A stretch of DNA of 64,000 bases from assembly GCA_965219445.1 (NCBI GenBank), contig CBDCNQ010000005.1, positions 384,001 through 448,000 of the forward strand, in the 5' to 3' direction. Position numbers and translations under genes: made by a program. This document shows, piece by piece, positions 1 to 64,000 of the stretch. This DNA is from Longimicrobiales bacterium. GTDB taxonomy: Bacteria; Gemmatimonadota; Gemmatimonadetes; Longimicrobiales; Gaopeijiaceae. Position 1 is the first letter of the stretch; every line of letters begins with the position of its first letter. The notes beneath the pieces were generated by a model. It was given only the letters and a program-made list of their open reading frames with translations, searched no databases and was not told where the DNA came from.

Positions 1-963
1 CGCCGTCCAGTCCAGCACTTCGACGAGGCCGAGCGGCTTCAACCGGCCCGGGTCGGACAACTGCTGGAACAAGGCTCGCAGCACCGGCGCGCGCAGGTGC
101 CAGACCGCCTCGCGCCAGCTGAACCGCGCCGGATTGTAGCCGCCCTCGAACAACGGGCCGTCGTTGCTCTTGGCCTGCCGCGACCACAGCACCCACGCAG
201 AGAAGATGCCGTAGAACAGCGTTTGAATCAGCGTCGAATGGAAGAAGCGCTCCCCGCGCTCGCCCTCGAGGCGAATCCCGAGTGCTTCTTCCAGCGCCGA
301 CCGGACCGTCAGGAGAGGCGGGGCTCTGTCCGCTGCCTCGACACGGGCCAGCCCATCGCGGGCGTATGAAGCGAGCAGCCAAGCCAAGTCCTTCGGCTCG
401 GCCAAGGCGGCGCGGTGCGAGAGAGACCGGCGAAGATATTCGCCGAGGCCCGCGCCAACCTCGTGGGCAAAAGCGCGAGGCTTCTGCAGCCTGCGCCAGA
501 AGTCGTCAGTGCTCTCCGCCAACCGAAAGGCTTCGAACTTTGCCGGATCGCCTGTCCCGTCTGTGCCCACCAAGACGAAGTAGCGCAGGTTCGTTACCAA
601 TACGAGACGGTAGCGGCCCCAGTACCGGCTCACTTGATCCGATTCGGCGGTCACGCAGGCGTCGTCCTCCACACCCTTCACCTCGACGACGCCTCGCTCC
701 GGGACCTGTCCCTCCCTCGGGCGGCCCTTCTGGACCTGCTTCGCCGTGTAGAGGGCATAGTCAGGATGGTCGGCACCCTGATCCGCCCCCTCGAGAACGC
801 AGAACACCTTGGGCTTCAGCGTGTCTCCGACTGCGCAAAGCAGGTCCGCCAGTGCAGGGTAGTAGGAGCGCTCCCCAGTCCCGCCACCAGAGGCGTGCAC
901 CCTACCCATGTCGGTGAAGTACGCCTCGACCGCAGAGATCAGCTCCTTGTTCGGACCTGTCAT
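1..963 (-). CDS. Type ISP/IIG-like restriction-modification enzyme, N-terminal part (runs off window)
   Basis: Hand translation from ATG 963: MTGPNKELISAVEAYF...ERSYYPAL...HPDYALY...VVEVKG...LVLVTNLRYF...QTLFYGIFSAW. PD-(D/E)XK start typical of fused REase-MTase proteins. Absent from ORF track because its stop is outside the window. Confidence 0.7.
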   Translation of the reverse strand, partial: MTGPNKELISAVEAYFTDMGRVHASGGGTGERSYYPALADLLCAVGDTLKPKVFCVLEGADQGADHPDYALYTAKQVQKGRPREGQVPERGVVEVKGVEDDACVTAESDQVSRYWGRYRLVLVTNLRYFVLVGTDGTGDPAKFEAFRLAESTDDFWRRLQKPRAFAHEVGAGLGEYLRRSLSHRAALAEPKDLAWLLASYARDGLARVEAADRAPPLLTVRSALEEALGIRLEGERGERFFHSTLIQTLFYGIFSAWVLWSRQAKSNDGPLFEGGYNPARFSWREAVWHLRAPVLRALFQQLSDPGRLKPLGLVEVLDWTA

Positions 964-1100
964 CGTGCCTTCCTGAAAGTCGGACGCGCCGCCGCCTCAG
1001 GGCGAGATCCTGTAGCTTCAGAACATATCACGAGGGGCGGTATTGTCTGCTCGCGTTGTCGAGCTGAAGGCACTGGAACCGTACCGCAATCGGTCGTCGC

Positions 1101-1250
1101 CTACGAGAGCGCCAGGAACGCTGCCTGCGCGTCGGCTCCGAAGGCGAAAATCTCGGTTCGGCTGGATCGCAGTAGAGCCTCGATGTCGGCGGTCCTGCCT
1201 TTGCCCCGCCGGATCCAGATGACCTTCGGAGGCGGACCCCGCAAGAATGG
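1101..1250 (-). pseudogene. DUF5615/PIN-like toxin, C-terminal fragment
   Basis: FLRGPPPKVIWIRRGKGRTADIEALLR...AFLALS*; no 5' part. Confidence 0.5.
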
Positions 1251-1702
1251 GCTCACGGTTGAGTGTTGAAGTTATGGGGTGGAATGGGATTTGGTCGAGT
1301 CGTACAGTCGTACAGACATCTCATCGAGGCGCCCTCGAGAGTGATGCGATGGGCGCTGTCACACTCTCGCTCTCGGCGTTGACGACGCTGACGCGCGCGG
1401 AGCGTATCATCGCCAAGCCGGAGCTTGGCGAGACGCGGGCGTAGCCGATCAGCATGTGTTGTAAACGGTCGTTTGCGACACGCTGGCAATGGCGCCGTCC
1501 AGCGAGCGCCGCCGTGTGTCGTATCCCGTGTCTGATTCTATGTCTTGCAGACGTCAAGCGCGTGTGACAGTGCCGTTCGCTTCTACGTCCGCCGCCGCAG
1601 ATCCTTACTGGGATAGTAACAGCCCCACAAAAACAGCACCAAAATCGGCCCACGGTGCACATTCATTATGATTGCTGTACGTTGCGAAGAAAGGAATCCC
1701 CG

Positions 1703-2470
1703 ATGAATGATATGCGTCGAGTCCACGCCGAACAACTGATGTCGTCGCTAGAGCTGTCACTGCCCCCGGTGGCCATCGCGTTCTGTGACGTCGTGCCGGA
1801 CGACGTGCCGATGTTTGAGGGGGTGGTTCCCGCAGGATGCGCGTTCTGGCCGCAGGCCACGGCGCGCACCTTCGCGACAGCAGCCCGTGACCACGCCCTG
1901 TGCGCGATTGGCATCCACACGCACAATCTCTCGGGCGCGGCGGCCTCGCAGCCGGATGAGTTGCAAGCCTCCCTCAAGGCCATGATGGGACTCGATTACG
2001 TACGCGAGGAAGAAATCGCCGCCATTCCGGTCATGCAGGACAAGCTGGCCCATGCGCTCTACGGTCCGCTCGCGGACTTCCCGGTCCAGCCCGAGGTCGT
2101 CCTGGTGTTCGCCCACGCGCAACACGGGCTCATCCTGAGTGAGGCCGTCGCGCGCGTCGATGGCGGCACACCGCCGGCGATGGGGCGACCGGCGTGTGCC
2201 ATCGTCCCTCACGTGCTCAATCAGCGGCGCGCGGCCATGAGCCTAGGGTGCTGCGGCGCGCGTGCCTACCTCGATGCGTTGACGGACGATGTGGCGCTAT
2301 GGGCTCTGCCGGCACATTGCCTCGACCAGTACTGTGAGCAGATTGCCGCATTCGCTGATGCGAACAGGACGCTCACGGCGTTTCATGAGCGTCGGCGGCA
2401 GGATGTCGAGTCTGGCCAGAGACCGACGGTCCAACAGTCGCTCGAGCGGCTGTCGGAGCCAGCGCCGTAA
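1703..2470 (+). CDS. DUF169 family protein
   Basis: PPVAIAF, GCAFW, HALCAIG, GRPACA, SLGCCGAR Cys pattern; AAGGA upstream of ATG 1703. Confidence 0.75.
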   Translation: MNDMRRVHAEQLMSSLELSLPPVAIAFCDVVPDDVPMFEGVVPAGCAFWPQATARTFATAARDHALCAIGIHTHNLSGAAASQPDELQASLKAMMGLDYVREEEIAAIPVMQDKLAHALYGPLADFPVQPEVVLVFAHAQHGLILSEAVARVDGGTPPAMGRPACAIVPHVLNQRRAAMSLGCCGARAYLDALTDDVALWALPAHCLDQYCEQIAAFADANRTLTAFHERRRQDVESGQRPTVQQSLERLSEPAP

Positions 2471-2759
2471 CTGCCGTCCGCTCACCAGGACGCCGCCACG
2501 CTGGCCCCGATGCACGCCGAGCCCGCCGCGGTGTGCAAGACGACCTCCGCGCCGAGGGGGCGGTACACGCCGAGCGTGTCGCCAGCAAACGACGACGAGA
2601 CCGTGACCGCCGTGGTCAGCACGCTCCTGACCCTAGCTCTACTTCTTGATGTGGCCCGGCTTGCTGGTGGGCCGGGACGACTAGTGCGTTTTCACGGTGC
2701 TGTAGTGACTCGTAACCGCTATTGAAGCTCTGCACGTGAGCGTCTATGACCCCTCGACC

Positions 2760-2990
2760 GACGATCACCAGCCAATCGAATAGGCGGCGGATGGCGGCCA
2801 GATGCTGCTTGATCGTGGGGGCACGATACCCGCCTTGCATTTCTTCGATGTAGGTGGCCACCGCGACCGGCGAAATCTGTGCGAGCTCGAGCCCGCGCGC
2901 GTCGCACCAAGCGAAGAATCGCGTCACAGCCGCGCCGTACGCCGCGCGCGTATGCGGGTTGCGGATCTGGGCCGTGAAAAACTCAACCGT
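2760..2990 (-). pseudogene. Tyrosine recombinase N-terminal (SAM-like) fragment
   Basis: EFFTAQIRNPHTRAAY...FFAWC...VATYIE...TIKQHLAAIRRLFDWL; catalytic domain absent. Confidence 0.65.
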
Positions 2991-3002
2991 CCGCTCCGTG
3001 GC

Positions 3003-3260
3003 TTACCGCTGTCGTTCCTTAAGGATCCGTTCCAGCGCTTCCACGCCGAGCGCCTGAAGACTGGTGTCCTCGTCGAGGGAGAGCTGTCGCAGTTGCCGGT
3101 GTAGTTTTGGCTGGAGTCGGAGCAACACTCCTTTCATCGCTCCAGTGTTAGCGGACGGTGCCATCTTCTCGCGCGGGCGCTTGTCAGCGCGCGCCGCGCC
3201 ATGCACTGCGTCGGCAAGACTGGATTTACGCTTCACCATTGGTCTCGGCTCCGTGTCCAT
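3003..3260 (-). CDS. Ribbon-helix-helix partition protein (ParG-like)
   Basis: KGVLLRLQPKLHRQLRQLSLDEDTSLQAL..EAL; overlaps the stop of a parA fragment. Confidence 0.65.
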   Translation of the reverse strand: MDTEPRPMVKRKSSLADAVHGAARADKRPREKMAPSANTGAMKGVLLRLQPKLHRQLRQLSLDEDTSLQALGVEALERILKERQR

Positions 3261-3465
3261 TCAAAGAGTTCATTGATCTCGGCGGCGGCCTTCCCGCTTG
3301 GCGCAGACTCAGACGCGGACAATCCGGCTGTGAAGGCATGGACGTGCTCGATTCTCTGATGCACGATGATGGGGCAGGCCTTCACACCGTAACCAGCGAT
3401 GGCTGTCAGAGCTTGGTCCGTGAGCTGGTTGGCGACTGGCGCCGCGTTGATGACCACAGCGCCGC
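3233..3465 (-). pseudogene. parA: ParA-family ATPase, C-terminal fragment
   Basis: VVINAAP...HQRIEHVHAFTAGLSASESAPSGKAAAEINELFEW; 5' part replaced by an IS3 end. Confidence 0.7.
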
Positions 3466-3597
3466 CTGCGGCGGCTTTCCCCCGGCCCCTGAGGCGATTA
3501 AGCCATCGCCCTGGTTCCTGAGGATGCCCGTCCTTCACGGCCCTCCGCAGGTGCTGGGACTAACATAGGATGTGGTACCGCTCTTGGGGGCAGGTCA
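3454..3597 (+). mobile_element. IS3-family right-end remnant
   Basis: Encodes ...PPAPEAIKPSPWFLRMP...GLT*, nearly the same tail as the IS at 20769-22037; ends GGGGGCAGGTCA. Confidence 0.75.
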
Positions 3598-4123
3598 CTG
3601 CCAATGGCACAAGCGAGAGAATGTGGTCTCGTACCTGCTACGCACCGAGCAGAAGGCCTGGCGTGGACGTCTGCAGCGAGCCTACGAGCGGCCCACCTAC
3701 GAGGAGGCGAAGCGGGACCTGAAAGCGATGCGGGCTGAGCTGGACGAGCTCAACCAGTCGGCGGTTGCAAGCCTGGACGAAGGGCTCGAGGAGACGTTGA
3801 CCCTGCATCGACTCGGCGTGTTCCCGCTGGTTGGCCGTTCGCTGAAGACGACCAACGTTCTCGAATCCGTGAACGCTCAAGCCGAACAGCGCTGTGGGAG
3901 AGTCGACCGATGGAGAAACTCGAACCATAAGCAGCGCTGGCTCGCCGCCGCGCTCATCGACATCGAGCCTCGGCTCAGGAGGCTACTCGGCTATCGCCAC
4001 CTCCCGTCGCTCCGTGCCGCGATTCAGAAGGAACTCGGGATCATCCATCCCGATAGCCAGACTCATGCCGCAGCCTGAGCGTCCGGAGGTCACTCGAGTT
4101 TCAACTAGCTTTGGGATTGACTC
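3598..4123 (+). mobile_element. IS256-family transposase 3' fragment with right end
   Basis: CQWHK and KTTNVLESVN motifs (ORF to 4078); terminal TTTCAACTAGCTTTGGGATTGACTC. Confidence 0.75.
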
Positions 4124-4196
4124 ATCAGAGTCGACCGGGAAGGTTAAAGGAACTGTCAGGCGTCATTGCTCAAGCTCACCTCCACCGATTTGACGC

Positions 4197-4340
4197 TCAA
4201 GATCCCATCGAGTTCGGATCTCGCGGGGGTTTGAGATCCTCAGCAAGATAGACGGTCGCCATGCCACCTTCGCCAATCTGGCGTTCAAGGCGGTAGCGGC
4301 CTTCCAGAGCTGAATCCAGCCGGGCAAGCGGATCGGACAT
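4197..4340 (-). pseudogene. Ser/Thr protein kinase 5' stub
   Basis: MSDPLARLDSALEGRYRLERQIGEGGMATVYLAEDLK followed by unrelated sequence and a stop. Confidence 0.75.
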
Positions 4341-4388
4341 CAAGAAGACCTCGGGTCGAAGGGGTACCGCGAGGGATCATCCGATGGA

Positions 4389-4520
4389 CTACATCATTCT
4401 GTGCGGAAGGGAGTTATCGCAAGCCGCTCCGTCTCTGGCCATCCCGCCCTCGCCAAGCTCACGCTCGACGCGGTAGCGGCCTTCGAGGGCAGCGTTCAGG
4501 CGGGTGATGGGGTCGGTCAT
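4389..4520 (-). pseudogene. Ser/Thr protein kinase 5' stub
   Basis: MTDPITRLNAALEGRYRVERELGEGGMA followed by unrelated sequence and a stop. Confidence 0.75.
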
Positions 4521-4615
4521 GGCAGATTTCTAAAGTCGTTCCCGTCCACAAAGTGGGGCTCGAACTCCCCACGCCCGGACAAGCTGTAAGCACGAACTTC
4601 GACGCGGTCTTCTGC

Positions 4616-6193
4616 TTACGGTTCGTCGGCTTTCACCAACTCCTCTACCTCAACAACCTTCGTCTCCGTGGGTTCCGACCGGGCCGAATTGCGGATGATT
4701 TTGCCCAACACTGCCGGCAACTCAATGCCCGCCTGCTCGGCCAGCTCGTGGATCGCCGGCAGCGACCCGATCAAGCTCGACAGAAAATCGGCCGTCCCAC
4801 CGCCGTGCTTCGATCCACGACCACCGTTCCCCGAATCCCACACAGTGATCTTGTCGATCTTGAGGTTCTGAATCGCCTTCACCTGCTCGGCGACCAAGGT
4901 AGGAAGCTGCTCGATCATGAGCAGAGTCGGAGCGATCTGCGGATTCCCGGCGCAGGCCTCGACCAGTCTCTGGTACCCCGCGGCCTTGGCCTCCAACACC
5001 TTTTGCGTACCCTCCGCCTCGGCCACGAATTTGGCCAGCATCGCGTCGGCCTCACCGCGCGCCTCGCGCCGCAGTTGCTCCGCAGTCGCCTCGGCCTCGA
5101 TCTCGACCCGCTGTTTCTCGATCTCCTGAGGCGCCAGTTCGTCTTTGCTCAAGCGGGCGATCTCCTGCTCGCGCTGAGCCCCGAAGATCGCCTCGTCCGC
5201 CTGTGCGGCCGCGATCTCAGCCCTGCGCTTCGCCTCGGCCCGCACCTCTGCGAGCTGGGCGTTTGAGTTCGCGATCTCTCCCTGTGACGAGTTCTCGCCC
5301 TGAACCGCCGTCGACTCCGCCGCGGCAACCTGCACCCGCTGCTCCTGCTCCGCGTTCTTCTTAGCGGCGATGGTCTCGGCTTCCCGCTCGGCGGTTGCGA
5401 TCTCGTAGTCGCGCTTCGACTTCACCTCGCCCTCAATCGCGGTCGCCTCCAGCGCAGCCACGCGCACCCGCTGATCGCGCTGGGCATCCTTCTGCCCGGT
5501 AGCGCCGTCGCGATCCTGCTGGGCGACCTCCACCTTGGCGCGATTGATCGCCTCCGCCGCCGCACGTTGCCCGATGGCTTCGATGTAGCCACTCTCGTCG
5601 GTGATGTCACGGACGTTCACGTTGATCAGCGCGAGCCCCACCTTGTTGATCTCCTCGGCTACGTTCGTGTTGATGAGATTCATGAACTTCTCGCGGTCCT
5701 TGTTAATCTCTTCGATCGACAGGGTCGCAATGACCAGCCGCAACTGACCCAGAATGATGTCCTGGGCTTGCTCGCGAATCTGGTTCTCATCCAGGTGCAG
5801 TAGTCTTTCCGCTGCTGAGTTCATGAGCACCGGGTCGGTGGAAATGCCCACCGTGAACGTCGAGGGAACGTTCACCCGGATGTTGTTGAGCGACAGCGCT
5901 CCTTCCAGGGGGATATCGATGACCAGCGGCTCGAGAGGCAAGAACGCGTAGTCCTGCAACAGCGGGATTATGAACTTGCCGCCGCCGTGGAGGCACTGTG
6001 CCGCCTGTGCGCCCGCGACCCTCCCATAGATGACCAGGATCCTGTTGGAAGGACAGCGCTTGTATTGCTTCACCAAGAACGAGATGCCGAAGAAGAGGAT
6101 AAGCAGACCCCCACCTATCAAGCCGAGCCACACCCTCGAATCGCCCTCGAACGCGCCCACTTGGAGGAGTGCCACCGTGGCGAACAGGAACAT
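4616..6193 (-). CDS. Flotillin-like SPFH-domain protein
   Basis: N-terminal TM, SPFH core (ILGQLRLVIATLSIEEINKDREKF, INVNVRDITDESGYI), AE-rich coiled coil, IDKITVWD. Confidence 0.9.
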   Translation of the reverse strand: MFLFATVALLQVGAFEGDSRVWLGLIGGGLLILFFGISFLVKQYKRCPSNRILVIYGRVAGAQAAQCLHGGGKFIIPLLQDYAFLPLEPLVIDIPLEGALSLNNIRVNVPSTFTVGISTDPVLMNSAAERLLHLDENQIREQAQDIILGQLRLVIATLSIEEINKDREKFMNLINTNVAEEINKVGLALINVNVRDITDESGYIEAIGQRAAAEAINRAKVEVAQQDRDGATGQKDAQRDQRVRVAALEATAIEGEVKSKRDYEIATAEREAETIAAKKNAEQEQRVQVAAAESTAVQGENSSQGEIANSNAQLAEVRAEAKRRAEIAAAQADEAIFGAQREQEIARLSKDELAPQEIEKQRVEIEAEATAEQLRREARGEADAMLAKFVAEAEGTQKVLEAKAAGYQRLVEACAGNPQIAPTLLMIEQLPTLVAEQVKAIQNLKIDKITVWDSGNGGRGSKHGGGTADFLSSLIGSLPAIHELAEQAGIELPAVLGKIIRNSARSEPTETKVVEVEELVKADEP

Positions 6194-6214
6194 CGTGTTA
6201 TCCCCCTCTGGAGT

Positions 6215-6820
6215 TCATGCCTTCGTTACTGTTACTGAGTTGTCCTCATTTATGCTCACGACGCGGACCTTCTCGCTCCGGGGCAGTGCCTCGCCCTCCG
6301 TGATCGCTTTGTAGAACCGTTGGCGGTCGTCGATCAGGACACGCACGCGCCCCTTCCCGAGACCCTTGGCGGGGATCTTCGCGTACACCGTGCCCTCCGC
6401 CTCCAGGGTCTGGTATATGGGCACGTTGCCGCTGCTCTGGAGGCCATACATGGCCGTGAGCAATTTCGCGAGGAACCAAACCATGCCCGTTCCACACGCC
6501 ACCGCGAAGACGACGCTGATCGTGCCCCCCCAGCCTCCGCCGCGGAACGCACCCAGCCCTCCCCAGCCAAAGCCCATCAGAAAAGCAGCGATCGCCTGGA
6601 CGGACAGGACCTTGAAGGCGTACGAGGACTCGCCGGTATCTACGTCGATATCGGCTCCCGCATCGATATCTACATCGACATCGAAGTCCACATCGACGTC
6701 CACGCCCGTATCGGCACCCCCGACGAGCATGAGGAGCGTACGCAAGGAGAAGAACACGGTGCCGGCAATCGCTGGCACGGTGAACCAGATGGCGACGGGA
6801 CCGAAGAACAGCTCCTGCAT
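6215..6820 (-). CDS. NfeD-like membrane protein (flotillin partner)
   Basis: Three TM segments, D-rich linker, C-terminal OB-like GTVY..IP...G.V.V; directly upstream of the flotillin gene. Confidence 0.8.
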   Translation of the reverse strand: MQELFFGPVAIWFTVPAIAGTVFFSLRTLLMLVGGADTGVDVDVDFDVDVDIDAGADIDVDTGESSYAFKVLSVQAIAAFLMGFGWGGLGAFRGGGWGGTISVVFAVACGTGMVWFLAKLLTAMYGLQSSGNVPIYQTLEAEGTVYAKIPAKGLGKGRVRVLIDDRQRFYKAITEGEALPRSEKVRVVSINEDNSVTVTKA

Positions 6821-7022
6821 ACGGCTTCCATCTCGGGGGGTGGCGGTTACTGGAGGATACGCGGAGGCCGTGATCCGCCTTCAGAGCATCACATTAGTCG
6901 TCCCCCGAGGGAGCCGCAACCAACGCTGGGCTGCCTTGCCGCCTCTCTCAGTTCACGCGGGATCCCAACGGGGCTTCAAGGCCGAACGCAGTGTGATGCG
7001 GCGAGCCTGTCCGAGGGGACTG

Positions 7023-8293
7023 TGATCTGACCCCCTAAAACGAGACCAAGTCCAGTTTTAGAATTCTGGACGGGTCGAGACAAGGAAAAGGAGGTCAGGA
7101 TGGCAGCGCCAAAGAACCTGAGTGCGGGACAAATTATCAACCAACTGCGCAGGACGGAAGTGGCCCTGGCGAACGGGAAGAGGGTCAAGCAAGTGTGCCG
7201 GGAGCTGGGGGTGAGCGAGCAAACGTACTACCGGTGGCGCAAAGAGTACGGGGGAATGAAGGTGAGCCAGGCGAAGCGGCTCAAGGAGTTCGAGAAGCAA
7301 AACCAGCGACTGAAGCAGGCGGTGGCGGATCTGACGGTGGACAACATGATTTTGAAGGAGGCGTCCAAGGGAAACTTCTGAGCCCCGAGCGGCGCAGGCG
7401 GTGCGTGGTGCACGTGCGGCAGCGGCTTGGGGTGAGCGAAAGAAAAGCGTGCCGGGTGCTGGGACAGGCGCGCTCGACGCAGCGTCGGATCCCGAAGTGC
7501 AGGGAGGACGAAGAGGCCCTGAGGCAGGACGTGGTGAAGGTGGCTCGCAGGTTCGGACGCTACGGGTACCGGATGGTGACGGGGATGCTGAGGACCGAGG
7601 GCTGGGCAGTGAACCACAAGCGGGTGGAGCGGATCTGGAGACAGGAGGGGCTTAAGGTGCCGAGCAAGCAGCCGAAACGGGGCCGCCCGTGGTTTACGGA
7701 CGGCTCCTGTATCCGACTGCGGCCCTTGTACCAACATCACGTATGGGCGTATGACTTCGTGTCCGACCGGACCCACGACGGACGGCCACTGAAGATGCTG
7801 ACGGTCCTGGACGAGTACAGCCGCGAGTGCGAGTGCCTGGCGATCGTGGTGGCCCGTAGGCTTCAGTCGGACGATGTCCTGCAGACGCTGAGCGAGTTGT
7901 TCGTTGAGCATGGCCCACCGGCGAACCTGCGCTCCGACAACGGTCCGGAGTTCACGGCCCGAGTGGTTCGGCAGTGGCTTGGAGGGTTGGGTGTGAAGAC
8001 GCTGTTCATCGCACCCGGCAGCCCCTGGGAGAACGGCTACAATGAGAGCTTCAACGGCACGTTCGGGCAGGAGCCGTTGAGGCGCGAGATCTTCTGTTCG
8101 CTGCAGGAGGCGAAGGTGCTGATCGAGCAGTGGCGCCGTGAATACAACACCGTCCGACCCCACAGCTCTCTGGGCTATCTACCCCCCGCTCCTGAAGCCA
8201 TTCTGCCCGACCCGAAGCTGCTCAACCTCACCCCAGGCAAAATGAGGCGGTTGGACTAACACTCTAGGTGGTGCCACTCTTGGGGGTAGGTCA
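7023..8293 (+). mobile_element. IS3-family insertion sequence, near full length
   Basis: Imperfect IRs TGATCTGACCCCC / GGGGGTAGGTCA; orfA 7100-7381 and orfB to 8259 linked by the GGGAAAC -1 frameshift motif at 7369-7375; WAYDF, SDNGPEF, ESFNG. Confidence 0.9.
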
Positions 8294-8590
8294 CCACCTC
8301 GGTCCGGGTGCCGACCGGCACGGCTTCGATGCGCGACCACTCGGACAGGGTCCGGGCAGCCGGCCGCCGTTGCGCCGCCTGAAGGCTACGGCCCAGAGGC
8401 ACGTAGGTCTGGAAGGGCGTTTGGTGTATACCAGTGCCGACCAGGCCGGCCAAAATGGAAATCCCGGCTGGAACGTACTCACCGGAGGTTCGCACGTCGT
8501 GCAAGAGCCAGCACCATCCAGAACCCAGATGTCAACGACACACGCTTGGCGGTTTCGGCGATTGCGAGCCCGTGTCTCGCTGGTGATCCC

Positions 8591-8980
8591 ATGGTGACAT
8601 GGCGCGCCTGGGGGATCCCAGTGCGATGCGGGGCGGGCATGGTGGCCCTGCAAACCCTCCTCGCGCTCTACCGCTTTGGAGACAGCACGGCCCTGCTGCA
8701 GTTGGTGAATCCGCTGATGTGGATCGGGCTGGGTCTGTTCTTCGTCACGGGCTGGGTCATTGGCTGGGTGGTGGAACGCCTTCTCCGCGGCACGACCGGT
8801 CGGTTCCGCACGCTGCTGCTGGGCGCGACGTTCCTGGCCACCCCCGTGGCGGTCACCGGGAGCCTCGTGGGGGGGCTATTCGGCCCTCCGGGGGTCCTGC
8901 TCTATGGCCTGATCCCGTATCTCCTCCTGGTGGGGATTCCCAGACTGATTGGGGTCGTGTGGACCCGGCATGGCTCCTGA
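8591..8980 (+). CDS. Small multi-pass membrane protein, paralog of 27290-27679
   Basis: Hydrophobic; RFG...SLVGGLFGPPGVLLY resembles RFG...SLLAGLLGPLAIAIY. Start uncertain. Confidence 0.55.
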   Translation: MVTWRAWGIPVRCGAGMVALQTLLALYRFGDSTALLQLVNPLMWIGLGLFFVTGWVIGWVVERLLRGTTGRFRTLLLGATFLATPVAVTGSLVGGLFGPPGVLLYGLIPYLLLVGIPRLIGVVWTRHGS

Positions 8981-9519
8981 GCTTCCGGAAGCAGAGTACG
9001 AACAACTCGAGGCGGTGTAGGACCTCCTACCAGTTGGACCGCCCTCCTGATTCTGAACGAACCTGGGCTGGCCGACCGCCGTTTGACGTCGCCGCGTGTC
9101 AAGACGGCCATCTTCCTCTCGCCGCTGGCGCCCTTCTCGCCAGGGAAGAAGCATTGGCTCACCATCGAGTACCAACGTAGCAACACCCTCACCCCCAAAA
9201 GCCCCGAACTCGGCTCAGACGAACTCAAAAAATGGGGGCAGAACTGTAGATAACACAGACAAACAGCACAAAGCCATAGCATTTATGCCAAATCATGGGG
9301 GAGGTGGTCCCCCATCACCACCTGGAAGACCCCGGATAGCTGCAGCACGCCAGGCGCGTCAACGGCTCCGCCGTCCTCCGCTCCGCTCCGGCCCTCCGGG
9401 TGACCCCCTGGCCCGCTGCGGCTCGGGTATGGGGTCGGCCAGGACTGCCCGCCCCCGGTCCACGTCCGTCCGGTCCAAGGAGCCGCCGCGGCACTCCTCC
9501 ACGTGCCCCGGAGTCTTTT

Positions 9520-9595
9520 CATGAACAGTTTACCCAATGTGCTACATTGGGCCTAGCGAGGGGGCCGCTGCGCTCCCCCTTCGAACCCCCGAGCT
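9520..9595 (+). other. Putative oriT region (copy 1)
   Basis: CCCAATGTGCTACATTGGGCCTAGCGAGGGGG...CCCCCTTCGAACCCCCG is homologous to the reverse complement of 55471-55525, which lies upstream of intact mobC. Confidence 0.55.
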
Positions 9596-9621
9596 TCAAT
9601 GCCACGTCGCCGTGCTCCCCG

Positions 9622-10725
9622 TCGCCCAGCCATCGCTCATGCCCGCGTGAGCGCGGCCGAGCTGGCCGCCTGGCAGGCCAAGGCCGCCGCGGCGGGCGTG
9701 ATCGCCTGGGCGCCGGAGGACCAGCCGAGCGACCAGGCCATCGACCGGGTGCTCGACGAGTTTGAGCAGAGCGCCTGGGCCGGGCTGGCCCCGGATCGCT
9801 ACGCATGGGCGGCGGTGCAGCACCGCACGGCCAACGGCAGCGTACACGTGCATGTGCTCGCCGTGCGGTGCGACCTGGAGACTGGCAAGAGCCTCAATAT
9901 CGCGCCGCCGGGCTGGGAGCAGACCTATGGCCCGCCGGTTGAGGCCTGCAACCTCGACAAGGGCTGGAGCCGCCCGGACGATCCGGCGCGCGCCCGGGAT
10001 CAGCAGCCGGGGCACCGCGCCTACCTCAAGGCGGCGGAGCTGCGGGCGGGGATCGCGCATGAGGCCGATCCCCGGGACCAGATCCGGGACTACCTGCTGC
10101 GGGGCGTCGAGCGCGGCACGGTGCAGGACCGGGCCGGCGTCGTCGCCGCCCTGCAGGAGGCGGGCTTCGACGTGCCGCGCCAGGGCAAGCACTACGTGAC
10201 CGCCCACGACCCGGAGAGTGGGACGCGGTGGCGGCTGAAAGGAGCGCTGTACGAGCATGACTTCCAACGCGAACGAGTTGAGCGCCCGGATCCGGCAACG
10301 GATAGACGCCCAGGACCGGAAGCTGGACGAGATCGACGAGCGCAAGCTGCAGGCGTATGGCGAGAGGTGGGACGCCATCGTGAACGACAAGCTGCCTATC
10401 ATCGACGCCGCTATGGAGCAGGTGAACGGGCGGATTCTCGACACACTCCGTCGCACCGAAGCCGAGACGGAGACGGGGCTCGGGCGGCTGCACGGCCTGC
10501 TGCGGGAGCTGGGGGCTGCTGCAGTGACAGTCGAGCCGCGTGCAGCGCCTGCTCGAGACCCAGGAGACCTACCGGCGCGGGATCGCGCAGGAACAGCGCG
10601 CCCTCGACCAGCTGCAGGCGCAGACGTGGGGCGTGTGGCTCCACGAGGAAGCGGACGGGACGCGGTACGTGGTCCTGCCCAGGGGGACGCTCACGAGAGA
10701 AGCAAAGGCCGCAACGCCAAGTTGA
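9622..10725 (+). pseudogene. Deleted mobC-relaxase-mobB cassette
   Basis: MobC piece ARVSAAELAAWQAKAAAAGV is fused at GV to relaxase VIAWAPED...HVHVL...DLETGKSLNIAPPGW; nested MTSNANEL.. mobB remnant; catalytic Tyr region lost. Confidence 0.8.
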
Positions 10726-10871
10726 CGGTCCATCGTGCTCAGATTGGCTCTCGACCGTCTTCTCGTAGAGCTATTCTCGACGAGAGCACTCCCCCGCGAA
10801 GGGTCGATCCCGTCCGCCCCGACAGTGGCTAGGCTGCAGCTGGGGGCGTAACCTGCAGTAGTCACGGTGAC

Positions 10872-13271
10872 ATGAGGAGACAAGCAATGCATCATCGAAA
10901 GCAGCTTCGAATTCACGGGACGAGCGCACGCCGAACGCTCGAAGCTCTGGTAGTCGCCGTCGCGCTCCTTGGAAGCGGAGATCTTTCCGCCCAGCAGACC
11001 GGGCAGATCGCCGGGCAAGTGACGAGCGAGGACGGCTCGCCCGTAGTCAGGGCCACGATCCGTGTGCCGGGTGAGAACCTGCAGGGAACTACGGCGACCG
11101 ACGGGCGCTTCGTCATCCCCCGCGTGCCTGCCGGCTCCTATGAGGTGGAGATCTACGCGCTGGGCTACGGGGACGCGACCCAGCAGGTGCAGGTATCCGC
11201 GGGCGGCGTGGGAACGTTGAACGTCCAGCTGGAGGTTCGTCCGGTGGAGGTGCTGGGTGTTCAGGTCCACGTTCTCCGCCCCGACCTGCGACACACGGCC
11301 CAGATCGAGGCGGACGCGGTTCGCGAGTCCAATCCACGGGACGTGGGCGATGCGCTGAGGGCGATCGCCGGCGTGGACGCGGTGCGGCGCGGACCCATCG
11401 GACTCGACCCGTCGATCCGGGCGCTCCGCGAAACCCAGGTGGGCACTTACATGAACGGCACGCGCCTCTTCCCGGCCGGCCCGGCCCGCATGGACTCCCC
11501 GCTGACCCACCTGGATCCGAGCGCGATCCAGCACATAGAAGTCGTGAAGGGTCCCTACGCCCTCACCTGGGGGGCCGGGAACATGGCTGCAATCCGCATC
11601 GAGACCCGGTCCGTACCGCCCCAGATCCCGGGAGGGCTTCGCGGCACTCTGTCTGCCGGGTACGACACCAATCTGGAGGCTCAGGAGTATTCGGGAACCC
11701 TGTTCGGCAGCAGCGAGCGCGTGGCCTACTGGGGCCACGGCGTGTGGCGCACCGGGACGGACTACGAGACAGGATCGGGCGACGTGATTCCGGCCGACTT
11801 CGACTCCTGGGAGGCCCGGGGACAGCTCGGCTACCGGACCGGCGACGCCTCCTGGCTGAGCTTCGACATGGGCTACCAGAAGCAGGGCCCGATCGACTAT
11901 CCGGGCCGCCTTCTGAGCGCCAAGTCCTTCAAGACGAACAACCTCGCGGCCGAGTGGGAGCTGGCCCGCGCCCAAGGGCTCCTTCGCAACATCGATCTCC
12001 TGGTCTACCTGAACAGCGTGGACCACCAGATGGACAACACGGACAAGCCGACGCGCATGGCCATGGAGGGACGGGTGCCCCCCTTCGCCCTGGACGTGCT
12101 GGTGGACTCCCATATCGACGTCACTGGGGGCCGGGCCGCCATCGAGTTGGTCTCAGAGGGCGGCTGGGACGTGGAGATCGGGGGTGACGCATACAGCGCG
12201 AAGCGGGACGCGGACCGCTTCATCGACGCCCTGGATCCCAACCAGATGACGCCGCCGCTGTTCCCCTTCCACGACCGGATGTGGCCGGACGCGACGATCA
12301 CCGACGTAGGTCTATGGACCCGGGCGGACCGGCCCCTGGCCAACAGGCTGAGCCTTTCCGCGGCGGTGCGCCTCGACCTCGTCTCCGCGGACGCAAAGGA
12401 CGTGTCCGACACCTTCCTCGACTATGCCGGGGCCACCCGGGCCGACGTGGACGCGTCGGAGACCAATTTCAACGCGGCCGCCACGCTCAGCGCCAACCTG
12501 GGCTCCAACTGGAGCCTTTCGACCGGAGTCGGCTCGGTAGTCCGGACCGCCGACGCCTCCGAGCGCTACGGAGACAGGATTCCGGGCACCAGGGCCCAGC
12601 TCACCACCGAATTCCTGGGCAACCCCCACCTCGATCCCGAGCGAAGCACCCAGGGCGACATCTGGCTCGAAGGCCGCTTTCCCAACCTGAGCCTGGACGC
12701 CAACGTCTTCGCCCGCCGGGTCAGCGACTATATCACCATCGTTCCGAGGGACCCGGCGGAGGTACCCTTCCTGCTCCCACTGACGGGCTCGCTCGGCAAC
12801 ACGAACGTCGTCCAGTATGTGAACGGAGAGGCCGACTTCTGGGGGGTGGAGGCATCCGTCGCCTACCGCTGGAGCGAACGGTTCTCGACAACCGTGGTCG
12901 GCGAGTATCTGCGGGGCGACGACACGGAGCTGGACGAGCCGGCCTTCGGGGTCGCCCCGGTGCAGGGTCGCCTCCGGCTCCGCTACGAAGAGTTGGGGGC
13001 CGGATACTTCCTCGAGAGCCTGGTGACCGCAGTAGGGAAGCAGGACCGCCTGGCTGTGAGCCGGGGCGAGGGCACCCCGACCCCCGGATACGCAACGGTC
13101 GATCTACAGGGCGGATTTCAGCCCTATGTAGGAGTACAAGTCCGTGCCGGGGTAAACAACGCGCTCGACAAGCAGTACTACGACCACCTGAACGCGAAGA
13201 ACCCTTTCTCCCGGACGCCGATTGCCGAGCCGGGCCGCGTCTTCTTCATCCGCTTGACCTATTCGTACTAG
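10872..13271 (+). CDS. TonB-dependent receptor, OprC/NosA-like
   Basis: Signal peptide, carboxypeptidase-regulatory-like N-domain, plug (IEVVKGPY), AGPARMD and DHQMDN motifs, C-terminal EPGRVFFIRLTYSY. Confidence 0.85.
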   Translation: MRRQAMHHRKQLRIHGTSARRTLEALVVAVALLGSGDLSAQQTGQIAGQVTSEDGSPVVRATIRVPGENLQGTTATDGRFVIPRVPAGSYEVEIYALGYGDATQQVQVSAGGVGTLNVQLEVRPVEVLGVQVHVLRPDLRHTAQIEADAVRESNPRDVGDALRAIAGVDAVRRGPIGLDPSIRALRETQVGTYMNGTRLFPAGPARMDSPLTHLDPSAIQHIEVVKGPYALTWGAGNMAAIRIETRSVPPQIPGGLRGTLSAGYDTNLEAQEYSGTLFGSSERVAYWGHGVWRTGTDYETGSGDVIPADFDSWEARGQLGYRTGDASWLSFDMGYQKQGPIDYPGRLLSAKSFKTNNLAAEWELARAQGLLRNIDLLVYLNSVDHQMDNTDKPTRMAMEGRVPPFALDVLVDSHIDVTGGRAAIELVSEGGWDVEIGGDAYSAKRDADRFIDALDPNQMTPPLFPFHDRMWPDATITDVGLWTRADRPLANRLSLSAAVRLDLVSADAKDVSDTFLDYAGATRADVDASETNFNAAATLSANLGSNWSLSTGVGSVVRTADASERYGDRIPGTRAQLTTEFLGNPHLDPERSTQGDIWLEGRFPNLSLDANVFARRVSDYITIVPRDPAEVPFLLPLTGSLGNTNVVQYVNGEADFWGVEASVAYRWSERFSTTVVGEYLRGDDTELDEPAFGVAPVQGRLRLRYEELGAGYFLESLVTAVGKQDRLAVSRGEGTPTPGYATVDLQGGFQPYVGVQVRAGVNNALDKQYYDHLNAKNPFSRTPIAEPGRVFFIRLTYSY

Positions 13272-13320
13272 ACGGGTCGACTCCCGTCGCACCGCGCGGG
13301 CGGAAGCAAGAGGAAAGCGA

Positions 13321-13349
13321 GACGGGCCCGGGGTCTCCCCGGGCCCGTC
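13321..13349. terminator. GC hairpin between convergent genes
   Basis: GACGGGCCCGGGG-TCT-CCCCGGGCCCGTC, perfect 13-bp stem; no strong U-tract. Confidence 0.55.
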
Positions 13350-13385
13350 CCAAGGTTTCCGCAATCGTCCCCCTCGCCCCCAGCC

Positions 13386-13785
13386 TCAGTTGGCGATGGC
13401 GGCCGCCCCGGCCTGGGAGATCTGCTCGTCGTCGTCCGCCCGCACGCCGCTGGTCCCGATCGCCCCAATCAGCTGACCGCCGCGCAGAATCGGGACGCCG
13501 CCCGCGAAGGTCACGCCGTCGGGGACCTGCGGTACGGTATAGGCCTCGAGGGCGCTGTCCGTACACCGCGGTCGTGAGGCCCGTAGCCGCGACGGTGGCC
13601 GCCTTCCGCATCGCGACGTTGTAGGAGCCGGCGGAGGCGCCGTCCAGCCGCCGCAGATACACCGGCACACCCTCGATGTCCGCGACGACGATCGTCACGT
13701 TCCATCCGTTACGGCGCGCCTCGGCTTCGGCCGCGTCGAGCGCCGTCCGTGCCAGCTCGTATGTGAGGGCCCTCTGCGAGCGCGA
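13386..13785 (-). pseudogene. GlcG/HbpS-family heme-binding protein, frameshifted and 5'-truncated
   Basis: LTYELARTALDAAEAEARRNGWNVTIVVAD..G.PVYLRRLDGA...RKA, then a frame change near 13555 to FAGGVPI...LIGAIGTSG...DEQI. Confidence 0.75.
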
Positions 13786-14077
13786 TCAGACCCGACGGAG
13801 ACCAGTCGAAGCGCCAGTCTTGCTTGATGCCGAGAATGGAGAAGTCACGCCGGTTCGTCACTGCATAGATCGGAGCGGAGTCAACGATGTATTACTCCGT
13901 CCCATCCCGTCGCGAGGTCACGAGGCCAGCCGACGCTATGGTGGTTACGCGGATCCGGTCGCCGAGCATTCCGTCAGCTCTCCTGGACCATGCCGTCGAA
14001 CGCCACCTCACCGTTGGCGATCACCCGGATCGGACGACTCAGGTTGAACGCCTCGGGCGCAGAAGGGACGCAGCAAC

Positions 14078-14310
14078 ATGATCGACCATCTCCGAGGACG
14101 CGAGAAGGCGCTGGAGGCCTTCGGCTGGACGGGACGCTGTGCCGAATGGATCGCCCTGGCCTGTCTCCATGGCGGCGTCTTCACCCGGGCGCAGTGGACG
14201 AGCTTTCTGGGTTGCCACCATGAGCACGTGCGCCGCGCCGTCCATGCCCTCGTCGCGCAAGGCGCGGCCATCGAAGAGAATCCACCCGGCATCGCCGGCA
14301 TCGGCAGGAT
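14078..14310 (+). pseudogene. Uncharacterised mobile-element protein, N-terminal fragment
   Basis: MIDHLRGREKALEAFGWTGRCAEWIALACLHGGVFTRAQ; wHTH-like start, truncated. Confidence 0.45.
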
Positions 14311-14436
14311 ACGGCTGGGACGGGCAGCCGGAAAGGCTGGGTGCGCGCTGACGTGGGGGAAGGTCCGTTCCAGCTAGTGGAGTGAAGTGCTTATGGCAGA
14401 GGATTTTCCGCAGGCGGCCCACCGGGTGATGATGGG

Positions 14437-14623
14437 ATGGGTCGTGACTACGGAGGCGCTCCTCCGACAGGTGTGGGGGCGCCGGGGCTCGGACGACACC
14501 GATCGCCTGCACACCGTCGTCAAGAAGCTCCGCCACAAGCTCGGCGACAACGCGGCCGCGCCCACCTACATCTGCACCGAGCGCGGAGTCAGCTACCGCC
14601 TGGCGACCCCGGGTGGGGTGTAG
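14437..14623 (+). pseudogene. OmpR-type winged-helix C-terminal fragment
   Basis: LLRQVWG...VKKLRHKLGDNAAAPTYICTERGVSYRL, homologous to the end of 43882-46308 and in the same gene context. Confidence 0.75.
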
Positions 14624-14738
14624 AGGGCCCCCGGGCGGGACGGCACCGACTCGGCGAACGGCCGTCCGAGGCCGCCGCACAGCCCCCGTGCCTATCGTGC
14701 CGCGGCTATTGCAGCAGCTTCCAATCCGAGCGCGTCGC

Positions 14739-14833
14739 TCAGTCCCAGTCGCCCTCGGCATCCCTCCTGAGCGCGTCGGCGAGCTCGGGATCGCCCTCGC
14801 CGCGGCGGACGGAGCGCTCGACGAGATCGACGC
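14739..14833 (-). pseudogene. 3' half of small membrane-protein gene split by island
   Basis: VDLVERSVRRGEGDPELADALRRDAEGDWD* matches the C-terminus of 46446-46760. Confidence 0.85.
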
Positions 14834-15002
14834 ATCTATTGACGTTCAGTAGCGCTCCATAAAAGCCCAATAACACCTGATATACAAAGAGTTAGGAGAT
14901 TTCCATACTCCAGAGAGACCCCGTTACACCCCTTGACAGCCGGTAGTTTTATGGGGCACTATTTCGGGGCAGACTACCGTATCCCTCACACGGTGCCCCA
15001 AC

Positions 15003-16334
15003 ATGCCACTGACCGACACGGCCATCCGGAAGGCCAAGCCCCGCGAGAAGCCGCGCAAGATCTACGACAGCCGCGGCCTGTACCTCGAGATCGCCCCGCG
15101 CGGCACCAAGGCCTGGCGCTTCAAGTACCGCTTCGCCGAGAAGGAGAAGCGGATCTCCATGGGCATCTATCCCGAGGTCTCGCTGAAGCTCGCGCGGGAG
15201 CGGAGGGACGAGGCCCGCAAGCTTCTGGCCCGGGAGATCGACCCGAGCGCCTACCGGAAGGCACGCAAGCAGTCGAAGCGGCAGTGGGCCAGCAACAGCT
15301 TCGAGGCCGTGGCCACGGAATGGCTCGCGAAGCATTCGCCCAATTGGTCCGCCCGCTACGTCTGGCGGATCGAATGCGATCTGGGAAAGGATGTGTTCCC
15401 GTGGATCGGAGCGAATCCGGTCGCGGAACTCACGGCGCCGGAGCTGCTGGCCGCGCTGCGCCGCATCGAGGAACGCGGCCACCTGGACATGGCGCATCGC
15501 ACGCTTCAGCTCTGTGGGCGGATCTTGCGCTACGCGGTGGCGACGGGCCGGGCCGAGCGGGACGTGTCGTGGGACCTGCGCGGGGCATTTCCTCCGGTGA
15601 AGCGGAGGCACTTCGCGGCGATCACCGATCCGAAGGAAGTCGGCCCCTTGCTCCGGCTGTTGGACGGCTACGTGGGAACGCTTCCGGTACGCTGCGCCCT
15701 GCGTCTGGCGCCGCTGGTGTTCGTGCGCCCCGGAGAATTGCGCAAGGCCCAGTGGCCCGACATCGACCTGAACGGGGGAGAGTGGCGCTACACGGTGACG
15801 AAGACCGACACGCCGCATGTGGTGCCCCTGGCGCGTCAGGCGGTCGAGATCCTTCGCGAGGTTCATAGCCTGACCGGACACGGCCGCTACGTCTTCCCGA
15901 ATGTACGCTATCCGAGCCGGGAGCGGCCGATGAGCCGCGCCACACTGTGGGGCGCGTTCCGGGCGTTGGACATCCGGCGGGACCGGATGACGCCGCATGG
16001 CTTCCGGGCGATGGCGCGCACCATCCTGGACGAGGTGCTGGGCTTCCGGCCCGACTTCATCGAGCACCAGCTGGCCCACCGGGTCAGGGATCCCAACGGC
16101 CGGGCCTACAACCGGACGGCGTTCCTGCCCGAGCGTAGACACATGATGCAGGCTTGGGCCGACTACCTGGACCGGCTCAAGACCGGGGAAGAGATCGAGC
16201 CCGGGACTCTCGGATCGGGGCTTTCCCACATCCCAACGTCTCCGGGGATCCGAAACGCCGACTCATGGCTCGACGTTCCCGGCAGCCCACGGTCTGGCGT
16301 TCTCCGCGGGTCCGCGCCCGGTCCTCTGGGCTAG
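15003..16334 (+). CDS. int: P4-like tyrosine integrase
   Basis: Arm-binding N-domain (YDSRGLYLEI..G.K.WRFKYR), RPGELR, HGFR, QLAH, AYNR catalytic residues. Confidence 0.95.
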   Translation: MPLTDTAIRKAKPREKPRKIYDSRGLYLEIAPRGTKAWRFKYRFAEKEKRISMGIYPEVSLKLARERRDEARKLLAREIDPSAYRKARKQSKRQWASNSFEAVATEWLAKHSPNWSARYVWRIECDLGKDVFPWIGANPVAELTAPELLAALRRIEERGHLDMAHRTLQLCGRILRYAVATGRAERDVSWDLRGAFPPVKRRHFAAITDPKEVGPLLRLLDGYVGTLPVRCALRLAPLVFVRPGELRKAQWPDIDLNGGEWRYTVTKTDTPHVVPLARQAVEILREVHSLTGHGRYVFPNVRYPSRERPMSRATLWGAFRALDIRRDRMTPHGFRAMARTILDEVLGFRPDFIEHQLAHRVRDPNGRAYNRTAFLPERRHMMQAWADYLDRLKTGEEIEPGTLGSGLSHIPTSPGIRNADSWLDVPGSPRSGVLRGSAPGPLG

Positions 16335-16469
16335 CGCGGACACACCGGCTGGACGGTCGGTAGAACTGGCGATCCGCCGCCCCACAGTGGCGCTGAACAC
16401 CCTTCCTGGAAGGATCGCTGGTCGGGAGCGACCCCGCCGGGGAGGGTGGCATGGGCGTGCACATGCCAC

Positions 16470-16622
16470 CTTCCCCGATGCCGTACCAGGCATCCCGAAG
16501 GGGGGGTCGCTCCCGCCACGGCCGCACCCTCCGGAACGGCATCGCCGGTCCTGCGGCCGTGGTGCAACCGCAACGCGGCCAGCGACATGCGGAATCGGCG
16601 GCGCGCACATCGGAATGGCGAT
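16470..16622. repeat. Conserved ~150-bp non-coding element, copy 1
   Basis: CTTCCCCGAT..AGGCATCCC.AAGGGGGGGTCGCTCCC...CGGCCGTG..GCAAC.GCAA...GGCGCGCACAT..AATGGCG, shared with 32782-32930. Confidence 0.65.
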
Positions 16623-16689
16623 GCCGTGCACAAGCACCCCGATGTCGATGTGCACGCGCGGCACGCCACCGACGCCCGCCGTCCGGGGG

Positions 16690-17130
16690 TCAAGATCCGC
16701 CCCCTGGAAGCCGGCTCGAACGCCATGTCGTGAACCCGTCGATCGCCGTTCCGGGCCGCGCGGACCGGAGCCGGTCCTTCAGCTCGACGATCCTCTCGAG
16801 GCAGCCCTGCAGCCCGCCATGCTTCTCGATCACCGCGTCGTCCATGCCGCGGATCGCCTGCTCGATCCGGTCGATCTCGCAGCGGGCCGCGCGGCCGGGT
16901 TCGGGGGTGGCGGGGCTGGAGGCGGCGGTATTGGCCCATCTCCCGAGGGTCGTCCGTGCCCGCTCGAGTTCCCCGGGGGTGCGGAAAGACGGCCACGACC
17001 TCGACGGATCGGCCCCGCTCCCTGAGCGCATCCCAGAGCCGCCGGTGCGCATCGCCCCACGAGCGGAGCGCGGTCGCGGTCTCGTGGCCGGGATCGGCGT
17101 AGACGAAGATGGCGCGCCCGGGGGCGACCG
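16690..17130 (-). pseudogene. Uncharacterised mobile-element protein, C-terminal fragment (frameshifted)
   Basis: AIFVYADPGHETATALRSWGDAHRRLWDALR...IDGFTTWRSSRL; probably the same family as 14078-14310 (recollection, unverified). Confidence 0.4.
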
Positions 17131-17423
17131 CCGTCGAACCGCTCGCAGTCCAAGAGGGCACCTACCTGCGGATGAACATCGACATCGGAAATCAGTCCAG
17201 CGAAGGCGCACAGGCCGTGGTGCTCGGCAACGTCGCCAACTCCCGGAGCTGCGAGCAGTCGCGTCAGTGGGAACGGAAATCCTTCCCGGGCCGCCCGACC
17301 CCGGCACCCATCTCCGTATCTCCTAGTAGCCGAGTCTGGCTGTTGTTCGGCGTCGACTCAGGATTCGAGGCCCTGACGGAAATCTACTTCACGGAAGCAT
17401 CGGTCACCTTCACGCCGATATGA
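17131..17423 (+). pseudogene. Hypothetical exported protein, C-terminal fragment
   Basis: YLRMNIDIGNQS...WLLFGVDSGFEALTEIYF reads as protein-like; no 5' part. Confidence 0.35.
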
Positions 17424-17504
17424 CCACCGCCGGTGCGACCGGTGCGAAGAGCGGGCACGCCCCGCAGTGTGCCCACTGGTGGATGGGCCGAGAGCGCTGT
17501 CCAG

Positions 17505-18146
17505 CTACAGGCGGTTCAACCACTGGGCGAGCGCCTTCTCCGGATCGGCCAGCTCCTGGACCGAGGTATACCAGCTGGCTTCCCAGCCAGTCTCCGGAAG
17601 GCCGATGAACAACATCAGGTTGAGCGGATAAGCCTCGCTGTCGGTGCAACGTCGGAAGTCGTCGCGGAAGAGGAATACCGGCTTCTCCCACGCGATCGCC
17701 ATGCCTACCTCCACCATCACGCCCTCGTCGGGGGGACAGCCGTTGACGACCGCGAAGAGCCCATCCGTGTCGCGTACGTCGTGAAGGTTCGCCTGACCGA
17801 TCCGGTAGGCGAAGTTCGGGCTCGTCGGGTTGATCCCGTCGCTGCGGGCGAACGGCTCCCACACCTGGGCGCCCAGCGATTCCAGGGCCACCACGAGTTC
17901 CTGCAGTGGCCCCGCGCGCTGTTGCGCCGAGAATCCATATGGGTTGGCCAGATACAGGATCTTTCCGGAGGTTCCGGGCGTGGCGGCGTCCGCCGGAGAA
18001 ATCGGCGCGCCACCTTCCGCAAAGTCACCAGCGAGACGCTCTGTCGCCGCCCGTGTGTGACCATCCTCGGCGCCACATCCCGTGGCCACCAGCAATGCCA
18101 ACATCGACATCATGCTCACTCCGACCAGGTCATGCCTCCAAGTCAT
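17505..18146 (-). CDS. Nucleoside 2-deoxyribosyltransferase-family protein with lipoprotein signal
   Basis: YLANPYGFS, VWEPF, DEGVMVEVGMAIAWEKPVFLFRDD; N-terminal LALLVATGC. Confidence 0.8.
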   Translation of the reverse strand: MTWRHDLVGVSMMSMLALLVATGCGAEDGHTRAATERLAGDFAEGGAPISPADAATPGTSGKILYLANPYGFSAQQRAGPLQELVVALESLGAQVWEPFARSDGINPTSPNFAYRIGQANLHDVRDTDGLFAVVNGCPPDEGVMVEVGMAIAWEKPVFLFRDDFRRCTDSEAYPLNLMLFIGLPETGWEASWYTSVQELADPEKALAQWLNRL

Positions 18147-18655
18147 CGATCCCTCCTCCCTCAGGTGTTGGTTCTTCTCCTTGTCGTAGCGGCTCGAGGT
18201 TAGGTGGTCAAACGGCGCGGGAGCGCGCGACGACCTCGTCTGCCGTCAATGGGTGATCCCTGCGATCTGCGCCTGTGCGATCGGGATGCTGTCGGATGGC
18301 TGATCGCCGCGCCGTCACCGCCTCCGCCCGCGTATCGCCGGCCGAGCTTGTTCGGCGGTGGGAAAACGACTGGGTCTTCTAACGCAACTCCTCATCCTAG
18401 CTCGGCTGCCCGGAGTTCATCGTCAGATCCGATCGACCGACCCCGGGAATGCCTGGGGCGAGGGGAGGATCCGGCGCCCCACACTCGCAGCGCCGCCCGA
18501 AGATCGCGACCGGCCCATCCTGTCAGGCTCCGGCAGTGTTATCTTGGGAGCGGCAGGACGCCTTCGGGGGACGGCGCGCCGGAGGCGAAGACCCGCCGGA
18601 ACCAATTCGGGAGATGGCGCTTCCGATCCAGCAACTGACAAGAGAGGACGCTCCC

Positions 18656-19270
18656 ATGCGCCGCATTCGAGCAGGATTGATACTGAGTGTCGGAGTGGCC
18701 GTGACATCTTGCGGCGGCAGCTCGACGGAGCCCGAGGACTCGCTGACAGGGGCGGAGGCCCTCGCGCTCCTCGAGGTAGCGATGAACCCAGGCCTGCAGC
18801 TGACCGACGAATTGCAGCCCGGGAGTGAGACCCTGACCCCTGACGGCGCCGTCCTGCAGTTCACCATCCCGTGCACGATGGGTGGAACGGTCGGGATGAC
18901 CGTGCGGTTCAGCCCCGCCGGAGAACCGGACGTCGACGGCGGCGGCGTGGCAGTGTCGTCGACCCTCGTTCACTCGGGTTGTATCGAAAGGCACGAGACG
19001 AGCGGAATCACCTTCACCCTGGACGGCGCACCCGAGCTGGAGATGAGCATCGAGCTGTCGATCTCGACAGAGTTCATATTCCAGCTAAGCGGCACAGTGG
19101 ACGGGACGGTTCGCTGGGCCACGGACGACGGCCGGAACGGGTCATGCGCGATCGATGTGGCGCTGGAGCCGGGGGATGATCCGTCCGCTCTCTTGAGCCT
19201 CACCCTCACCGGGCAGGCGTGCGGCGCCCAGATCATGGAGTCGTTCACCACGACCGAGCTGCTCGGATGA
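18656..19270 (+). CDS. Hypothetical lipoprotein
   Basis: GAGG RBS; MRRIRAGLILSVGVAVTSC lipobox; beta-rich with paired Cys. Confidence 0.7.
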   Translation: MRRIRAGLILSVGVAVTSCGGSSTEPEDSLTGAEALALLEVAMNPGLQLTDELQPGSETLTPDGAVLQFTIPCTMGGTVGMTVRFSPAGEPDVDGGGVAVSSTLVHSGCIERHETSGITFTLDGAPELEMSIELSISTEFIFQLSGTVDGTVRWATDDGRNGSCAIDVALEPGDDPSALLSLTLTGQACGAQIMESFTTTELLG

Positions 19271-19336
19271 ACTAACCCGAAGCACCGGGACCGGGCAGCC
19301 GAATCCCTCCCCGACGGGGACCGCGCCAGCAACGAT

Positions 19337-19582
19337 TCAAGTCAGCCCGCGCGGCTCCCGCATCCAGCCCGGAATATCCCGCGCCGCGCACACGGCGCGC
19401 CAGATATCGATGTCCGCCACCCTCTCCACATAGAAGAGCAGATACGGGAACCTCCTGACAGTCCGCGAGCGCAGGCCGGGAATATCCAGCTCCTGCGCGT
19501 AGCGGGGCGAGCCGGCGGCGACCATCTTCCAGCGCATCGATGAGGGCCATCGCAACCGCCGGTCCAGCCTCGCCCAGATCAT
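19337..19582 (-). pseudogene. RelE/ParE-family toxin, degenerate
   Basis: GSPRYAQELDIPGLRSRTVRRFPYLLFY...IDIWR...ARDIP; 5' part frameshifted or truncated, no antitoxin. Confidence 0.7.
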
Positions 19583-20136
19583 GCTCCACCGGGTAGTGTC
19601 GCGATATTTGTGTAAAAAGGGGGTGAGGGGTCCGGGGAGGGTGGACAGCCCGGGAAAGAGAGAGGAAGCTCCTTGTGAATGTTCATCATCACATGAACCC
19701 GGGGAGTCCGGGCCTGCGCCAGCAGGTCCGCCTCCGGCATGGCCTCGGCGTGCTCCATGATCTGCTCGGGCAGACTCTTCATGGCTTTTCCCTCCGCGTC
19801 ATGAATCGAGCAATCGATATCACGTCGTCCTCCTCGGAGCGACGCTCTCGAAGCCCCCGGATGCCCTGCAACCGAAGTCCGCCACTGCGGGTGGACGATG
19901 CCAAATGGGCCGTGTCCGGGCTGGCCTCCCTGTCGAACTCCATGCACTTGACGGGGCCTCCGGCGAGCGCTGTGGAGGGTGTGTCTGCCATGCCACTGGC
20001 GGCGGTGTCCAACAGCTCGCGTACCGTACTGGCTATCTCTAGCCGTTACAGGCATTTAGGACATTTCCTAAGAGTTGACTTCCTTGCATGCGGGTCTTCA
20101 CCGTTGTGGCCATGAAGACGCGGGAGCAGTGCGGCC

Positions 20137-20652
20137 ATGGAGACGCTGGAGCAGCAGTTCGACTCGCGGGTGAGGGTGTTCCTCGGGCGGACGGGCCTGA
20201 GTCCGACGACGTTCGGCATGAAGGCGTTGGGCGACCCGAACCTGATGCGCCAGCTCGACGGCGGACGCTCGCTGTCGCTCAGAACGGCGGACCGGGTTCT
20301 GGCGTTCGTGGCGGACTACGACCTGGACTCGGGCGGCCCTCGGACTCCGCCCCGAGGCCACCGGCGCCGGAAGCCTTCGCCGGGGGCGAGGAGAACGAGG
20401 AGCAGCAGAGCGATGAGTGAACAACCGATCGAACAGAGAACGAACCCGCCGACCCGCTTCCTGCGGCGGCCGGAGGTAACGGCCCGCACGGGTCTGGCGC
20501 GGAGCACGATCAAGGTGCGGATGCGCGAGGGGCACTTCCCCCGGCCGGTCTCGCTGGGCTCGCGCGCCGTGGGCTGGATCGAGGCGGAGGTGGACGAGTG
20601 GATCCGCCAGCGGATCGCGGAAAGCCGGGACACGGAGAGTGCCGCCCACTGA
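20137..20652 (+). CDS. alpA: AlpA-family regulator/excisionase with N-terminal HTH
   Basis: C-terminal FLRRPEVTARTGLARSTI...FPRPVSLGSRAVGWIEAEVDEWI; N-terminal GLSPTTFG.KALGDPNL HTH-like domain. Confidence 0.8.
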   Translation: METLEQQFDSRVRVFLGRTGLSPTTFGMKALGDPNLMRQLDGGRSLSLRTADRVLAFVADYDLDSGGPRTPPRGHRRRKPSPGARRTRSSRAMSEQPIEQRTNPPTRFLRRPEVTARTGLARSTIKVRMREGHFPRPVSLGSRAVGWIEAEVDEWIRQRIAESRDTESAAH

Positions 20653-20768
20653 CCCTTAAGGAGATAACGAACAGACGATGAGAAACGTTGTTGAGGACGG
20701 TGACGGCCGACTTCGATCTCGTCCACCTCAGGAACGGACAGGAGATCCGGCGCGAGCGCTGGTCAGCT

Positions 20769-22037
20769 TGACGTACCCCCTCCTGCGGTACCACTTGCTA
20801 TGTTAGACCTGAAGCCATTGGCGGTCCCTGGAGCTGAGGCATTCTGAGGAACCAAGGTGATGGTTTCAATGCTTCCGGAGCGGGGGTAGACCGCCGCAGG
20901 CGCTGTGGGGTCGAACGGTATTGTACACCCGCCGCCACTGCTCGACGAGTACGACGGCCTCGGGCAGTGTGTAAAAGATCTCTCCGTTCAAGAACTCGTT
21001 CCTCAGCTTGCCGTTGAAGCTCTCGTTGTAGCCGTTCTCCCACGGACTGCCCGGCGCGATGTAGAGGATCTGGACCCGCAGCCTGGCCAGCCATCTCCGC
21101 ACCAGTTTCGCCGTGAACTCTGGCCCGTTGTCCGAGCGCAGATGCTCGGGCGGACCGTGCCGAGCGAAGAGATCGGTGAGCACCTCGAGAACGTCGTGAG
21201 CTCGAGTCTTTCGACCGACCTTGATCGCCAGACACTGCCGCGTGTACTCGTCGAGCACGGTCAGAAGCTTCAGCGCACGGCCGTCATGGGTCCTCGTGCT
21301 TACGAAGTCGTAGGACCACACGTGATTCTTGTGCAGTGGCCTGAGCCGGATGCACGAGCCATCGTTGAGCCACAACCGACCCCGTTTCGGTTGCCGTCTG
21401 GGCACTTTCAGCCCCTCCTGCCTCCAGATACGCTCCACACGCTTGTGGTTCACCTCCCAGCCCTCGATGCGTAGCAGGTTCGTGATCTGTCGATACCCGT
21501 ACCTGCCGAACCGGCTCGCCAACCGTATCACGTCCGTGCGTAGCGCCGACTCGTCGACCCGCACCTTCTTCACCCGACGCTGAGTCGAGCGCGGCTGACC
21601 CAGTACGTGACACGCGTGACGTTCACTCGCCCCGAGTCGCTGACGTACATGCACCACGCACCTCCGTCGGCGCTCGGGGCTCAGAAGTTTCCCTTGGTCG
21701 CTTCCTCCAGGATCAGCTTGTCCACCGTCAGGTTCGCCACCGCTCGCTTCAGCCGTGCGTTCTCCTTCTCCAGCTCCTTGAAGCGTCGAGCTTGATCCAC
21801 CTTCATCCCCCCGAACTCCTGGCGCCACCGGTAGTACGTCTGCTCGCTGATCCCCAGCTCCCGGCTCACCATCCCCACCGTTTTGCCGTTCGCCAGACCC
21901 ACCTCCGCCTCTCTCAATGCCGTGATGATCTGCTCCGGCGTGTGTCGTCTCCTACTCATTCTGACCTCCTCCCTGATGGTTGCGACCAAAGCCGCATCCT
22001 AACATCAACTTCGGTCTCGGTTCAGGGGGTCACGTCG
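20769..22037 (-). mobile_element. IS3-family insertion sequence, near full length
   Basis: IRs TGACGTACCCCCT / AGGGGGTCACGTCG; orfA 21681-21959, GGGAAAC frameshift, orfB with DDE motifs; 1-nt frameshift near the orfB end. Confidence 0.9.
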
Positions 22038-22891
22038 CTCGCGACGACATCCTGGAGGTGATCCAATACCGCAGGGCGATGTGGCACGCGGAGAGGACGC
22101 TGCGAGAGCTCCCGCTCTCCCTTCGGGTCATTCGCGAATCGCACCGGGTTCTTCTAGCGAGCGGCCGAGGCAAACAGCGCTCACCGGGCGTGTATCGGTG
22201 TCTCCAGAACTGGATCGGCCCGCCTGGTTGCCCCGTGGAAGAGGCCACGTTCGTTCCAATCGCCACGCAGAATCTGGTCGACGCCATGAGCGCTTGGGAA
22301 CGATACATGCACCGGGACGAACCCGATGGCTTGGTCCAACTTGCGATTCTACATGCCGAGTTCGAGGCCCTTCATCCGTTTCTGGACGGTAATGGCCGCA
22401 TGGGTCGCATGCTCGTGCCCCTCTTCATGTGGCAAAGAGAGCTGATTCGCCAACCGGCCTTCTACATCAGTGCCTATTTCGAAGCCAACCGGGACGCTTA
22501 CTACGAAGGGTTGCGATCCGTATCGCGCGACGACGACTGGAGCGGGTGGTGCGAATTCTTCCTCGAAGCCGTTCGGACGCAAGCGGAGGATAATCTGATG
22601 AAGACCGAGGCGATTCTTGGACTCTACGAAGAGATGAAGGACCGTGTCCTCGAGGTTACCAACTCACGGTATGCGATTCGGGTCCTCGACTCGATCTTCC
22701 AGCATCCAGTCTTCACGAGCGCCCAGTTCGTTAAAGGAACCGAATCGTCTTCGCCCACTGCGCGTCGGATTCTCGCACGCCTGTGTGACTCGACCGTACT
22801 GCATAAGATCGAGCCTGCGCGCGGTCGGCGGCCCGCTCTATTCGTATTCCCCCGCCTGCTCGACGTTGCGGAAGGTAGGAAGAACGGATGA
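22038..22891 (+). pseudogene. Fic-family protein, 5'-truncated by IS3
   Basis: HPFLDGNGRMGR Fic motif; the N-terminus of the ORF-track call lies inside the IS end. Confidence 0.85.
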
Positions 22892-23468
22892 CGGTCACGA
22901 ATGATCGCCAAGGTCTTTTGTCGCTCGTATTGCCGCCGATATGAGCGACAAGGTGTCTTGTCGGTCACGGGTGATCGATAACACGGAGATCCGCTCCCTG
23001 AGTTCGTCAATTCCGTCCTCTACCACGGTGACGCCCTTGGACAGTCCCGCCCCGCTTGGCCAACTTGTTCGTGACCGACGCCCTGACCAACAACGCCACC
23101 GGCGACGAGTTCATCGATCGCGCGCGGATGGCCTGCCAACGGACCCAATCACTGTCTGCAATTGTACGCTTATGGACTACAGCGCCCGAAAAGGACTGAT
23201 CCTGGGCGAGCCGTGCGCCGGAACCGACGGGCGTCAGCCCGGCTCCTGCTACTGCGCTGCGAGCGTACCCGTCCGTGTTCAGACCCGCAAGGCCCGTGCC
23301 CGAAACCGTCTCGGGAGGGATGGCCATGCGCTCCGTTAGAAGATAGGTAGCGGCTAGCTCCTGTACAGCGTGGCTTGAAGGTGGACGCCGCAAGGCTGAC
23401 CGCCGAAGCCGTCGGGCCACGTAGCTACCCCGAAATTTTCTTCTTCTCGCTATCAGGAGTGCGTTCAA

Positions 23469-23723
23469 ATGCGGTACCTCATAAGCTACGACCTCAACAA
23501 GCCCGGCAAGAACTACGATGCCCGCATCAACGCGATAACCGCGATGGGTGGCACGCGGGTCCTCTTGTCCCAGTGGGTCGTCCGGCGCAACGATACATCT
23601 GCGTCGGGCCTACGTGACCACTTCTGGACCTTCATGGACGCCAACGACCGACTCTTGGTCGTGTCCATCGACAACAGCGACTGGGCTGGCACGAACCTCA
23701 TGGTCAAAATCAGCAGCCTTTAA
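23469..23723 (+). CDS. Stand-alone Cas2/VapD-like small protein
   Basis: AGGAG RBS; MRYLISYDL...LLSQWVV...MDANDRLLVV fits the ferredoxin-fold Cas2-like pattern. Confidence 0.6.
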   Translation: MRYLISYDLNKPGKNYDARINAITAMGGTRVLLSQWVVRRNDTSASGLRDHFWTFMDANDRLLVVSIDNSDWAGTNLMVKISSL

Positions 23724-24009
23724 CGACTCGTGCAGGGCGGCCAAGAGTTGGCGTTCGTTGTTGGATACAGGCTCCACTTGAAGGCCGCCCTGCCACCAGA
23801 ATATCTTCATCGTTCTTTCTCCTATACCGTTAGTGGTATTTGATCGGTGGTAGCGGACTTCGTGCCGATTTTGGTTGGCGTGTGGAAACGTTTCTTGTCC
23901 TCCACGATCTCTTTGACCATGAGTAGCTGTACGCAGTCGTAGGCGACGTCTTCATATTCCCATTGCCCTGCTTGGGCTGCTGCGGCTTTCATGGCCTTGG
24001 AGGGCTCCT

Positions 24010-24660
24010 TGTTCGATATCGCGTGGCTCTTGGGAGAAGGAGTGGTTCGGCTCGACGTACACGACGACCGGCTTCAGCTCGCGGCACGCGAACTTCAGAA
24101 GCTGGAAGCCGAAGGATCTCAACCGCCTCCTATCAATTTTGGCGTCTATGCGCGGTCAGGAGACAAAGTCGTGACTGTCAGTACGCGCACACAGCTCGCG
24201 AGGCAGGCGCTCGAAAAGTCGCTTGAGGTGCGCGAGGAGTACGGCTATGACTTCCGGTCGCCTTTGTGCGTGTACGATCTCTCCGACTGTGCAGGCGTGA
24301 AAGTGCAGTTCGTCAATGACGTGAGCATGGAAGGCGTGTACGCTGCACTCGCCAAGCCGACGATCCTGCTCTCGTCTCTTCGCCCTCTCGCCCGCCGTGC
24401 CTTCACGTGCGCCCACGAACTTGGGCATCACGTCTTTGGGCATGGATCAACCATCGACGAGCTTAGAGACGGTTTCCAGAGCGGAATGTCCTCCTCAAAC
24501 GAGTTCCTTGCAGACACCTTCGCGGGCTTCATCCTGATGCCAGCCCAAGGCGTGAAGCGAGCCTTCTCCACGCGTGGGCTCGCTGCGACAACAGCGACGC
24601 CAGAGGACATCTACACGGTCGCATCGTCCTTTGGGGTCGGGTACGAAACGATCATCGGTG
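24010..24660 (+). pseudogene. XRE regulator tail plus ImmA/IrrE metallopeptidase, both truncated
   Basis: DIAWLLGE...LAARELQKL/KPKDLNRLLSILASM (frameshift), then from ~24171 FTCAHELGHH, EFLADTFAGFILMP, FGVGYE. Confidence 0.7.
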
Positions 24661-24775
24661 TCGTGCACGCTGGGAAACACGGTCAGTGTTGTTGCGCCAA
24701 TTCCCGCCCTTGCCGTGGCACATGGTGCGTGTCTGCCCTTGCCCGATTTCCTGTCTGTTCCTTCGGTGTTGTGGC

Positions 24776-25015
24776 TCAGGTGCCGTCGATGGTCAGCGAT
24801 ACGAAATTAGACTCGAAGAGCTTCTTGTCGTCCCGCACTTCGCACCGCTGAAGGCAGTAGAGTTTCCAGTACATCGCCCACGTAGGATGGTCGGGAGAAA
24901 AATGCTCAATGTTCAGCTCGAGTTCTTCTGCTCTCTGAGCAGTGATGACTTGTCCGTGAGTGCGATTGGACCGCGGATCCAGGAGCTCCTCAACGACGGC
25001 GGTGTATGGAACCGT
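24776..25015 (-). pseudogene. SDH/ClpP-class serine protease C-terminal fragment
   Basis: THGQVITAQRAEELELNIE...YWKLY...KLFES. Confidence 0.4.
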
Positions 25016-25168
25016 TGACGAGCCCTTCAAGAGATCCTCGTCCAAGGCACGAGTACGCGCCACAACACGACGGACCGTGTCCGATCTCGTGATCGTCGCG
25101 TCCACCGACCGGTAGTAACGCAGCACAAGTCCCGCAGCGGCTTGGAAGGCGTCATGTCCGACACGTGT

Positions 25169-26432
25169 TTACCGGGACCGGTCGGGACCTCCTCTCCGTG
25201 TATAAGCCTCTTCTGGATAGACGTAACCGGGATCCAGGGTGGTCCCGTCCTCTGGCATGATTCGCAGGAGGTTGTCCCGGGCCACTTTCTCTGCAGCGCC
25301 AGTGGTCAATCTCGATAGGAGCCGATCGTACCGGCGGACAGTATCCTCGTACCCTTCGTAGCGCCCAACCGCATCTGATCCAATCACGAAGTTGTCGGGG
25401 TATTGCTCGATCAATCCCGTCCACGCACTCAGGTCCTCTAGCACGTAGTCCTCGTATACCACCCAGGATAGGTCAATGTAGACGTGGTTTCTGTGAGTCG
25501 CGAGTACCGACGCCAGAACTACTGGAAGAGAATCGAACGACTATGCGACGGCTGATGCCGGCATGGCACCAGATGAAGGTCGTGTTGGAGAACTCGTTGA
25601 ACGCATGCAGCAGCTCCGGAAGATAGTCGGTGTCCCTCGCCTCTCCTTGCGGGGAGATGGGGGCAACGTTGTGGTGAATGCTCACAGGTAGACCGACTCG
25701 GCCAGCGAAGTCGAAGATGCGGAACAGTGCCGGGTGATCCGCGTGAGGACGCTCACCGGTCGTCAGGTTGGTCAAGTCATCGTGGCGAGACATCACCTCG
25801 CCGATTCCCTTGAACACACCGGGGAATTCCTTAATGCGCTTTACGATCATGTCCACCGCACCGAGGTCCGTCCCGTCGAATCCGGAGACAAACGGGAACA
25901 GCCGTTCGAGCTGAGCCGCCGCCCCGTGTACTCGGCGGTAGTCTTCGATCGCTAGTGCTAGGACATAATCAGTGTCTCGCGCTCGCACGACGCGGGAACT
26001 GCTATCCAGGTAATACGTTGGCCGGGAGGGGTCACCCACCGCCCATTTCTTGAGAAAGGGCATACCCGTGATGACCGCGTGGCTCACGTTGGCCTGGTCC
26101 ATGGCCCACAGCACCGCCTCGATACGCCGGCCCCGTTCGCCAGCGGGCAGAGTGTTGGCCGGAGAGCTGTAGACTAGCCTCCCATCGACGAGGTATTCGC
26201 CGTTCTGTAGAAAGTCCAGGATATGGAGGTGGGAGTCGGCCGTGAGGGGAACCTGCACCGTCGGACTCACAGGCACGGGCGCCGAGGGCCTGGGAGGGCC
26301 ATGCTGGGTTTGAGTTGCGCACGCCACCAACGTCGGCAACACCGTGACCATCAGTCCCACCGCGCGCAACGGACACGATTGAACTCCCTGGCCAGTGCCC
26401 AAAGCCAACCTACGTCCAGCAACTTCGATCAC
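25169..26432 (-). pseudogene. Amidohydrolase-superfamily protein, frameshifted near 25520
   Basis: DSHLH, GIGE, PVSIHH, WCHAG, then in the next frame VYIDLSW...FVIGSD; possible lipoprotein signal (LVAC). Confidence 0.75.
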
Positions 26433-26489
26433 GAGCCGACCTCCTAGCGTCGCTTCAGATTCGCCGCGAACACGGGAGAAAAGATAGCC

Positions 26490-26812
26490 ACCGTCCAGAG
26501 GGGAAAGATAGCGCGCCGCAAGCTGAGTCTGCTACAGCTGGCCCAGGAGTTCGGCAAGGTGAGCAAGGCGTGCAAGATCGTGGGCTACAACAGCCGGCAG
26601 CAGTTCTACGAGATCAGGAGGAACACGCTAAGCTTCCGTGCGGGCGGAAGTTGTTGTAGTCGGCCCGCCAGTGATCGAGGACCCGCTGGGCGTCCTCGAG
26701 ATCGATGAACCAGTGTTGCCGATAGGCACTCACGCCGAAGCAGCGAGTTGAACGCCTCGATATGGGCGTTGTCGGTCGGCTTGCCCGGTCGGCTGAAGGA
26801 GAGCCGTATTCG
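26490..26812. mobile_element. IS481 5' fragment (+) abutting IS3 integrase-core fragment (-)
   Basis: KIARRKLSLLQLAQEFGKVSKACKIVGY..RQQFYEIRRN; SRPGKPTDNAHIEAFNSLLRRECL...WRADYN..RPH. Confidence 0.75.
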
Positions 26813-27289
26813 GTTCCCAAGGGGTGTGGGGTGTGATGCGCCCTCCGAGTTCATCGTGGTTTGATCAGAGGTCTACGCTGAGGCCAGTGCGAAGATTGAA
26901 GTCACCGTTCGAGAGGCCCTCCGGTGGGCGTGAGCCCCGTCGCCACTCAAGTGAGACCGTCGCCCGGAGAGTATCTGTGAGCGGTATCGAACCGCTCAGC
27001 TCGTTCAGAACCCTGGCATCCCCCAAATCCGTCAGTTCAGGGGTCGTCATGTCGTTCTCCCGAAAGGTTCGGATGTTGTGAAAAAACGATTCCTAAACCC
27101 TTCCGGGAGCGGCGTGGCCACCGCCGCCGCGCCCGACTCTTAACGGTCGCGCGCCGGCGGCCTAACTGTCAGGTGATGACCGTATCAATACACCTTGGTC
27201 CTTACACCTTGGTCCTTTGGCGTCCCGGGCGTTCGCCCGGCGCACGCTTTGCTCTTGCTCCACGGGGAAGCGGTTGCGATAGTCGGGGC

Positions 27290-27679
27290 ATGGAGACGAG
27301 GGGATTCATCCGGCGCCGCGGTTTCTGGCTGCTCGCGCTGCTGTGGCTGCCGGCCGGTGTCATGGCGACTGCGGCGGTGCGCTTCGGACCGGGGACGGGA
27401 TCGGTGCCGCCCGGCATGTGGGTAATGGCGATGCTGATGTCGGGGGGAGGGCTGGTGTTCGTCGCGCCCTGCGGCCTGCCGCTGGCGCTGGGTTGCCGGC
27501 GGCTCTGGCATCTGGGCTACCGCCGCGGCGCCTGGTGGGCGGGCATCGGGCTCGGTGCTGTCACGGTGGCGGCGTCGCTGTTGGCGGGGCTGCTCGGGCC
27601 GCTGGCGATCGCGATCTATGCGGCCGTGATCAGCCTGCCGGTGTGGATCGCCTGGTGGTGGTTGGCGCGCCGGAGTTGA
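27290..27679 (+). CDS. Small four-TM membrane protein
   Basis: Hydrophobic 129-aa ORF with GC3-rich codons; similar to 8591-8980. Confidence 0.7.
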   Translation: METRGFIRRRGFWLLALLWLPAGVMATAAVRFGPGTGSVPPGMWVMAMLMSGGGLVFVAPCGLPLALGCRRLWHLGYRRGAWWAGIGLGAVTVAASLLAGLLGPLAIAIYAAVISLPVWIAWWWLARRS

Positions 27680-28135
27680 TAACCGACGACGGCTGCAGGC
27701 TGGCGGTCACGACCGACCTGCCCGAACGCGGATTCACCAGGAATTGGAAGTGAACGTTGCCATGGGTGACTGGTCCACGAGAATCCCGACATCCTGTTGG
27801 AGGCGCAGCGTAGCGCACGCGGCAGATGATCGAACGGCACAGTCCCAATAGCCGCGCTTTCCAGACTGATGCGCAGCCCCGACCTGCAAAAAGGGTTCAG
27901 GGTACTGCGTGATCGCAATAAGCTTGATATGACGTTCGAGAAGTTGATTGTTCGCCATGCCGAGCTCTGATGGTCGGCGACCGGATCGTGGGGGCAGTCG
28001 GGTGCAGTGGGGCCATGGGCTCTCAGGAATCAAGCGGCCTGCCAGGCGGGCGCGGATACGATGCAGTAGAAGTCAACGCCGAAAAGGTGGCTGTCCGGTA
28101 GCTGGGTCGTGCGTGGCTGCCCGAGCACCCGGCAC

Positions 28136-28261
28136 GCAGTGCAGTGATGATCTGCTCCGGAGTGTGTCGCTTCCTTCCCATCCTGACCTCCTCGCTGAAA
28201 AGCTTCACAGACCAGGTCGATCCTAACATTGCACCTGGTCTCGTTTCAGGGGGTCAGGTCA
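28136..28261 (-). mobile_element. IS3-family left-end remnant
   Basis: TGACCTGACCCCCTGAAACGAGACC followed by [16 protein letters not shown]. Confidence 0.8.
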
Positions 28262-28355
28262 CGGGTGCGATTATGGGGCAACTCTGGGGGCACAATACAG
28301 ATACCCCGAGCATATGAGCTTTTAGAAACAACGACTTACGGTCTTTTTATATAGG

Positions 28356-28440
28356 CGAGATCGACGCGGCGTCCCAGGTCGGAGAGTCCGGCGGCTCGGG
28401 CAATGGCGTAGAGGGAAGCCAGGACTGCCGCTGGGGCCAG
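28356..28440 (-). pseudogene. Upstream piece of the small membrane-protein gene split by island
   Basis: LAPAAVLASLYAIARAAGLSDLGRRVDL matches LALAAVLAAIYAVARAAGLADLGSRVDL of 46446-46760. Confidence 0.85.
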
Positions 28441-28444
28441 ATCC

Positions 28445-28670
28445 AGATCGAGGTTCTCCTCAGGCGCTCGGGGAGGAGCTCGAGCGTCCGCTGGCGGAGC
28501 CAGGTCCGCCTCTAGTACGTCGCTGGAACACTCGGGACATCGCCGTTTTGCCCGTTGTTGACACCGCATAATGCGGGCTCCTCAATATACGGGTATGGCG
28601 ATTTTGACGGCCCAGTGTTCCGACCGTCGGCGGGCGAGTTTGGCCGCTACGGCGGGAGAGCCAGGCTACC
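28445..28670 (-). repeat. ~200-bp res-like repeat, copy A
   Basis: Near-identical to 55523-55706 (inverted) and similar to 59144-59366. Confidence 0.85.
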
Positions 28671-28765
28671 CCTTGGGGCCACGCTTCGCGGGTCCCCGGC
28701 AGGGGCTGGCGGGGGGGGGGGGGGGGGGGGGGGGGGGCGTTCCCCGCCCCCCTCGACCCCCCTTC
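28655..28765 (+). other. Putative oriT region (copy 2) with poly-G tract
   Basis: CTACCC.TTGGGGCCACGCTTCGCGGGTCCCCGGCAGGGGCTGGCG shared with 53377-53422; G27 at 28711-28737. Confidence 0.5.
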
Positions 28766-28931
28766 GGGGGAGGCGGTTGGGGCACAAGCTGGAATGGACA
28801 CCTGTACCCTCCTATCTATTCGGACCTCTGCGGTCCCGTAAATCGTTACGGCACAACCGTTTGCGTTTCTGACCGTTCGGGACGGTTTCGGAGTTGCCCC
28901 TAACTCTGCCCCGATAAAGAGCGCACTACCT

Positions 28932-29066
28932 GCGGCCCAAGGAAACGAGACTGCGCGGAGCAACAAGGACGAAATCGAGCAGCGGATGACTCGTGAACAA
29001 ATCGCCGAGGCCCAACGGCTGTCCCGCGAGTGGATCGAGGCGCATCCCCAGGACGGGGGCAACTGA
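28932..29066 (+). pseudogene. Sel1-repeat protein C-terminal fragment
   Basis: AAQGNETARSNKDEIEQRMTREQIAEAQRLSREW. Confidence 0.7.
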
Positions 29067-29157
29067 CGGGCTCGCGCGCTACGCCCGCGGTCACCACATT
29101 AGCCGCGCCGCAGAATCGCCAGAGATGTTAGGCGGCATTCCGCTTACCCCAACGAGC

Positions 29158-29926
29158 ATGGAATTGCCCTCTGAACCCCCTGCTTCCCTGGCTTGTCCTT
29201 GCGTTCCTAGTCGTCGTCTTTGTACTGCTCTCGGTACTGCGCTCGGCTCGATCCAACTCCGGCGAGCGGATGGTTCAGGCCGTTACGGACGGACGACTCA
29301 ACGGAAGGACATACCGCTCGCTCCACGACCTGACACTGCCAACACTAGACGGCACCACGCAGATAGACCACGTCATTGTGTCAAACTTCGGGGTCTTTGT
29401 GATCGAAACGAAGGACCTTACGGGCTGGATCTTCGGAGATGAAAGATCGAGAAAATGGACCCAGTCCATCTATGGAAATAGGTACCAGTTCATGAATCCG
29501 CTCCGTCAGAACTATAAACACCAAAAGGCCGTGGAGAATCTCCTTGGCCTCGGGACTCGATGCGTTCATTCCGTGGTCGTATTCGTGGGAAACAGCGAGT
29601 TCAAGACGATGATGCCACCCAACGTCCTGGAGCTGCGAGAACTCGTCCCCTACATCAGGTCCAAGACCGACATCCTGCTTTCCGACAAGCAGGTTGAAGA
29701 TTTGGTCCGAACCCTTAAGATATCCCGTATTTCGAAGTTCGGAACTAGACGTAGGCATGTTCGCAACCTCAGAGAGAACCAGCGTAATCCCATCTGCCCA
29801 CGGTGCGGCAAGGCGATGGTACTACGAACTGCGAAGAGTGGACCGAACTCCGGCGGTCAGTTCTGGGGATGCTCCGGATATCCGCGGTGCAGGGTTACCA
29901 GACTGAACAGCGCACCTGATGGTTGA
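29158..29926 (+). CDS. NERD-domain nuclease with topoisomerase-type zinc ribbon (possible 5' frameshift)
   Basis: QIDHVIVS..GVFVIETK, NPLRQN, CPRCG...FWGCSGYPRC; an in-frame TM segment precedes ATG 29270 but ATG 29158 is out of frame. Confidence 0.8.
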
Positions 29927-30018
29927 ACGCAGTCGATCTCGGAGTGCACCCATGTCCGATCCAGTCACCCGCCCCAACGTGGCTCTTTCGCTAGGAGCGT
30001 CGGAGTAGACAGACCCCA

Positions 30019-31366
30019 ATGGGAGCAATTTCAGTGAGTAACGAGAGCAAGTGGAAGCGAGCACGGCTCATTCCGGTCGTAGGAATCAAAGGTGACCGGG
30101 AAGCTGAACAGCGGGCCACGTCTGCACTCCTTGCTGTGCTCTCCATCGTCCGCGACCTCTCCCACGAGCTGCTTACTCCGCTGGGAGCCTCTTCGGCAGG
30201 CAAAGCGACCGTGGATACGTACACTGAGGTTACGCTGGACTCGCACGGCAAGTCGGTGCGGCCCGACGGCGTCATTCGCGTGACCTACGGCAAACGGTCC
30301 TTCACCGCGCTTGTCGAGGTCAAGACTGGCGATAACAGGCTCGACAAGAATCAGATCAATGAATACTGGCAGTCAGCGCGACAGGCCGGATATGACCACA
30401 TAATTACGATTTCAAATGAGATCGCGCCGTCCGGCGCTCACCCAGTCGATGGACTACAAGTGCAGAAGAACTCACCGGTGCAGGTCAGCCACTTGTCGTG
30501 GATTCGCATCCTCGCGACCCTCTTCGACTCAAGAACCACACCGGTGTAGACGACCCAGAGCAGGCCTGGATTCTGGAGGAGCTTGTTCGGTATCTGCAGC
30601 ATGATGCGTCCGGGGTTCTTCCTTTGGCCGACATGGGTAGCTCCTGGACAGCGATCAGGGACGCTTCGCGTGCCGGCACCGTCAACCGCCGAACCGTAGG
30701 ACTGCAAGATGTAGCTCGGAAGATTGACGAGATGCACACGTTCGCGGCCCTAATGCTCTCGACCGAGATTGGGGAAGACGTCGATGTGATCCACCCCAAA
30801 GCAATCCGAGATCGACCGGCTCGCATCGACAGCTTCGTGAAGGCGATGATTGATGGAGATCCGGTCACTGGACGACTCCGTATCCCGCATACGGCCGGGG
30901 ACCTCTATACTGAGATTGACCTCAGGGCTCAGCAGATGACGGCTAGCGTCGAGGTGAAGGCGCCGGATGACAAGGGTGCAGAGGACGTATCGGATGGATT
31001 GTCAGCCAACTCGCCGATGCGGATGGGGAGGTGGTTGTCGAGGCGTATGCGAAGAACGCGCGAGTACCTACCTCCGCCACCCTCGACTCCGTCCGCGGGA
31101 AACGAGGCGTCCTTCTCGGTGGGAAGAGGGCGGAGCCGTATCGGTTCGTAATCAAGCGCCGTGTGGCGATGCCCCACGGTCGCAAGCCTACATCCCGCAA
31201 GCCGGGCTTCGTGGACGGATACATGGCGCTGCTTGCCGAATTTTATGAGGAGGTAGTGCAGGACCTCACCTCTTGGCAGCCATCTGCACCCATGAGGAAA
31301 GCGCCGGCCGAAGCAAAAGAGCTGGAGCCGACGTCAGACGACTGGGCTTGGTCGCCGACGGAGTAG
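30019..31366 (+). pseudogene. PD-(D/E)XK-like protein ('stress response protein' type), two frameshifts
   Basis: ARLIPVVGI...EQRATSALLAVL, RPDG...LVEVKTG; continues through ORFs 30498-31151 and 31031-31366. Confidence 0.6.
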
Positions 31367-31489
31367 GCGCTTCATCTGACGGCGTTTCCGAAGGATGGGG
31401 AGACAGCCCAGTGATCCTTGCTTTACTGGTGTTTGGCTTCGCGCTCCGGCTAACTGGCTATCAGCTTGAGAAGGTCAAGTGAGGTTGGG

Positions 31490-31971
31490 TCAATAGGTGT
31501 GTAAACGTATCAGGCGGCATTCTTCCTCTGTTGAGTTGAGACGGGCTTTCCGTCTTCGAACTTCCTTCCTTCAAACACGTCCTTGAGGAGGTGAGGACCA
31601 GCTCCTTCGTCCGCCTCGCGAACAACGGCAGCACCCGACTCTCGAACCGCTCCTCGACGCCCCGAACCCGAGGGCGTCGGAGTGTGATCGTGCCCGAGCT
31701 CATCGCCAACCGCCTCGGCAGAGTACAGATGGTGTGTAAACGTATCAGGCGGCATTCTTCCTCTGTTGAGTTGAGACGGGCTTTCCGTCTTCGAACTTCC
31801 TTCCTTCAAACACGTCCTTGAGGAGGTGAGGACCAGCTCCTTCGTCCGCCTCGCGAACAACGGCAGCACCCGACTCTCGAACCGCTCCTCGACGCCCCGA
31901 ACCCGAGGGCGTCGGAGTGTGATCGTGCCCGAGCTCATCGCCAACCGCCTCGGCAGAGTACAGATGGTGTG
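31490..31971 (-). mobile_element. Tandem 2 x 235-bp internally deleted IS256 remnant
   Basis: Exact repeat with period 235 (31496, 31731, 31966); GTITLRRPRVR..ERFESRVLP joined to the transposase C-terminus and TTTACACACCTATTGAC end. Confidence 0.75.
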
Positions 31972-32209
31972 AATCCCGGCAAGAATCATGATGGATCTGA
32001 TAAGTTACTGTGGTACCACGATATACATATGCTATCTCTTTGGTTGTCCCCTTTTCATACCCATTTTTAGGAACTGGATTCCAAACGACCCTAGCGGACC
32101 CTGACGGACACGTCGGCCACCCGATTGCCATCTTTGACGACTACGTACCCACCCGCTGGAGCCGAAGATCAAGCACTTGCGCTCGGTGTCGTCCACCACA
32201 GTAAAGCGC

Positions 32210-32359
32210 GGCTTCAATGAGATCCGTGATCTGCGCGATCACCTCGCCCACGCAAACTACTATGCCGAGACCCCCGAGGCCGCTCGTCAGGTCTGCCAGG
32301 TGGTCAGGAAGATTCGCCGCATCCAAGCGGACCTGCTTACAGGGATCGAAGATCAATAG
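32210..32359 (+). pseudogene. HEPN-like C-terminal fragment
   Basis: IRDLRDHLAHA carries an RxxxxH motif; no 5' part. Confidence 0.35.
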
Positions 32360-32476
32360 CTCCCCTCAAGGGGAGCCGCCGTGGAGACCTCATCGGCGGG
32401 AGGAGGTTGACGAAGGCCCTAATCTGCTATAATCACACCACGGTCTCAGCACATAAGTATCACGGAAGGGATAGCT

Positions 32477-32764
32477 ATGCCGCAGACATCCTCGAGGGAC
32501 ATTGATGAGAGTGCTCTAACGAAGGGCCACCTCCGCAAGCTGAACGCACTTCGCAAGTCCGTCGGCGAAGATATCGGCGAGCGGGCGTTCGCCGAGTGGC
32601 TCTCCCGGCCAGCAACCGCAAGGGCGAGCGACCGGAACGCCGAGTTGATCGCCGAAAGTCTTTGGTCCCTTGTTGAGCAAGGCAAGCTTGCGATTCGTTC
32701 TGGCGGCTATGTGGTCAAACGCGGGCGCGGGCGAATCATCGTCGAGCCAGCGAAAAAGACGTAG
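32477..32764 (+). CDS. Hypothetical small protein
   Basis: AAGGGA RBS; 95 aa, protein-like, basic C-terminus. Confidence 0.65.
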   Translation: MPQTSSRDIDESALTKGHLRKLNALRKSVGEDIGERAFAEWLSRPATARASDRNAELIAESLWSLVEQGKLAIRSGGYVVKRGRGRIIVEPAKKT

Positions 32765-32781
32765 ACGCCTAGCGCCAGCCG

Positions 32782-32930
32782 CTTCCCCGATCGAGGCATC
32801 CCCAAAGGGGGGGTCGCTCCCTTCTACGGCCGAAAGCTCCGGAGCGGCGTCGCAGCTCCGGCGGCCGTGCCGCAACTGCAAGACAGGCAGCCACATAAGG
32901 GAGCGCTGGCGCGCACATGAAAATGGCGTG
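32782..32930. repeat. Conserved ~150-bp non-coding element, copy 2
   Basis: Homologous to 16470-16622, same orientation. Confidence 0.65.
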
Positions 32931-33020
32931 TCGGCGAAGGAGCGAACCTTGCGGGAGGGCAGTTTGTCGATGGCCCCTGTCCTCTCTCATGGCGAACTGT
33001 CAGATGATTTCCGTCTCAGA

Positions 33021-33511
33021 TCACTCGGCACTGCTGCGGCTCGCGGCGATCTGTTCTCGGATCCACGCATCCACTTCGGACTCGATCCAGCCGACGGCGC
33101 GCGCGCCTAGCCGGATCGGTTGGGGAAAGCTCCCGTCGGCCACCCGCACGTAGATCGTGCTCCGCGCCAGCCCGGTGCGGGCCTGCACTCGAGGTAACCG
33201 CAGGACGCGCGCGGGCGCGTCCATGCCCTGTTCCATTGCTCTGGTCATCGGTCTGCCTCCGTTCTGTTCGGTGAAGAATTCCGGGGCGCGTTGCCCCGGG
33301 AGGGAACAGGGGCCACTTGGGCCCGGCGGCAGGCTTCGATGAACACGGGGACCTGGCAGGCCATCGCCAGCCTTGGAGAGCGGCCACGGCGTAGCTGACG
33401 CACCGGGATCGGATCGCCCACCGCTTGCCGACCGAGCGTGGATGTTCTCATGCCCGTGCGGTCGAGGGACGCAGCCACTCGCGATCGGAACGGCTTCGTC
33501 AGCGTCTCCAT
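33021..33511 (-). CDS. alpA: AlpA-family regulator (33021-33248) with degenerate upstream HTH (33245-33511)
   Basis: VLRLPRVQARTGLARSTIY...FPQPIRLGARAVGWIESEVDAWI; METLTKPFRSRV.. matches the N-domain of 20137-20652 but in another frame. Confidence 0.8.
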
Positions 33512-33814
33512 GGCGCCTGCCGGTCGGGACGCGGCCTGCGAAGACCCGCACCCCGACGGCTGCGTCCGGCCGAGCACGACCCGATCTCGCCTCGGAGGGT
33601 GCTGCTCAAGCCGACCCGCGAGCGCGGCCAGCAGACGGGTTGTGGTGTGGGTACGGCGAGCCTCGCGCCGCGGTTTTTGTAAGCGACTTTGGCGCGTCTC
33701 TTCGGCCTCGCCACAGGCTTGCAACGCATCCGACATCATGAAGCACCGGTACCCGGCCGTGCTGGCGACTGAGGTCCGGCCGCGCCGCATTTCAGACTGC
33801 CCGTCCGTCGGCGT

Positions 33815-36800
33815 CTACCAGCGCGCGGTGACGCGGCCGTGCAGGCTGTGCTCCGGGTCTCCCTGGCCCAGCAGGCTCTGGCGGCGTTGGGCGTCGAGGC
33901 CGAACTCGAAGTTCATGGCGCCGGCCTGCAACAGGGTCAGTTTGTAGCCCAGCCGGTAGGCGCGCCCGTACTCGGAAGTCGTGACGCCGAACCGAGGCGT
34001 TCCCACGAGCCGGCTCCCGACCGGCAGCGCGTAGCCGAGCTCGCCATCGAGGCGGTTGCCCGATCCCGGGCCTGCCGCCCCGAGCCCCGTCATCGTATCG
34101 CGGCCCCAGAGCGCGTCGGCACCGCTCATCGCCTGGCCGCCCCACGACGGCGCCACCCGCGCCGTGAACCCCAGCGGCGTCGAGGGCGTCGGGTCGTAGC
34201 TGAACGACACCGACACGCCCCGTTCCCTGAACCCTTCGTCCTGATGCACGAGCAGCGTCCGCACGCGCACGTCGACCGACAGTCCGGTGAGAGGATCCGC
34301 TGCGATCAGGCTTGCGGCGACGTCCGCGCCCCTGCCCGTCTCCGCGTCCCCGCCGTCCGTCCTGAGCCCGACCTCAAGGCTCGGCCGGAGCGCTATGCCG
34401 TGTCCGAAGACGTAGCCCCTCGAGGCCTCGAGCGCCGTCCGCACGCGCGTCACCACGGCCTCGGTCGCCGCCAACCGGCCTGCCGGGCCGTCCACAGCCT
34501 CGCTGCCCGTGCCGACCCACAGCGCATCCGCCTTGAACGCCAGCCCGAAGCTGCCCAGACCCGCATCCACCAAGTCGCCCCTCACGCCCCCGGCGAGCAT
34601 CGACATCGAGAGCCCGCCCTTGAGAGCGATCGGAGACATTCGGGAAGTCAGGGACGTCGGGAGCGACAGCGCCCCGCCCGGCGTCAAGCTGAGCGAGCCC
34701 CTCCCGTATCCGGTCACGCCCCAGAGCGTGACCCGCTCCGTCAGCTTGTAGCCCACCCACGGGTGAAGCCCCGTGACCGACGACGCCACCTGGCCGACAT
34801 CGGCCCCCTGGTAGCTGCCCAGGCCGCGCCGGTGCGAGAGCATCAGCCCCGCCATCAGCGGCCCCTTCGCGTAGTCCGCGCCGAACATCGTCGTGCGGAC
34901 CCCGCCGTCGAGCGACAGCTCGCCGTCCCGGCCGCTGAACCGCGACTCCATCCCGCGGCTCCAGAGCGAGACGCTCGCGCCCTGGTCCGTCTCGCGGTTC
35001 AACACGAACCCCGAGCTCATCAGCAGGTCCCCGCCGCCGAGACCCATCCGCAAGAGTTCCGCGCCGCCCAGATCGGGCTGGACGCCGGTCGTATCCTGAG
35101 CGCCCTGAACCGCCGTGGACTCGAGCCGGCTCAGGAAGTTGCGTCCCATCTCCCGCTCCATCCCGCGCCGGAGCTCACGGCCCGCGAACCGGCCCCGCAG
35201 GCCCGGAGCCCTGGGCGCCTCCAGCCGCTCCTCGACCTGTTCCATCACGTGGAGCGCTGTCGCCCGGCCGAACCGAGCCAAGAGCGCGCGTGGCAGCGGA
35301 TCGGTGTTCTCGATCGTCCCGGTCGCCTCCGCGTCGGCCAGCCGGCCGCCCGACGCGTTCGACAGCTGGAGCGTCAGCGCTTCGTCGCCCTCGTCGTGCG
35401 AGTCGTCGAGCACCGCGACCTCGACCGTCTGCGACGACTCGCCCGCCTCGAACGTCAGCGTCCCGTCCGCCGCCGTGTAGTCCACGCCCGCGTGCGCCGT
35501 GCCGTCCGACGTGGCGTAGTCGACCGTCACCGCCCCGCCCGCCGCCCACTCGAGCGTCACCGCGAACTCCAGCACCGCGCCCGCGCCTTCCTCCACGCGG
35601 GCATCGGCCACCGAGATGCCCACCAGCCCGGCGACCGTCGCCGAGAGCGAAGTGGACAACGGCCGGCCGTCGCCGGTGCAGATCGCGCCGCTTGCACCAC
35701 AGTCGGTCGTCTCCGGCAGCCGGAGTGTCACCGCGCCATCGGAGTCCGGCTCGACCGTGATCGTCCAGCCCAGGTTGCTCCCCTGCTCCCGGCGTTTGGC
35801 CCCGCGCACCGTGCCGCCCGTCACCGCGAACGCTTCGTCGCGCAACGTTCGGTAGCTGAAGTCCTTGTCGAGTTCCTCGCTGAACGTCAGCCCGAACGCG
35901 AACGCCTCGCCGGTGTGCTCGCCCGGCATGTCGGAGAAGCTGGCTGTTAGCGACTCGGCCGGGGGACCCGCCACGGTGGACGAGGGGCTGTTGCCGAGCG
36001 GCCGCGGGCTGTCCCCGCGGGTACAGACGGCCCCGGCCGTCCCGCACGCACGCACGCCAGGGAGCGTGATCGTCACGGCCTCGCGGGAGTCGGGTTTGAG
36101 GGTGATCTCCCACAGGTCGTGGCGGCCATCGACTCGCCGCGCCCGCATGATGGTGCCTCCGGTCACCGTGAACGATTCGTCGCGCAACGTCTGGTAGCTG
36201 ATTCCGATGTCCTCGCTGAAAGCGACCTGGAAGCCGAACGGGCTCTGTCCGTCATGGGCCTCCGGCACGTTCTCGAACTGCGCCGTCAGTTCGGTGCCGT
36301 CTCCTGCCGGGCCGGGCACAGTCAGCACCGCCTCATTCGACAGCCGCTGTCCGTCCGCCGTGCAGACCGCCCCCGCCGCATCGCAGGCGCGCCCCGCCGC
36401 GAGCGTGAGCGTCATCGGCTCGTCCGAGGCCGGTTTGAGGGTGATCTCCCACAGATCGCTGCGCCCCTCCACGCGCCGGGCGCCCTCTACCGAGCCTCCC
36501 GCAGCCGACAAGGACTCGTCGCGCAGCGTCTGGTAGCTGATCGCGACCGGCTCGCTGAACACGAGCCGGACCGTGAACGTGCCCGCGCCGTCGTGCGCCT
36601 CCGGTGCCGCCTCGAAGCGGGCCGTCAGAGCCGGGAGCTCTCCACCACCCGCATCACCCAGGGCCGCACTCGGGTGCCCGAGGTCCGCGTCCTCTCCCGA
36701 CCAGCTCCGGATCGTCGCTCCGTTCAGCGTGAGACTGTTCTGTGTCACCGACCCGCCGGTCACGCTCCCGTCTTCCCCGGTCAGCGTGTAGACGAAAAGC

Positions 36801-39800
36801 AACGTCTCCGTCTCCGTGCCGCCCGAGTAGGGCGCCTTTCCTGTCCCCGCGCCCAGCACCAGGCCGATCGTCGGCGTGCCGCCCGAGAGGTCTACCGTCA
36901 CCGGCTCGCTGAACGTCACCGTCACCCGCACCGAGCTGCCCGACCCCGAGCTGCCCCTTGCCGCCACCGATCGCGTTGCGAATCCGTCCTGCCTCCCGCT
37001 CCCGGATTGCGTCGACATCAACACCCCCGTCACCACTGGCCCGGACACCGCCACCGGATTGCCCGCGGCGCCGACCTCGACCACGAGGGCGCCGAGCGCG
37101 TTGCCCTGCGAGTCGGAGACCGCGGCGGCCTTTCCCGGACCCACCGAGATGACCAGCTTTCCCGGCTGCGGCGCCGGCACCATCGCGCTATAGACCAGCC
37201 CCGTCTGCTCCTCCTCGAAGCCGCGCACCACTACGCCGGGACCGCCGACATAGCCCGCCGTGAGATCGCCGACCTCGAAGCCGGTCACCGGCTCCGAGAA
37301 CGTCACCTTCACAGCAAACGCGCCCTCCACCGGCGGCCCCGCACCGAGCGTGATCGACACCTCCGGCGGGTGCCCCAGCGGGTCCGGCCTGCCCCTCGCC
37401 GACACCGACCAGGGACCCTCGCCCACCTCGTTGGCCGCCTTCACCCGCAGCGAGTACGTCGTTCCGTTGACCAGGCCGGTGAGGGCTGCGGCGTGGGTCG
37501 TCTCCTCCTGCTCCCGCACCGTCCCCGACTGCCGCCACTCGACCGTGTAGCTGTCCGCGCCCTCGACCGCGTCCCAGCTCACGTCCAGGCGCCCGTCGCC
37601 CGGCGTGACCACCAGATTGGCTGGCGCCGCCGGCGTCGCCGTCGGCGTGGCCGTCACCGCGGCCGACCAGAGGCTGTCCTTGCGCTTGATTCCCTCGTCC
37701 CACCAGGAGTTGCTCGCCCGCACCCGGAACCAGTGCACCGTCTCGTTGGCCAGTCGGTGGACGGTCGTGCTCAGCCGCCCCTCGCCGCAGTCCATCGTCT
37801 CGGAGGTCTCGAACACCGTCTTCTGACGGTCCTCGCTGTACGCCTCCGTGTCCGTCCGCCACTGGACCGTGTACTCGGTCGCACCCACGACCTCGTCGAA
37901 GCACACCGCCACGCGCCCGTCCCAGGCCGTCACCTCCATGTTTGCCGGCACCCCGAGCGGCGTCGGCGTGCCGGTGGCCGTCTCCGACCAGCCGCTCTCA
38001 CCGCCCGCGTTGGCCGCCTGCACCCGCAGCGTGTAGGTGGTTCCGTTGACCAGCCCGGGCACCGTCGCGGTGTTCACCGTCACCGTCAGTTGCCGCTCGG
38101 AATCGAACGACTCCGTTCCCGATTTCCATTGCACCGTGTACTCCGCCGCGACCGGCACCGCGTCCCAGGTCACCGCCAGGTTGGTGTCGCCCGCCGTCAC
38201 CTTCAGCTTCTCCGGGGTCTCGGGCGCCGGCACCTGCGGCGTGCCGGTGGCGGGCTCAGACCATTTGCTGTCTCCCTGGGCGTTGCCCGCGCTCACCCGC
38301 AGCGTGTAGGTCGTCCCGTTGACGAGATCGGGCACCGTCGCCGCGTTCGTCGTCACTGTGAGCTCACGGGAGCGCGTGAACGGATCCCCGCCCGACGTCC
38401 ACTGCACCGTATACTCGGTCGCCCCTGCCACCGCGTCCCAGGTCACCGACAGGCTCCCGTCGCCCCGGTCAGCCCCGACGTTCGCAGGCACCGCGGGACC
38501 CGAGCCTGTGGTGGCGATGGCGGCGTTCGATGCCCGGCCCGTGCCGGCGGAGTTGATCGCAAAAACCCGGTAGTACCGCATGTCGCCGTTCATCAGGCGG
38601 CGGTGGGCGTACTCTGTGGCAGGGTTGCCGGTGTCGGTTTCCAGCACGGTCAGGGTCGCACCGCCATCGGTGGACACCTCGATCTTGTAGCCCTCGATCG
38701 CGAGCCCGCCGCTGTCGTCCGGCGGCTCCCAGGCGAGATCGATCTGCGTCGCGCCTCTCGCCCGCGCTTGCAGGTTCCGCGGCGCGCCCGGCGCCGTGGG
38801 CGCCACCGTCGAGTTGTTGGTGACCGGAACGTCGGTGAAGGATGGGACATCGTTGCCGGCCAGGTCCTGGATCGCGGCCGCGTCGTCTCCTGCCGTGAAA
38901 TCGCGGTAGCTCACCGTCACCGTCTGTTCCTGCTTGATCGCCGGACTGAACTCCGACAAGACAACCGTGTCCGTTCCCGTCGTCGCCGTGCCTACCGCCA
39001 TGGCGACGCCGTCCGCGGTGACGGTAAAGGCGTGCGCGGGAGCGCTTTGGCCGGTTCCGCTCTGGAGCGTGGTGTCGAACTCGAGGCTGACCTCGGTGCC
39101 CGCCGCGTTCGTGGCCGCGCCTGTCAACGCCGGCGGCTGGGTATCCGAAGCGATGGCGCCGGCGACGTTTGACGGCAGGCCCGCGAAAACCCCCGCGTCG
39201 AGCGCCGAGACCCGGTAGTGCCGGACAGCGCCGTGCGCCAGGCCGGAGTGGACGTAGCTGGTGGCCTTGTTGTCGGTGAGCACCAGGGTGGTCCAGGTCG
39301 TGCCGCCATCGGCGGACGCTTCGATCTTGTAGCCGTAGATACCGGCCCTGGGGAGATGCTCCGGCCAGACGAGCCCGGACAGGTCCGGCGCGTTCCAGGC
39401 GAGCCCGATCCGGGTATCGTCGATCCCCGCCGCCCTCAGGTTCGTCGGCGCCGGCAGCACCCGGGAACCGTTCTTGATCACCACGTCGGTGAAGGACGCG
39501 GCGTCGTTGCCGGCATCATCCTGGATGGCCGCCGGGTCGTCGCCGGGCGTGAGGTCGCGGTAGCTGACCCTCACGACCCGACCGCCCCCGATCGGCGATT
39601 CGAAGCCCGTCAGCCGGATCTGATCTTGCCCGCGTGTGACGAGGCCCTGCTGAACCGGGATGCCGTCCACCGTCACCGTAAAGGCGCTCCACGGGGGGAG
39701 GTCTATCAGGAGGTTTTCGCTGAACTGGAGCGTGATGGTTGTGCCGTCGCTGAACACCGAGGTATCCCGGTGCTCCGGGTCGAAGACCGGGGGCACTCGG

Positions 39801-42800
39801 TCCGGGCCTGCGGCCGCCGTGTTCGACACGACGGACTCGACGGTGCTCGAGACCGCCCAGACCCGGTAGCGGTACGCATTGAGCGGATCGGGGGCCGCGT
39901 CGTAATGGGAAAAGACGGTGTCGGTGGGATCATCCACCTCGGCGACCAGGGTGATCCAGCGATTGGGGGCGCTGCTGTTGCCCTCGACCCGGTAACTCTC
40001 GGGCATGAAGTCCGCCGGCGCCTGCCACGACAGGTCGGTCCAGTTAAAGCTTCTCTTGATCGCCCGCAGGTTCGTCGGCCCCCGCCGGAGCTCGGAGCTA
40101 TTCTTAATCCGTTGTTCGGTGAAGGACGCGGCGTCGTTGCCGACGGCGTCCTGGACGGCCGCCGTGTCGTCGCTGGGAGTCGGATCGGTGTAGCTCACCG
40201 CGACCGTCTGATCCCGCAGGATCGTGGCACGCAGATCGAGCGTCACACGGTTCCCCGCCACACTCACGGCGGAAACCGATACCTGACTGCCGTTGGCGGT
40301 GACGGTGAAGGCGCTCGCGGGCGGTGTTTGGCCCGGGGTGTCGTCGAGGGCCTCGGTGAAGGCGATCCGCAGCTCGACGCCGGAGCTCGTGACGGTGTGC
40401 AGCGAAGGACTGTCCAGCACGGCCGGTGGGGTGGTGTCGGTCGCCATGGCGGTGGCGCTGGCGACGTTCGAGGCCAGGGCGTCCTGGTCGGCCGCCGAGA
40501 CGCGGTAGTGGCGTGTGTCACCATCGCTCAGCCCCGTGTGCGAGTAGGCGGTGGCGGTCGACTCGGTGTCGGCCACCCGATCGGTCCAGGTCGTGCCGCC
40601 GTCGGCGGACACCTCGATCCGGTAGCCCTCGGGCGTGAATCCGCTTGGCGCCTCCCAGGCCAGGTCGATTTGGGTCGCGCTGACCGCCGTGGCCGTCAGG
40701 TTCGTCGGTGGGCCATGCAGCTGAGAGGCCTGGCGGACCGGATAGTCGGTGAAGGACGCTGCATCGTTGCCGGCCACATCCTGAATGGCCGCCTGGTCGT
40801 CGCCGTCGGTCGGATCGCGGTAGCTGACCCTGATAGTCTGACCCTTCGTGATCTCGGGATCCAAACCGAGCAGCCCCACAAATTCCCCGTCCACGTTCAC
40901 CCTTTCCACCGTAATGGAGGACCCGTCGGCCGTGACGGTGAAAGCACTCGCCGGCGGGGCACGGTCCGGGCTCTCGTCGAGCTGCTCTGAGGCACTGAGG
41001 AGAAGCCGGGTGGAGTTGGTCTGAGCAAACACAATCGTCGGCGGCGTGCTGTCCATGGCGGTGGCGCCGGCGACGTTCGAGGCCAGGGCATCCTGGTCGG
41101 CCGCCGAGACGCGGTAGTGGCGTGTGTCACCATCGCTCAGCCCCGTGTGCGAGTAGGCGGTGGCGGTCGACTCGGTATCGGCCACCCGGTCGCTCCAGGT
41201 CGTGCCGCCATCGGCCGACACCTCGATCCGGTAGCCCTCGGGCGTGAATCCGCTTGGCGCCTCCCAGGCCAGATCGATCTGCGTCGCGCTGATGGCCGTC
41301 GCCGTCAGGTTCGTCGGTGGGCCATGCAGCTGAGAGGCCTGGCGGACCGGATAGTCGGTGAAGGACGCTGCATCGTTGCCGGCCACATCCTGAATGGCCG
41401 CCTGGTCGTCGCCGTCGGTCGGATCGCGGTAGCTGACCCTGATAGTCTGACCCTTCGTGATCTCGGGATCCAGACCGAGCAGCCCCACAAATTCCCCGTC
41501 CACGTTCACCCTTTCCACCGTAATGGAGGACCCGTCGGCCGTGACGGTGAAAGCACTCGCCGGCGGGGCACGGTCCGGGCTCTCGTCGAGCTGCTCTGAG
41601 GCACTGAGGAGAAGCCGGGTGGAGTTGGTCTGAGCAAACACAATCGTCGGCGGCGTGCTGTCCATGGCGGTGGCGCCGGCGACGTTCGAGGCCAGGGCAT
41701 CCTGGTCGGCCGCCGAGACGCGGTAGTGGCGTGTGTCACCATCGCTCAGCCCCGTGTGCGAGTAGGCGGTGGCGGTCGACTCGGTGTCGGCCACCCGGTC
41801 GCTCCAGGTCGTGCCGCCATCGGCCGACACCTCGATCCGGTAGCCCTCGGGCGTGAATCCGCTTGGCGCCTCCCAGGCCAGATCGATCTGCGTCGCGCTG
41901 ATGGCCGTCGCCGTCAGGTTCGTCGGTGGGCCATGCAGCTGAGAGGCCTGGCGGACCGGATAGTCGGTGAAGGACGCTGCATCGTTGCCGGCCACATCCT
42001 GAATGGCCGCCTGGTCGTCGCCGTCGGTCGGATCGCGGTAGCTGACCCTGATAGTCTGACCCTTCGTGATCTCGGGATCCAGACCGAGCAGCCCCACAAA
42101 TTCCCCGTCCACGTTCACCCTTTCCACCGTAATGGAGGACCCGTCGGCCGTGACGGTGAAAGCACTCGCCGGCGGGGCACGGTCCGGGCTCTCGTCGAGC
42201 TGCTCTGAGGCACTGAGGAGAAGCCGGGTGGAGTTGGTCTGAGCAAACACAATCGTCGGCGGCGTGCTGTCCATGGCGGTGGCGCCGGCGACGTTCGAGG
42301 CCAGGGCATCCTGGTCGGCCGCCGAGACGCGGTAGTGGCGTGTGTCACCATCGCTCAGCCCCGTGTGCGAGTAGGCGGTGGCGGTCGACTCGGTGTCGGC
42401 CACCCGGTCGCTCCAGGTCGTGCCGCCATCGGCCGACACCTCGATCCGGTAGCCGGTGATCGCGGCGCCTCCGGTGTCCGCCGGCGCGGCCCATGCCAGA
42501 TCGATATTCGTTTCGGCATCCGCCGTCGCCATCAGCCCGGTCGGCGCCCCGGGGACGGTGGGTTGCTGCGCCTGAGCCGGGACGGTGGACAGTATCCCGA
42601 GCAGCAACAAGACCGTTGCCGCCGCATGGCGGGCGAGGGTGGCTAAGGAACGAGCAAAGCGTCTTCGGGAGGAGTCGCGGTCCCGACCGCTGTCGGGCCA
42701 ATCGTCCGTGTCGCGGGAGCGTTCTTGCGAGTGGGCAGTGTCGGCAGGCGGCCGCCCGGCGGGCGCGGCCGGAAAGGATTGCGAGTCAGACTGGGAGGAG

Positions 42801-42829
42801 GCGCCCCTTGATGCCCGAGGCGCGGTCAC
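33815..42829 (-). CDS. Giant autotransporter-like surface protein (Fn3, SwmB, Calx-beta, C-terminal beta-barrel)
   Basis: Delayed signal peptide (..STVPAQA), many Fn3 repeats, SwmB-like AIQD.AGNDAASF repeats, Calx-beta VDYATSDGTA..GVDY, barrel ending in W. Confidence 0.85.
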   Translation of the reverse strand: MTAPRASRGASSQSDSQSFPAAPAGRPPADTAHSQERSRDTDDWPDSGRDRDSSRRRFARSLATLARHAAATVLLLLGILSTVPAQAQQPTVPGAPTGLMATADAETNIDLAWAAPADTGGAAITGYRIEVSADGGTTWSDRVADTESTATAYSHTGLSDGDTRHYRVSAADQDALASNVAGATAMDSTPPTIVFAQTNSTRLLLSASEQLDESPDRAPPASAFTVTADGSSITVERVNVDGEFVGLLGLDPEITKGQTIRVSYRDPTDGDDQAAIQDVAGNDAASFTDYPVRQASQLHGPPTNLTATAISATQIDLAWEAPSGFTPEGYRIEVSADGGTTWSDRVADTESTATAYSHTGLSDGDTRHYRVSAADQDALASNVAGATAMDSTPPTIVFAQTNSTRLLLSASEQLDESPDRAPPASAFTVTADGSSITVERVNVDGEFVGLLGLDPEITKGQTIRVSYRDPTDGDDQAAIQDVAGNDAASFTDYPVRQASQLHGPPTNLTATAISATQIDLAWEAPSGFTPEGYRIEVSADGGTTWSDRVADTESTATAYSHTGLSDGDTRHYRVSAADQDALASNVAGATAMDSTPPTIVFAQTNSTRLLLSASEQLDESPDRAPPASAFTVTADGSSITVERVNVDGEFVGLLGLDPEITKGQTIRVSYRDPTDGDDQAAIQDVAGNDAASFTDYPVRQASQLHGPPTNLTATAVSATQIDLAWEAPSGFTPEGYRIEVSADGGTTWTDRVADTESTATAYSHTGLSDGDTRHYRVSAADQDALASNVASATAMATDTTPPAVLDSPSLHTVTSSGVELRIAFTEALDDTPGQTPPASAFTVTANGSQVSVSAVSVAGNRVTLDLRATILRDQTVAVSYTDPTPSDDTAAVQDAVGNDAASFTEQRIKNSSELRRGPTNLRAIKRSFNWTDLSWQAPADFMPESYRVEGNSSAPNRWITLVAEVDDPTDTVFSHYDAAPDPLNAYRYRVWAVSSTVESVVSNTAAAGPDRVPPVFDPEHRDTSVFSDGTTITLQFSENLLIDLPPWSAFTVTVDGIPVQQGLVTRGQDQIRLTGFESPIGGGRVVRVSYRDLTPGDDPAAIQDDAGNDAASFTDVVIKNGSRVLPAPTNLRAAGIDDTRIGLAWNAPDLSGLVWPEHLPRAGIYGYKIEASADGGTTWTTLVLTDNKATSYVHSGLAHGAVRHYRVSALDAGVFAGLPSNVAGAIASDTQPPALTGAATNAAGTEVSLEFDTTLQSGTGQSAPAHAFTVTADGVAMAVGTATTGTDTVVLSEFSPAIKQEQTVTVSYRDFTAGDDAAAIQDLAGNDVPSFTDVPVTNNSTVAPTAPGAPRNLQARARGATQIDLAWEPPDDSGGLAIEGYKIEVSTDGGATLTVLETDTGNPATEYAHRRLMNGDMRYYRVFAINSAGTGRASNAAIATTGSGPAVPANVGADRGDGSLSVTWDAVAGATEYTVQWTSGGDPFTRSRELTVTTNAATVPDLVNGTTYTLRVSAGNAQGDSKWSEPATGTPQVPAPETPEKLKVTAGDTNLAVTWDAVPVAAEYTVQWKSGTESFDSERQLTVTVNTATVPGLVNGTTYTLRVQAANAGGESGWSETATGTPTPLGVPANMEVTAWDGRVAVCFDEVVGATEYTVQWRTDTEAYSEDRQKTVFETSETMDCGEGRLSTTVHRLANETVHWFRVRASNSWWDEGIKRKDSLWSAAVTATPTATPAAPANLVVTPGDGRLDVSWDAVEGADSYTVEWRQSGTVREQEETTHAAALTGLVNGTTYSLRVKAANEVGEGPWSVSARGRPDPLGHPPEVSITLGAGPPVEGAFAVKVTFSEPVTGFEVGDLTAGYVGGPGVVVRGFEEEQTGLVYSAMVPAPQPGKLVISVGPGKAAAVSDSQGNALGALVVEVGAAGNPVAVSGPVVTGVLMSTQSGSGRQDGFATRSVAARGSSGSGSSVRVTVTFSEPVTVDLSGGTPTIGLVLGAGTGKAPYSGGTETETLLFVYTLTGEDGSVTGGSVTQNSLTLNGATIRSWSGEDADLGHPSAALGDAGGGELPALTARFEAAPEAHDGAGTFTVRLVFSEPVAISYQTLRDESLSAAGGSVEGARRVEGRSDLWEITLKPASDEPMTLTLAAGRACDAAGAVCTADGQRLSNEAVLTVPGPAGDGTELTAQFENVPEAHDGQSPFGFQVAFSEDIGISYQTLRDESFTVTGGTIMRARRVDGRHDLWEITLKPDSREAVTITLPGVRACGTAGAVCTRGDSPRPLGNSPSSTVAGPPAESLTASFSDMPGEHTGEAFAFGLTFSEELDKDFSYRTLRDEAFAVTGGTVRGAKRREQGSNLGWTITVEPDSDGAVTLRLPETTDCGASGAICTGDGRPLSTSLSATVAGLVGISVADARVEEGAGAVLEFAVTLEWAAGGAVTVDYATSDGTAHAGVDYTAADGTLTFEAGESSQTVEVAVLDDSHDEGDEALTLQLSNASGGRLADAEATGTIENTDPLPRALLARFGRATALHVMEQVEERLEAPRAPGLRGRFAGRELRRGMEREMGRNFLSRLESTAVQGAQDTTGVQPDLGGAELLRMGLGGGDLLMSSGFVLNRETDQGASVSLWSRGMESRFSGRDGELSLDGGVRTTMFGADYAKGPLMAGLMLSHRRGLGSYQGADVGQVASSVTGLHPWVGYKLTERVTLWGVTGYGRGSLSLTPGGALSLPTSLTSRMSPIALKGGLSMSMLAGGVRGDLVDAGLGSFGLAFKADALWVGTGSEAVDGPAGRLAATEAVVTRVRTALEASRGYVFGHGIALRPSLEVGLRTDGGDAETGRGADVAASLIAADPLTGLSVDVRVRTLLVHQDEGFRERGVSVSFSYDPTPSTPLGFTARVAPSWGGQAMSGADALWGRDTMTGLGAAGPGSGNRLDGELGYALPVGSRLVGTPRFGVTTSEYGRAYRLGYKLTLLQAGAMNFEFGLDAQRRQSLLGQGDPEHSLHGRVTARW
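40445..42453 (-). repeat. ~3.3 near-identical 609-bp tandem repeats (Fn3+SwmB unit)
   Basis: Same sequence at offsets 41117/41726/42335; 203-aa unit. Confidence 0.95.
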
Positions 42830-42837
42830 AGCCGCAC

Positions 42838-43295
42838 CCTGGCTCCTGGCTCCTGGCTCCTGGCTCCTGGCTCCTGGCTCCTGGCTCCTGGCTCCTGGCT
42901 CCTGGCTCCTGGCTCCTGGCTCCTGGCTCCTGGCTCCTGGCTCCTGGCTCCTGGCTCCTGGCTCCTGGCTCCTGGCTCCTGGCTCCTGGCTCCTGGCTCC
43001 TGGCTCCTGGCTCCTGGCTCCTGGCTCCTGGCTCCTGGCTCCTGGCTCCTGGCTCCTGGCTCCTGGCTCCTGGCTCCTGGCTCCTGGCTCCTGGCTCCTG
43101 GCTCCTGGCTCCTGGCTCCTGGCTCCTGGCTCCTGGCTCCTGGCTCCTGGCTCCTGGCTCCTGGCTCCTGGCTCCTGGCTCCTGGCTCCTGGCTCCTGGC
43201 TCCTGGCTCCTGGCTCCTGGCTCCTGGCTCCTGGCTCCTGGCTCCTGGCTCCTGGCTCCTGGCTCCTGGCTCCTGGCTCCTGGCTCCTGGCTCCT
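42838..43295. repeat. Heptanucleotide SSR (CCTGGCT)x~65
   Basis: 458 bp of perfect 7-mer repeat, directly read. Confidence 0.97.
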
Positions 43296-43502
43296 AAAAT
43301 GCGTGAGCACCGAGCCGGCCGTTGTCAAGGGCCTTGTACTCGGAAAGTCGGGCATGGAGGGCTGTCTCCGTCGCACGTGACAGTTGCCGTCGGTGTGCCG
43401 AGTTCACTCCCGACCCATCGAGAATAATGTATCACGTATAGCCCAACGTACGTATTATTTCAATGATGTTCCAGAAGAGACAAGTTGTCGTATTGTGAAT
43501 AT

Positions 43503-43772
43503 CTACGGGTCGGCGAGATCCGGGACCGCGCGGGCCAAGCGGGTGTCGAATGGGAGTGGAGTTGCCGAGAGCCGAAGAACCAGGCAAACCGCCGCGAACG
43601 CCAAACCCAGGTGTAAGACGATGGTCACGCCGTAATCGGCGAGGATCAGTGGCCAAGACGGCGCGAGATGTTCGAGGCGCGATCCGGCGAGGAGGATGGC
43701 GGAGCCCGCGAGTGCGGCGGTCAGCCCCACGCTGATCCTCCAGGGTTGCATCGCTAGAACTTGAGCGCGGCC
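43503..43772 (-). pseudogene. Internally deleted duplicate of the 46355-46790 segment
   Basis: MQPWRISVGLTAALAGSAILLAGSRLE..; also shares the preceding gene end (AALKF* vs AALEL*) and downstream non-coding sequence. Confidence 0.8.
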
Positions 43773-43881
43773 GACAGGCGGCTTCCTAGCGATTGATCCT
43801 ACCGTGCCTTCCCGGCGCGTGCTTTTCTTGTGAACTTTCCTGCGGGCCGGTAGAATCGGTACGGGTTCGAGCGAAGCGAGT

Positions 43882-46308
43882 GTGGAATCTTGTGGCCGCA
43901 TCCGACTGGCCGGCGGCCAGTCGGAACGTCCGATCGGGGTCGCGAAATTGCCGAAAGCGGAAGAGGCAGGCGGAGAGATCCAGGCGCTGCGGGAGCGGCT
44001 CTCGAGGCTGAGCGAGGCGAGTCTTCGGATCAGCGATAGCCTGGACGTCGATACCGTGCTGCACGAGGTCGTAGAGAGCGCCCGGGTGCTGACGGGCGCC
44101 GGCAGCAGCGGCATCACGACGATGGACGCTTCGGGTCAGCTGCAGGATTTCGTCACGGCGGGCGTGAGTCCCGAGGAGCACCAGCGGTTCCTGGAGCTGC
44201 CCTACGGGCCGGCGCTGTGGGAGTACTTGCGCGAGGTGCCGGAACCGCTCCGGCTCAGCGACCTGGCGGCCCACCTGAGCGCGCTCGGCTTCCCCGAAGA
44301 CGGGACGCTGGTGCGGAGCTTCCTTGGGGTGCCGATCCGTCACCGGGGCGCGCATGTCGGCAATTTCTACCTCGCCGACAAGGAGGGCGGCCGGGAGTTC
44401 ACGACCGAGGACGAGGAGGTCCTGACGCTCTTCGCGTCGCAGGCCGGTGCGGCGATCGCCAACGCGCGCAAGCACCGGGACGAGCAGCGGGCGCGGGCGG
44501 ATCTGGAAGCTCTGATCGACACGTCGCCGGTGGGCGTGGTGGTGTTCGACGCCCGGAGCGGGCGGGTGGCGTCGCTGAACCAGGAGTCGCGCCGTATTGT
44601 CGGCGACCTGTGCATGCCGGGCCAGTCGGCGGAAGATCTGCTGAAGGTGCTGCGCGTGCGGCGCGCGGACGGTCACGAGGTGGCGTTCGAAGAGTCGCCC
44701 CTGACGCAGATGCTGCGCAACGCCACCACGGTGCGCGCCGAGGAGATCGTCCTCGAGGTTCCGGACGGCCGGAGGATCACCATACTCGTCAACGCCACGC
44801 CCATCCGCACGGAGCAGGGCGAGGTCGAGTCGCTGGTCGTCAGCCTGCAGGACCTGACGCCGCTGGAGGAGCTGGAGCGGCTCCGGGCCGAGTTTCTGGG
44901 CATGGTAAGCCACGAGCTCCGTGCCCCGCTGACCTCGATCAAGGGCTCCGCGGCCACGGTGTTGGGCGCGCCGAGGGCGCTGGACCCGGCCGAGACGATG
45001 CAGTTCCTCCGGATCATCGACGAGCAGGCGGATCACATGCGGGAGCTGATCAGCGACCTGCTGGACGCGGCGCACATCGAGACGGGCAGGCTGTCGGTCA
45101 CACCCGAGCCCGTGGAGCTTGCGGCCGTCATGGATCAAGCCCGAAACATGTACCTGAGCGGAGGGGGCAGGAATCCTCTCCGCATCGACCTGCCGCCGGA
45201 CTTGCCGCGGGTGCTGGCGGACCGGCAGCGCATCGTCCAGGTCCTGGGCAACCTGTTGTCCAACGCGGCCCGGCACTCGCCCGAGTCGTCGGCCATCCGG
45301 GTGGCCGCCGTGCGGGAGGACGTCCATGTGGCGGTCTCGGTCGCCGACGAAGGTCGAAGCATCCCGGCGGAGCGTCTGCCGCACCTGTTCCGGAAGTTCG
45401 CCCGGAGCGGCCGGGAGGACCGTGGACGGGGGGTCGGAGCGGGCCTGGGCCTGGCCATCTGCAAGGGCCTGGTGGAGGCGCATGGGGGCCGCATCTGGGC
45501 CGAGAGCGAGGGAACGGGCCCGGGCGCCCGCTTCATCTTCACGATTCCGGTCGTCGAGGAGGCCGGGGTCGGCGTCGCGACGAGCCCTGTGCGGAGGCCC
45601 GGTCGCACGGGGCGCGCCGGGGAAGAGGGGCCGCACGTCCTGGTGGTGGATGACGACCCGAAGGCACTGGGCTACGTTCGGGGGATACTCGAGGACGCGG
45701 GCTACTACCCGTTCGTGACCGGCGACCCGGAGGACGTGCCCGGCCTCATCGAGACGCACCGGCCCGACCTTGTGCTGCTGGACCTGCTCCTGCCCGGGAC
45801 GGACGGCATCGAGCTGATGCAAAGCCTACCTGCGCTGGCCGATCTGCCGGTCATCTTCCTGTCCGGATACGGCCGCGACGAGACGATCGCCAGGGCCCTC
45901 GAGATCGGAGCGGCCGATTACATCGTGAAGCCGTTTTCTCCGACGGAGCTCGTGGCCAGAATCGAGGCCGCCCTGCGCAAGCGGGCCGGGACGCGCGAGC
46001 CCTACCGGATGGGGGAGCTCGCCATCAACTACGACGAGCGCCGGGTGAGCTTGGCCGGCCAGCCTGTCTCGCTGACCGCCACCGAGTACGATCTGCTGAG
46101 CGCCCTCTCGGCCAACGCCGGCCGCGTGTCGACGCACGACTACCTGCTGCGCCGCGTATGGCGTTCTCGGCGCGGCGCGAGCCCCCCGGCAGTGCGCGCC
46201 TTCATCAAGAAGCTTCGCCAGAAGCTGGGCGACGATGCGAACAACCCGACCTACATCCTCACCGAGCCGCGGGTCGGCTACCGCATGGCCAAGCCCGAGG
46301 ACGGCTGA
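43882..46308 (+). CDS. Soluble hybrid sensor-regulator GAF-PAS-HisKA-HATPase-REC-OmpR wHTH
   Basis: SHELRAPL, NLLSNA, GAGLGLAI, VVDDD/LLDLLLP/KPF, TEPRVGYR; no TM segment; start may be TTG 43948. Confidence 0.9.
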   Translation: MESCGRIRLAGGQSERPIGVAKLPKAEEAGGEIQALRERLSRLSEASLRISDSLDVDTVLHEVVESARVLTGAGSSGITTMDASGQLQDFVTAGVSPEEHQRFLELPYGPALWEYLREVPEPLRLSDLAAHLSALGFPEDGTLVRSFLGVPIRHRGAHVGNFYLADKEGGREFTTEDEEVLTLFASQAGAAIANARKHRDEQRARADLEALIDTSPVGVVVFDARSGRVASLNQESRRIVGDLCMPGQSAEDLLKVLRVRRADGHEVAFEESPLTQMLRNATTVRAEEIVLEVPDGRRITILVNATPIRTEQGEVESLVVSLQDLTPLEELERLRAEFLGMVSHELRAPLTSIKGSAATVLGAPRALDPAETMQFLRIIDEQADHMRELISDLLDAAHIETGRLSVTPEPVELAAVMDQARNMYLSGGGRNPLRIDLPPDLPRVLADRQRIVQVLGNLLSNAARHSPESSAIRVAAVREDVHVAVSVADEGRSIPAERLPHLFRKFARSGREDRGRGVGAGLGLAICKGLVEAHGGRIWAESEGTGPGARFIFTIPVVEEAGVGVATSPVRRPGRTGRAGEEGPHVLVVDDDPKALGYVRGILEDAGYYPFVTGDPEDVPGLIETHRPDLVLLDLLLPGTDGIELMQSLPALADLPVIFLSGYGRDETIARALEIGAADYIVKPFSPTELVARIEAALRKRAGTREPYRMGELAINYDERRVSLAGQPVSLTATEYDLLSALSANAGRVSTHDYLLRRVWRSRRGASPPAVRAFIKKLRQKLGDDANNPTYILTEPRVGYRMAKPEDG

Positions 46309-46445
46309 GGGTACGGAGCCTCCGCCGTCCATGTCCTCCGGACTCGCCGGGCCGCATCCGTGGAGCGGGAAGCGAGTGTCGCATGGGGAGTGGGTCGCCG
46401 AAAGCCGAAGGACCAGGCAACCGCTTGCGTGCAATCGGCTCGGCT

Positions 46446-46760
46446 TCAGTCCCAGTCACCGTCGGTGTCCCTCTTGAGGGCATCGGCGAGGCCCGGATCG
46501 CCCTCGCCTCGCCGTACGGAGCGCTCGAGGAGATCAACGCGGCTCCCCAAGTCGGCGAGTCCGGCTGCACGAGCGACGGCGTAGATGGCGGCCAAGACGG
46601 CGGCCAGCGCCAACCCCAGGTGCAGGGCGATGAGAACGCCATAGTCCGAGAGGATCAGTGGCCAGAACGGCGCGAGATACTCGAGGCGTGATCCGGCGAG
46701 CAGGATGGCCGAGCCGGCTAGGGCGGCGGTCAGCCCCGCGCTGATCTTCCAGGGTTGCAT
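46446..46760 (-). CDS. Small two-TM membrane protein (intact copy of island target gene)
   Basis: 104 aa; homologous pieces at 14739, 28356 and 43503. Confidence 0.8.
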   Translation of the reverse strand: MQPWKISAGLTAALAGSAILLAGSRLEYLAPFWPLILSDYGVLIALHLGLALAAVLAAIYAVARAAGLADLGSRVDLLERSVRRGEGDPGLADALKRDTDGDWD

Positions 46761-46769
46761 GGGGGCGGG

Positions 46770-47657
46770 CTAGAGTTCAAGCGCGGCCGGATCCCGGTCG
46801 GTCGGCCCTCGCAGGGAGGAACGATCTCCGCCGTCGCCCACGCCGAGCGAGCGGAGCAGGCGCGCGGCGGCCGGGCCGTTGGCGTGCATCCGGAACCCGG
46901 CGGCCACCTTGGCGCGGATGGCCCCCTCGCGGTAGTTGCCCGATGCGACCTCGATGTTGACGCGTCCGGTGCGCCCCTCGGAGTCGGTGTACTCGATCTG
47001 CGCATCCGGGTAGAGCACGCGGCCTTGGGCATCGATCGGCAAGCCGAGCTCCTCGGCCACGCGGTGCCGCTCGGCGTCGGCAGCCCGGCGGCCGTCTTTC
47101 GCCCGCGCGGACTCGCTCTTGCGTGCTACGGCGCTCTTGAACTCGCCGTCGAGACGCACACGGCGGACGGTGGCCCCCTGCTCGATCAGGCGTTGGTGCT
47201 CCTGGCGGCAGGCCCGATAGATGGCGGTGTCGTGCGCGGCTTCGGCGGGCCGGGTACGTGCGAACCCGATCTCCTGGCCGGGATCGATTCCCAGCTCGGC
47301 GGCCAGCTTCCGGGCCTCGGTCACGCCTTTCCGCGTGAGGGTCAGCACCTTGAACGGGTTGCCGTTGGGTCCAGTGGCTCGGGTTTCTTGGGCGAGCCCT
47401 TCGCGTATCCAGGCGTTCACGGCCCGCCGCGTGGTGTAGGGATGGCCGCCGAAGTGAGCCTCGGCGAGATCGCGGTACGAGACGGCGCCGTAGATGCCGA
47501 TGTCGGCGAGCGCCCCCCGGCACCGTTCTCTAAAAGAGGTGGACCCGCGGTCCCGGCTCGCGTCGTATTCTCGGCGATGGCCGTCCCGCATGCGGTAGGT
47601 AGCGCGGCTTTGTGGCGCGGCGGGACGCGGGTCCGATGCGATCGTGCGGTCGAGCAT
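46770..47657 (-). CDS. wHTH plus PD-(D/E)XK-like protein (Replic_Relax/MOBC-like)
   Basis: N-terminal wHTH (SYRDLAE..F...LTRKG), AAHD, YPDAQIEY...NIEVASGNY. Confidence 0.55.
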   Translation of the reverse strand: MLDRTIASDPRPAAPQSRATYRMRDGHRREYDASRDRGSTSFRERCRGALADIGIYGAVSYRDLAEAHFGGHPYTTRRAVNAWIREGLAQETRATGPNGNPFKVLTLTRKGVTEARKLAAELGIDPGQEIGFARTRPAEAAHDTAIYRACRQEHQRLIEQGATVRRVRLDGEFKSAVARKSESARAKDGRRAADAERHRVAEELGLPIDAQGRVLYPDAQIEYTDSEGRTGRVNIEVASGNYREGAIRAKVAAGFRMHANGPAAARLLRSLGVGDGGDRSSLRGPTDRDPAALEL

Positions 47658-47680
47658 CTCCTTGGCTCCTCCCCCTCTCG

Positions 47681-48703
47681 TCAGCGGCGCGGACCGAAGC
47701 TCCGGGTCGGAACCGGGAGCTCCGGCCTTGCGGCGTGCTGCGGGTCGGGAGCGCGGGTGGCGGCCACCGGTGCCGACTCCCGTTCGGGCTCACGCTCGCG
47801 GCTCCGTACCAGCACGAAGTCGGAGATCTTCTGTGCGTCGGCCGCGGCGCGGCGGATCTCCCTCGGATCCTCCTCGAGGGCGGCGACCCACCCCTCGACA
47901 TAAGCGGCTCCGCGGCTCGGGTCGTGGCCGACCCCCACGCGCTCGCCGGTCATCATTGCGCTGATCTCGGCCCGGAGCTCCTCCTTCGCATAGTCGGGGG
48001 ACCCGAATCCGCCCTCGATCCCCTGGATGAGCGTCTCGCGGTTCATGCGCTCTGGATGGCCGGTGCTGTGCCCCAGCTCGTGGAGCGCCGTCTGGTAGTA
48101 GTGGTTGGCCGAGGGGAACTGCACGCGCTCAGGGAGCACGATCTCGTCGCGGTTCAGGTTGTAGAACGCGCGGTCGCCGGCCATGTGACGGACGGGGACC
48201 CCGCTGTCCGCGAGGACCCTCTCGGCGTGCTGGTGCGCCTTCCAGAGCGGCTCGGCGGTGGGAGTGGGTCGAGCCGGGAGCCCGTCCGCCTGCTCGGCGT
48301 TGAAGACGGTGTACTGCCGGACGACAGGCGCGCGCATCCGCTCGTAGCGGTAGATGCGCTTGCCTTCGTTGTCCCTGACGGGCCGGCCGCGCTCGTCGTT
48401 GACGGCGATCTTCCGGTGGTCCTGGAACGAGAGGATGCGGGTGCCCTGCTCGCCCTTGCGGACCTGTCCGCCTTGGACCTGAGTCTGGCGGTAGGTACCC
48501 CAGCGCACGTCCGCGTAGCCGCGCGCCTGCTGGACGGCGGCGAGGTGCAGGCTGTTCCCGCCCGAGTAGGAGCGTCCGGTATCGACGTTGGCGGGAAGCA
48601 CGCGCTCGCCCGGCCCCCAGGGCTTCTGCCAGGGCGCGGTGCCCTGGCGGATCTGCTCGATGATCGCATCGGCGAACTGGCGGTGATATTCGTCGTGTTT
48701 CAT
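47681..48703 (-). CDS. ardC: ArdC-family ssDNA-binding antirestriction protein
   Basis: GTAPWQKPW, YSGGN, WGTYRQ...VRKGE, VFNAEQ, LHELGHSTGHPER, YAKEELRAEI. Confidence 0.9.
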   Translation of the reverse strand: MKHDEYHRQFADAIIEQIRQGTAPWQKPWGPGERVLPANVDTGRSYSGGNSLHLAAVQQARGYADVRWGTYRQTQVQGGQVRKGEQGTRILSFQDHRKIAVNDERGRPVRDNEGKRIYRYERMRAPVVRQYTVFNAEQADGLPARPTPTAEPLWKAHQHAERVLADSGVPVRHMAGDRAFYNLNRDEIVLPERVQFPSANHYYQTALHELGHSTGHPERMNRETLIQGIEGGFGSPDYAKEELRAEISAMMTGERVGVGHDPSRGAAYVEGWVAALEEDPREIRRAAADAQKISDFVLVRSREREPERESAPVAATRAPDPQHAARPELPVPTRSFGPRR

Positions 48704-48900
48704 AACTCTTCCTCCTCGGGGCCGTGCGGATCCTCCGAGGCGTCTCGGATCTCGTCCTCGGTGCCCACGTCCTCGGGGAAGAGGCCGTACTGCTCGGCCA
48801 GCGATGCCGGCACCTCGAGGGCCTCACCGCCGTCGCGCGAGAGCTCGCGGTCGAAGTCGTCGAGCGTCTCGACGCGGACGATCTTCTCGTCGCTTTCCAT
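48700..48900 (-). CDS. Small acidic hypothetical protein
   Basis: AGGAG RBS; D/E-rich 66 aa; overlaps the ardC start. Confidence 0.55.
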   Translation of the reverse strand: MESDEKIVRVETLDDFDRELSRDGGEALEVPASLAEQYGLFPEDVGTEDEIRDASEDPHGPEEEEL

Positions 48901-48904
48901 GGCC

Positions 48905-49888
48905 TCACTCCTTTTCTGTTTGTTCTTCATCGTCCTTCCTCCATATCGTCTCCGTGAGCCAGCGATTGGCGGCCGCCTCGTAGCCCCGGACTCGGAGCGC
49001 TTCCTCGACGAACCGCCGCCCCCCTCGCCGGGTCATGTGGACGACGAGCGAGATGCCGTCGACCACGCCCCTGCAGGTGACCTCCCAGGGGAGCGCCCCT
49101 CCGGCCTGCATGGCGCAACTGGCCAGGCGCGATAGCGCGGAGCTGGCGTTGTTCGCGTGGACGGTGGTGAGCGATCCGCCGTGGCCGGTGTTCAGCGCCT
49201 GCAGCAGATCGGCGGCCTCGCCGCCCCTGACCTCGCCGACGACGATGTGGTCGGGCCGGTGGCGGAGAGCGTGGCGGACCAGGTCGCGGATCGACACGGG
49301 CGCCTCGGAACCAACGGTTCCCGCCTCGAAGCGGAGGCAGTTCGCGCGCTCGATCCGGAGCTCGAGCGTGTCCTCGATGGCGACGATCCGCTCCTCCTCT
49401 GGGAGCAGCTCGATCAGGGCGTTGAGGAGTGTGGTCTTGCCCGAGCCGGTGCCTCCGGAGACCAAGATGTTCCGCCGCGAAGTGAGAGTGTCGCGGGCGA
49501 CGAGGAACACCTTTTCCGGCAGGGCGCCCTGCCGCACGAGGTCTTCGGCTGAGAACGCGCGGCCCCCGAACCGGCGGATGGTCATGGCCACGTGGGGGCT
49601 CGCGGGCGGCGTGCATATGGCGACGCGGGAGCCGTCGTCGAGCCGCGCGTCCAGGACGGGCCGCGCGGCCGGATCGAGCCCGAGCGGCCGCGCGATGTGG
49701 ATGGCCGCCCGGTGGAGCGCGGCGGCGGTGCGCTCGGGCGCTTCGATGGGCTCGAGCTCTCCGCCGCGCTCGACCCAGACGTTGCCGGGGCCGTTGATCA
49801 TCAGCTCGGAGACCTCCGGATCTTCGAGCACGGCCTCGAGTCCGGGCAGGAACGGCTTCAGGTGCCCGATCCCGCTCGCGCGCTTCAT
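48905..49888 (-). CDS. CpaF/TadA (VirB11-like) ATPase
   Basis: DPEVSELMING, LDARLDDGSRV, GGTGSGKTT, IEDTLEL, LRHRPD.IVVGEVRG, NTGH.G..TTVHAN; ATG 49888 overlaps the T4CP stop. Confidence 0.9.
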   Translation of the reverse strand: MKRASGIGHLKPFLPGLEAVLEDPEVSELMINGPGNVWVERGGELEPIEAPERTAAALHRAAIHIARPLGLDPAARPVLDARLDDGSRVAICTPPASPHVAMTIRRFGGRAFSAEDLVRQGALPEKVFLVARDTLTSRRNILVSGGTGSGKTTLLNALIELLPEEERIVAIEDTLELRIERANCLRFEAGTVGSEAPVSIRDLVRHALRHRPDHIVVGEVRGGEAADLLQALNTGHGGSLTTVHANNASSALSRLASCAMQAGGALPWEVTCRGVVDGISLVVHMTRRGGRRFVEEALRVRGYEAAANRWLTETIWRKDDEEQTEKE

Positions 49889-51930
49889 AGCCGGCCCTCC
49901 TCGCGGAGCCGCCAGTAGCCCACGTCCCTCGGCAGGTAGTGGGGCTTCAGATAGACGCGCCGGGCCGGCAGGGACTTCGTGCCGTCGTAGGGCAGGCAGA
50001 TCGCCTGATAGTTGGCGAGGAGGCTGAAGTCCCGGGGCGTGAAGACCGGCTCCCGGGCCTGCCGGAACGACTTGCTCGCGCCGATCGTGCCCCGCCCGCC
50101 TCCGGCACGTCCCGAGAGCAGCGAGAACTCCGGCCTGCCCGTCGTCTCGGTGAACGTGTAGGAAGGCTGCGTCTTCATGACGCTGCCGCACATCTCCGAG
50201 GCGATCCTGGCCGAGGACTCGTCGCTCAAGGACAGGAAGATCCGGGTGCGGAGCGTCTGGACCAGTGTGCGCCAGGCCTCCGTGCCGGACAGCACGGAGC
50301 GGAGCGAGGAGATCGACTGCGTGGCCACGATCGGGATGCAGCGGCACTGCCGCGTCATCGCGAACGCCTTCTCGTCGCCCGAGGGGTCGTCCTGGCCCAC
50401 GGTGGCGAACGCCTGGTACTCGTCGCAGATGAACACGGCGGGCCGGAGGTAGCGTCCGGGCCGGCGGGCGGCCTCGGCGGGCCGCCGGAGGAGCGCCTGC
50501 ATCCAGGCGTTCTTGAGCAGCACGCCGATGGCGCGGCCGAGCGCCGGGTTCGCGCCCGCGGGCATGTTGAGGGCGAGGACCCGGCCCTCTTCGATCAGCT
50601 GGGCGAGCGGCGGCAGCCGGCGACGGAGCCCCGGCATGGGCCGGACGGCCTCGGGGTCCTCGTCCGGCGCATCGTTACCTATATGTATAGATGGGGACTC
50701 ATCCGATTCCGGAGGCGGCGGACAGAAGACTCCGGCCACGCCGGGCTGATCGAACAGCGAGAGGAAGACGGAGATGCCCTCGACGATCGAGGTGCGGAGC
50801 TTGGCATCGAGCGCCATCCAATCGTTCAGGTACCAGCGCTCGATCGCCTCCACCTGGTCCCTGAGTTCGCTGCCTGCGCCGCTCTCGCCTTCCTCGGTCT
50901 CGAACGGGATCTCAAGCTCGGCGAGCCGATCCCGGAGGACCGGGTCGAGCCGGCACGTCACCGTGTCCTCACCGGAGGTATATATCCAGACCCAGTCATT
51001 CAGCGCTTCCGGATGGCCGATCATGTCGTCGTGGGAGATGACGACGCGCGCCGGGCACGCCTCAGCCACCAGGTCCTGGGCCTCGCGGATTCTCTCGGCG
51101 AATAGTTCCGCGTCGATCGTGCAGCGGTAGACATCCTGCAGCGTGACCCAGCCCCCCGGCAGGAGCCGGTACAGTTCGATGATCCAGCGCACGAGATTCG
51201 TATAGGCTTGCTGCCAGAACGGTTCGCGGCTCTTGCCGAAGAGCTGGTTGATCAGGGATGAGACGCTGTAGGCGAGCGAGTAGGTGTCGAGCAGCGGATC
51301 GTCGAGCGGGTTCCACTGCCAGGACCCGTCCAGCCCGATTTCCAGGTAGTCGTCCGCGCGGCCGGCCTCCTCGAGGATCCCCCGCACGCTGTGGCAGAAG
51401 TCGCCCTTGACCTCGAGCACCAAGGCGCTGGCCCGTCGTGCGGGCCGGTCGGCCTGCCACGAGAGGAGCTGCTGGGCGAACGGATACATGCAGGCCGAGG
51501 TCTTGCCGGAGCCGACGGCGCCGACGATCAGGATGCCGGTGTAGAGCCCCGTCTCTGGAACGACGAGCCAGGAGGGCCGCTCGCTCTCGCGCGGAACGGT
51601 CGGGTGGTGGAGCTCGCCGACCACGAGCGAGGGCGCCTCGTCCTCGGGCGACACGGGCCAAGCAGGCAGCTTGCCCCGGCCGCCGCCCCTCGCCCGCGGC
51701 TGGAGCCAGACTCTCCAGACCGAGAGGCCTAAGCTCCCGGCGAGCACCACGGCGACGGCGGGCGCCGCGTAGTACCAGACGCGGATCACCGTGTGGAAGT
51801 CCGGATCGTGGTAGGCGATCAAGTCCAGCACGGGGTTGCCGCCGCTGGCGGGAAACGGCGCCCACAAGGCGTGGGCGATCGCGGCCGCCGAAGCGAGGCC
51901 CACGAGTACGAGCGTCGCCGGCCTCAGCAT
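49885..51930 (-). CDS. Type IV coupling protein (TraD/VirD4-like)
   Basis: Two N-terminal TMs, Walker A GAVGSGKT, LEVKGD, WNPL, EPFW, Walker B FICDEYQ, ATQS. Confidence 0.85.
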   Translation of the reverse strand: MLRPATLVLVGLASAAAIAHALWAPFPASGGNPVLDLIAYHDPDFHTVIRVWYYAAPAVAVVLAGSLGLSVWRVWLQPRARGGGRGKLPAWPVSPEDEAPSLVVGELHHPTVPRESERPSWLVVPETGLYTGILIVGAVGSGKTSACMYPFAQQLLSWQADRPARRASALVLEVKGDFCHSVRGILEEAGRADDYLEIGLDGSWQWNPLDDPLLDTYSLAYSVSSLINQLFGKSREPFWQQAYTNLVRWIIELYRLLPGGWVTLQDVYRCTIDAELFAERIREAQDLVAEACPARVVISHDDMIGHPEALNDWVWIYTSGEDTVTCRLDPVLRDRLAELEIPFETEEGESGAGSELRDQVEAIERWYLNDWMALDAKLRTSIVEGISVFLSLFDQPGVAGVFCPPPPESDESPSIHIGNDAPDEDPEAVRPMPGLRRRLPPLAQLIEEGRVLALNMPAGANPALGRAIGVLLKNAWMQALLRRPAEAARRPGRYLRPAVFICDEYQAFATVGQDDPSGDEKAFAMTRQCRCIPIVATQSISSLRSVLSGTEAWRTLVQTLRTRIFLSLSDESSARIASEMCGSVMKTQPSYTFTETTGRPEFSLLSGRAGGGRGTIGASKSFRQAREPVFTPRDFSLLANYQAICLPYDGTKSLPARRVYLKPHYLPRDVGYWRLREEGRL

Positions 51931-52116
51931 CGCTCTGACAACCTTCCCGTAGGGCAGCCATGTTGGGAATAGCCATCTCGTCCAGCTAAGTCCCATAACG
52001 CATATAACTGACTTGTTTATATTGACTTATCACGATGCATAAGGATCTCTCCTGTCCCATAGCGATCCGCTTCGACCCCTTGCATCCGCTAATCTGTGGT
52101 GGATATATTGGTATGT

Positions 52117-53313
52117 ATGACACTCCCCACACGACCCCCGCAACGCAAGCCGCGCAGACGGCATCCCAACAACGCCCTGACGCCTGCCTTCGTGCGCAAC
52201 GTGAGCCAGGCCGGACGCTATTGTGACGGCCAGGGCCTCTATCTCGATGTGCGGCCCTCGGGCAGCCGGGGCTGGATCCAGCGCCTCACGATCCGCGGCC
52301 GCCGAACCGAGCTCGGGCTCGGCGGATTCCCCCTGGTCTCGCTGAAGGAAGCCCGAGAGAAGGCGTTCGCCAACCGGAAGCTCGCCCGCGAGCGAGGCGA
52401 TCCCCTGTCGGAGAAGCGGCGGGTCGAGTCGACGCCCACCTTCGCGGACGCGACCCGGCAGGTCTGGAACCAGCTGCGGCCGGGCTGGCGCTCCCCCCAG
52501 CATGCGCAGCTCTGGCTGAGCAGCCTGGAGCGCTACGCTGTTCCTCGCATCGGGAAGATGCCAATTTCGGAGGTGACGAGCGCCGACGTGATCGGGATTC
52601 TCGCTCCGATCTGGCACGACGTGCCGCCCACCGCCCGGAAGTTGCGCCAGCGCATCCGCGCGGTCATGGAGTGGGCGGTGGCGATGGGTCTCAGGCCCGA
52701 CAACCCGTGCGACCGGATCGGCCCGGTGCTCGGTTCGCAGGGGGGCGTCGTTCGACACATGCGGGCGTTGCCGCACCGCGAGGTGGCGTCCGCGATCGAG
52801 ACGGTGCGGGCGTCGAACGCGCGGCCGGTCGTGAAGCTGGCGTTCGAGTTTCTGGTGCTGACGGCGGTGCGCTCCGGCGAGGTCCGCGGGGCGGCGTGGG
52901 CGGAGATCGAGCGGGACGCGGGCGTGTGGACCATCCCGGCGATGCGCACGAAGGGGAACCGCGAGCACCGGGTGCCGCTGTGCGGGCGTGCTTTGCAGAT
53001 CCTCGAGGAAGCGCGGGTGCTCGGTCGCGGCAGCCCGCTCGTGTTTCCGGGCGTGCGCGGAAAGCCATTCGCGAGCACGGCGCTGTCGGAACTGCTCGGG
53101 GAGTTGAAGATCGCGGCTGTGCCGCACGGGTTCCGGTCGAGCTTTCGGGACTGGGCAGCCGAGGAAACGGATCATCCTCGGGAGGTGGCCGAGGCTGCGC
53201 TGGCGCATAAGGTCCGCAACCAGATCGAGGCGGCGTACCGGCGCACGGACCTGTTCGAGCGGCGGCGTCGGTTGATGGACGATTGGGCGCGTTACCTCGC
53301 TGGCGAGGGGTGA
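52117..53313 (+). CDS. int: P4-like tyrosine integrase
   Basis: YCDGQGLYL..GLGGFP.VSL, RSGEVR, HGFRSSFRDW, LAH, AYRR; AT-rich att-like sequence upstream. Confidence 0.95.
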   Translation: MTLPTRPPQRKPRRRHPNNALTPAFVRNVSQAGRYCDGQGLYLDVRPSGSRGWIQRLTIRGRRTELGLGGFPLVSLKEAREKAFANRKLARERGDPLSEKRRVESTPTFADATRQVWNQLRPGWRSPQHAQLWLSSLERYAVPRIGKMPISEVTSADVIGILAPIWHDVPPTARKLRQRIRAVMEWAVAMGLRPDNPCDRIGPVLGSQGGVVRHMRALPHREVASAIETVRASNARPVVKLAFEFLVLTAVRSGEVRGAAWAEIERDAGVWTIPAMRTKGNREHRVPLCGRALQILEEARVLGRGSPLVFPGVRGKPFASTALSELLGELKIAAVPHGFRSSFRDWAAEETDHPREVAEAALAHKVRNQIEAAYRRTDLFERRRRLMDDWARYLAGEG

Positions 53314-53364
53314 GACCTGGAGGCCGAACCGGTCCGCTGAGGCGCTGGCTCATGACCCTTACCT

Positions 53365-53555
53365 GTCATGAGCCAGCCTACCCTTTGGGGCCACGCTTCG
53401 CGGGTCCCCGGCAGGGGCTGGCGGGGGGCTGTGCCCCCTCTGACCCCCCCAACGGCAACGGCACATCATGGACGCTGGACCGGGCGGGGGGCTCGTCCCC
53501 CCTCCGTCTCGCCGGCCCGTCCTGATGGCTGATCGCCGCACCGTCGCCGCCGGCC
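53365..53555 (+). other. Putative oriT region (copy 3) with mobC 5' stub
   Basis: Matches 28655-28765; followed by ATGGCTGATCGCCGCACCGTC (MADRRTV, the mobC start). Confidence 0.55.
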
Positions 53556-53574
53556 GATTCGCTGCCGCGAACCA

Positions 53575-55074
53575 TCAGCGGCTGGGACCATGATCCCGCT
53601 CTCGCCCACGGTGGCGCATCAGCTCCAGCGCCCGCGCAACGTCTCGGCGAGCGTCCTGTAGTCCCGGGCCAAGTATGTCGCTTGCCCGCTTAGCTGCGCG
53701 ACCTGCCGCTCCAAGGCTTCGACCTGCCTCCGCAAGGTCTCGACCTGCGCGGCGTGCTGCTTCTGCGCCTGCTCGTACTGCGCGGACAACGTCCGCAAAG
53801 CCTTCGTCAACTGCTGTTCTAACGCGGTCATAGAGCTCCTTCACTCGTTCGACAGCTTCACGGCCGGCCGAGTGTCCACGGTCCAGGGCGGATAGGCGAG
53901 CGCGCCGGCCGGCAGCACCACGAACCGCTCCCCCTCGATCTCCCGAAGCGTGATTCCCCAGGTGGTCGCCTCGAGCCGCTCCAGGGTCTGGCGTGCCTCC
54001 CCGATATCCAGGTCGAGGGCGGCGGCCGTCTCGATCCGGGCCTGGATGCGCGTCGACAGCCAGTGCAGCGTCGCCCAGCTCCCGCCGCAGATGCCGAGCC
54101 AGAGGCTCAGGCCGACTACCAGGGGCCGGAGCCAGGCCTTGAGCAGGAGCGCGCGCATCCGCCCGGTCGCCACCGCCGTATCGGCTTCGATGGTACGCAG
54201 CGCGTTGTTCGCAACACGCTGCGAGTTCGCGCCGAGCCGCTCGAGCTCGCTCGCGGTCAATTCCTCGATCGCCTGGCGTTCGCTCTCCAGCCGTCTGCGC
54301 AATCGCTCGGTCAAGTCGTTCGCGTTTGAAGTCATGTGCGTATAGCTCTCCTTTCAGACGCCACCGGTCCCCGGTCTCGGGGTCCAGCGCCGTGATGTAG
54401 TCCTTGCCCTGGCGCGGCACCTCCAGGCCCGCCTCCCGCAGGGCGGCGACGATATCGGCCCTATTCCGTACCGTGCCGTGCTCGACACGCTGGAGCAGGT
54501 AGTCGCGGATCAGGTCGCGGGGGGCGGGCTCGAGCGCGAGGCCGGCACGCAGGTGCGCCGCCTCGACGTAGGCGCGGTGACCGGGGTGCTGCACCCGAGC
54601 CAGCGCCGGGTCATCCGGCCGGCTCCAGCCGTGTTCGGCGTTGAAGGCGTCGCGGAGCGGGTCGAATGTCTTCTGCCAGCCCGGCGGCGCGATGTTGAGG
54701 CTCCGGCCGGTCTCGAGGTCGCACCGCGCGGCGAGGACATGCACGTGAACGCCGCCGTCGCGCTCCCGATGCACCACGGCCGCCCAGGCGTAGCGGTCGG
54801 GCTCGAGCCCCGCCCAGGCCGTCTGTTCAAAGGCATCGATGACCGCGCCGATCTGCGCGTCGGTCGGAGTGTCGTCCGGTGCCCAGGCAATCACGCCCGA
54901 CGTGTACTTGTGCTCGAACGCCAGCGCGTCGGCCACCGCGGCGACGTGATGGGGATCCCCCCGGAGGACCTCCACGCCCTCGCGCAGTTGCCCCGTCGCG
55001 TCCCGCGCCCCGAGCAGGTAGTCGGCCGCCGCCCGGGCCGAGCCGGTTCCGCGAGCCAGGAATTTAATGTGCAT
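53575..55074 (-). CDS. mobA: ColE1/MbeA-like relaxase
   Basis: KFLARG.GS..AADYLL, VLRGDP, KYTSGVI, HRERDGGVHVH, DLETGRSL. Confidence 0.88.
   Translation of the reverse strand: MHIKFLARGTGSARAAADYLLGARDATGQLREGVEVLRGDPHHVAAVADALAFEHKYTSGVIAWAPDDTPTDAQIGAVIDAFEQTAWAGLEPDRYAWAAVVHRERDGGVHVHVLAARCDLETGRSLNIAPPGWQKTFDPLRDAFNAEHGWSRPDDPALARVQHPGHRAYVEAAHLRAGLALEPAPRDLIRDYLLQRVEHGTVRNRADIVAALREAGLEVPRQGKDYITALDPETGDRWRLKGELYAHDFKRERLDRAIAQTAGERTPGDRGIDRERARAARRELAACCEQRAAYHRSRYGGGDRADARAPAQGLAPAPGSRPEPLARHLRRELGDAALAVDAHPGPDRDGRRPRPGYRGGTPDPGAARGDHLGNHASGDRGGAVRGAAGRRARLSALDRGHSAGREAVERVKELYDRVRTAVDEGFADVVRAVRAGAEAARRAGRDLAEAGRSLGAAGRAAKRASDILGPGLQDARRDVARALELMRHRGRERDHGPSR
53619..53831 (-). CDS. 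mobD: MbeD/MobD-like protein nested in relaxase gene
   Basis: MTALEQQLTKALRTL coiled coil; AAGGAG RBS; position as in ColE1. Confidence 0.7.
   Translation of the reverse strand: MTALEQQLTKALRTLSAQYEQAQKQHAAQVETLRRQVEALERQVAQLSGQATYLARDYRTLAETLRGRWS
53841..54335 (-). CDS. mobB: MbeB/MobB-like protein nested in relaxase gene
   Basis: AAGGAG RBS; coiled coil, single TM, FVVLP.G motif; homologous start at 10257. Confidence 0.7.
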   Translation of the reverse strand: MTSNANDLTERLRRRLESERQAIEELTASELERLGANSQRVANNALRTIEADTAVATGRMRALLLKAWLRPLVVGLSLWLGICGGSWATLHWLSTRIQARIETAAALDLDIGEARQTLERLEATTWGITLREIEGERFVVLPAGALAYPPWTVDTRPAVKLSNE

Positions 55075-55402
55075 CGGGGTCGGGGCGTCCGACGGGGGCC
55101 AACGCCGCGAGCGCCCGCTCGATCGCGACCAGGTGGGCGACGATCTCGACGGTCTCGGCGTTCGCTTTGAAGGTATTGGCCCAGCGGGCGATCTGGTTCA
55201 GGTTCGCCCCGATCCGCGCCAGCTCGCGGGTCCGCTCTCGCTCCACCTCGGTCGCCGGGGCGGTCCACGTACGCGTACGCGCCATGGCCTGCCGGAGCAG
55301 CGCCGACAGCGACACGCCAGCGGCCGCGGCCTTGGCCCGCCAGTCGGCGAGCTCGGCCGGCGATACGCGGGCGGCCGCAGTGACGGTGCGGCGATCGGCC
55401 AT
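55064..55402 (-). CDS. mobC: MobC relaxosome accessory protein
   Basis: RHH start, LARIGANLNQIARWAN; overlaps the relaxase ATG. Confidence 0.88.
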   Translation of the reverse strand: MADRRTVTAAARVSPAELADWRAKAAAAGVSLSALLRQAMARTRTWTAPATEVERERTRELARIGANLNQIARWANTFKANAETVEIVAHLVAIERALAALAPVGRPDPDAH

Positions 55403-55469
55403 CAGGACGCACCGCCAGGGGAGAAAGGGGCGCGAGCCCCGCCCGCGAACTCCGCCAGAGGGCGGACAT

Positions 55470-55535
55470 CCGGGGGATCGAAGGGGGCGGAGCACCCCTC
55501 GCCAGCCCTAATGTTGCACATTGGGTAGGCTGGCT
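55470..55535 (-). other. Putative oriT region (copy 4, upstream of intact mob operon)
   Basis: AATGT-GCA-ACATT palindrome then AGGGCTGGCG; position upstream of mobC. Confidence 0.6.
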
Positions 55536-55706
55536 CTCCCGCCGTAGCGGCCAAACTCGCCCGCCGACGGTCGGAACACTGGGCCGTCAAAATCGCCATA
55601 CCCGTATATTGAGGAGCCCGCCTTATGCGGTGTCAACAACGGGCAAAAAGGCGATGTCCCAGGTGTTCCAGCGACGTACCAGAAGCGGACCCGGCTCCGC
55701 CAGCGG
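55523..55706 (+). repeat. ~200-bp res-like repeat, copy B
   Basis: Contains CCGTCAAAATCGCCATACCCGTATATTGAGG; near-identical to copy A. Confidence 0.85.
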
Positions 55707-55986
55707 CGGCGGGAAGGGATGGCGGCGACACCGGCCGAAGCGAGGGACCGGCTAGTCTCGCGGGCCTGGAGGATCGCCGCCCTCCGGGCTCCGGGCGGAC
55801 CGGCTTTCGGCGCGAAGCGGAGTTCGATCGCGGGCTCGGGTGGGCTCTCGACGAGGCGCGCTCAAGCGCGGCGGGAGGTAGGTTGGATGCACGAGCCGGA
55901 TAACGGTCAGGGGAGGATTCGACGATACGAAGAATTGTAATGCTGCACGGGGTTGGCCCGGTGCTATTGGCCCCGGGAGATCGCGG

Positions 55987-56975
55987 ATGACGATGGTCCA
56001 GCCCTTCCAGGCGAGTCTCTTCGCCGAGGACTTCCTGCGCGAAGCGATCGAGGGGCTTCCCGAATGGCAGGACTTAGTCGAAGCAGCGCTCGGGGATCTT
56101 GAGGCTTCGTTGCGTGGCCTGTTTGATCGCTTCCCGACGGAGCTGTCGCCCAACGAGAGCCAGACCGAGGATGATCTGATCTGGCCGGTGTTGGCGCGAC
56201 TCGGATGGACATCCAGCCTCAGGCAGCAGAACCTCTCGGCGCGCGGCCGCGAAGACGTGCCGGACGGCTTGCTGTTCGCGGACGGCGCCTCGAAGGACCG
56301 GGCAAACCGCTTCGCCGAGGAGTGGAGACGCTACGAGGACGGCCTCGCCGTCGTGGAGTCGAAACGATGGTCTCGACCCCTCGACCGGCGCTCGGGGCGG
56401 CGGGGCGAGGAGTCCGCGCCCTCTACGCAGATGCTGCGCTACCTCCGCCGCATCGACGACCTGACCACCGGCAAGCTCCGGTGGGGCATTCTGACGAACG
56501 GCGCCCGCTGGCGCCTCTATTACGCCGGCGCGCGCTCGGTCTCCGAGCAGTTCTTCGAGATCGATCTCGCGGCGGTTCTGGATGTTCCGGGCCTCGGCCG
56601 GGAAGCCATCCCGACCGAGGCCCGGCGACACTGGCTGAAGGTGTTCTGGCTGGTGTTCCGGCGAGATGCCTTCCTGCCCGACGCGGCGGACGAACGAACC
56701 TTTCACCAGCGCGCGATCGAGGAAGGCCGCTTCCATCAGGAACGGGTCGCCAGCAGCCTGTCCGTCCTGGTCTTCGAGCAAGTCTTCCCGGACTTTGTTC
56801 GGGCACTGGCCAAGGCAGATCCCGAAGCCCCGTTGCCCGAAGTGCGCGACGCAGCGTTGGTCTTGCTCTACAGGCTTCTCTTCGTGCTTTACGCCGAAGA
56901 CCGCGATCTCCTGCCGGTACGCGACAGCCGCTACGACGAGACTACGCACTCCGGGAGCGGGTTCGTGGCGACATC
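55987..56975 (+). pseudogene. Type IIG restriction-modification enzyme, N-terminal fragment
   Basis: NESQTEDDLI.PVL..LGW, PDGLLF, VESKRW, WGILTNGARWRLY, LLYRLLFVLYAEDRDLLP; cut before the MTase motifs. Confidence 0.8.
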
Positions 56976-57270
56976 GGCCGCCTCCCGGGCCGAGCCGGTT
57001 CCGCGGGCCAAGAACTTAATGTGCATCGGCGTCGGGGCGGACGACGGGGGCCAGTGTCCTAAGCGGCCGCTCGATGGCGACCAGGTGGGCGACGATCTCG
57101 ACGGTCTCGGCGTTCGCTTTGAAGGTATTGGCCCAGCGGGCGATCTGGTTCAGGTTCGCCCCGATCCGCGCCAGCTCGCGGGTCCGCTCTCGCTCCACCT
57201 CGGCGTGCGCCACGGTCCAGGGGCGCACCCGGCCAACCGACCGGCGCACCAGATCCGACAGCGTCAACCC
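56973..57270 (-). pseudogene. mobC 3' part plus first 18 codons of relaxase
   Basis: Near-identical to 55020-55250; MHIKFLARGTGSAREAAD from 57026. Confidence 0.85.
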
Positions 57271-57616
57271 TGAGCCGGTTGTCCCGTCGCTCTCTTCCCG
57301 GCCAGTCGGCGGCCTTCCCCTAGTTAAAGGAGGGTCGGCTTCCGCATCACGCGTTTCGGAGCCTGCTCGGCGTTCACTCACGTTCCGGCCTGCATGGTCG
57401 CTGAACCGCCTACCGACTTAGCTCCTCCCTTGGCCGTCTCCGCCGTTTCCGGCTTCGTGCCCGTTTAGGGCGTCGCATATCGGTCGCAGCCCTTTTGCCA
57501 AAGTGCTTCAACCCATGTCGTTACCTCCATGAATCGCTCTGGCTGCTACTAGCGGAAGCGACAGTCGCTGGGTGGGATTCGCACCCACTAGGAAAACGCG
57601 CCTTTCCACGGCGCAC
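57270..57616 (-). mobile_element. Group II intron 5' fragment (domain I, no RT)
   Basis: Starts GTGCGCCGTGGAAAGGCGCG..GGGTGCGAATCCCACCC..GTAGCAGCC..GGAGGTAACGA; later GGAACGTGAGTGAACGCCGAGCAGGCTCCGAAA..GCCGACCC..GGGGAAGGC. Confidence 0.75.
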
Positions 57617-57719
57617 TTCAACATTGCGATGGAGTGGACGCCCCCCACACCGGGCACCAATGTGCGCCGGATGAGGAGAACGCACACGGGGTGCGTTCGG
57701 GACACGAGAGGGGGGATCC

Positions 57720-58766
57720 ATGGGCAAGGTGGTCAGCATCATCGGCATCGATATCTCGAAGAGGTACTTCCAACTGCACGGGGCCACGGAGGGCGGTGAG
57801 CCCGTGCTGCGCAGGAAGCTGACGCGCTCGAAGCTGCTCGAGTTCCTCGCCAAGCAGCCTGTTTGCCGGGTCGTGATGGAAGTGTGCGCGAGCGCCCACC
57901 ATTGGGGGCGGATGATCCGGGAGCTCGGCCACGAAGTCCGCCTGATTCCCCCGGTGTATGTGAAGCCTTATGTGAAGAGGCAGAAGAACGATGCCAACGA
58001 CGCCGGGGCGATCGTCGAGGCGGCCCAGCGGCCGACGATGCGGTTCGTGGCCGTGAAGACCGAGGAGGAGCAGGCACACTCGGTGGTGTTCCGGGCCCGG
58101 GAGCTGCTGGTGCACCAGCGGACGCAGACGATCAATGCGCTACGGGGTCACCTCGCGGAGTTCGGACTCGTCGTTCCGCTCGGGATCCACAACGTCGGGA
58201 GGCTGGAAGAGGCGTACGCGGAGTGTGAGGAGTTCTTCCCGGTGCTGGTACCCCCCGCGATACGCCTCCTCATCGAGCGGATCCACGACCTGGATGCGGA
58301 GATCGATGAGATGGACCGGGAGATCCGTCGGATGGTGAGGGAAGACGAGGCGCTCCGGCGCCTGATGACGATCCCGGGGGTGGGAGAGCTCACGGCGATG
58401 GCGGTCCACACCTTTGCGCCACCGATGGAGAGCTTCCGCACGGGGCGCGACTTCGGGGCATGGGTAGGGCTCACGCCGCGTGAATCGTCGACGGGTGGCC
58501 GCCAGCGGCTGGGGCGGATCACGAAGATGGGTCAGCGCGACATCAGGAGGCTCCTGTACCTGGGGGCGACGTCGGTCATCTCGAGTGCCATCCGGCGGGG
58601 GGAGGTCACCGATCCCTGGCTTCGGCGGATGCTGGACGAGAAGCCGAGGAAGGTGGTTGCGGTGGCACTGGCCAACAGGATGGCGCGCATCATCTGGGCC
58701 GTGACGGTGAAGGCGGAGAACTACAGGGCACGGGGAGTGACGAAGGCCGTTTCTGCAGCAGCGTAG
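57720..58766 (+). CDS. IS110-family DEDD recombinase/transposase
   Basis: IGIDISK, MEVC, KNDANDA, IPGVG, GLTPRESSTGG, VAVALANRMAR. Confidence 0.95.
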   Translation: MGKVVSIIGIDISKRYFQLHGATEGGEPVLRRKLTRSKLLEFLAKQPVCRVVMEVCASAHHWGRMIRELGHEVRLIPPVYVKPYVKRQKNDANDAGAIVEAAQRPTMRFVAVKTEEEQAHSVVFRARELLVHQRTQTINALRGHLAEFGLVVPLGIHNVGRLEEAYAECEEFFPVLVPPAIRLLIERIHDLDAEIDEMDREIRRMVREDEALRRLMTIPGVGELTAMAVHTFAPPMESFRTGRDFGAWVGLTPRESSTGGRQRLGRITKMGQRDIRRLLYLGATSVISSAIRRGEVTDPWLRRMLDEKPRKVVAVALANRMARIIWAVTVKAENYRARGVTKAVSAAA

Positions 58767-58939
58767 GGTTGCGAGTCAGATGAGTGGAGCAAACGAGCGT
58801 TGGCTAGACCCGAAACCCGGAGGAGGCGAGAGATGAGATCATCGGGGGTGACGGCTCGATCACCCCAATGGGCATGAGCTGGGAAGGTCCCAACTGGAGA
58901 GGGCAGGCAGGACGGCGGACAAGGTAGGGGCAAACGGTC

Positions 58940-59085
58940 GGCAAGACGGGGTCGGAAAAACCAGTAGCCTACGATGGGCCACCGAGCCCGCCATTGCGAT
59001 TCGGATCCGATCTCACGAACACCATACGGGCCCGCGGCCAGAAATGTGCCGCACCAAGAGGCCGCACATACGACCGTACCTGACC
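58940..59085 (+). ncRNA. Putative bridge/seek RNA of the IS1111 element
   Basis: Target-like guides AGCCTACG (58966) and CATTGCG (58992) flank a GGGC/GCCC hairpin; donor-like CCATACG (59022) and CACATACG (59065). RNA boundaries approximate. Confidence 0.75.
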
Positions 59086-59143
59086 TGACTGCCACCGACT
59101 TCGGTACGACGTCAGGCTTGCCAACCAGGGGGGCGTCCACATT

Positions 59144-59366
59144 CGTGGGCTGGCTCCCGTCCGCTAAGCCAACTCAGCCGCCGACGCTGGGAACCCTGGG
59201 CCGTCAAAATCTCCATACCCGTACATTGACGAGCCCGCCTTATGCGGTGTCAACAACGGGCAAAGAGGCGATGTCCCTGGAGTTCCAGCGACGTACCAGA
59301 GGCGGACCCGGCTCCGCCAGCGGACGCCCGATCTGCTCCCGGAGAGCCGGAGGAGAACCTCGATTC
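59144..59366 (+). repeat. ~200-bp res-like repeat, copy C (diverged)
   Basis: CCGTCAAAATCTCCATACCCGTACATTGACG; direct to copy B, inverted to copy A. Confidence 0.85.
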
Positions 59367-59487
59367 GCGGTGGGTCGAGGCACCGCTTATTCTGCACCAG
59401 TTCATCCACCGGCAGAAGAGGCGAGTAGCGCCACAGTTTGGCCCCTGGGATAGGATGAGTGAGCCCTATGGCCCCTTGCGAAATCCG

Positions 59488-62400
59488 ATGACTCGTCACC
59501 GCACCATCATCCGGCTGTCGGCGGTGCTAGCGGTTGTGGCCTTGGCCAAGGGGTGCGGGGACGGTGACAGCCCTACCGCGCCTCCAACGCCAGAGCCCGC
59601 CCGTCCGACGACGGTCACGGTAACCCCCGCCACGGCCGAGCTGACCGCATTGGGTGCAACCGTTCAGTTGAGGGCAGAGGTGCGTGACCAGAACGCCAGG
59701 GTGATGGCTGGGACCACCGTGACTTGGACGAGCAGCGCCAACTCAGTGGCGACGGTGAACGCGTCGGGTTTGGTGGTGGGGGTCGCCGAAGGGACGGCGA
59801 CGATCACGGCGAGTGCGGGAAGCGCACAGGGAACGGCAGAGATCATGGTCGGTCCCAACCGGGACGGGGCCGCGCTGATCGCGCTGTACGAAGCGACGGA
59901 TGGGCCAAACTGGGTCGATGCCGAAAACTGGCTGACCGACGCACCGCTCGGCGACTGGTACGGGGTGGACGCCGATGATTCCGGCCGAGTCGTCGGTCTG
60001 AGTCTCGGCCGCAACAACCTGACGGGCTCGATCCCACCCGAGCTTGGCAACCTCACGAGCCTTACGAGGCTATGGCTCCGCAGCAACAATCTGACGGGCT
60101 CGATTCCGACCGAGTTCGGCCGCCTTACTAGGCTGACGCACCTGTGGCTAGAACGTAACAACCTTTCGGGTCCGATCCCAGAAAGCTTTCTCCAGATCGA
60201 TGGTTTGACGCGGTTCCACTTCGAACGAAACGCGGATCTGTGCGCTCCGGGCACCTCAGATTTCGTGACTTGGCTGCAGGACATACCGGATGTTTCCCCA
60301 AGCCCCTACTGCAACGAGTCGGACATGGAGGTCCTCGAACTCGTCTACGAGACCTCCGGCGGGCCCAACTGGATAGAGTCCACCGGCTGGCTAGAGACGC
60401 CGGCACTGGAAGCATGGCATGGGGTGACGGCGAACTCTCTCGGTCAGGTAGTGGCCCTCGACTTAGCCCGCAACGGTTTGATGGGTCGGCTACCGGCCAA
60501 TCTTGGAAGCTTGGCTGACATGACGACACTGCGGGTCGGGGGCAACGCGCTCTCTGGACCGTTACCGCGTTCCCTGGCCCAGCTCTCGCTTGTCGAGTTC
60601 CACTACGCCGACACTCACCTGTGTGCCCCGGCGGTAGCATCTTTCCGGGTGTGGCTGAACGGCATTGCGTCGCTTGAGGGCACGGGTGTGGAATGTGCAC
60701 CCCCCTCTGACCGAGAGATCCTGGTAGCGCTGTACGAAGCGACGGATGGACGGAATTGGGCTATTGCCGACAACTGGTTGACCGTCGCGCCGCTCGAGGA
60801 CTGGTACGGAGTCTGGGCCGATGCCCGAGGCCGGGTCACAAGGCTGTCCCTTTCGGACAACGAGCTGGCTGGCCCAATTCCCGCTGAACTAGGTGACCTC
60901 GCAGCTCTGAATGGGTTGACGCTCAGCCACAACAACCTCTCGGGCCCAATCCCGCCCGAGCTTGGCAACCTGCCGATGCTCGCTGGACTCTTGCTCAGCT
61001 CCAACAACCTCGCGGGACCGATTCCGCCCGAGTTCGGCCGCCTTACTAGGCTGACGCACTTGTGGCTAGAACGTAACAACCTTTCGGGTCCGATCCCCCC
61101 CGAACTCGGCAGCCTCGCCGACCTGCTAGTCCTGAGTCTCGGGGAAAACGACCTCTCGGGTCCGATTCCGCCCGAACTCGGCAGCCTCGCCAACATGACG
61201 CGGCTGTATCTCGGCGATAACGACCTAACCGGCGAAATCCCACCCGGACTCGGTAACCTCGCCAGGCTGGAGCGCATGGATCTCTACGCTAACGACCTCT
61301 CGGGCCCGATCCCACGTGAACTCGGTAGCCTCACCAACCTTGAGAGTCTGCGTCTCGTCAACAACGACCTGACGGGTCCGGTGCCCCCTGAGTTCGGTGG
61401 AATGTCGAGCCTGCGACGGCTGTCCCTCACAAACAATTCTGGGATGTCGGGAGCGTTACCGGCCGGACTGACGGCTCTTAGGCTCGAGGCACTGCTGGCC
61501 GGGGGCACGGATCTTTGCGCACCCCCGGACCCTGGATTCCAAGCTTGGCTGGAAGGAGTCCACAGGCGCCGCGTAGCCGCCTGCGCTAACGGAGACCCGC
61601 CGATGGCGTACGTGACACAGGCGGTGCAGTCGCGGGAGTACCCGGTTCCGCTGGTTGCGGGCGAGAAGGCTCTACTGCGAGTCTTCGTTACGGCTGCGCG
61701 CCACACGACGGCCGGCATCCCCTCTGTCCGGGCACGGTTCTACCTGAACGGAACCGAGACGCATGTAGCGGACATCCCGGCCATGACGACGCCCATCCCG
61801 ACGGAGGTTCTCGAACACGATCTGTCGATATCTGCCAACGCCGAGATCCCAGGCGAAATCGTGCAGCCGGGCTTAGAGATGGTGATCGAGATCGACCTAG
61901 AGGGGGTGCTGGACCCCGGGGTCGGGGTGTCGAAGCGGATCCCAGAGACGGGCCGCCAGGTGGTTGAGGTGCGCGAGATGCCCGTGTTTGACCTCACAGT
62001 GATTCCGTTCCTATGGGGCCCAAAGCCGGATGCACTGGTTCTGGACGTAACCGAGGCCATGGCCGAAGACCCACACAACCACGAGTTACTTGCAATGACA
62101 CGGACCTTGCTTCCAGTCGAGGACCTCGTGCTCACTCGACATGAACCTGTGGTGACTTCGCACAACAATTCATTGGACCTGATCCGCGAAACAGAAGCGA
62201 TTCGAGTCCTCGAGGGCGGACGCGGTTACTACATGGGAACGATGACCGGAGAGTTCGCAGGAATTGATGGACTGGCCCTCCAGAACGGACGTTCGATTTT
62301 CTCCAAGACGGACCGTGGAGAGCGATCAGAGTTTGTGATCGCACACGAGCTGGGACACAACATGGGTCTCTACCACCCGCCGGGGTGCCGGGCGGGTCAT

Positions 62401-63057
62401 CTAGACTACTCCTTCCCCCACGAGAATGGACAGATAGGAGCTTGGGGATACGACTTCGATGCCCACCGTCTGGTTCCACCCACTGTAGGTGACCTGATGT
62501 CCTATTGCGGGCAGGGGTGGATCAGCGACTACCACTTCACCAACGCGCTTCGCTACCGGCTGTTCGACGAGGGGCCGCCGCTGGTGGCGGCAAAGTCCCT
62601 CCTCCTATGGGGCGGGATGGATGCGGAAGGCGACCCGTTCCTCAACCCTGCCTTCATCGTCGACGCCCCACCCGCGCTCCCCGATTCCACTGGTGGGCAC
62701 CGGATCACCGGACGGACCGCCAGCGGCAGTGAGCTCTTCGCCCTCGACTTCGCCATGCCCGAGGTGGTCGACGGCGACGGGAGCTCGTCCTTCGCCTTCG
62801 TCCTCCCGGCTCAGCCCGGCTGGGCCAGCAACCTGGCGACCCTCACGCTCTCAGGGCCCGGTGGGTCGGTTACGCTGGACAGCGACACGGACCTGCCCAT
62901 GACCATCCTGCTCGATCCGAGCACCGGACAGGTGAGGGGGATCCTGCAGGACTTGCCGCAGGCAGACGCAGCGGCCCTCGCCCCTCAAGCGGGTTTCGAC
63001 AGTCTCGATGTGCTCTTCAGTCGCGGGCTTCCCGATGCCGCGGCCTGGAGTCGGTGA
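59488..63057 (+). CDS. Lipoprotein with Ig-like (Big_2), plant-type LRR blocks and zinc metallopeptidase domain
   Basis: LAKGC lipobox; LxLxxNxLsGpIPpELGxL repeats with ALYEATDG.NW caps; HELGHNMGLYH and DLMSY Met-turn. The ORF-track start at 59242 lies in the res-like repeat. Confidence 0.88.
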   Translation: MTRHRTIIRLSAVLAVVALAKGCGDGDSPTAPPTPEPARPTTVTVTPATAELTALGATVQLRAEVRDQNARVMAGTTVTWTSSANSVATVNASGLVVGVAEGTATITASAGSAQGTAEIMVGPNRDGAALIALYEATDGPNWVDAENWLTDAPLGDWYGVDADDSGRVVGLSLGRNNLTGSIPPELGNLTSLTRLWLRSNNLTGSIPTEFGRLTRLTHLWLERNNLSGPIPESFLQIDGLTRFHFERNADLCAPGTSDFVTWLQDIPDVSPSPYCNESDMEVLELVYETSGGPNWIESTGWLETPALEAWHGVTANSLGQVVALDLARNGLMGRLPANLGSLADMTTLRVGGNALSGPLPRSLAQLSLVEFHYADTHLCAPAVASFRVWLNGIASLEGTGVECAPPSDREILVALYEATDGRNWAIADNWLTVAPLEDWYGVWADARGRVTRLSLSDNELAGPIPAELGDLAALNGLTLSHNNLSGPIPPELGNLPMLAGLLLSSNNLAGPIPPEFGRLTRLTHLWLERNNLSGPIPPELGSLADLLVLSLGENDLSGPIPPELGSLANMTRLYLGDNDLTGEIPPGLGNLARLERMDLYANDLSGPIPRELGSLTNLESLRLVNNDLTGPVPPEFGGMSSLRRLSLTNNSGMSGALPAGLTALRLEALLAGGTDLCAPPDPGFQAWLEGVHRRRVAACANGDPPMAYVTQAVQSREYPVPLVAGEKALLRVFVTAARHTTAGIPSVRARFYLNGTETHVADIPAMTTPIPTEVLEHDLSISANAEIPGEIVQPGLEMVIEIDLEGVLDPGVGVSKRIPETGRQVVEVREMPVFDLTVIPFLWGPKPDALVLDVTEAMAEDPHNHELLAMTRTLLPVEDLVLTRHEPVVTSHNNSLDLIRETEAIRVLEGGRGYYMGTMTGEFAGIDGLALQNGRSIFSKTDRGERSEFVIAHELGHNMGLYHPPGCRAGHLDYSFPHENGQIGAWGYDFDAHRLVPPTVGDLMSYCGQGWISDYHFTNALRYRLFDEGPPLVAAKSLLLWGGMDAEGDPFLNPAFIVDAPPALPDSTGGHRITGRTASGSELFALDFAMPEVVDGDGSSSFAFVLPAQPGWASNLATLTLSGPGGSVTLDSDTDLPMTILLDPSTGQVRGILQDLPQADAAALAPQAGFDSLDVLFSRGLPDAAAWSR

Positions 63058-63129
63058 GACTTGGTGGCTAGTCACCTGAGGGGACCTCCTGTCCGCGGAC
63101 GTCTTCGACTGCCCAATGGATTCCCGGTC

Positions 63130-63900
63130 CTTAAGAGGGATGTAATGAGGGAATTGAGAGAGATAGGCTAGTAGTAAGTCATTAAGTAACAGTACGTTAC
63201 AGATTTCTTAGCGCGTACTTCGACGCGCTGGCCGGTGGGCCGTCTCGTTCACGTCTGGGCGGAGCTTGGTTTTCTCTTTCTGCTTCTTCTTAGCCACTAT
63301 TCAGGCTCCGCAAAGGCTCGCGCGAGTGATTCCAGCGTTCTGAGTGCCGATTCCATGGCCCCCGTGTGTAACTATTCAAACTGACCCACTACTTCGATCG
63401 TGTAGGTGGTCCCGTCGACCGCGAACGACGTCTGGCTGAGGCTCCCGTCGTCTGGACTGAAGCCGTAGACGCCCCAACCACCCCAGCCGCCGGACGGTTC
63501 CACCTGGCCAAGCGTCAGAACAGGCGGTCAGATGGCGTTAGCGCTCGGGCGCGTGGCGATCCGGGGCCGACACGTCCGTTCAGTAAGCGTTCGGCGGGGT
63601 GACTAGAGGCGCCTCGCCAGTACGTTCCCGAACGCCCTCGCCGTCGCGACGAGATTCCAACCTTCGGGATCGCCACGTCGTCATCTGCCGGGTCTTCCTC
63701 AGCCCCGCGCGACGCCCGCGACGCCCAAGGGAGCACCCGTCACGGGTTCCGCGAACGTACCGTAAGCTCCCGTGTAATCGCCCGCCAATTATACGGGATC
63801 ACATACGATAGAAACGAGTCGGACCAGAAACTACTGCATACATAAATAACTACAGGTCATATACTTATGATGACATAGGGACAGGATAGACAGTAGATCA
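63130..63900. other. AT-rich att-like patches (63130-63230, 63790-63900) and gene debris
   Basis: Abrupt low-GC patches resembling the integrase-proximal flanks at 14850 and 52000; no matching core repeat found. Confidence 0.3.
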
Positions 63901-64000
63901 ACCGTCCGGGCACGGTGTGGGACGGCGCGACGGGGAGCGGCATGAACTGGCGACTCGCCCTCTCGGAACTCGAGGCGGAGCGAGGACACCTGCGGCTCGA

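Follow-up and report, generated by a model that had tools for sequence, protein, structure and literature searches.

In the 64,000-nucleotide stretch of DNA analysed here (the window), which belongs to a Longimicrobiales (Gemmatimonadota) MAG, positions 14834-28367 constitute an integrative island inside a small gene of a conjugative element, likely placed there by its P4-type tyrosine integrase through site-specific recombination. In the proposed mechanism, the core of the circular island would recombine with the same core in the small gene.

Island boundaries and the interrupted gene

The island measures 13,534 bp and is bounded at both ends by the exact 12-mer CGAGATCGACGC, as an earlier note on this DNA had claimed; the window contains just these two exact copies (Table 1). 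When one mismatch was allowed, six matches were found against 1.69 expected, and six were reached in 2 of 100 shuffles. The 12-mer pair by itself is weak, so the evidence is carried by the location of both copies. The left flank (14739-14833) aligns with the 3' end of an intact copy of the gene (46446-46540; 84% over 95 nt, E 2e-22), and the homology ends exactly at the repeat. On the other side, 28356-28446 aligns with 46529-46620, and this alignment begins exactly at the repeat. The intact paralog does carry a core variant at the equivalent position, as stated in the earlier note. The repeat was also considered as a target duplication of transposase origin, and this was rejected: the ends have neither terminal inverted repeats nor a transposase, and their homology to the arms of integrase islands elsewhere further rules it out.

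Reading the split target gene on into the island, the frame ends after 6 more codons; fusing the flanks by script with a single repeat copy gave one open frame of 57 residues. The claim that the flanks rejoin in frame thus stood for the open frame and its ending, but the split copy is incomplete. It is a decayed remnant lacking the first ~47 codons, and from 28447 on it gives way to a repeat found near mobilisation genes (95.6% to 55523-55706, inverted; 88.7% to 59171-59364; 96.6% to 53370-53428).

Table 1. Features of the island, its target gene and related loci. Positions are those of the window unless a contig is given.
Feature	Position	Strand	Evidence or comment
Target gene 3' fragment (about codons 74-104 + stop), including attL core copy	14739..14833	-	84% over 95 nt to 46446-46540; 90-91% to variants C4:206420 and C5:1065969
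attL core CGAGATCGACGC	14822..14833		Exact repeat; border of gene homology and island homology
Left island arm (P' arm)	14834..15002	+	ATGGGGCA-N7-GGGGCA at 14951-14971; inverted TGGGGCA at 14994-15000
P4-type tyrosine integrase int1, 443 aa	15003..16334	+	Pfam Arm-DNA-bind_3, Phage_int_M, Phage_integrase
Nucleoside 2-deoxyribosyltransferase-like gene	17505..18146	-	Pfam PF05014, 3e-23
MobC/NikA-type mobilisation gene remnant, 54 bp	18295..18348		90.7% to 55350-55403, inverted
AlpA-family protein, likely excision factor	20137..20652	+	Pfam PF05930, 3e-20; function predicted from family
IS3-family insertion sequence	20776..22033	-	orfA 21681-21989, orfB 20866-21828; Pfam HTH_Tnp_1, rve, rve_3
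SoFic-like Fic gene, 5' end apparently cut by IS3	21980..22891	+	PADLOC SoFic 4.6e-89; Pfam Fic
M78 (ImmA/IrrE-like) peptidase-domain gene	23991..24851	+	Pfam PF06114, 4.5e-14; PADLOC capP 5e-14
Cargo block common to another genome	25006..27927		99.7% over 2923 nt to G003 (L105)
End fragment of multicopy insertion sequence	28136..28240		10 more copies in genome
Right island arm (P arm)	28263..28355	+	ATGGGGCA-N6-GGGGCA at 28273-28292
attR core CGAGATCGACGC	28356..28367		Exact repeat; right junction comparisons
Target gene middle fragment (about codons 48-73), 5' part absent	28368..28446	-	Alignment to copy C
Repeat in place of target gene 5' end	28447..28716		Related to region beside MobC/relaxase genes
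Intact target paralog, last gene of T4CP-VirB11-p76-ArdC-p295-small module	46446..46760	-	Variant core GGAGATCAACGC at 46529-46540
Unoccupied site of sister (T4CP-targeting) integrase lineage, in intact T4CP gene	51164..51177	-	Exact match to flank of L012, L014, L029 and C5:564877 of this genome
Complete host element	C5:1047960-1066283		int, AlpA, VirB3, VirB4-like, CagX, TrbI, TrbL, VirB8, T4CP, VirB11/TrbB, ArdC, small gene last

The small gene has 104 codons and 23 matches in the genome, of which 11 are full length, two end at residue 78 and two begin at residue 66. The exact core is present in 10 of the 11 intact copies, and these ten sites are unoccupied, which suggests that activity is low or blocked. 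Its product had no Pfam or NCBIfam match, none of its 653 homologous clusters has a name, and the scores in the ESM Atlas (just 0.80-0.81) are at chance level; by sequence, its N-terminus is membrane-like, with two helices, and its tail is charged. One partial copy (copy B, 43588-43751) was considered as the other half of a gene that a second insertion had divided between it and copy A (the split copy), and this was rejected, as their 24-nt overlap is only about 15/24 identical. Copy B arose by deletion and retains the downstream sequence, like the one at C5:24327.

The host of the small gene is a multicopy T4SS/T4CP conjugative element with this gene as its last, which bears out the earlier placement of the target at the end of a coupling-protein module. 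In the complete copy, T4SS, coupling protein and integrase lie in one block, as expected of an ICE. A relaxase, which an ICE would also carry, was not found among the scanned ORFs of this block, and the window's relaxase had no tblastn match there; the host element may use a relaxase from an unknown family. With its site located between the borders of the element, the island would travel along at element transfer, and many element copies per genome would offer many landing sites. The description of the island as a parasite of a parasite fits the island family. It fits the local copy less well today, where the 5' part of the target is absent and no conjugation genes adjoin the split gene.

The integrase and the recurrence of its site

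The arm-binding, central and catalytic domains are all present in int1 (PF13356, 1e-26; PF22022, 5e-33; PF00589, 9e-17), and the NCBIfam domain model PRK09692 was matched at 6e-66, under that model's full cutoff. Residues R242, K267, H332, R335, H359 and Y369 are invariant in an alignment of eight sequences, and we take them to be the catalytic R-K-H-R-H-Y set of the family. The arm-like motifs reported earlier at 14951 and 28273 were confirmed as the only occurrences of ATGGGGCA-N5-8-GGGGCA in the window, both on the + strand, with 0 expected from 100 shuffles. Related islands conserve the motif in their own arms, and the N-terminal domain of int1 would bind it. The left arm is 100% identical at two other loci of the same genome (C4:1190011 and C2:225470) and conserved in L009-L011, and the right arm is 92-94% identical at C5:1017785, C1:193217 and C5:999579. 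Strand exchange would take place in or adjoining the central TCGA of the core, because one secondary-site island (left junction L009, right junction L098) keeps different letters on each side of TCGA at its two junctions. The AlpA-family protein may direct excision.

The integrases at least 91% identical to int1 form a set of six with int1 itself: a fragment on C2, a copy on C4 and L009, L010 and L011. Four of the six have their left junction at an identical position of the small gene, that of the window being repeated at C2:225470, L010 and L011. The remaining two sit at look-alike cores outside the small gene, CGAGCTCGACGC in a BACON-domain gene in L009 and AGGGATCGACGC at C4:1190011 of this genome. 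Right junctions with the small gene were also found at C5:1017785 and C1:193217 in this genome, and at L095 (G003) and L096 (G002). A fixed internal site has thus been used repeatedly, with the codon position unchanged between this genome and three others, and occupation of the site in those three makes targeting by the island likely. The mapping of attL and attR for close integrase homologs, proposed in the earlier note, hence returned recurring small-gene junctions on both sides. The note's inference that the integrase targets this gene, offered beside use as a secondary site, is supported, with an amendment: the look-alike cores outside the gene in two of the six closest copies indicate specificity for the core sequence and not for the element as such.

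The same two copies, lying in unrelated DNA, are what could be said for a one-off secondary insertion, in which the true target of the integrase is elsewhere and the resemblance here is due to chance. We regard this as very unlikely, since the small-gene site accounts for four of the six left junctions in the nearest clade and for five right junctions, four genomes in all, and no second target recurs in that subclade. Homologous integrases consistently using a different target, which the earlier note had named as the finding that would speak against its reading, were not what we found. Mis-joining of a repeat-rich MAG at a common 12-mer is a still more remote explanation. The genome does contain dozens of related integrases and element copies, and no public contig (these are short assembled contigs) spans the left junction with 31 letters on each side, but identical junction sequences occur in three other independently assembled genomes and the contig is 1.7 Mb long.

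Recurrence could also reflect a single ancestral composite of gene and island that multiplied through duplication or host-element transfer, without repeated targeting. The multicopy host element and the nearly identical flanks of C5:1017785 and C1:193217, which may represent one event, are compatible with this. Against it, the arm was closer to that of the window than the gene flank was in 6/7 comparisons (e.g., 100% vs 86% and 96% vs 68%), with divergence of 14-32% in the flanks against 0-8% in the arms. In the seventh (L096) the order was reversed; each of these patterns indicates separate insertions. Moreover, the flank on C2 comes from another element variant (97% to the C5:32161 group vs 88% to that of the window), and sister lineages are equally precise at other genes. 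Copying without repeated targeting is therefore improbable, and site-specific insertion by int1 remains the preferred explanation.

The Gemmatimonadota integrases form a clade with 100/100 support, and their subclades match their targets: the small gene, the T4CP gene at codon ~277 and p309 at codon ~207. The sister subclades thus sit at constant positions within the T4CP gene and within a gene of the T4SS operon. None of the Gemmatimonadota loci (0/24) had a tRNA or tmRNA gene within 300 bp upstream, versus 47/56 of the others (the sister clade). The habit of P4-type integrases to use such genes, given as background in the earlier note, consequently holds for the sister clade; integration at tRNA/tmRNA 3' ends is a habit of the family and not a strict requirement. 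int1 descends from a clade sitting beside tmRNA and tRNA genes. In this genome, 33 places match each integrase query over >70% of the query length, and Gemmatimonadota genomes of this kind hold dozens of such integrases. For one further subclade (L015, L016, L019 and L020), one flank matches DNA within another integrase island of this genome.

On balance, we lean towards a scenario in which the Longimicrobiales clade arose from P4-type enzymes targeting tmRNA/tRNA genes, moved onto the genes of one conjugative-element family and split into lineages with the same attP scaffold and different 9-12-bp cores. Each lineage would be aimed at a different gene, whether the small one at the end of the element, that for the coupling protein or one in the T4SS operon. 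Such islands would make up a guild of satellites using a self-transmissible element as landing pad and vehicle. If this is true, such a system would be known for the first time from outside Firmicutes, and for the first time with arm-type tyrosine integrases as its basis.

Island contents and present state

The island has its own integrase, an AlpA-family gene and a 12-bp direct repeat, as expected of an IME; of the oriT and/or relaxase that an IME would also carry, no oriT was identified in the island, no Relaxase Pfam match was found among island ORFs of at least 90 aa, and the window's relaxase had no tblastn match inside it. The related islands L013 and L015 have MobC and relaxase genes after the integrase. 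Independent mobilisation is doubtful because the island lacks a relaxase. The nucleoside 2-deoxyribosyltransferase-like gene has a 75% paralog after an int1 paralog at C5:598619. The IS3-family insertion sequence is present in 3-4 more copies in the genome, and residues 22-297 of the SoFic-like protein next to it cover profile positions 88-358 of 361.

These contents raise the question of whether 14834-28367 is one island at all, or a decayed integrase module and unrelated cargo gathered by IS3-mediated events and now immobile. Two pieces of the backbone (14834-17120 and 19592-20702) occur in multiple copies, the interval 22046-28134 is unique and framed by IS3 and the insertion-sequence end fragment, the SoFic-like gene is cut, and the MobC gene is reduced to 54 bp where L013 and L015 have MobC and relaxase. 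The integrase and AlpA genes are nevertheless intact, as are the two ends and the two cores, and the cargo block beside the right arm, 99.7% identical in G003, there likewise adjoins a right junction in the small gene, which implies that the composite travelled as a unit. Assembly from unrelated parts is thus a possibility to which we give clearly less weight. It concerns present activity and is compatible with a targeted origin. With its host element decayed, the SoFic-like gene cut by IS3 and the mobilisation gene down to 54 bp, the island is probably stranded here.

Public runs, comprising short assembled contigs only, contained no contig that cleanly skipped the island and no circle junction, which counts neither for nor against excision. 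One contig in X1 joins 14755 to 28356 with 39 other letters between them and is most simply explained as another intact small-gene paralog, not as an emptied site.

Comparison with known systems

Site choice sets the cost of an integrating element to its host as well as its spread. Here, close relatives of a classical tmRNA-site integrase have been re-aimed at coding sequences of a conjugative element in a natural series, with homology retained in the arms and change confined to the short core, providing a compact system for how arm-type tyrosine integrases alter specificity. Annotators should also be aware that, in these genomes, many conjugation genes that look "broken" are occupied attachment sites.

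The tmRNA/tRNA islands of the sister clade (L033-L088) share the integrase architecture (57-71% identity), an integrase gene beginning ~165 bp from the junction and, in many loci, an AlpA-family gene nearby. In 47/56 of their loci the junction is at a tmRNA or tRNA 3' end, and the target is restored, whereas here a protein-coding gene of a mobile element is truncated. Relaxase-less mobilisable islands, such as the Vibrio MGIs and SGI1-type islands, are described in the relevant part of PMC5704250 as having their own integrase and excision factor and relying on a resident conjugative element. The present island likewise has an integrase, a likely excision factor and no relaxase, and would depend on a resident conjugative element; unlike in those accounts, no oriT was identified, and the landing site is within the helper itself. 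The Streptococcus IME_oriT, as portrayed in PMC5704250 (see also PMC7563843), uses a tyrosine integrase to enter the oriT nic site of Tn916 and ICESt3-type ICEs. It resembles the island in its integrase type, in using a specific site inside conjugative elements and in that several elements per cell can be occupied; its target is non-coding and it has its own relaxase, whereas the target here is coding and no relaxase was found.

The closest precedent is provided by the Firmicutes IMEs inserted in ICE genes. Those covered in part of PMC5704250, with Tn6104 and IME_Sco1050_traG as examples, occupy fixed internal positions within genes that are conserved in Tn5252-superfamily ICEs (traG/VirD4 sites 1 and 2, Maff2 and SNF2). 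As there, a small integrative element uses one defined site in a gene of a conjugative element and disrupts it, and related elements use several sites of one element, two of them in the coupling-protein gene in the Firmicutes case. Layered parasitism of conjugative elements, hitherto reported from streptococci and clostridia, is also a force that shapes genomes in uncultured marine Gemmatimonadota. Whereas the Firmicutes IMEs described there rely on serine recombinases, the island is served by a P4-type tyrosine integrase with arm sites, its host phylum is Gemmatimonadota, and its target, the last gene of the element, has 104 codons and no name.

Junctions of the island and its target gene

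The island is bounded by the 12-bp core CGAGATCGACGC, which has exactly two exact copies in the window (see the table for coordinates). Such a pair of 12-mers would be no unusual chance event in 64 kb of DNA of 65% G+C, and it is the position that gives it meaning. In agreement with the earlier note, homology to the target gene (the "small gene", of 104 codons) breaks at the repeat on both sides: the left flank corresponds to the last 95 nt of the gene, with 84% identity to the intact paralog (E 2e-22), and the right flank aligns to the paralog stretch immediately upstream. When the flanks were fused by script via a single repeat copy, one open frame of 57 residues was restored, with the C-terminus quoted in that note. 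The arm-like motifs described there were recovered as the composite ATGGGGCA-N5-8-GGGGCA, which was found at two positions only in the window, against 0 expected. Every point of the note's observation was confirmed, with one correction, namely that the split copy lacks its ~47 first codons. At the right junction, the small-gene frame stops six codons inside the island.

The source genome is a metagenome-assembled genome of 4.56 Mb in five contigs (here C1, C2, C4 and C5; the window is C5:384001-448000), in which the small gene has 23 matches, 11 of them at full length. Its product received no family assignment from Pfam or NCBIfam. It forms the invariable end of a module encoding the coupling protein (T4CP), a VirB11/TrbB-like ATPase, p76, ArdC, p295 and the small protein. 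A complete element at C5:1047960-1066283 further has an integrase, AlpA, VirB3, a VirB4-like ATPase, CagX/VirB9, TrbI/VirB10, the unnamed p309, TrbL/VirB6 and VirB8. Judged by its gene content, this is a conjugative element; no relaxase was identified among the ORFs scanned in that block. The exact core is present in 10 of the 11 intact small-gene copies of the genome, and the intact copy in the window has two changes. The conjugation module occurs at least eight times in the genome, often broken. The pairing of a kinase-type gene with the small gene, seen at the intact copy, was found again at C5:21313-24196, and the deleted form of the third copy recurs at C5:24327.

Features of the island and its surroundings
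Feature	Position in window	Remarks
HbpS-like haem-degrading protein gene	13246-13698	probably frameshifted, since Pfam matches are spread over two overlapping ORFs
Remnant of kinase-type gene end	14387-14623	59 residues, 49% identity; same position left of split copy
Left small-gene flank	14739-14833	minus strand
Left core	14822-14833	
Island	14834-28367	
Composite arm motifs	14951; 28273	
Nucleoside deoxyribosyltransferase-like gene		inside island
MobC gene remnant		inside island; 54 bp
AlpA-family gene		inside island
IS3, complete		inside island; abuts SoFic-like Fic gene
SoFic-like Fic gene		inside island; apparently truncated by IS3
M78 peptidase gene		inside island
Several unnamed ORFs and IS end fragment		inside island
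Right arm		94 bp, after IS end fragment
Unique cargo	22046-28134	
Block shared with G003	25006-27927	
Right core	28356-28367	
Right small-gene flank	28356-28446	homology begins at repeat
Repeat	28447 onward	otherwise located beside mobilisation genes
39-bp stretch	28672-28710	23 other genomic copies; also after int2 at 53370-53428
241-bp perfect tandem duplication	31496-31971	unit has 27-28 other genomic copies
3004-aa ORF	33815-42829	fn3, SWM_repeat, Calx-beta and Ig-like domains, long internal repeats
Perfect tandem array	42838-43295	56-bp period, copies 100% identical; directly downstream of the giant gene
Third small-gene copy, partial	43588-43751	83.5% to 46597-46760; deletion derivative, core-bearing part gone, downstream sequence kept
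Hybrid GAF-PAS histidine kinase gene	43882-46308	with receiver and OmpR-type output; converges on intact small gene
Intact small gene	46446-46760	
T4CP-type site	51164-51177	in intact T4CP gene; unoccupied
Apparent element of int2	52096-55706	int2 starts 100 bp upstream of T4CP start codon

Recurrence of the site and ancestry of the integrase

The proposal that the integrase targets the last gene of the module was supported by recurrence of the same junction, both within the genome and in others. The left junction was found again at C2:225470, in another variant of the element, where the arm is identical and the gene flank just 86%. The right junction was found again at C5:1017785 and C1:193217, and the gene there spans the start codon to residue 78. 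Outside this genome, L010 and L011 are loci with relatives of the integrase (98% and 93% identical), and at both the 3' end of the small gene lies at the same position; right junctions within the small gene were recovered from the genomes G003 (L095) and G002 (L096). When arm and flank were compared, the arm was nearer to the island's own in six of seven comparisons, and the pattern was reversed in the seventh; both patterns of divergence point to separate insertions into different gene copies. Counting against strict gene specificity, locus L009 and a copy at C4:1190011 lie at look-alike cores elsewhere. Both junctions were recovered for the L009 island, and the letters flanking the central TCGA segregate between them, suggesting that strands are exchanged in or beside TCGA.

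Relatives of the integrase were analyzed as the best 80 of 363 in species-representative genomes. The more distant ones (56 of the 80, 57-71% identity) come from Acidobacteriota, Pseudomonadota and others, and a tmRNA (31) or tRNA (16) gene ends at most 300 bp upstream in 47 of these 56 loci; seven of the other nine have less than 640 bp of upstream sequence. Among the 24 Gemmatimonadota loci of the same best 80 of 363, none has a tmRNA or tRNA gene within 300 bp upstream. A maximum-likelihood tree of 46 sequences (loci up to L059 only, open frames below 380 aa dropped) revealed a Gemmatimonadota integrase clade with 100/100 support. Its subclades track the target, which is the small gene in one, the T4CP gene (~codon 277; 5 rows, 100/100) in another and p309 (~codon 207) in a third; the clade also includes a fourth group. 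The core-adjacent arms are homologous across the subclades and the cores differ. Three members of the p309 subclade, all from other genomes (L022, L023 and L028), adjoin chromosomal genes, namely PGA_cap, ThrRS and a TIR-domain gene. They have just the final ~20 nt before the junction in common with the p309 site, so their locations are probably secondary sites.

Island content, proposed movement and present state

The integrase of the island has 443 aa and the three domains of P4-type enzymes, and its gene begins at a distance of 169 bp from the left repeat. Six positions that match the tyrosine-recombinase catalytic set do not vary in the alignment with its relatives. Backbone pieces of the island are multicopy in the genome. 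A relaxase was not found in the island, either by Pfam on its ORFs of at least 90 aa or by tblastn with the relaxase of the window.

Anatomy, conservation, recurrence and phylogeny are observed, and from them a course of events may be proposed. The N-terminal domain of the integrase would bind the arms, strand exchange would take place at TCGA, and insertion would remove the 26 C-terminal residues of the small protein. The AlpA-family protein could act as excision factor, and the island would be transferred passively inside the conjugative element. At the split copy, nothing is left of the host element except the small-gene remnant and a 59-residue piece of a convergent response-regulator gene, a gene of the kind that also follows the intact copy. 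With all but remnants of its host element gone, the island is probably stranded. The block shared with G003 matches, at 99.7% identity, DNA that lies at a junction of this type there, which argues that the composite moved recently.

Neighbouring elements and comparison with known systems

The window holds a second P4-type integrase, int2 (405 aa). MbeD-like, relaxase and MobC/NikA genes come after it, together with a 184-bp repeat, and this stretch therefore resembles a mobilisable element of small size that adjoins the T4CP gene. Elsewhere in the genome, relatives of int2 interrupt the genes for an ATPase (~residue 393, C5:12348), ArdC (~residue 251, C5:1002988) and T4CP (~residue 527, C5:583743). 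Each of two integrase queries matched 33 genomic places over more than 70% of its length. The 241-bp unit, given its many further copies, could represent a small, non-autonomous repeat element, and the domains of the 3004-aa product are those of what is probably a surface adhesin.

In a limited search of the literature, no such nested system was found outside Firmicutes or in Gemmatimonadota. According to one review, IMEs of Firmicutes, mostly with serine recombinases, have fixed sites in the traG, Maff2 and SNF2 genes of their host ICEs, which are of the Tn5252 type, and IMEs with tyrosine integrases that occupy the nic site of oriT are also known (PMC5704250).

Follow-up and report, generated by a model that had tools for sequence, protein, structure and literature searches.

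An IS1111-type insertion sequence with a predicted guide RNA aimed at a likely ColE1-type origin of transfer

The IS1111 elements for which seekRNAs have been described, among them ISEc11, ISKpn4, ISPst6 and ISPa11 (Siddiquee et al., 2024, PMC11187229), encode a DEDD recombinase of ~340 aa. As presented in that paper, they have in common subterminal inverted repeats (sTIRs) of 11-13 bp with 7/3-nt extensions, a 3' non-coding region, an RNA in which the guide for the top strand comes first, insertion without target duplication, and natural reprogramming among close relatives. The element described here resembles them in each of these respects. The targets given there are a short linear site, attC ends, REP repeats and, for ISEc21, IS3 transposase genes. 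Here the target is a transfer origin, of which the main text of that paper makes no mention.

The element is also similar to IS621 and IS622 (Durrant et al., 2024, PMC11208160; Perry et al., 10.1101/2025.05.14.653916), for which a two-loop RNA with left and right target guides and donor guides is described; the donor guides of the present element are likely ones. The same two sources report a bridge RNA predicted in the right end of 93% of IS1111 elements. Relative to IS621 and IS622, however, the order of the guides is reversed here. In addition, IS621 and IS622 are described as having a shared, central core dinucleotide, whereas here the right dinucleotide varies and the left end supplies CG.

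Parts of other mobile elements already figure among the reported targets of IS1111/IS110 elements, namely attC, Tn21 repeats and IS3 genes (PMC11187229, PMC11208160). Like IS4321/IS5075, which occupy Tn21 inverted repeats, and the IS1111-attC group (PMC11208160, PMC11187229), the element studied here specifically parasitizes a conserved cis site of another mobile element. Unlike them, it targets a relaxase origin, which is struck at three positions and by at least two recombinase lineages. ISPpu10, as described (10.64898/2026.03.19.712850), is likewise an IS110-family element with a many-copy repeat as its target and a DNA stem-loop beside the guide-matched site, but its target is a host intergenic repeat; here it is an oriT, of which two different left-arm types are occupied. 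The oriT itself resembles those of ColE1 and other MOB_P5 (MOB_HEN) plasmids (PMC5703827, PMC3632715) in its location upstream of mobC, its inverted repeat beside CTGGCT and its association with an MbeA-like relaxase. It differs from the descriptions of those origins in being integrated, with ~48 copies per genome, many of them without mob genes. The relaxase has a motif of the H-x-H-x-H type and scores below the MbeA cut-off, unlike that of ColE1.

The element lies within a 64,000-nucleotide stretch of a Longimicrobiales genome (the window, to which coordinates refer unless stated otherwise). We regard it as a known machine, an ordinary IS1111 member, with a target class that is apparently unreported. 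No report of guides aimed at a transfer origin was found in the literature searched; supplements (target tables) and subscription papers could hold one. The locus would thus add to the natural targets of bridge/seek RNAs a class not reported in that literature, namely the cis site that confers transferability.

The element and its predicted RNA

The features of the insertion sequence (IS) are as follows.

57627..59143, + strand: IS1111-type insertion sequence, whole element (sTIRs with 7/3-nt extensions; homologs 91-97.5% identical; public contigs starting at 57627)
57634..57646, + strand: left sTIR, 13 bp; outside it the 7-nt left extension (57627-57633), first bases CG
57720..58766, + strand: DEDD recombinase/transposase, 348 aa, open frame (Pfam DEDD_Tnp_IS110 and Transposase_20)
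58767..59127, + strand: 3' non-coding region, predicted seek/bridge RNA (scaffold conserved across 35 aligned relatives)
58948..59013, + strand: predicted target-binding loop with outer stems, 5' guide, central hairpin and 3' guide (consensus fold)
58966..58973, + strand: predicted 5' guide, complement of the top strand right of the insertion point (covariation with right flank)
58992..58998, + strand: predicted 3' guide, five variable bases matching the left flank plus a near-invariant CG (covariation with left flank)
59022..59072, + strand: predicted donor guides, CCATACG (59022-28) and CACATACG (59065-72)
59118..59143, + strand: right end with -35-like hexamer (59118-23), right sTIR (59128-40) and 3-nt extension ATT

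The sTIRs at 57634-46 and 59128-40 are perfect over 13 bp. The recombinase gene looks intact: NCBIfam NF033542 matches at 315 bits (cut-off 140), the D/E/D-D and GLTP...STG motifs are present, and its length falls within the IS1111 range of 330-350 aa. Traits of IS1111 are evident in the DEDD and Transposase_20 domains, the 7/3-nt ends and the long 3' non-coding region, and in the insertion of all seven copies with this guide pair in the same register and orientation without target duplication.

The right extension of this copy is ATT, and the usual end of its relatives is ATA (80/86 ends; CACATA). With ATT, the match to the predicted donor guide is imperfect and the predicted -10 box is weaker; this copy, with its atypical right end, may for that reason be a poor mover. 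A promoter role of the -35-like hexamer is suggested by the account of IS1111 elements in PMC11187229. A resemblance between the IS right end and the left arm of the target hairpin was set aside, as it is common to elements with unrelated targets and coincides with this hexamer. We found no circle-junction contig among the public contigs of eight runs, which as contigs cannot show absence. Two RNA runs yielded low-depth contigs (shares <0.2), and from these contigs alone there was neither evidence of expression nor any RNA end.

The first-pass annotation of the window proposed that two short segments of the 3' region are target guides, and that these are programmed against sequence close to an oriT. 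The strings on which it relied are where it placed them: CATTGCG at 57622-28 and again at 58992-98, CATTCGTGGGCT at 59140-51, AGCCTACG at 58966-73 and CATTGGGTAGGCT at 55519-31. The GGGC/GCCC hairpin (58976-79/58986-89) and its enclosing stem (58948-56/59006-13) are also confirmed. To collect homologs for evaluating the guides, 201 genomes of the family were searched at the DNA level and all 314 with the scaffold pattern, and two scans of collections were added. The fetched loci (L numbers below) contained 184 scaffold matches, 102 after de-duplication, of which 90 could be parsed for guides and 12 could not.

Alignment of 35 relatives, each representing one guide set, shows a conserved scaffold in which the 58966-73 and 58992-98 segments are the variable parts. 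Covariation was evaluated over 40 guide sets by shuffling guides among sets, with each flank available in 36 and the first two bases of the 5' guide excluded. The 5' guide matches the right flank at a mean of 5.30/6 positions per guide set (best of 2000 shuffles, 3.90) with the register slid for data and shuffles alike, and at 3.15/6 with a fixed register. The 3' guide matches the left flank at a mean of 4.34/5 (best of 2000 shuffles, 2.13). The guide-target covariation that had been expected is thus present, far above the shuffles, and from this pattern in the sequences the two target guides appear to be real. The top-strand match precedes the bottom-strand match in the RNA, which is the IS1111 order. 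For the predicted donor guides, CACATACG equals the usual IS right end plus CG, and the donor-guide columns and element ends are nearly invariant in the clade, leaving no variation for covariation.

The predicted structure agrees in part. In the consensus fold of 35 sequences both guides are unpaired, in an internal loop flanked by a long stem and a short hairpin; the consensus stems are paired in 99.3% of cells (sliding controls ≤64%), with compensatory change in 2/17 pairs only. The single-sequence fold is not significant (z ~ -0.6) and sequesters the 5' guide. The placement of the guides in loops thus holds for the consensus, and fails for the 5' guide when the window's sequence is folded by itself.

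Further collections gave few relatives. The exact guide pattern had no match in JGI metagenomes, and the scaffold pattern occurred there at 10 loci, none with the window's guide pair. The plasmid collection contained no close relative, the best protein match being 59% and the non-coding region reaching at most 78-80% over part of its length.

The target repeat and its likely identity

To the left of the element lie an island integrase, mob genes and an unoccupied copy of the predicted target.

52096..53313, + strand: tyrosine integrase of the island (Pfam Phage_integrase, Arm-DNA-bind_3)
53371..53445, - strand: third empty copy of the oriT family, between the integrase and the end of mobA, followed by a remnant of a mobC start at 53525
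53575..55074, - strand: mobA, MbeA-like MOB_P relaxase (Pfam Relaxase; 47-63% to plasmid relaxases)
55064..55423, - strand: mobC, ribbon-helix-helix accessory protein (Pfam NikA-like and MobC)
55481..55537, + strand: intact empty oriT copy with GGGG-box hairpin (55481-99), long hairpin (55501-36), target (55519-31) and nic motif (55530-35)

The 12/13 match of the predicted target at 55519-55531 noted in the first-pass annotation is correct, the single difference being C to G. No perfect 13/13 match exists in this genome. Twelve sites differ from the 13-mer by one base; eight are in the oriT repeat and four outside it. Four of the eight are identical to the rebuilt empty site of the window's IS (the occupied 13-mer), and all four are unoccupied. 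The occupied site is also one base off the predicted 13-mer (A to G, a possible rU:dG wobble).

Beside the window's occupied copy, 48 further copies of the repeat were identified genome-wide by a rule that requires the motif, so that conservation of its core is partly built in. These ~48 copies lie mostly on C5 in the source genome, which has 42 integrase-like blast hits. A 45-nt piece of the empty oriT folds as DNA with z -3.2. For the relaxase, with its motif of the H-x-H-x-H type, there are 3475 plasmid matches, most of them classed as mobilizable; its best NCBIfam model is relax_MbeA_E1 (E 6.7e-27, 95 bits, below the cut-off of 500). Upstream of mobC, on the opposite strand, the repeat accompanies 13/17 mobC hits, the remaining four being the occupied copy of the window, one copy that is degenerate and two pieces in inverted orientation. 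ColE1 and three of four plasmid relatives have the same order of GGGG-box, hairpin and CTGGCT upstream of mobC. We take the cut bond to be GG/CT within CTGGCT. The exact octamer CTGGCTTA, reported to contain the ColE1 nic (PMC5703827), is present in 14/48 copies, and the window's two copies match it at 6/8 positions. By these comparisons the repeat looks like a ColE1/MOB_P5-type origin of transfer, from which a nick position can be predicted. Position 55519 had previously been annotated as an oriT/res junction. The oriT half of this description is likely right, given the mobC-adjacent, ColE1-type layout; for res, neither a resolvase gene nor res-like evidence was seen.

It is very unlikely that the repeat is instead a REP-like or att-like sequence rather than a working origin, in which case the element would be engaged in ordinary repeat targeting of the kind known for ISPa11 or ISPpu10. 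No mobC trace is found at 28/48 copies, 20/48 are near an integrase 3' end and, as noted, the window's copies share 6/8 of the octamer, all of which would fit such a repeat. Against this, the location upstream of mobC, the exact ColE1 octamer in 14 copies and the occurrence of the same layout on replicating plasmids and ColE1 argue for an origin. Many of the 28 copies without a mobC trace may be dead. That many origins lack mob genes and abut integrase 3' ends suggests that the islands are mobilized in trans. The halves of the repeat are shuffled: two left types are found with each of 6/7 multi-member right-half types, the crossovers lying between -11 and +2 relative to the predicted nick. This would fit nic-specific recombination, and homologous recombination within the shared block would give the same result.

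The IS itself is inserted in another copy of the repeat, of which the following parts remain.

56974..57246, - strand: remnants of mobC (C-terminal part) and the first mobA codons of the occupied origin (Pfam MobC, blastn, tblastn)
57273..57616, - strand: 5' fragment of a group II intron (Rfam RF02003, 60.5 bits, cut-off 49; EBS1 loop 57321-28)
57617..57626, + strand: left remnant of the occupied oriT hairpin, with loop and left target CATTG (57622-26)
59144..59324, + strand: right half of the occupied oriT, with right target (59144-51), nic motif CTGGCT (59150-55) and a conserved 180-bp flank

The right half aligns with 55526-55706 at 88%, and the 10 nt of the left remnant are identical in the empty oriT copies at C2:357222, C5:966745 and C5:1026441. 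The DNA to the right of 55519 has its homolog in the right flank of the IS, which thus already occupies a second copy of the oriT. This second copy and the intron fragment on the left flank were both missed by the earlier annotation. The occupied origin has lost its left arm and most of its mob sequence. Elsewhere in the source genome, at C1:186870-186886 (+), is an oriT copy in which the left target is replaced by six bases typical of an IS right end and followed by a perfect right target, possibly the scar of a former insertion.

The boundaries of the insertion bear on the CG dinucleotide, which had been read as a core present at both junctions. CG does occur at both, but it is not a duplicated core: by the 7/3-nt end rule and the lack of target duplication, the element begins with the left CG, and the right CG belongs to the target. 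It had also been stated that the empty copy at 55519 differs exactly in the core dinucleotide and could thereby be resistant. The difference does lie there, but it is of one base (C to G) rather than of the whole dinucleotide. Resistance of GG sites is contradicted by L036, inserted in CATTG|GGTAGGCT, which is the sequence at 55519; the left arm of its hairpin shows that the G is native. It is undercut as well by the four CG-type sites that lie empty in this genome. The dinucleotide that follows the right end at 65 on-target insertions of the clade is CG in 53, CA in five, GG in four and another in three. The CA cases are programmed in the guide, and the four GG cases are mismatches where the guide implies CG. 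These are natural evidence for tolerance of a mismatch at the supposed core by an IS1111. CG may still be weakly preferred, as it is present at 5/6 right junctions seen versus 10/48 empty sites (four CG to three GG among those with a matching left half). Because left ends were searched with a pattern that contained CG and permitted one mismatch, the occurrence of CG at 79/79 left junctions is partly built in; the variable right dinucleotide is not.

Insertions at the repeat by this and other elements

All seven copies with the window's guide pair (six genomes, four genera; 91-97.5% identical in DNA) abut the ColE1/MOB_P5-type oriT repeat, 10 nt 5' of the predicted nick and in one orientation. 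The repeat is on both sides of the element in the window, L036, L037 and L034; it is on the left, the sole side visible, in L194, and in L033 the two halves derive from two subtypes. In L035 it is on the right only and the left flank is unrelated, which may reflect a rearrangement or, by analogy, a half-match event. Events of the latter kind have been described for IS621. The window and L037 share the intron context and may represent one event. Among copies with other guides and at least one flank, 1/79 is at the repeat (L040, 5'-truncated); six records have no flank. The flanks of aligned homologs thus bear out the proposal that the guides are programmed for oriT-proximal sequence. Chance matching of short words, for which one could point to the four one-mismatch 13-mers outside the repeat, can be ruled out, both by covariation far beyond the shuffles and by the contrast of 7/7 with 1/79. 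In contigs of three further public studies the IS right end is joined to the motif with differing right halves; the guide is absent from these contigs.

Three more guide pairs strike the same origin. One inserts at +14, 3' of the nick (2/2 copies at the origin), and two insert at -1, on the opposite strand and one base 5' of the nick (1/1 and 3/7 copies, the second being loose). Identity of their recombinases to that of the window is 62-63% for the +14 pair and, in both cases in broken pieces, 51-62% and 47-67% for the -1 pairs. In a quick tree the +14 group is separated from the window's group by a branch of 0.5; as this tree contains one spurious long row and leaves out the -1 guide sets, independence of the lineages rests mainly on pairwise identity. 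The recombinases of L182 and L195 are 87-94% identical to that of the window, with guides aimed at a group II intron. The clade therefore offers a natural reprogramming series, in which near-identical recombinases are aimed at the origin, a group II intron or another IS.

Other targets were also observed. The guides of L182, L195, L123 and L032 match the group II intron family to which the window's intron fragment belongs, either in domain I or in the reverse transcriptase gene. In L033, L049 and L194 a second IS1111 subgroup is nested in the donor-loop region of this element's non-coding RNA gene, with guides matching it, and another guide pair is aimed at the left end of other IS1111 elements. 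Guide pairs in L138, L139, L152, L159, L160, L164 and L169 are directed to a conserved site that lies ~100 bases past integrase 3' ends; an att site and another kind of origin are candidates for its identity. An IS1111 element of 62% identity and with other guides is also present in the source genome in three copies, all broken (C2:226169-227436, 609680-610941 and 694698-695235), one with an inverted non-coding region and one with tandem repeats of the right-end junction.

The group II intron fragment comprises the 5' ~345 bases of the intron. It interrupts the hairpin loop of the oriT that the IS occupies, at a distance of 10 bases from the IS. It has the GUGCG 5' end, the domain I fold and an EBS1 complementary to the 5' exon. 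The EBS1 loop pairs with the last six exon bases with one G:U in the window and none in L002 and L204. At the same place, L037 has a whole intron with a reverse transcriptase gene. There are 16 distinct intron starts in the fetched loci. Five follow the oriT hairpin loop, three of these without an IS at -10, and in all readable cases (3/5) EBS1 is complementary to the oriT-loop exon. Introns at the oriT loop are those of the window, L037, L028, L182 and L204. The remaining starts have different EBS1 loops that match different exons. No report of an oriT-inserted group II intron was found in the main texts of the openly available literature searched.

These insertions raise the idea that RNA-programmed parasites have a niche of their own at transfer origins. 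The RNA guides of one group II intron and of two or more IS1111 lineages would have been separately tuned onto the same ColE1-type origin. The elements would strike the hairpin and nick-flanking bases while these are opened by the relaxosome or, during conjugation, single-stranded, and would insert as the DNA moves between cells. We put this forward tentatively, as a possibility that we think somewhat unlikely to hold.

Consequences for the transfer of islands

We consider it probable that this is an IS1111-type element with a predicted RNA aimed 10 bases before the likely nick of an island-borne ColE1-type origin with ~48 copies, that the origin is likely a landing pad and that the occupied origin is probably disabled. 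By analogy with the IS1111 papers, the IS ends would join into a circle, forming a promoter, and the 3' region would yield an RNA bound by the recombinase. On the right side of the insertion point the 5' guide would bind the top strand, and on the left side the 3' guide would bind the bottom strand; together the two would select the site and orientation of insertion. One guide pair could cover several origin subtypes if rU:dG wobble accepts TAGG or TGGG and if, as the insertions suggest, the first base after the insertion point may be C or G. For such an element the origin would be a conserved, many-copy and dispensable site that is always on a mobile island. We propose that spread between genera would occur via islands moved by other, intact nearby origins, for example that at 55534, from which the direction of transfer would lead towards the IS.

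The first-pass annotation suggested that the IS hunts transfer origins in order to hitch-hike. In that case the occupied origin would still work, or be restored by excision, and the IS would travel at the trailing end of the strand being transferred. In favour of this, the IS leaves intact the 10 nt that precede the predicted nick, and the high identity of same-guide copies across four genera implies horizontal spread; guide sets with other targets, however, likewise cross genera. Insertion places the hairpin and GGGG-box 1.5 kb from the predicted nick, a position from which the origin has probably been stopped, and the insertions of a sister guide set lie 1 nt from the nick itself. An apparently whole mobC-mobA pair adjoins one occupied origin (L048), which would suit a hitch-hiker, but not the other 13 of the 14, a proportion about the same as for empty copies (6/48). 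Restoration by excision is disfavoured by the account in PMC11187229, where formation of the IS1111 circle left no regenerated empty site, and by the description of IS621 as copying out. We judge true hitch-hiking unlikely.

Very little probability attaches to a role in conflict or defence, in which the IS and the intron would be kept because they immobilize mobilizable islands, an effect that would benefit the host or competing elements. The three insertion positions bracket the nick, and most guide pairs of the clade appear by eye to be aimed at other mobile elements (introns, IS ends and integrase-adjacent sites). However, occupancy is low (one occupied versus 48 empty copies in this genome), the elements are scattered and often broken with no sign of domestication, and selfish use of harmless sites would give the same pattern. 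The use of origins as landing pads remains our preferred reading. The locus bears on the question of why RNA-guided insertion sequences choose their targets, be it for a free ride, a harmless landing pad or sabotage.

Several neighbouring genes of the window were also identified. A conjugation-type module on the - strand (46770-52000) encodes a TrwB/TraD-like coupling protein, an ArdC-like protein, a VirB11-like ATPase frame and a 295-aa protein without a Pfam match that could be a relaxase; the module is a possible helper for the mob islands. Between the empty and occupied origins, the 5' part of a gene at 55987-56940 (+), without Pfam or NCBIfam match and by eye encoding a restriction-modification protein, is cut off by the mobA remnant. 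Directly after the island, 59242-63057 (+) encodes a large protein with Ig-like, leucine-rich repeat and metallopeptidase-like parts.
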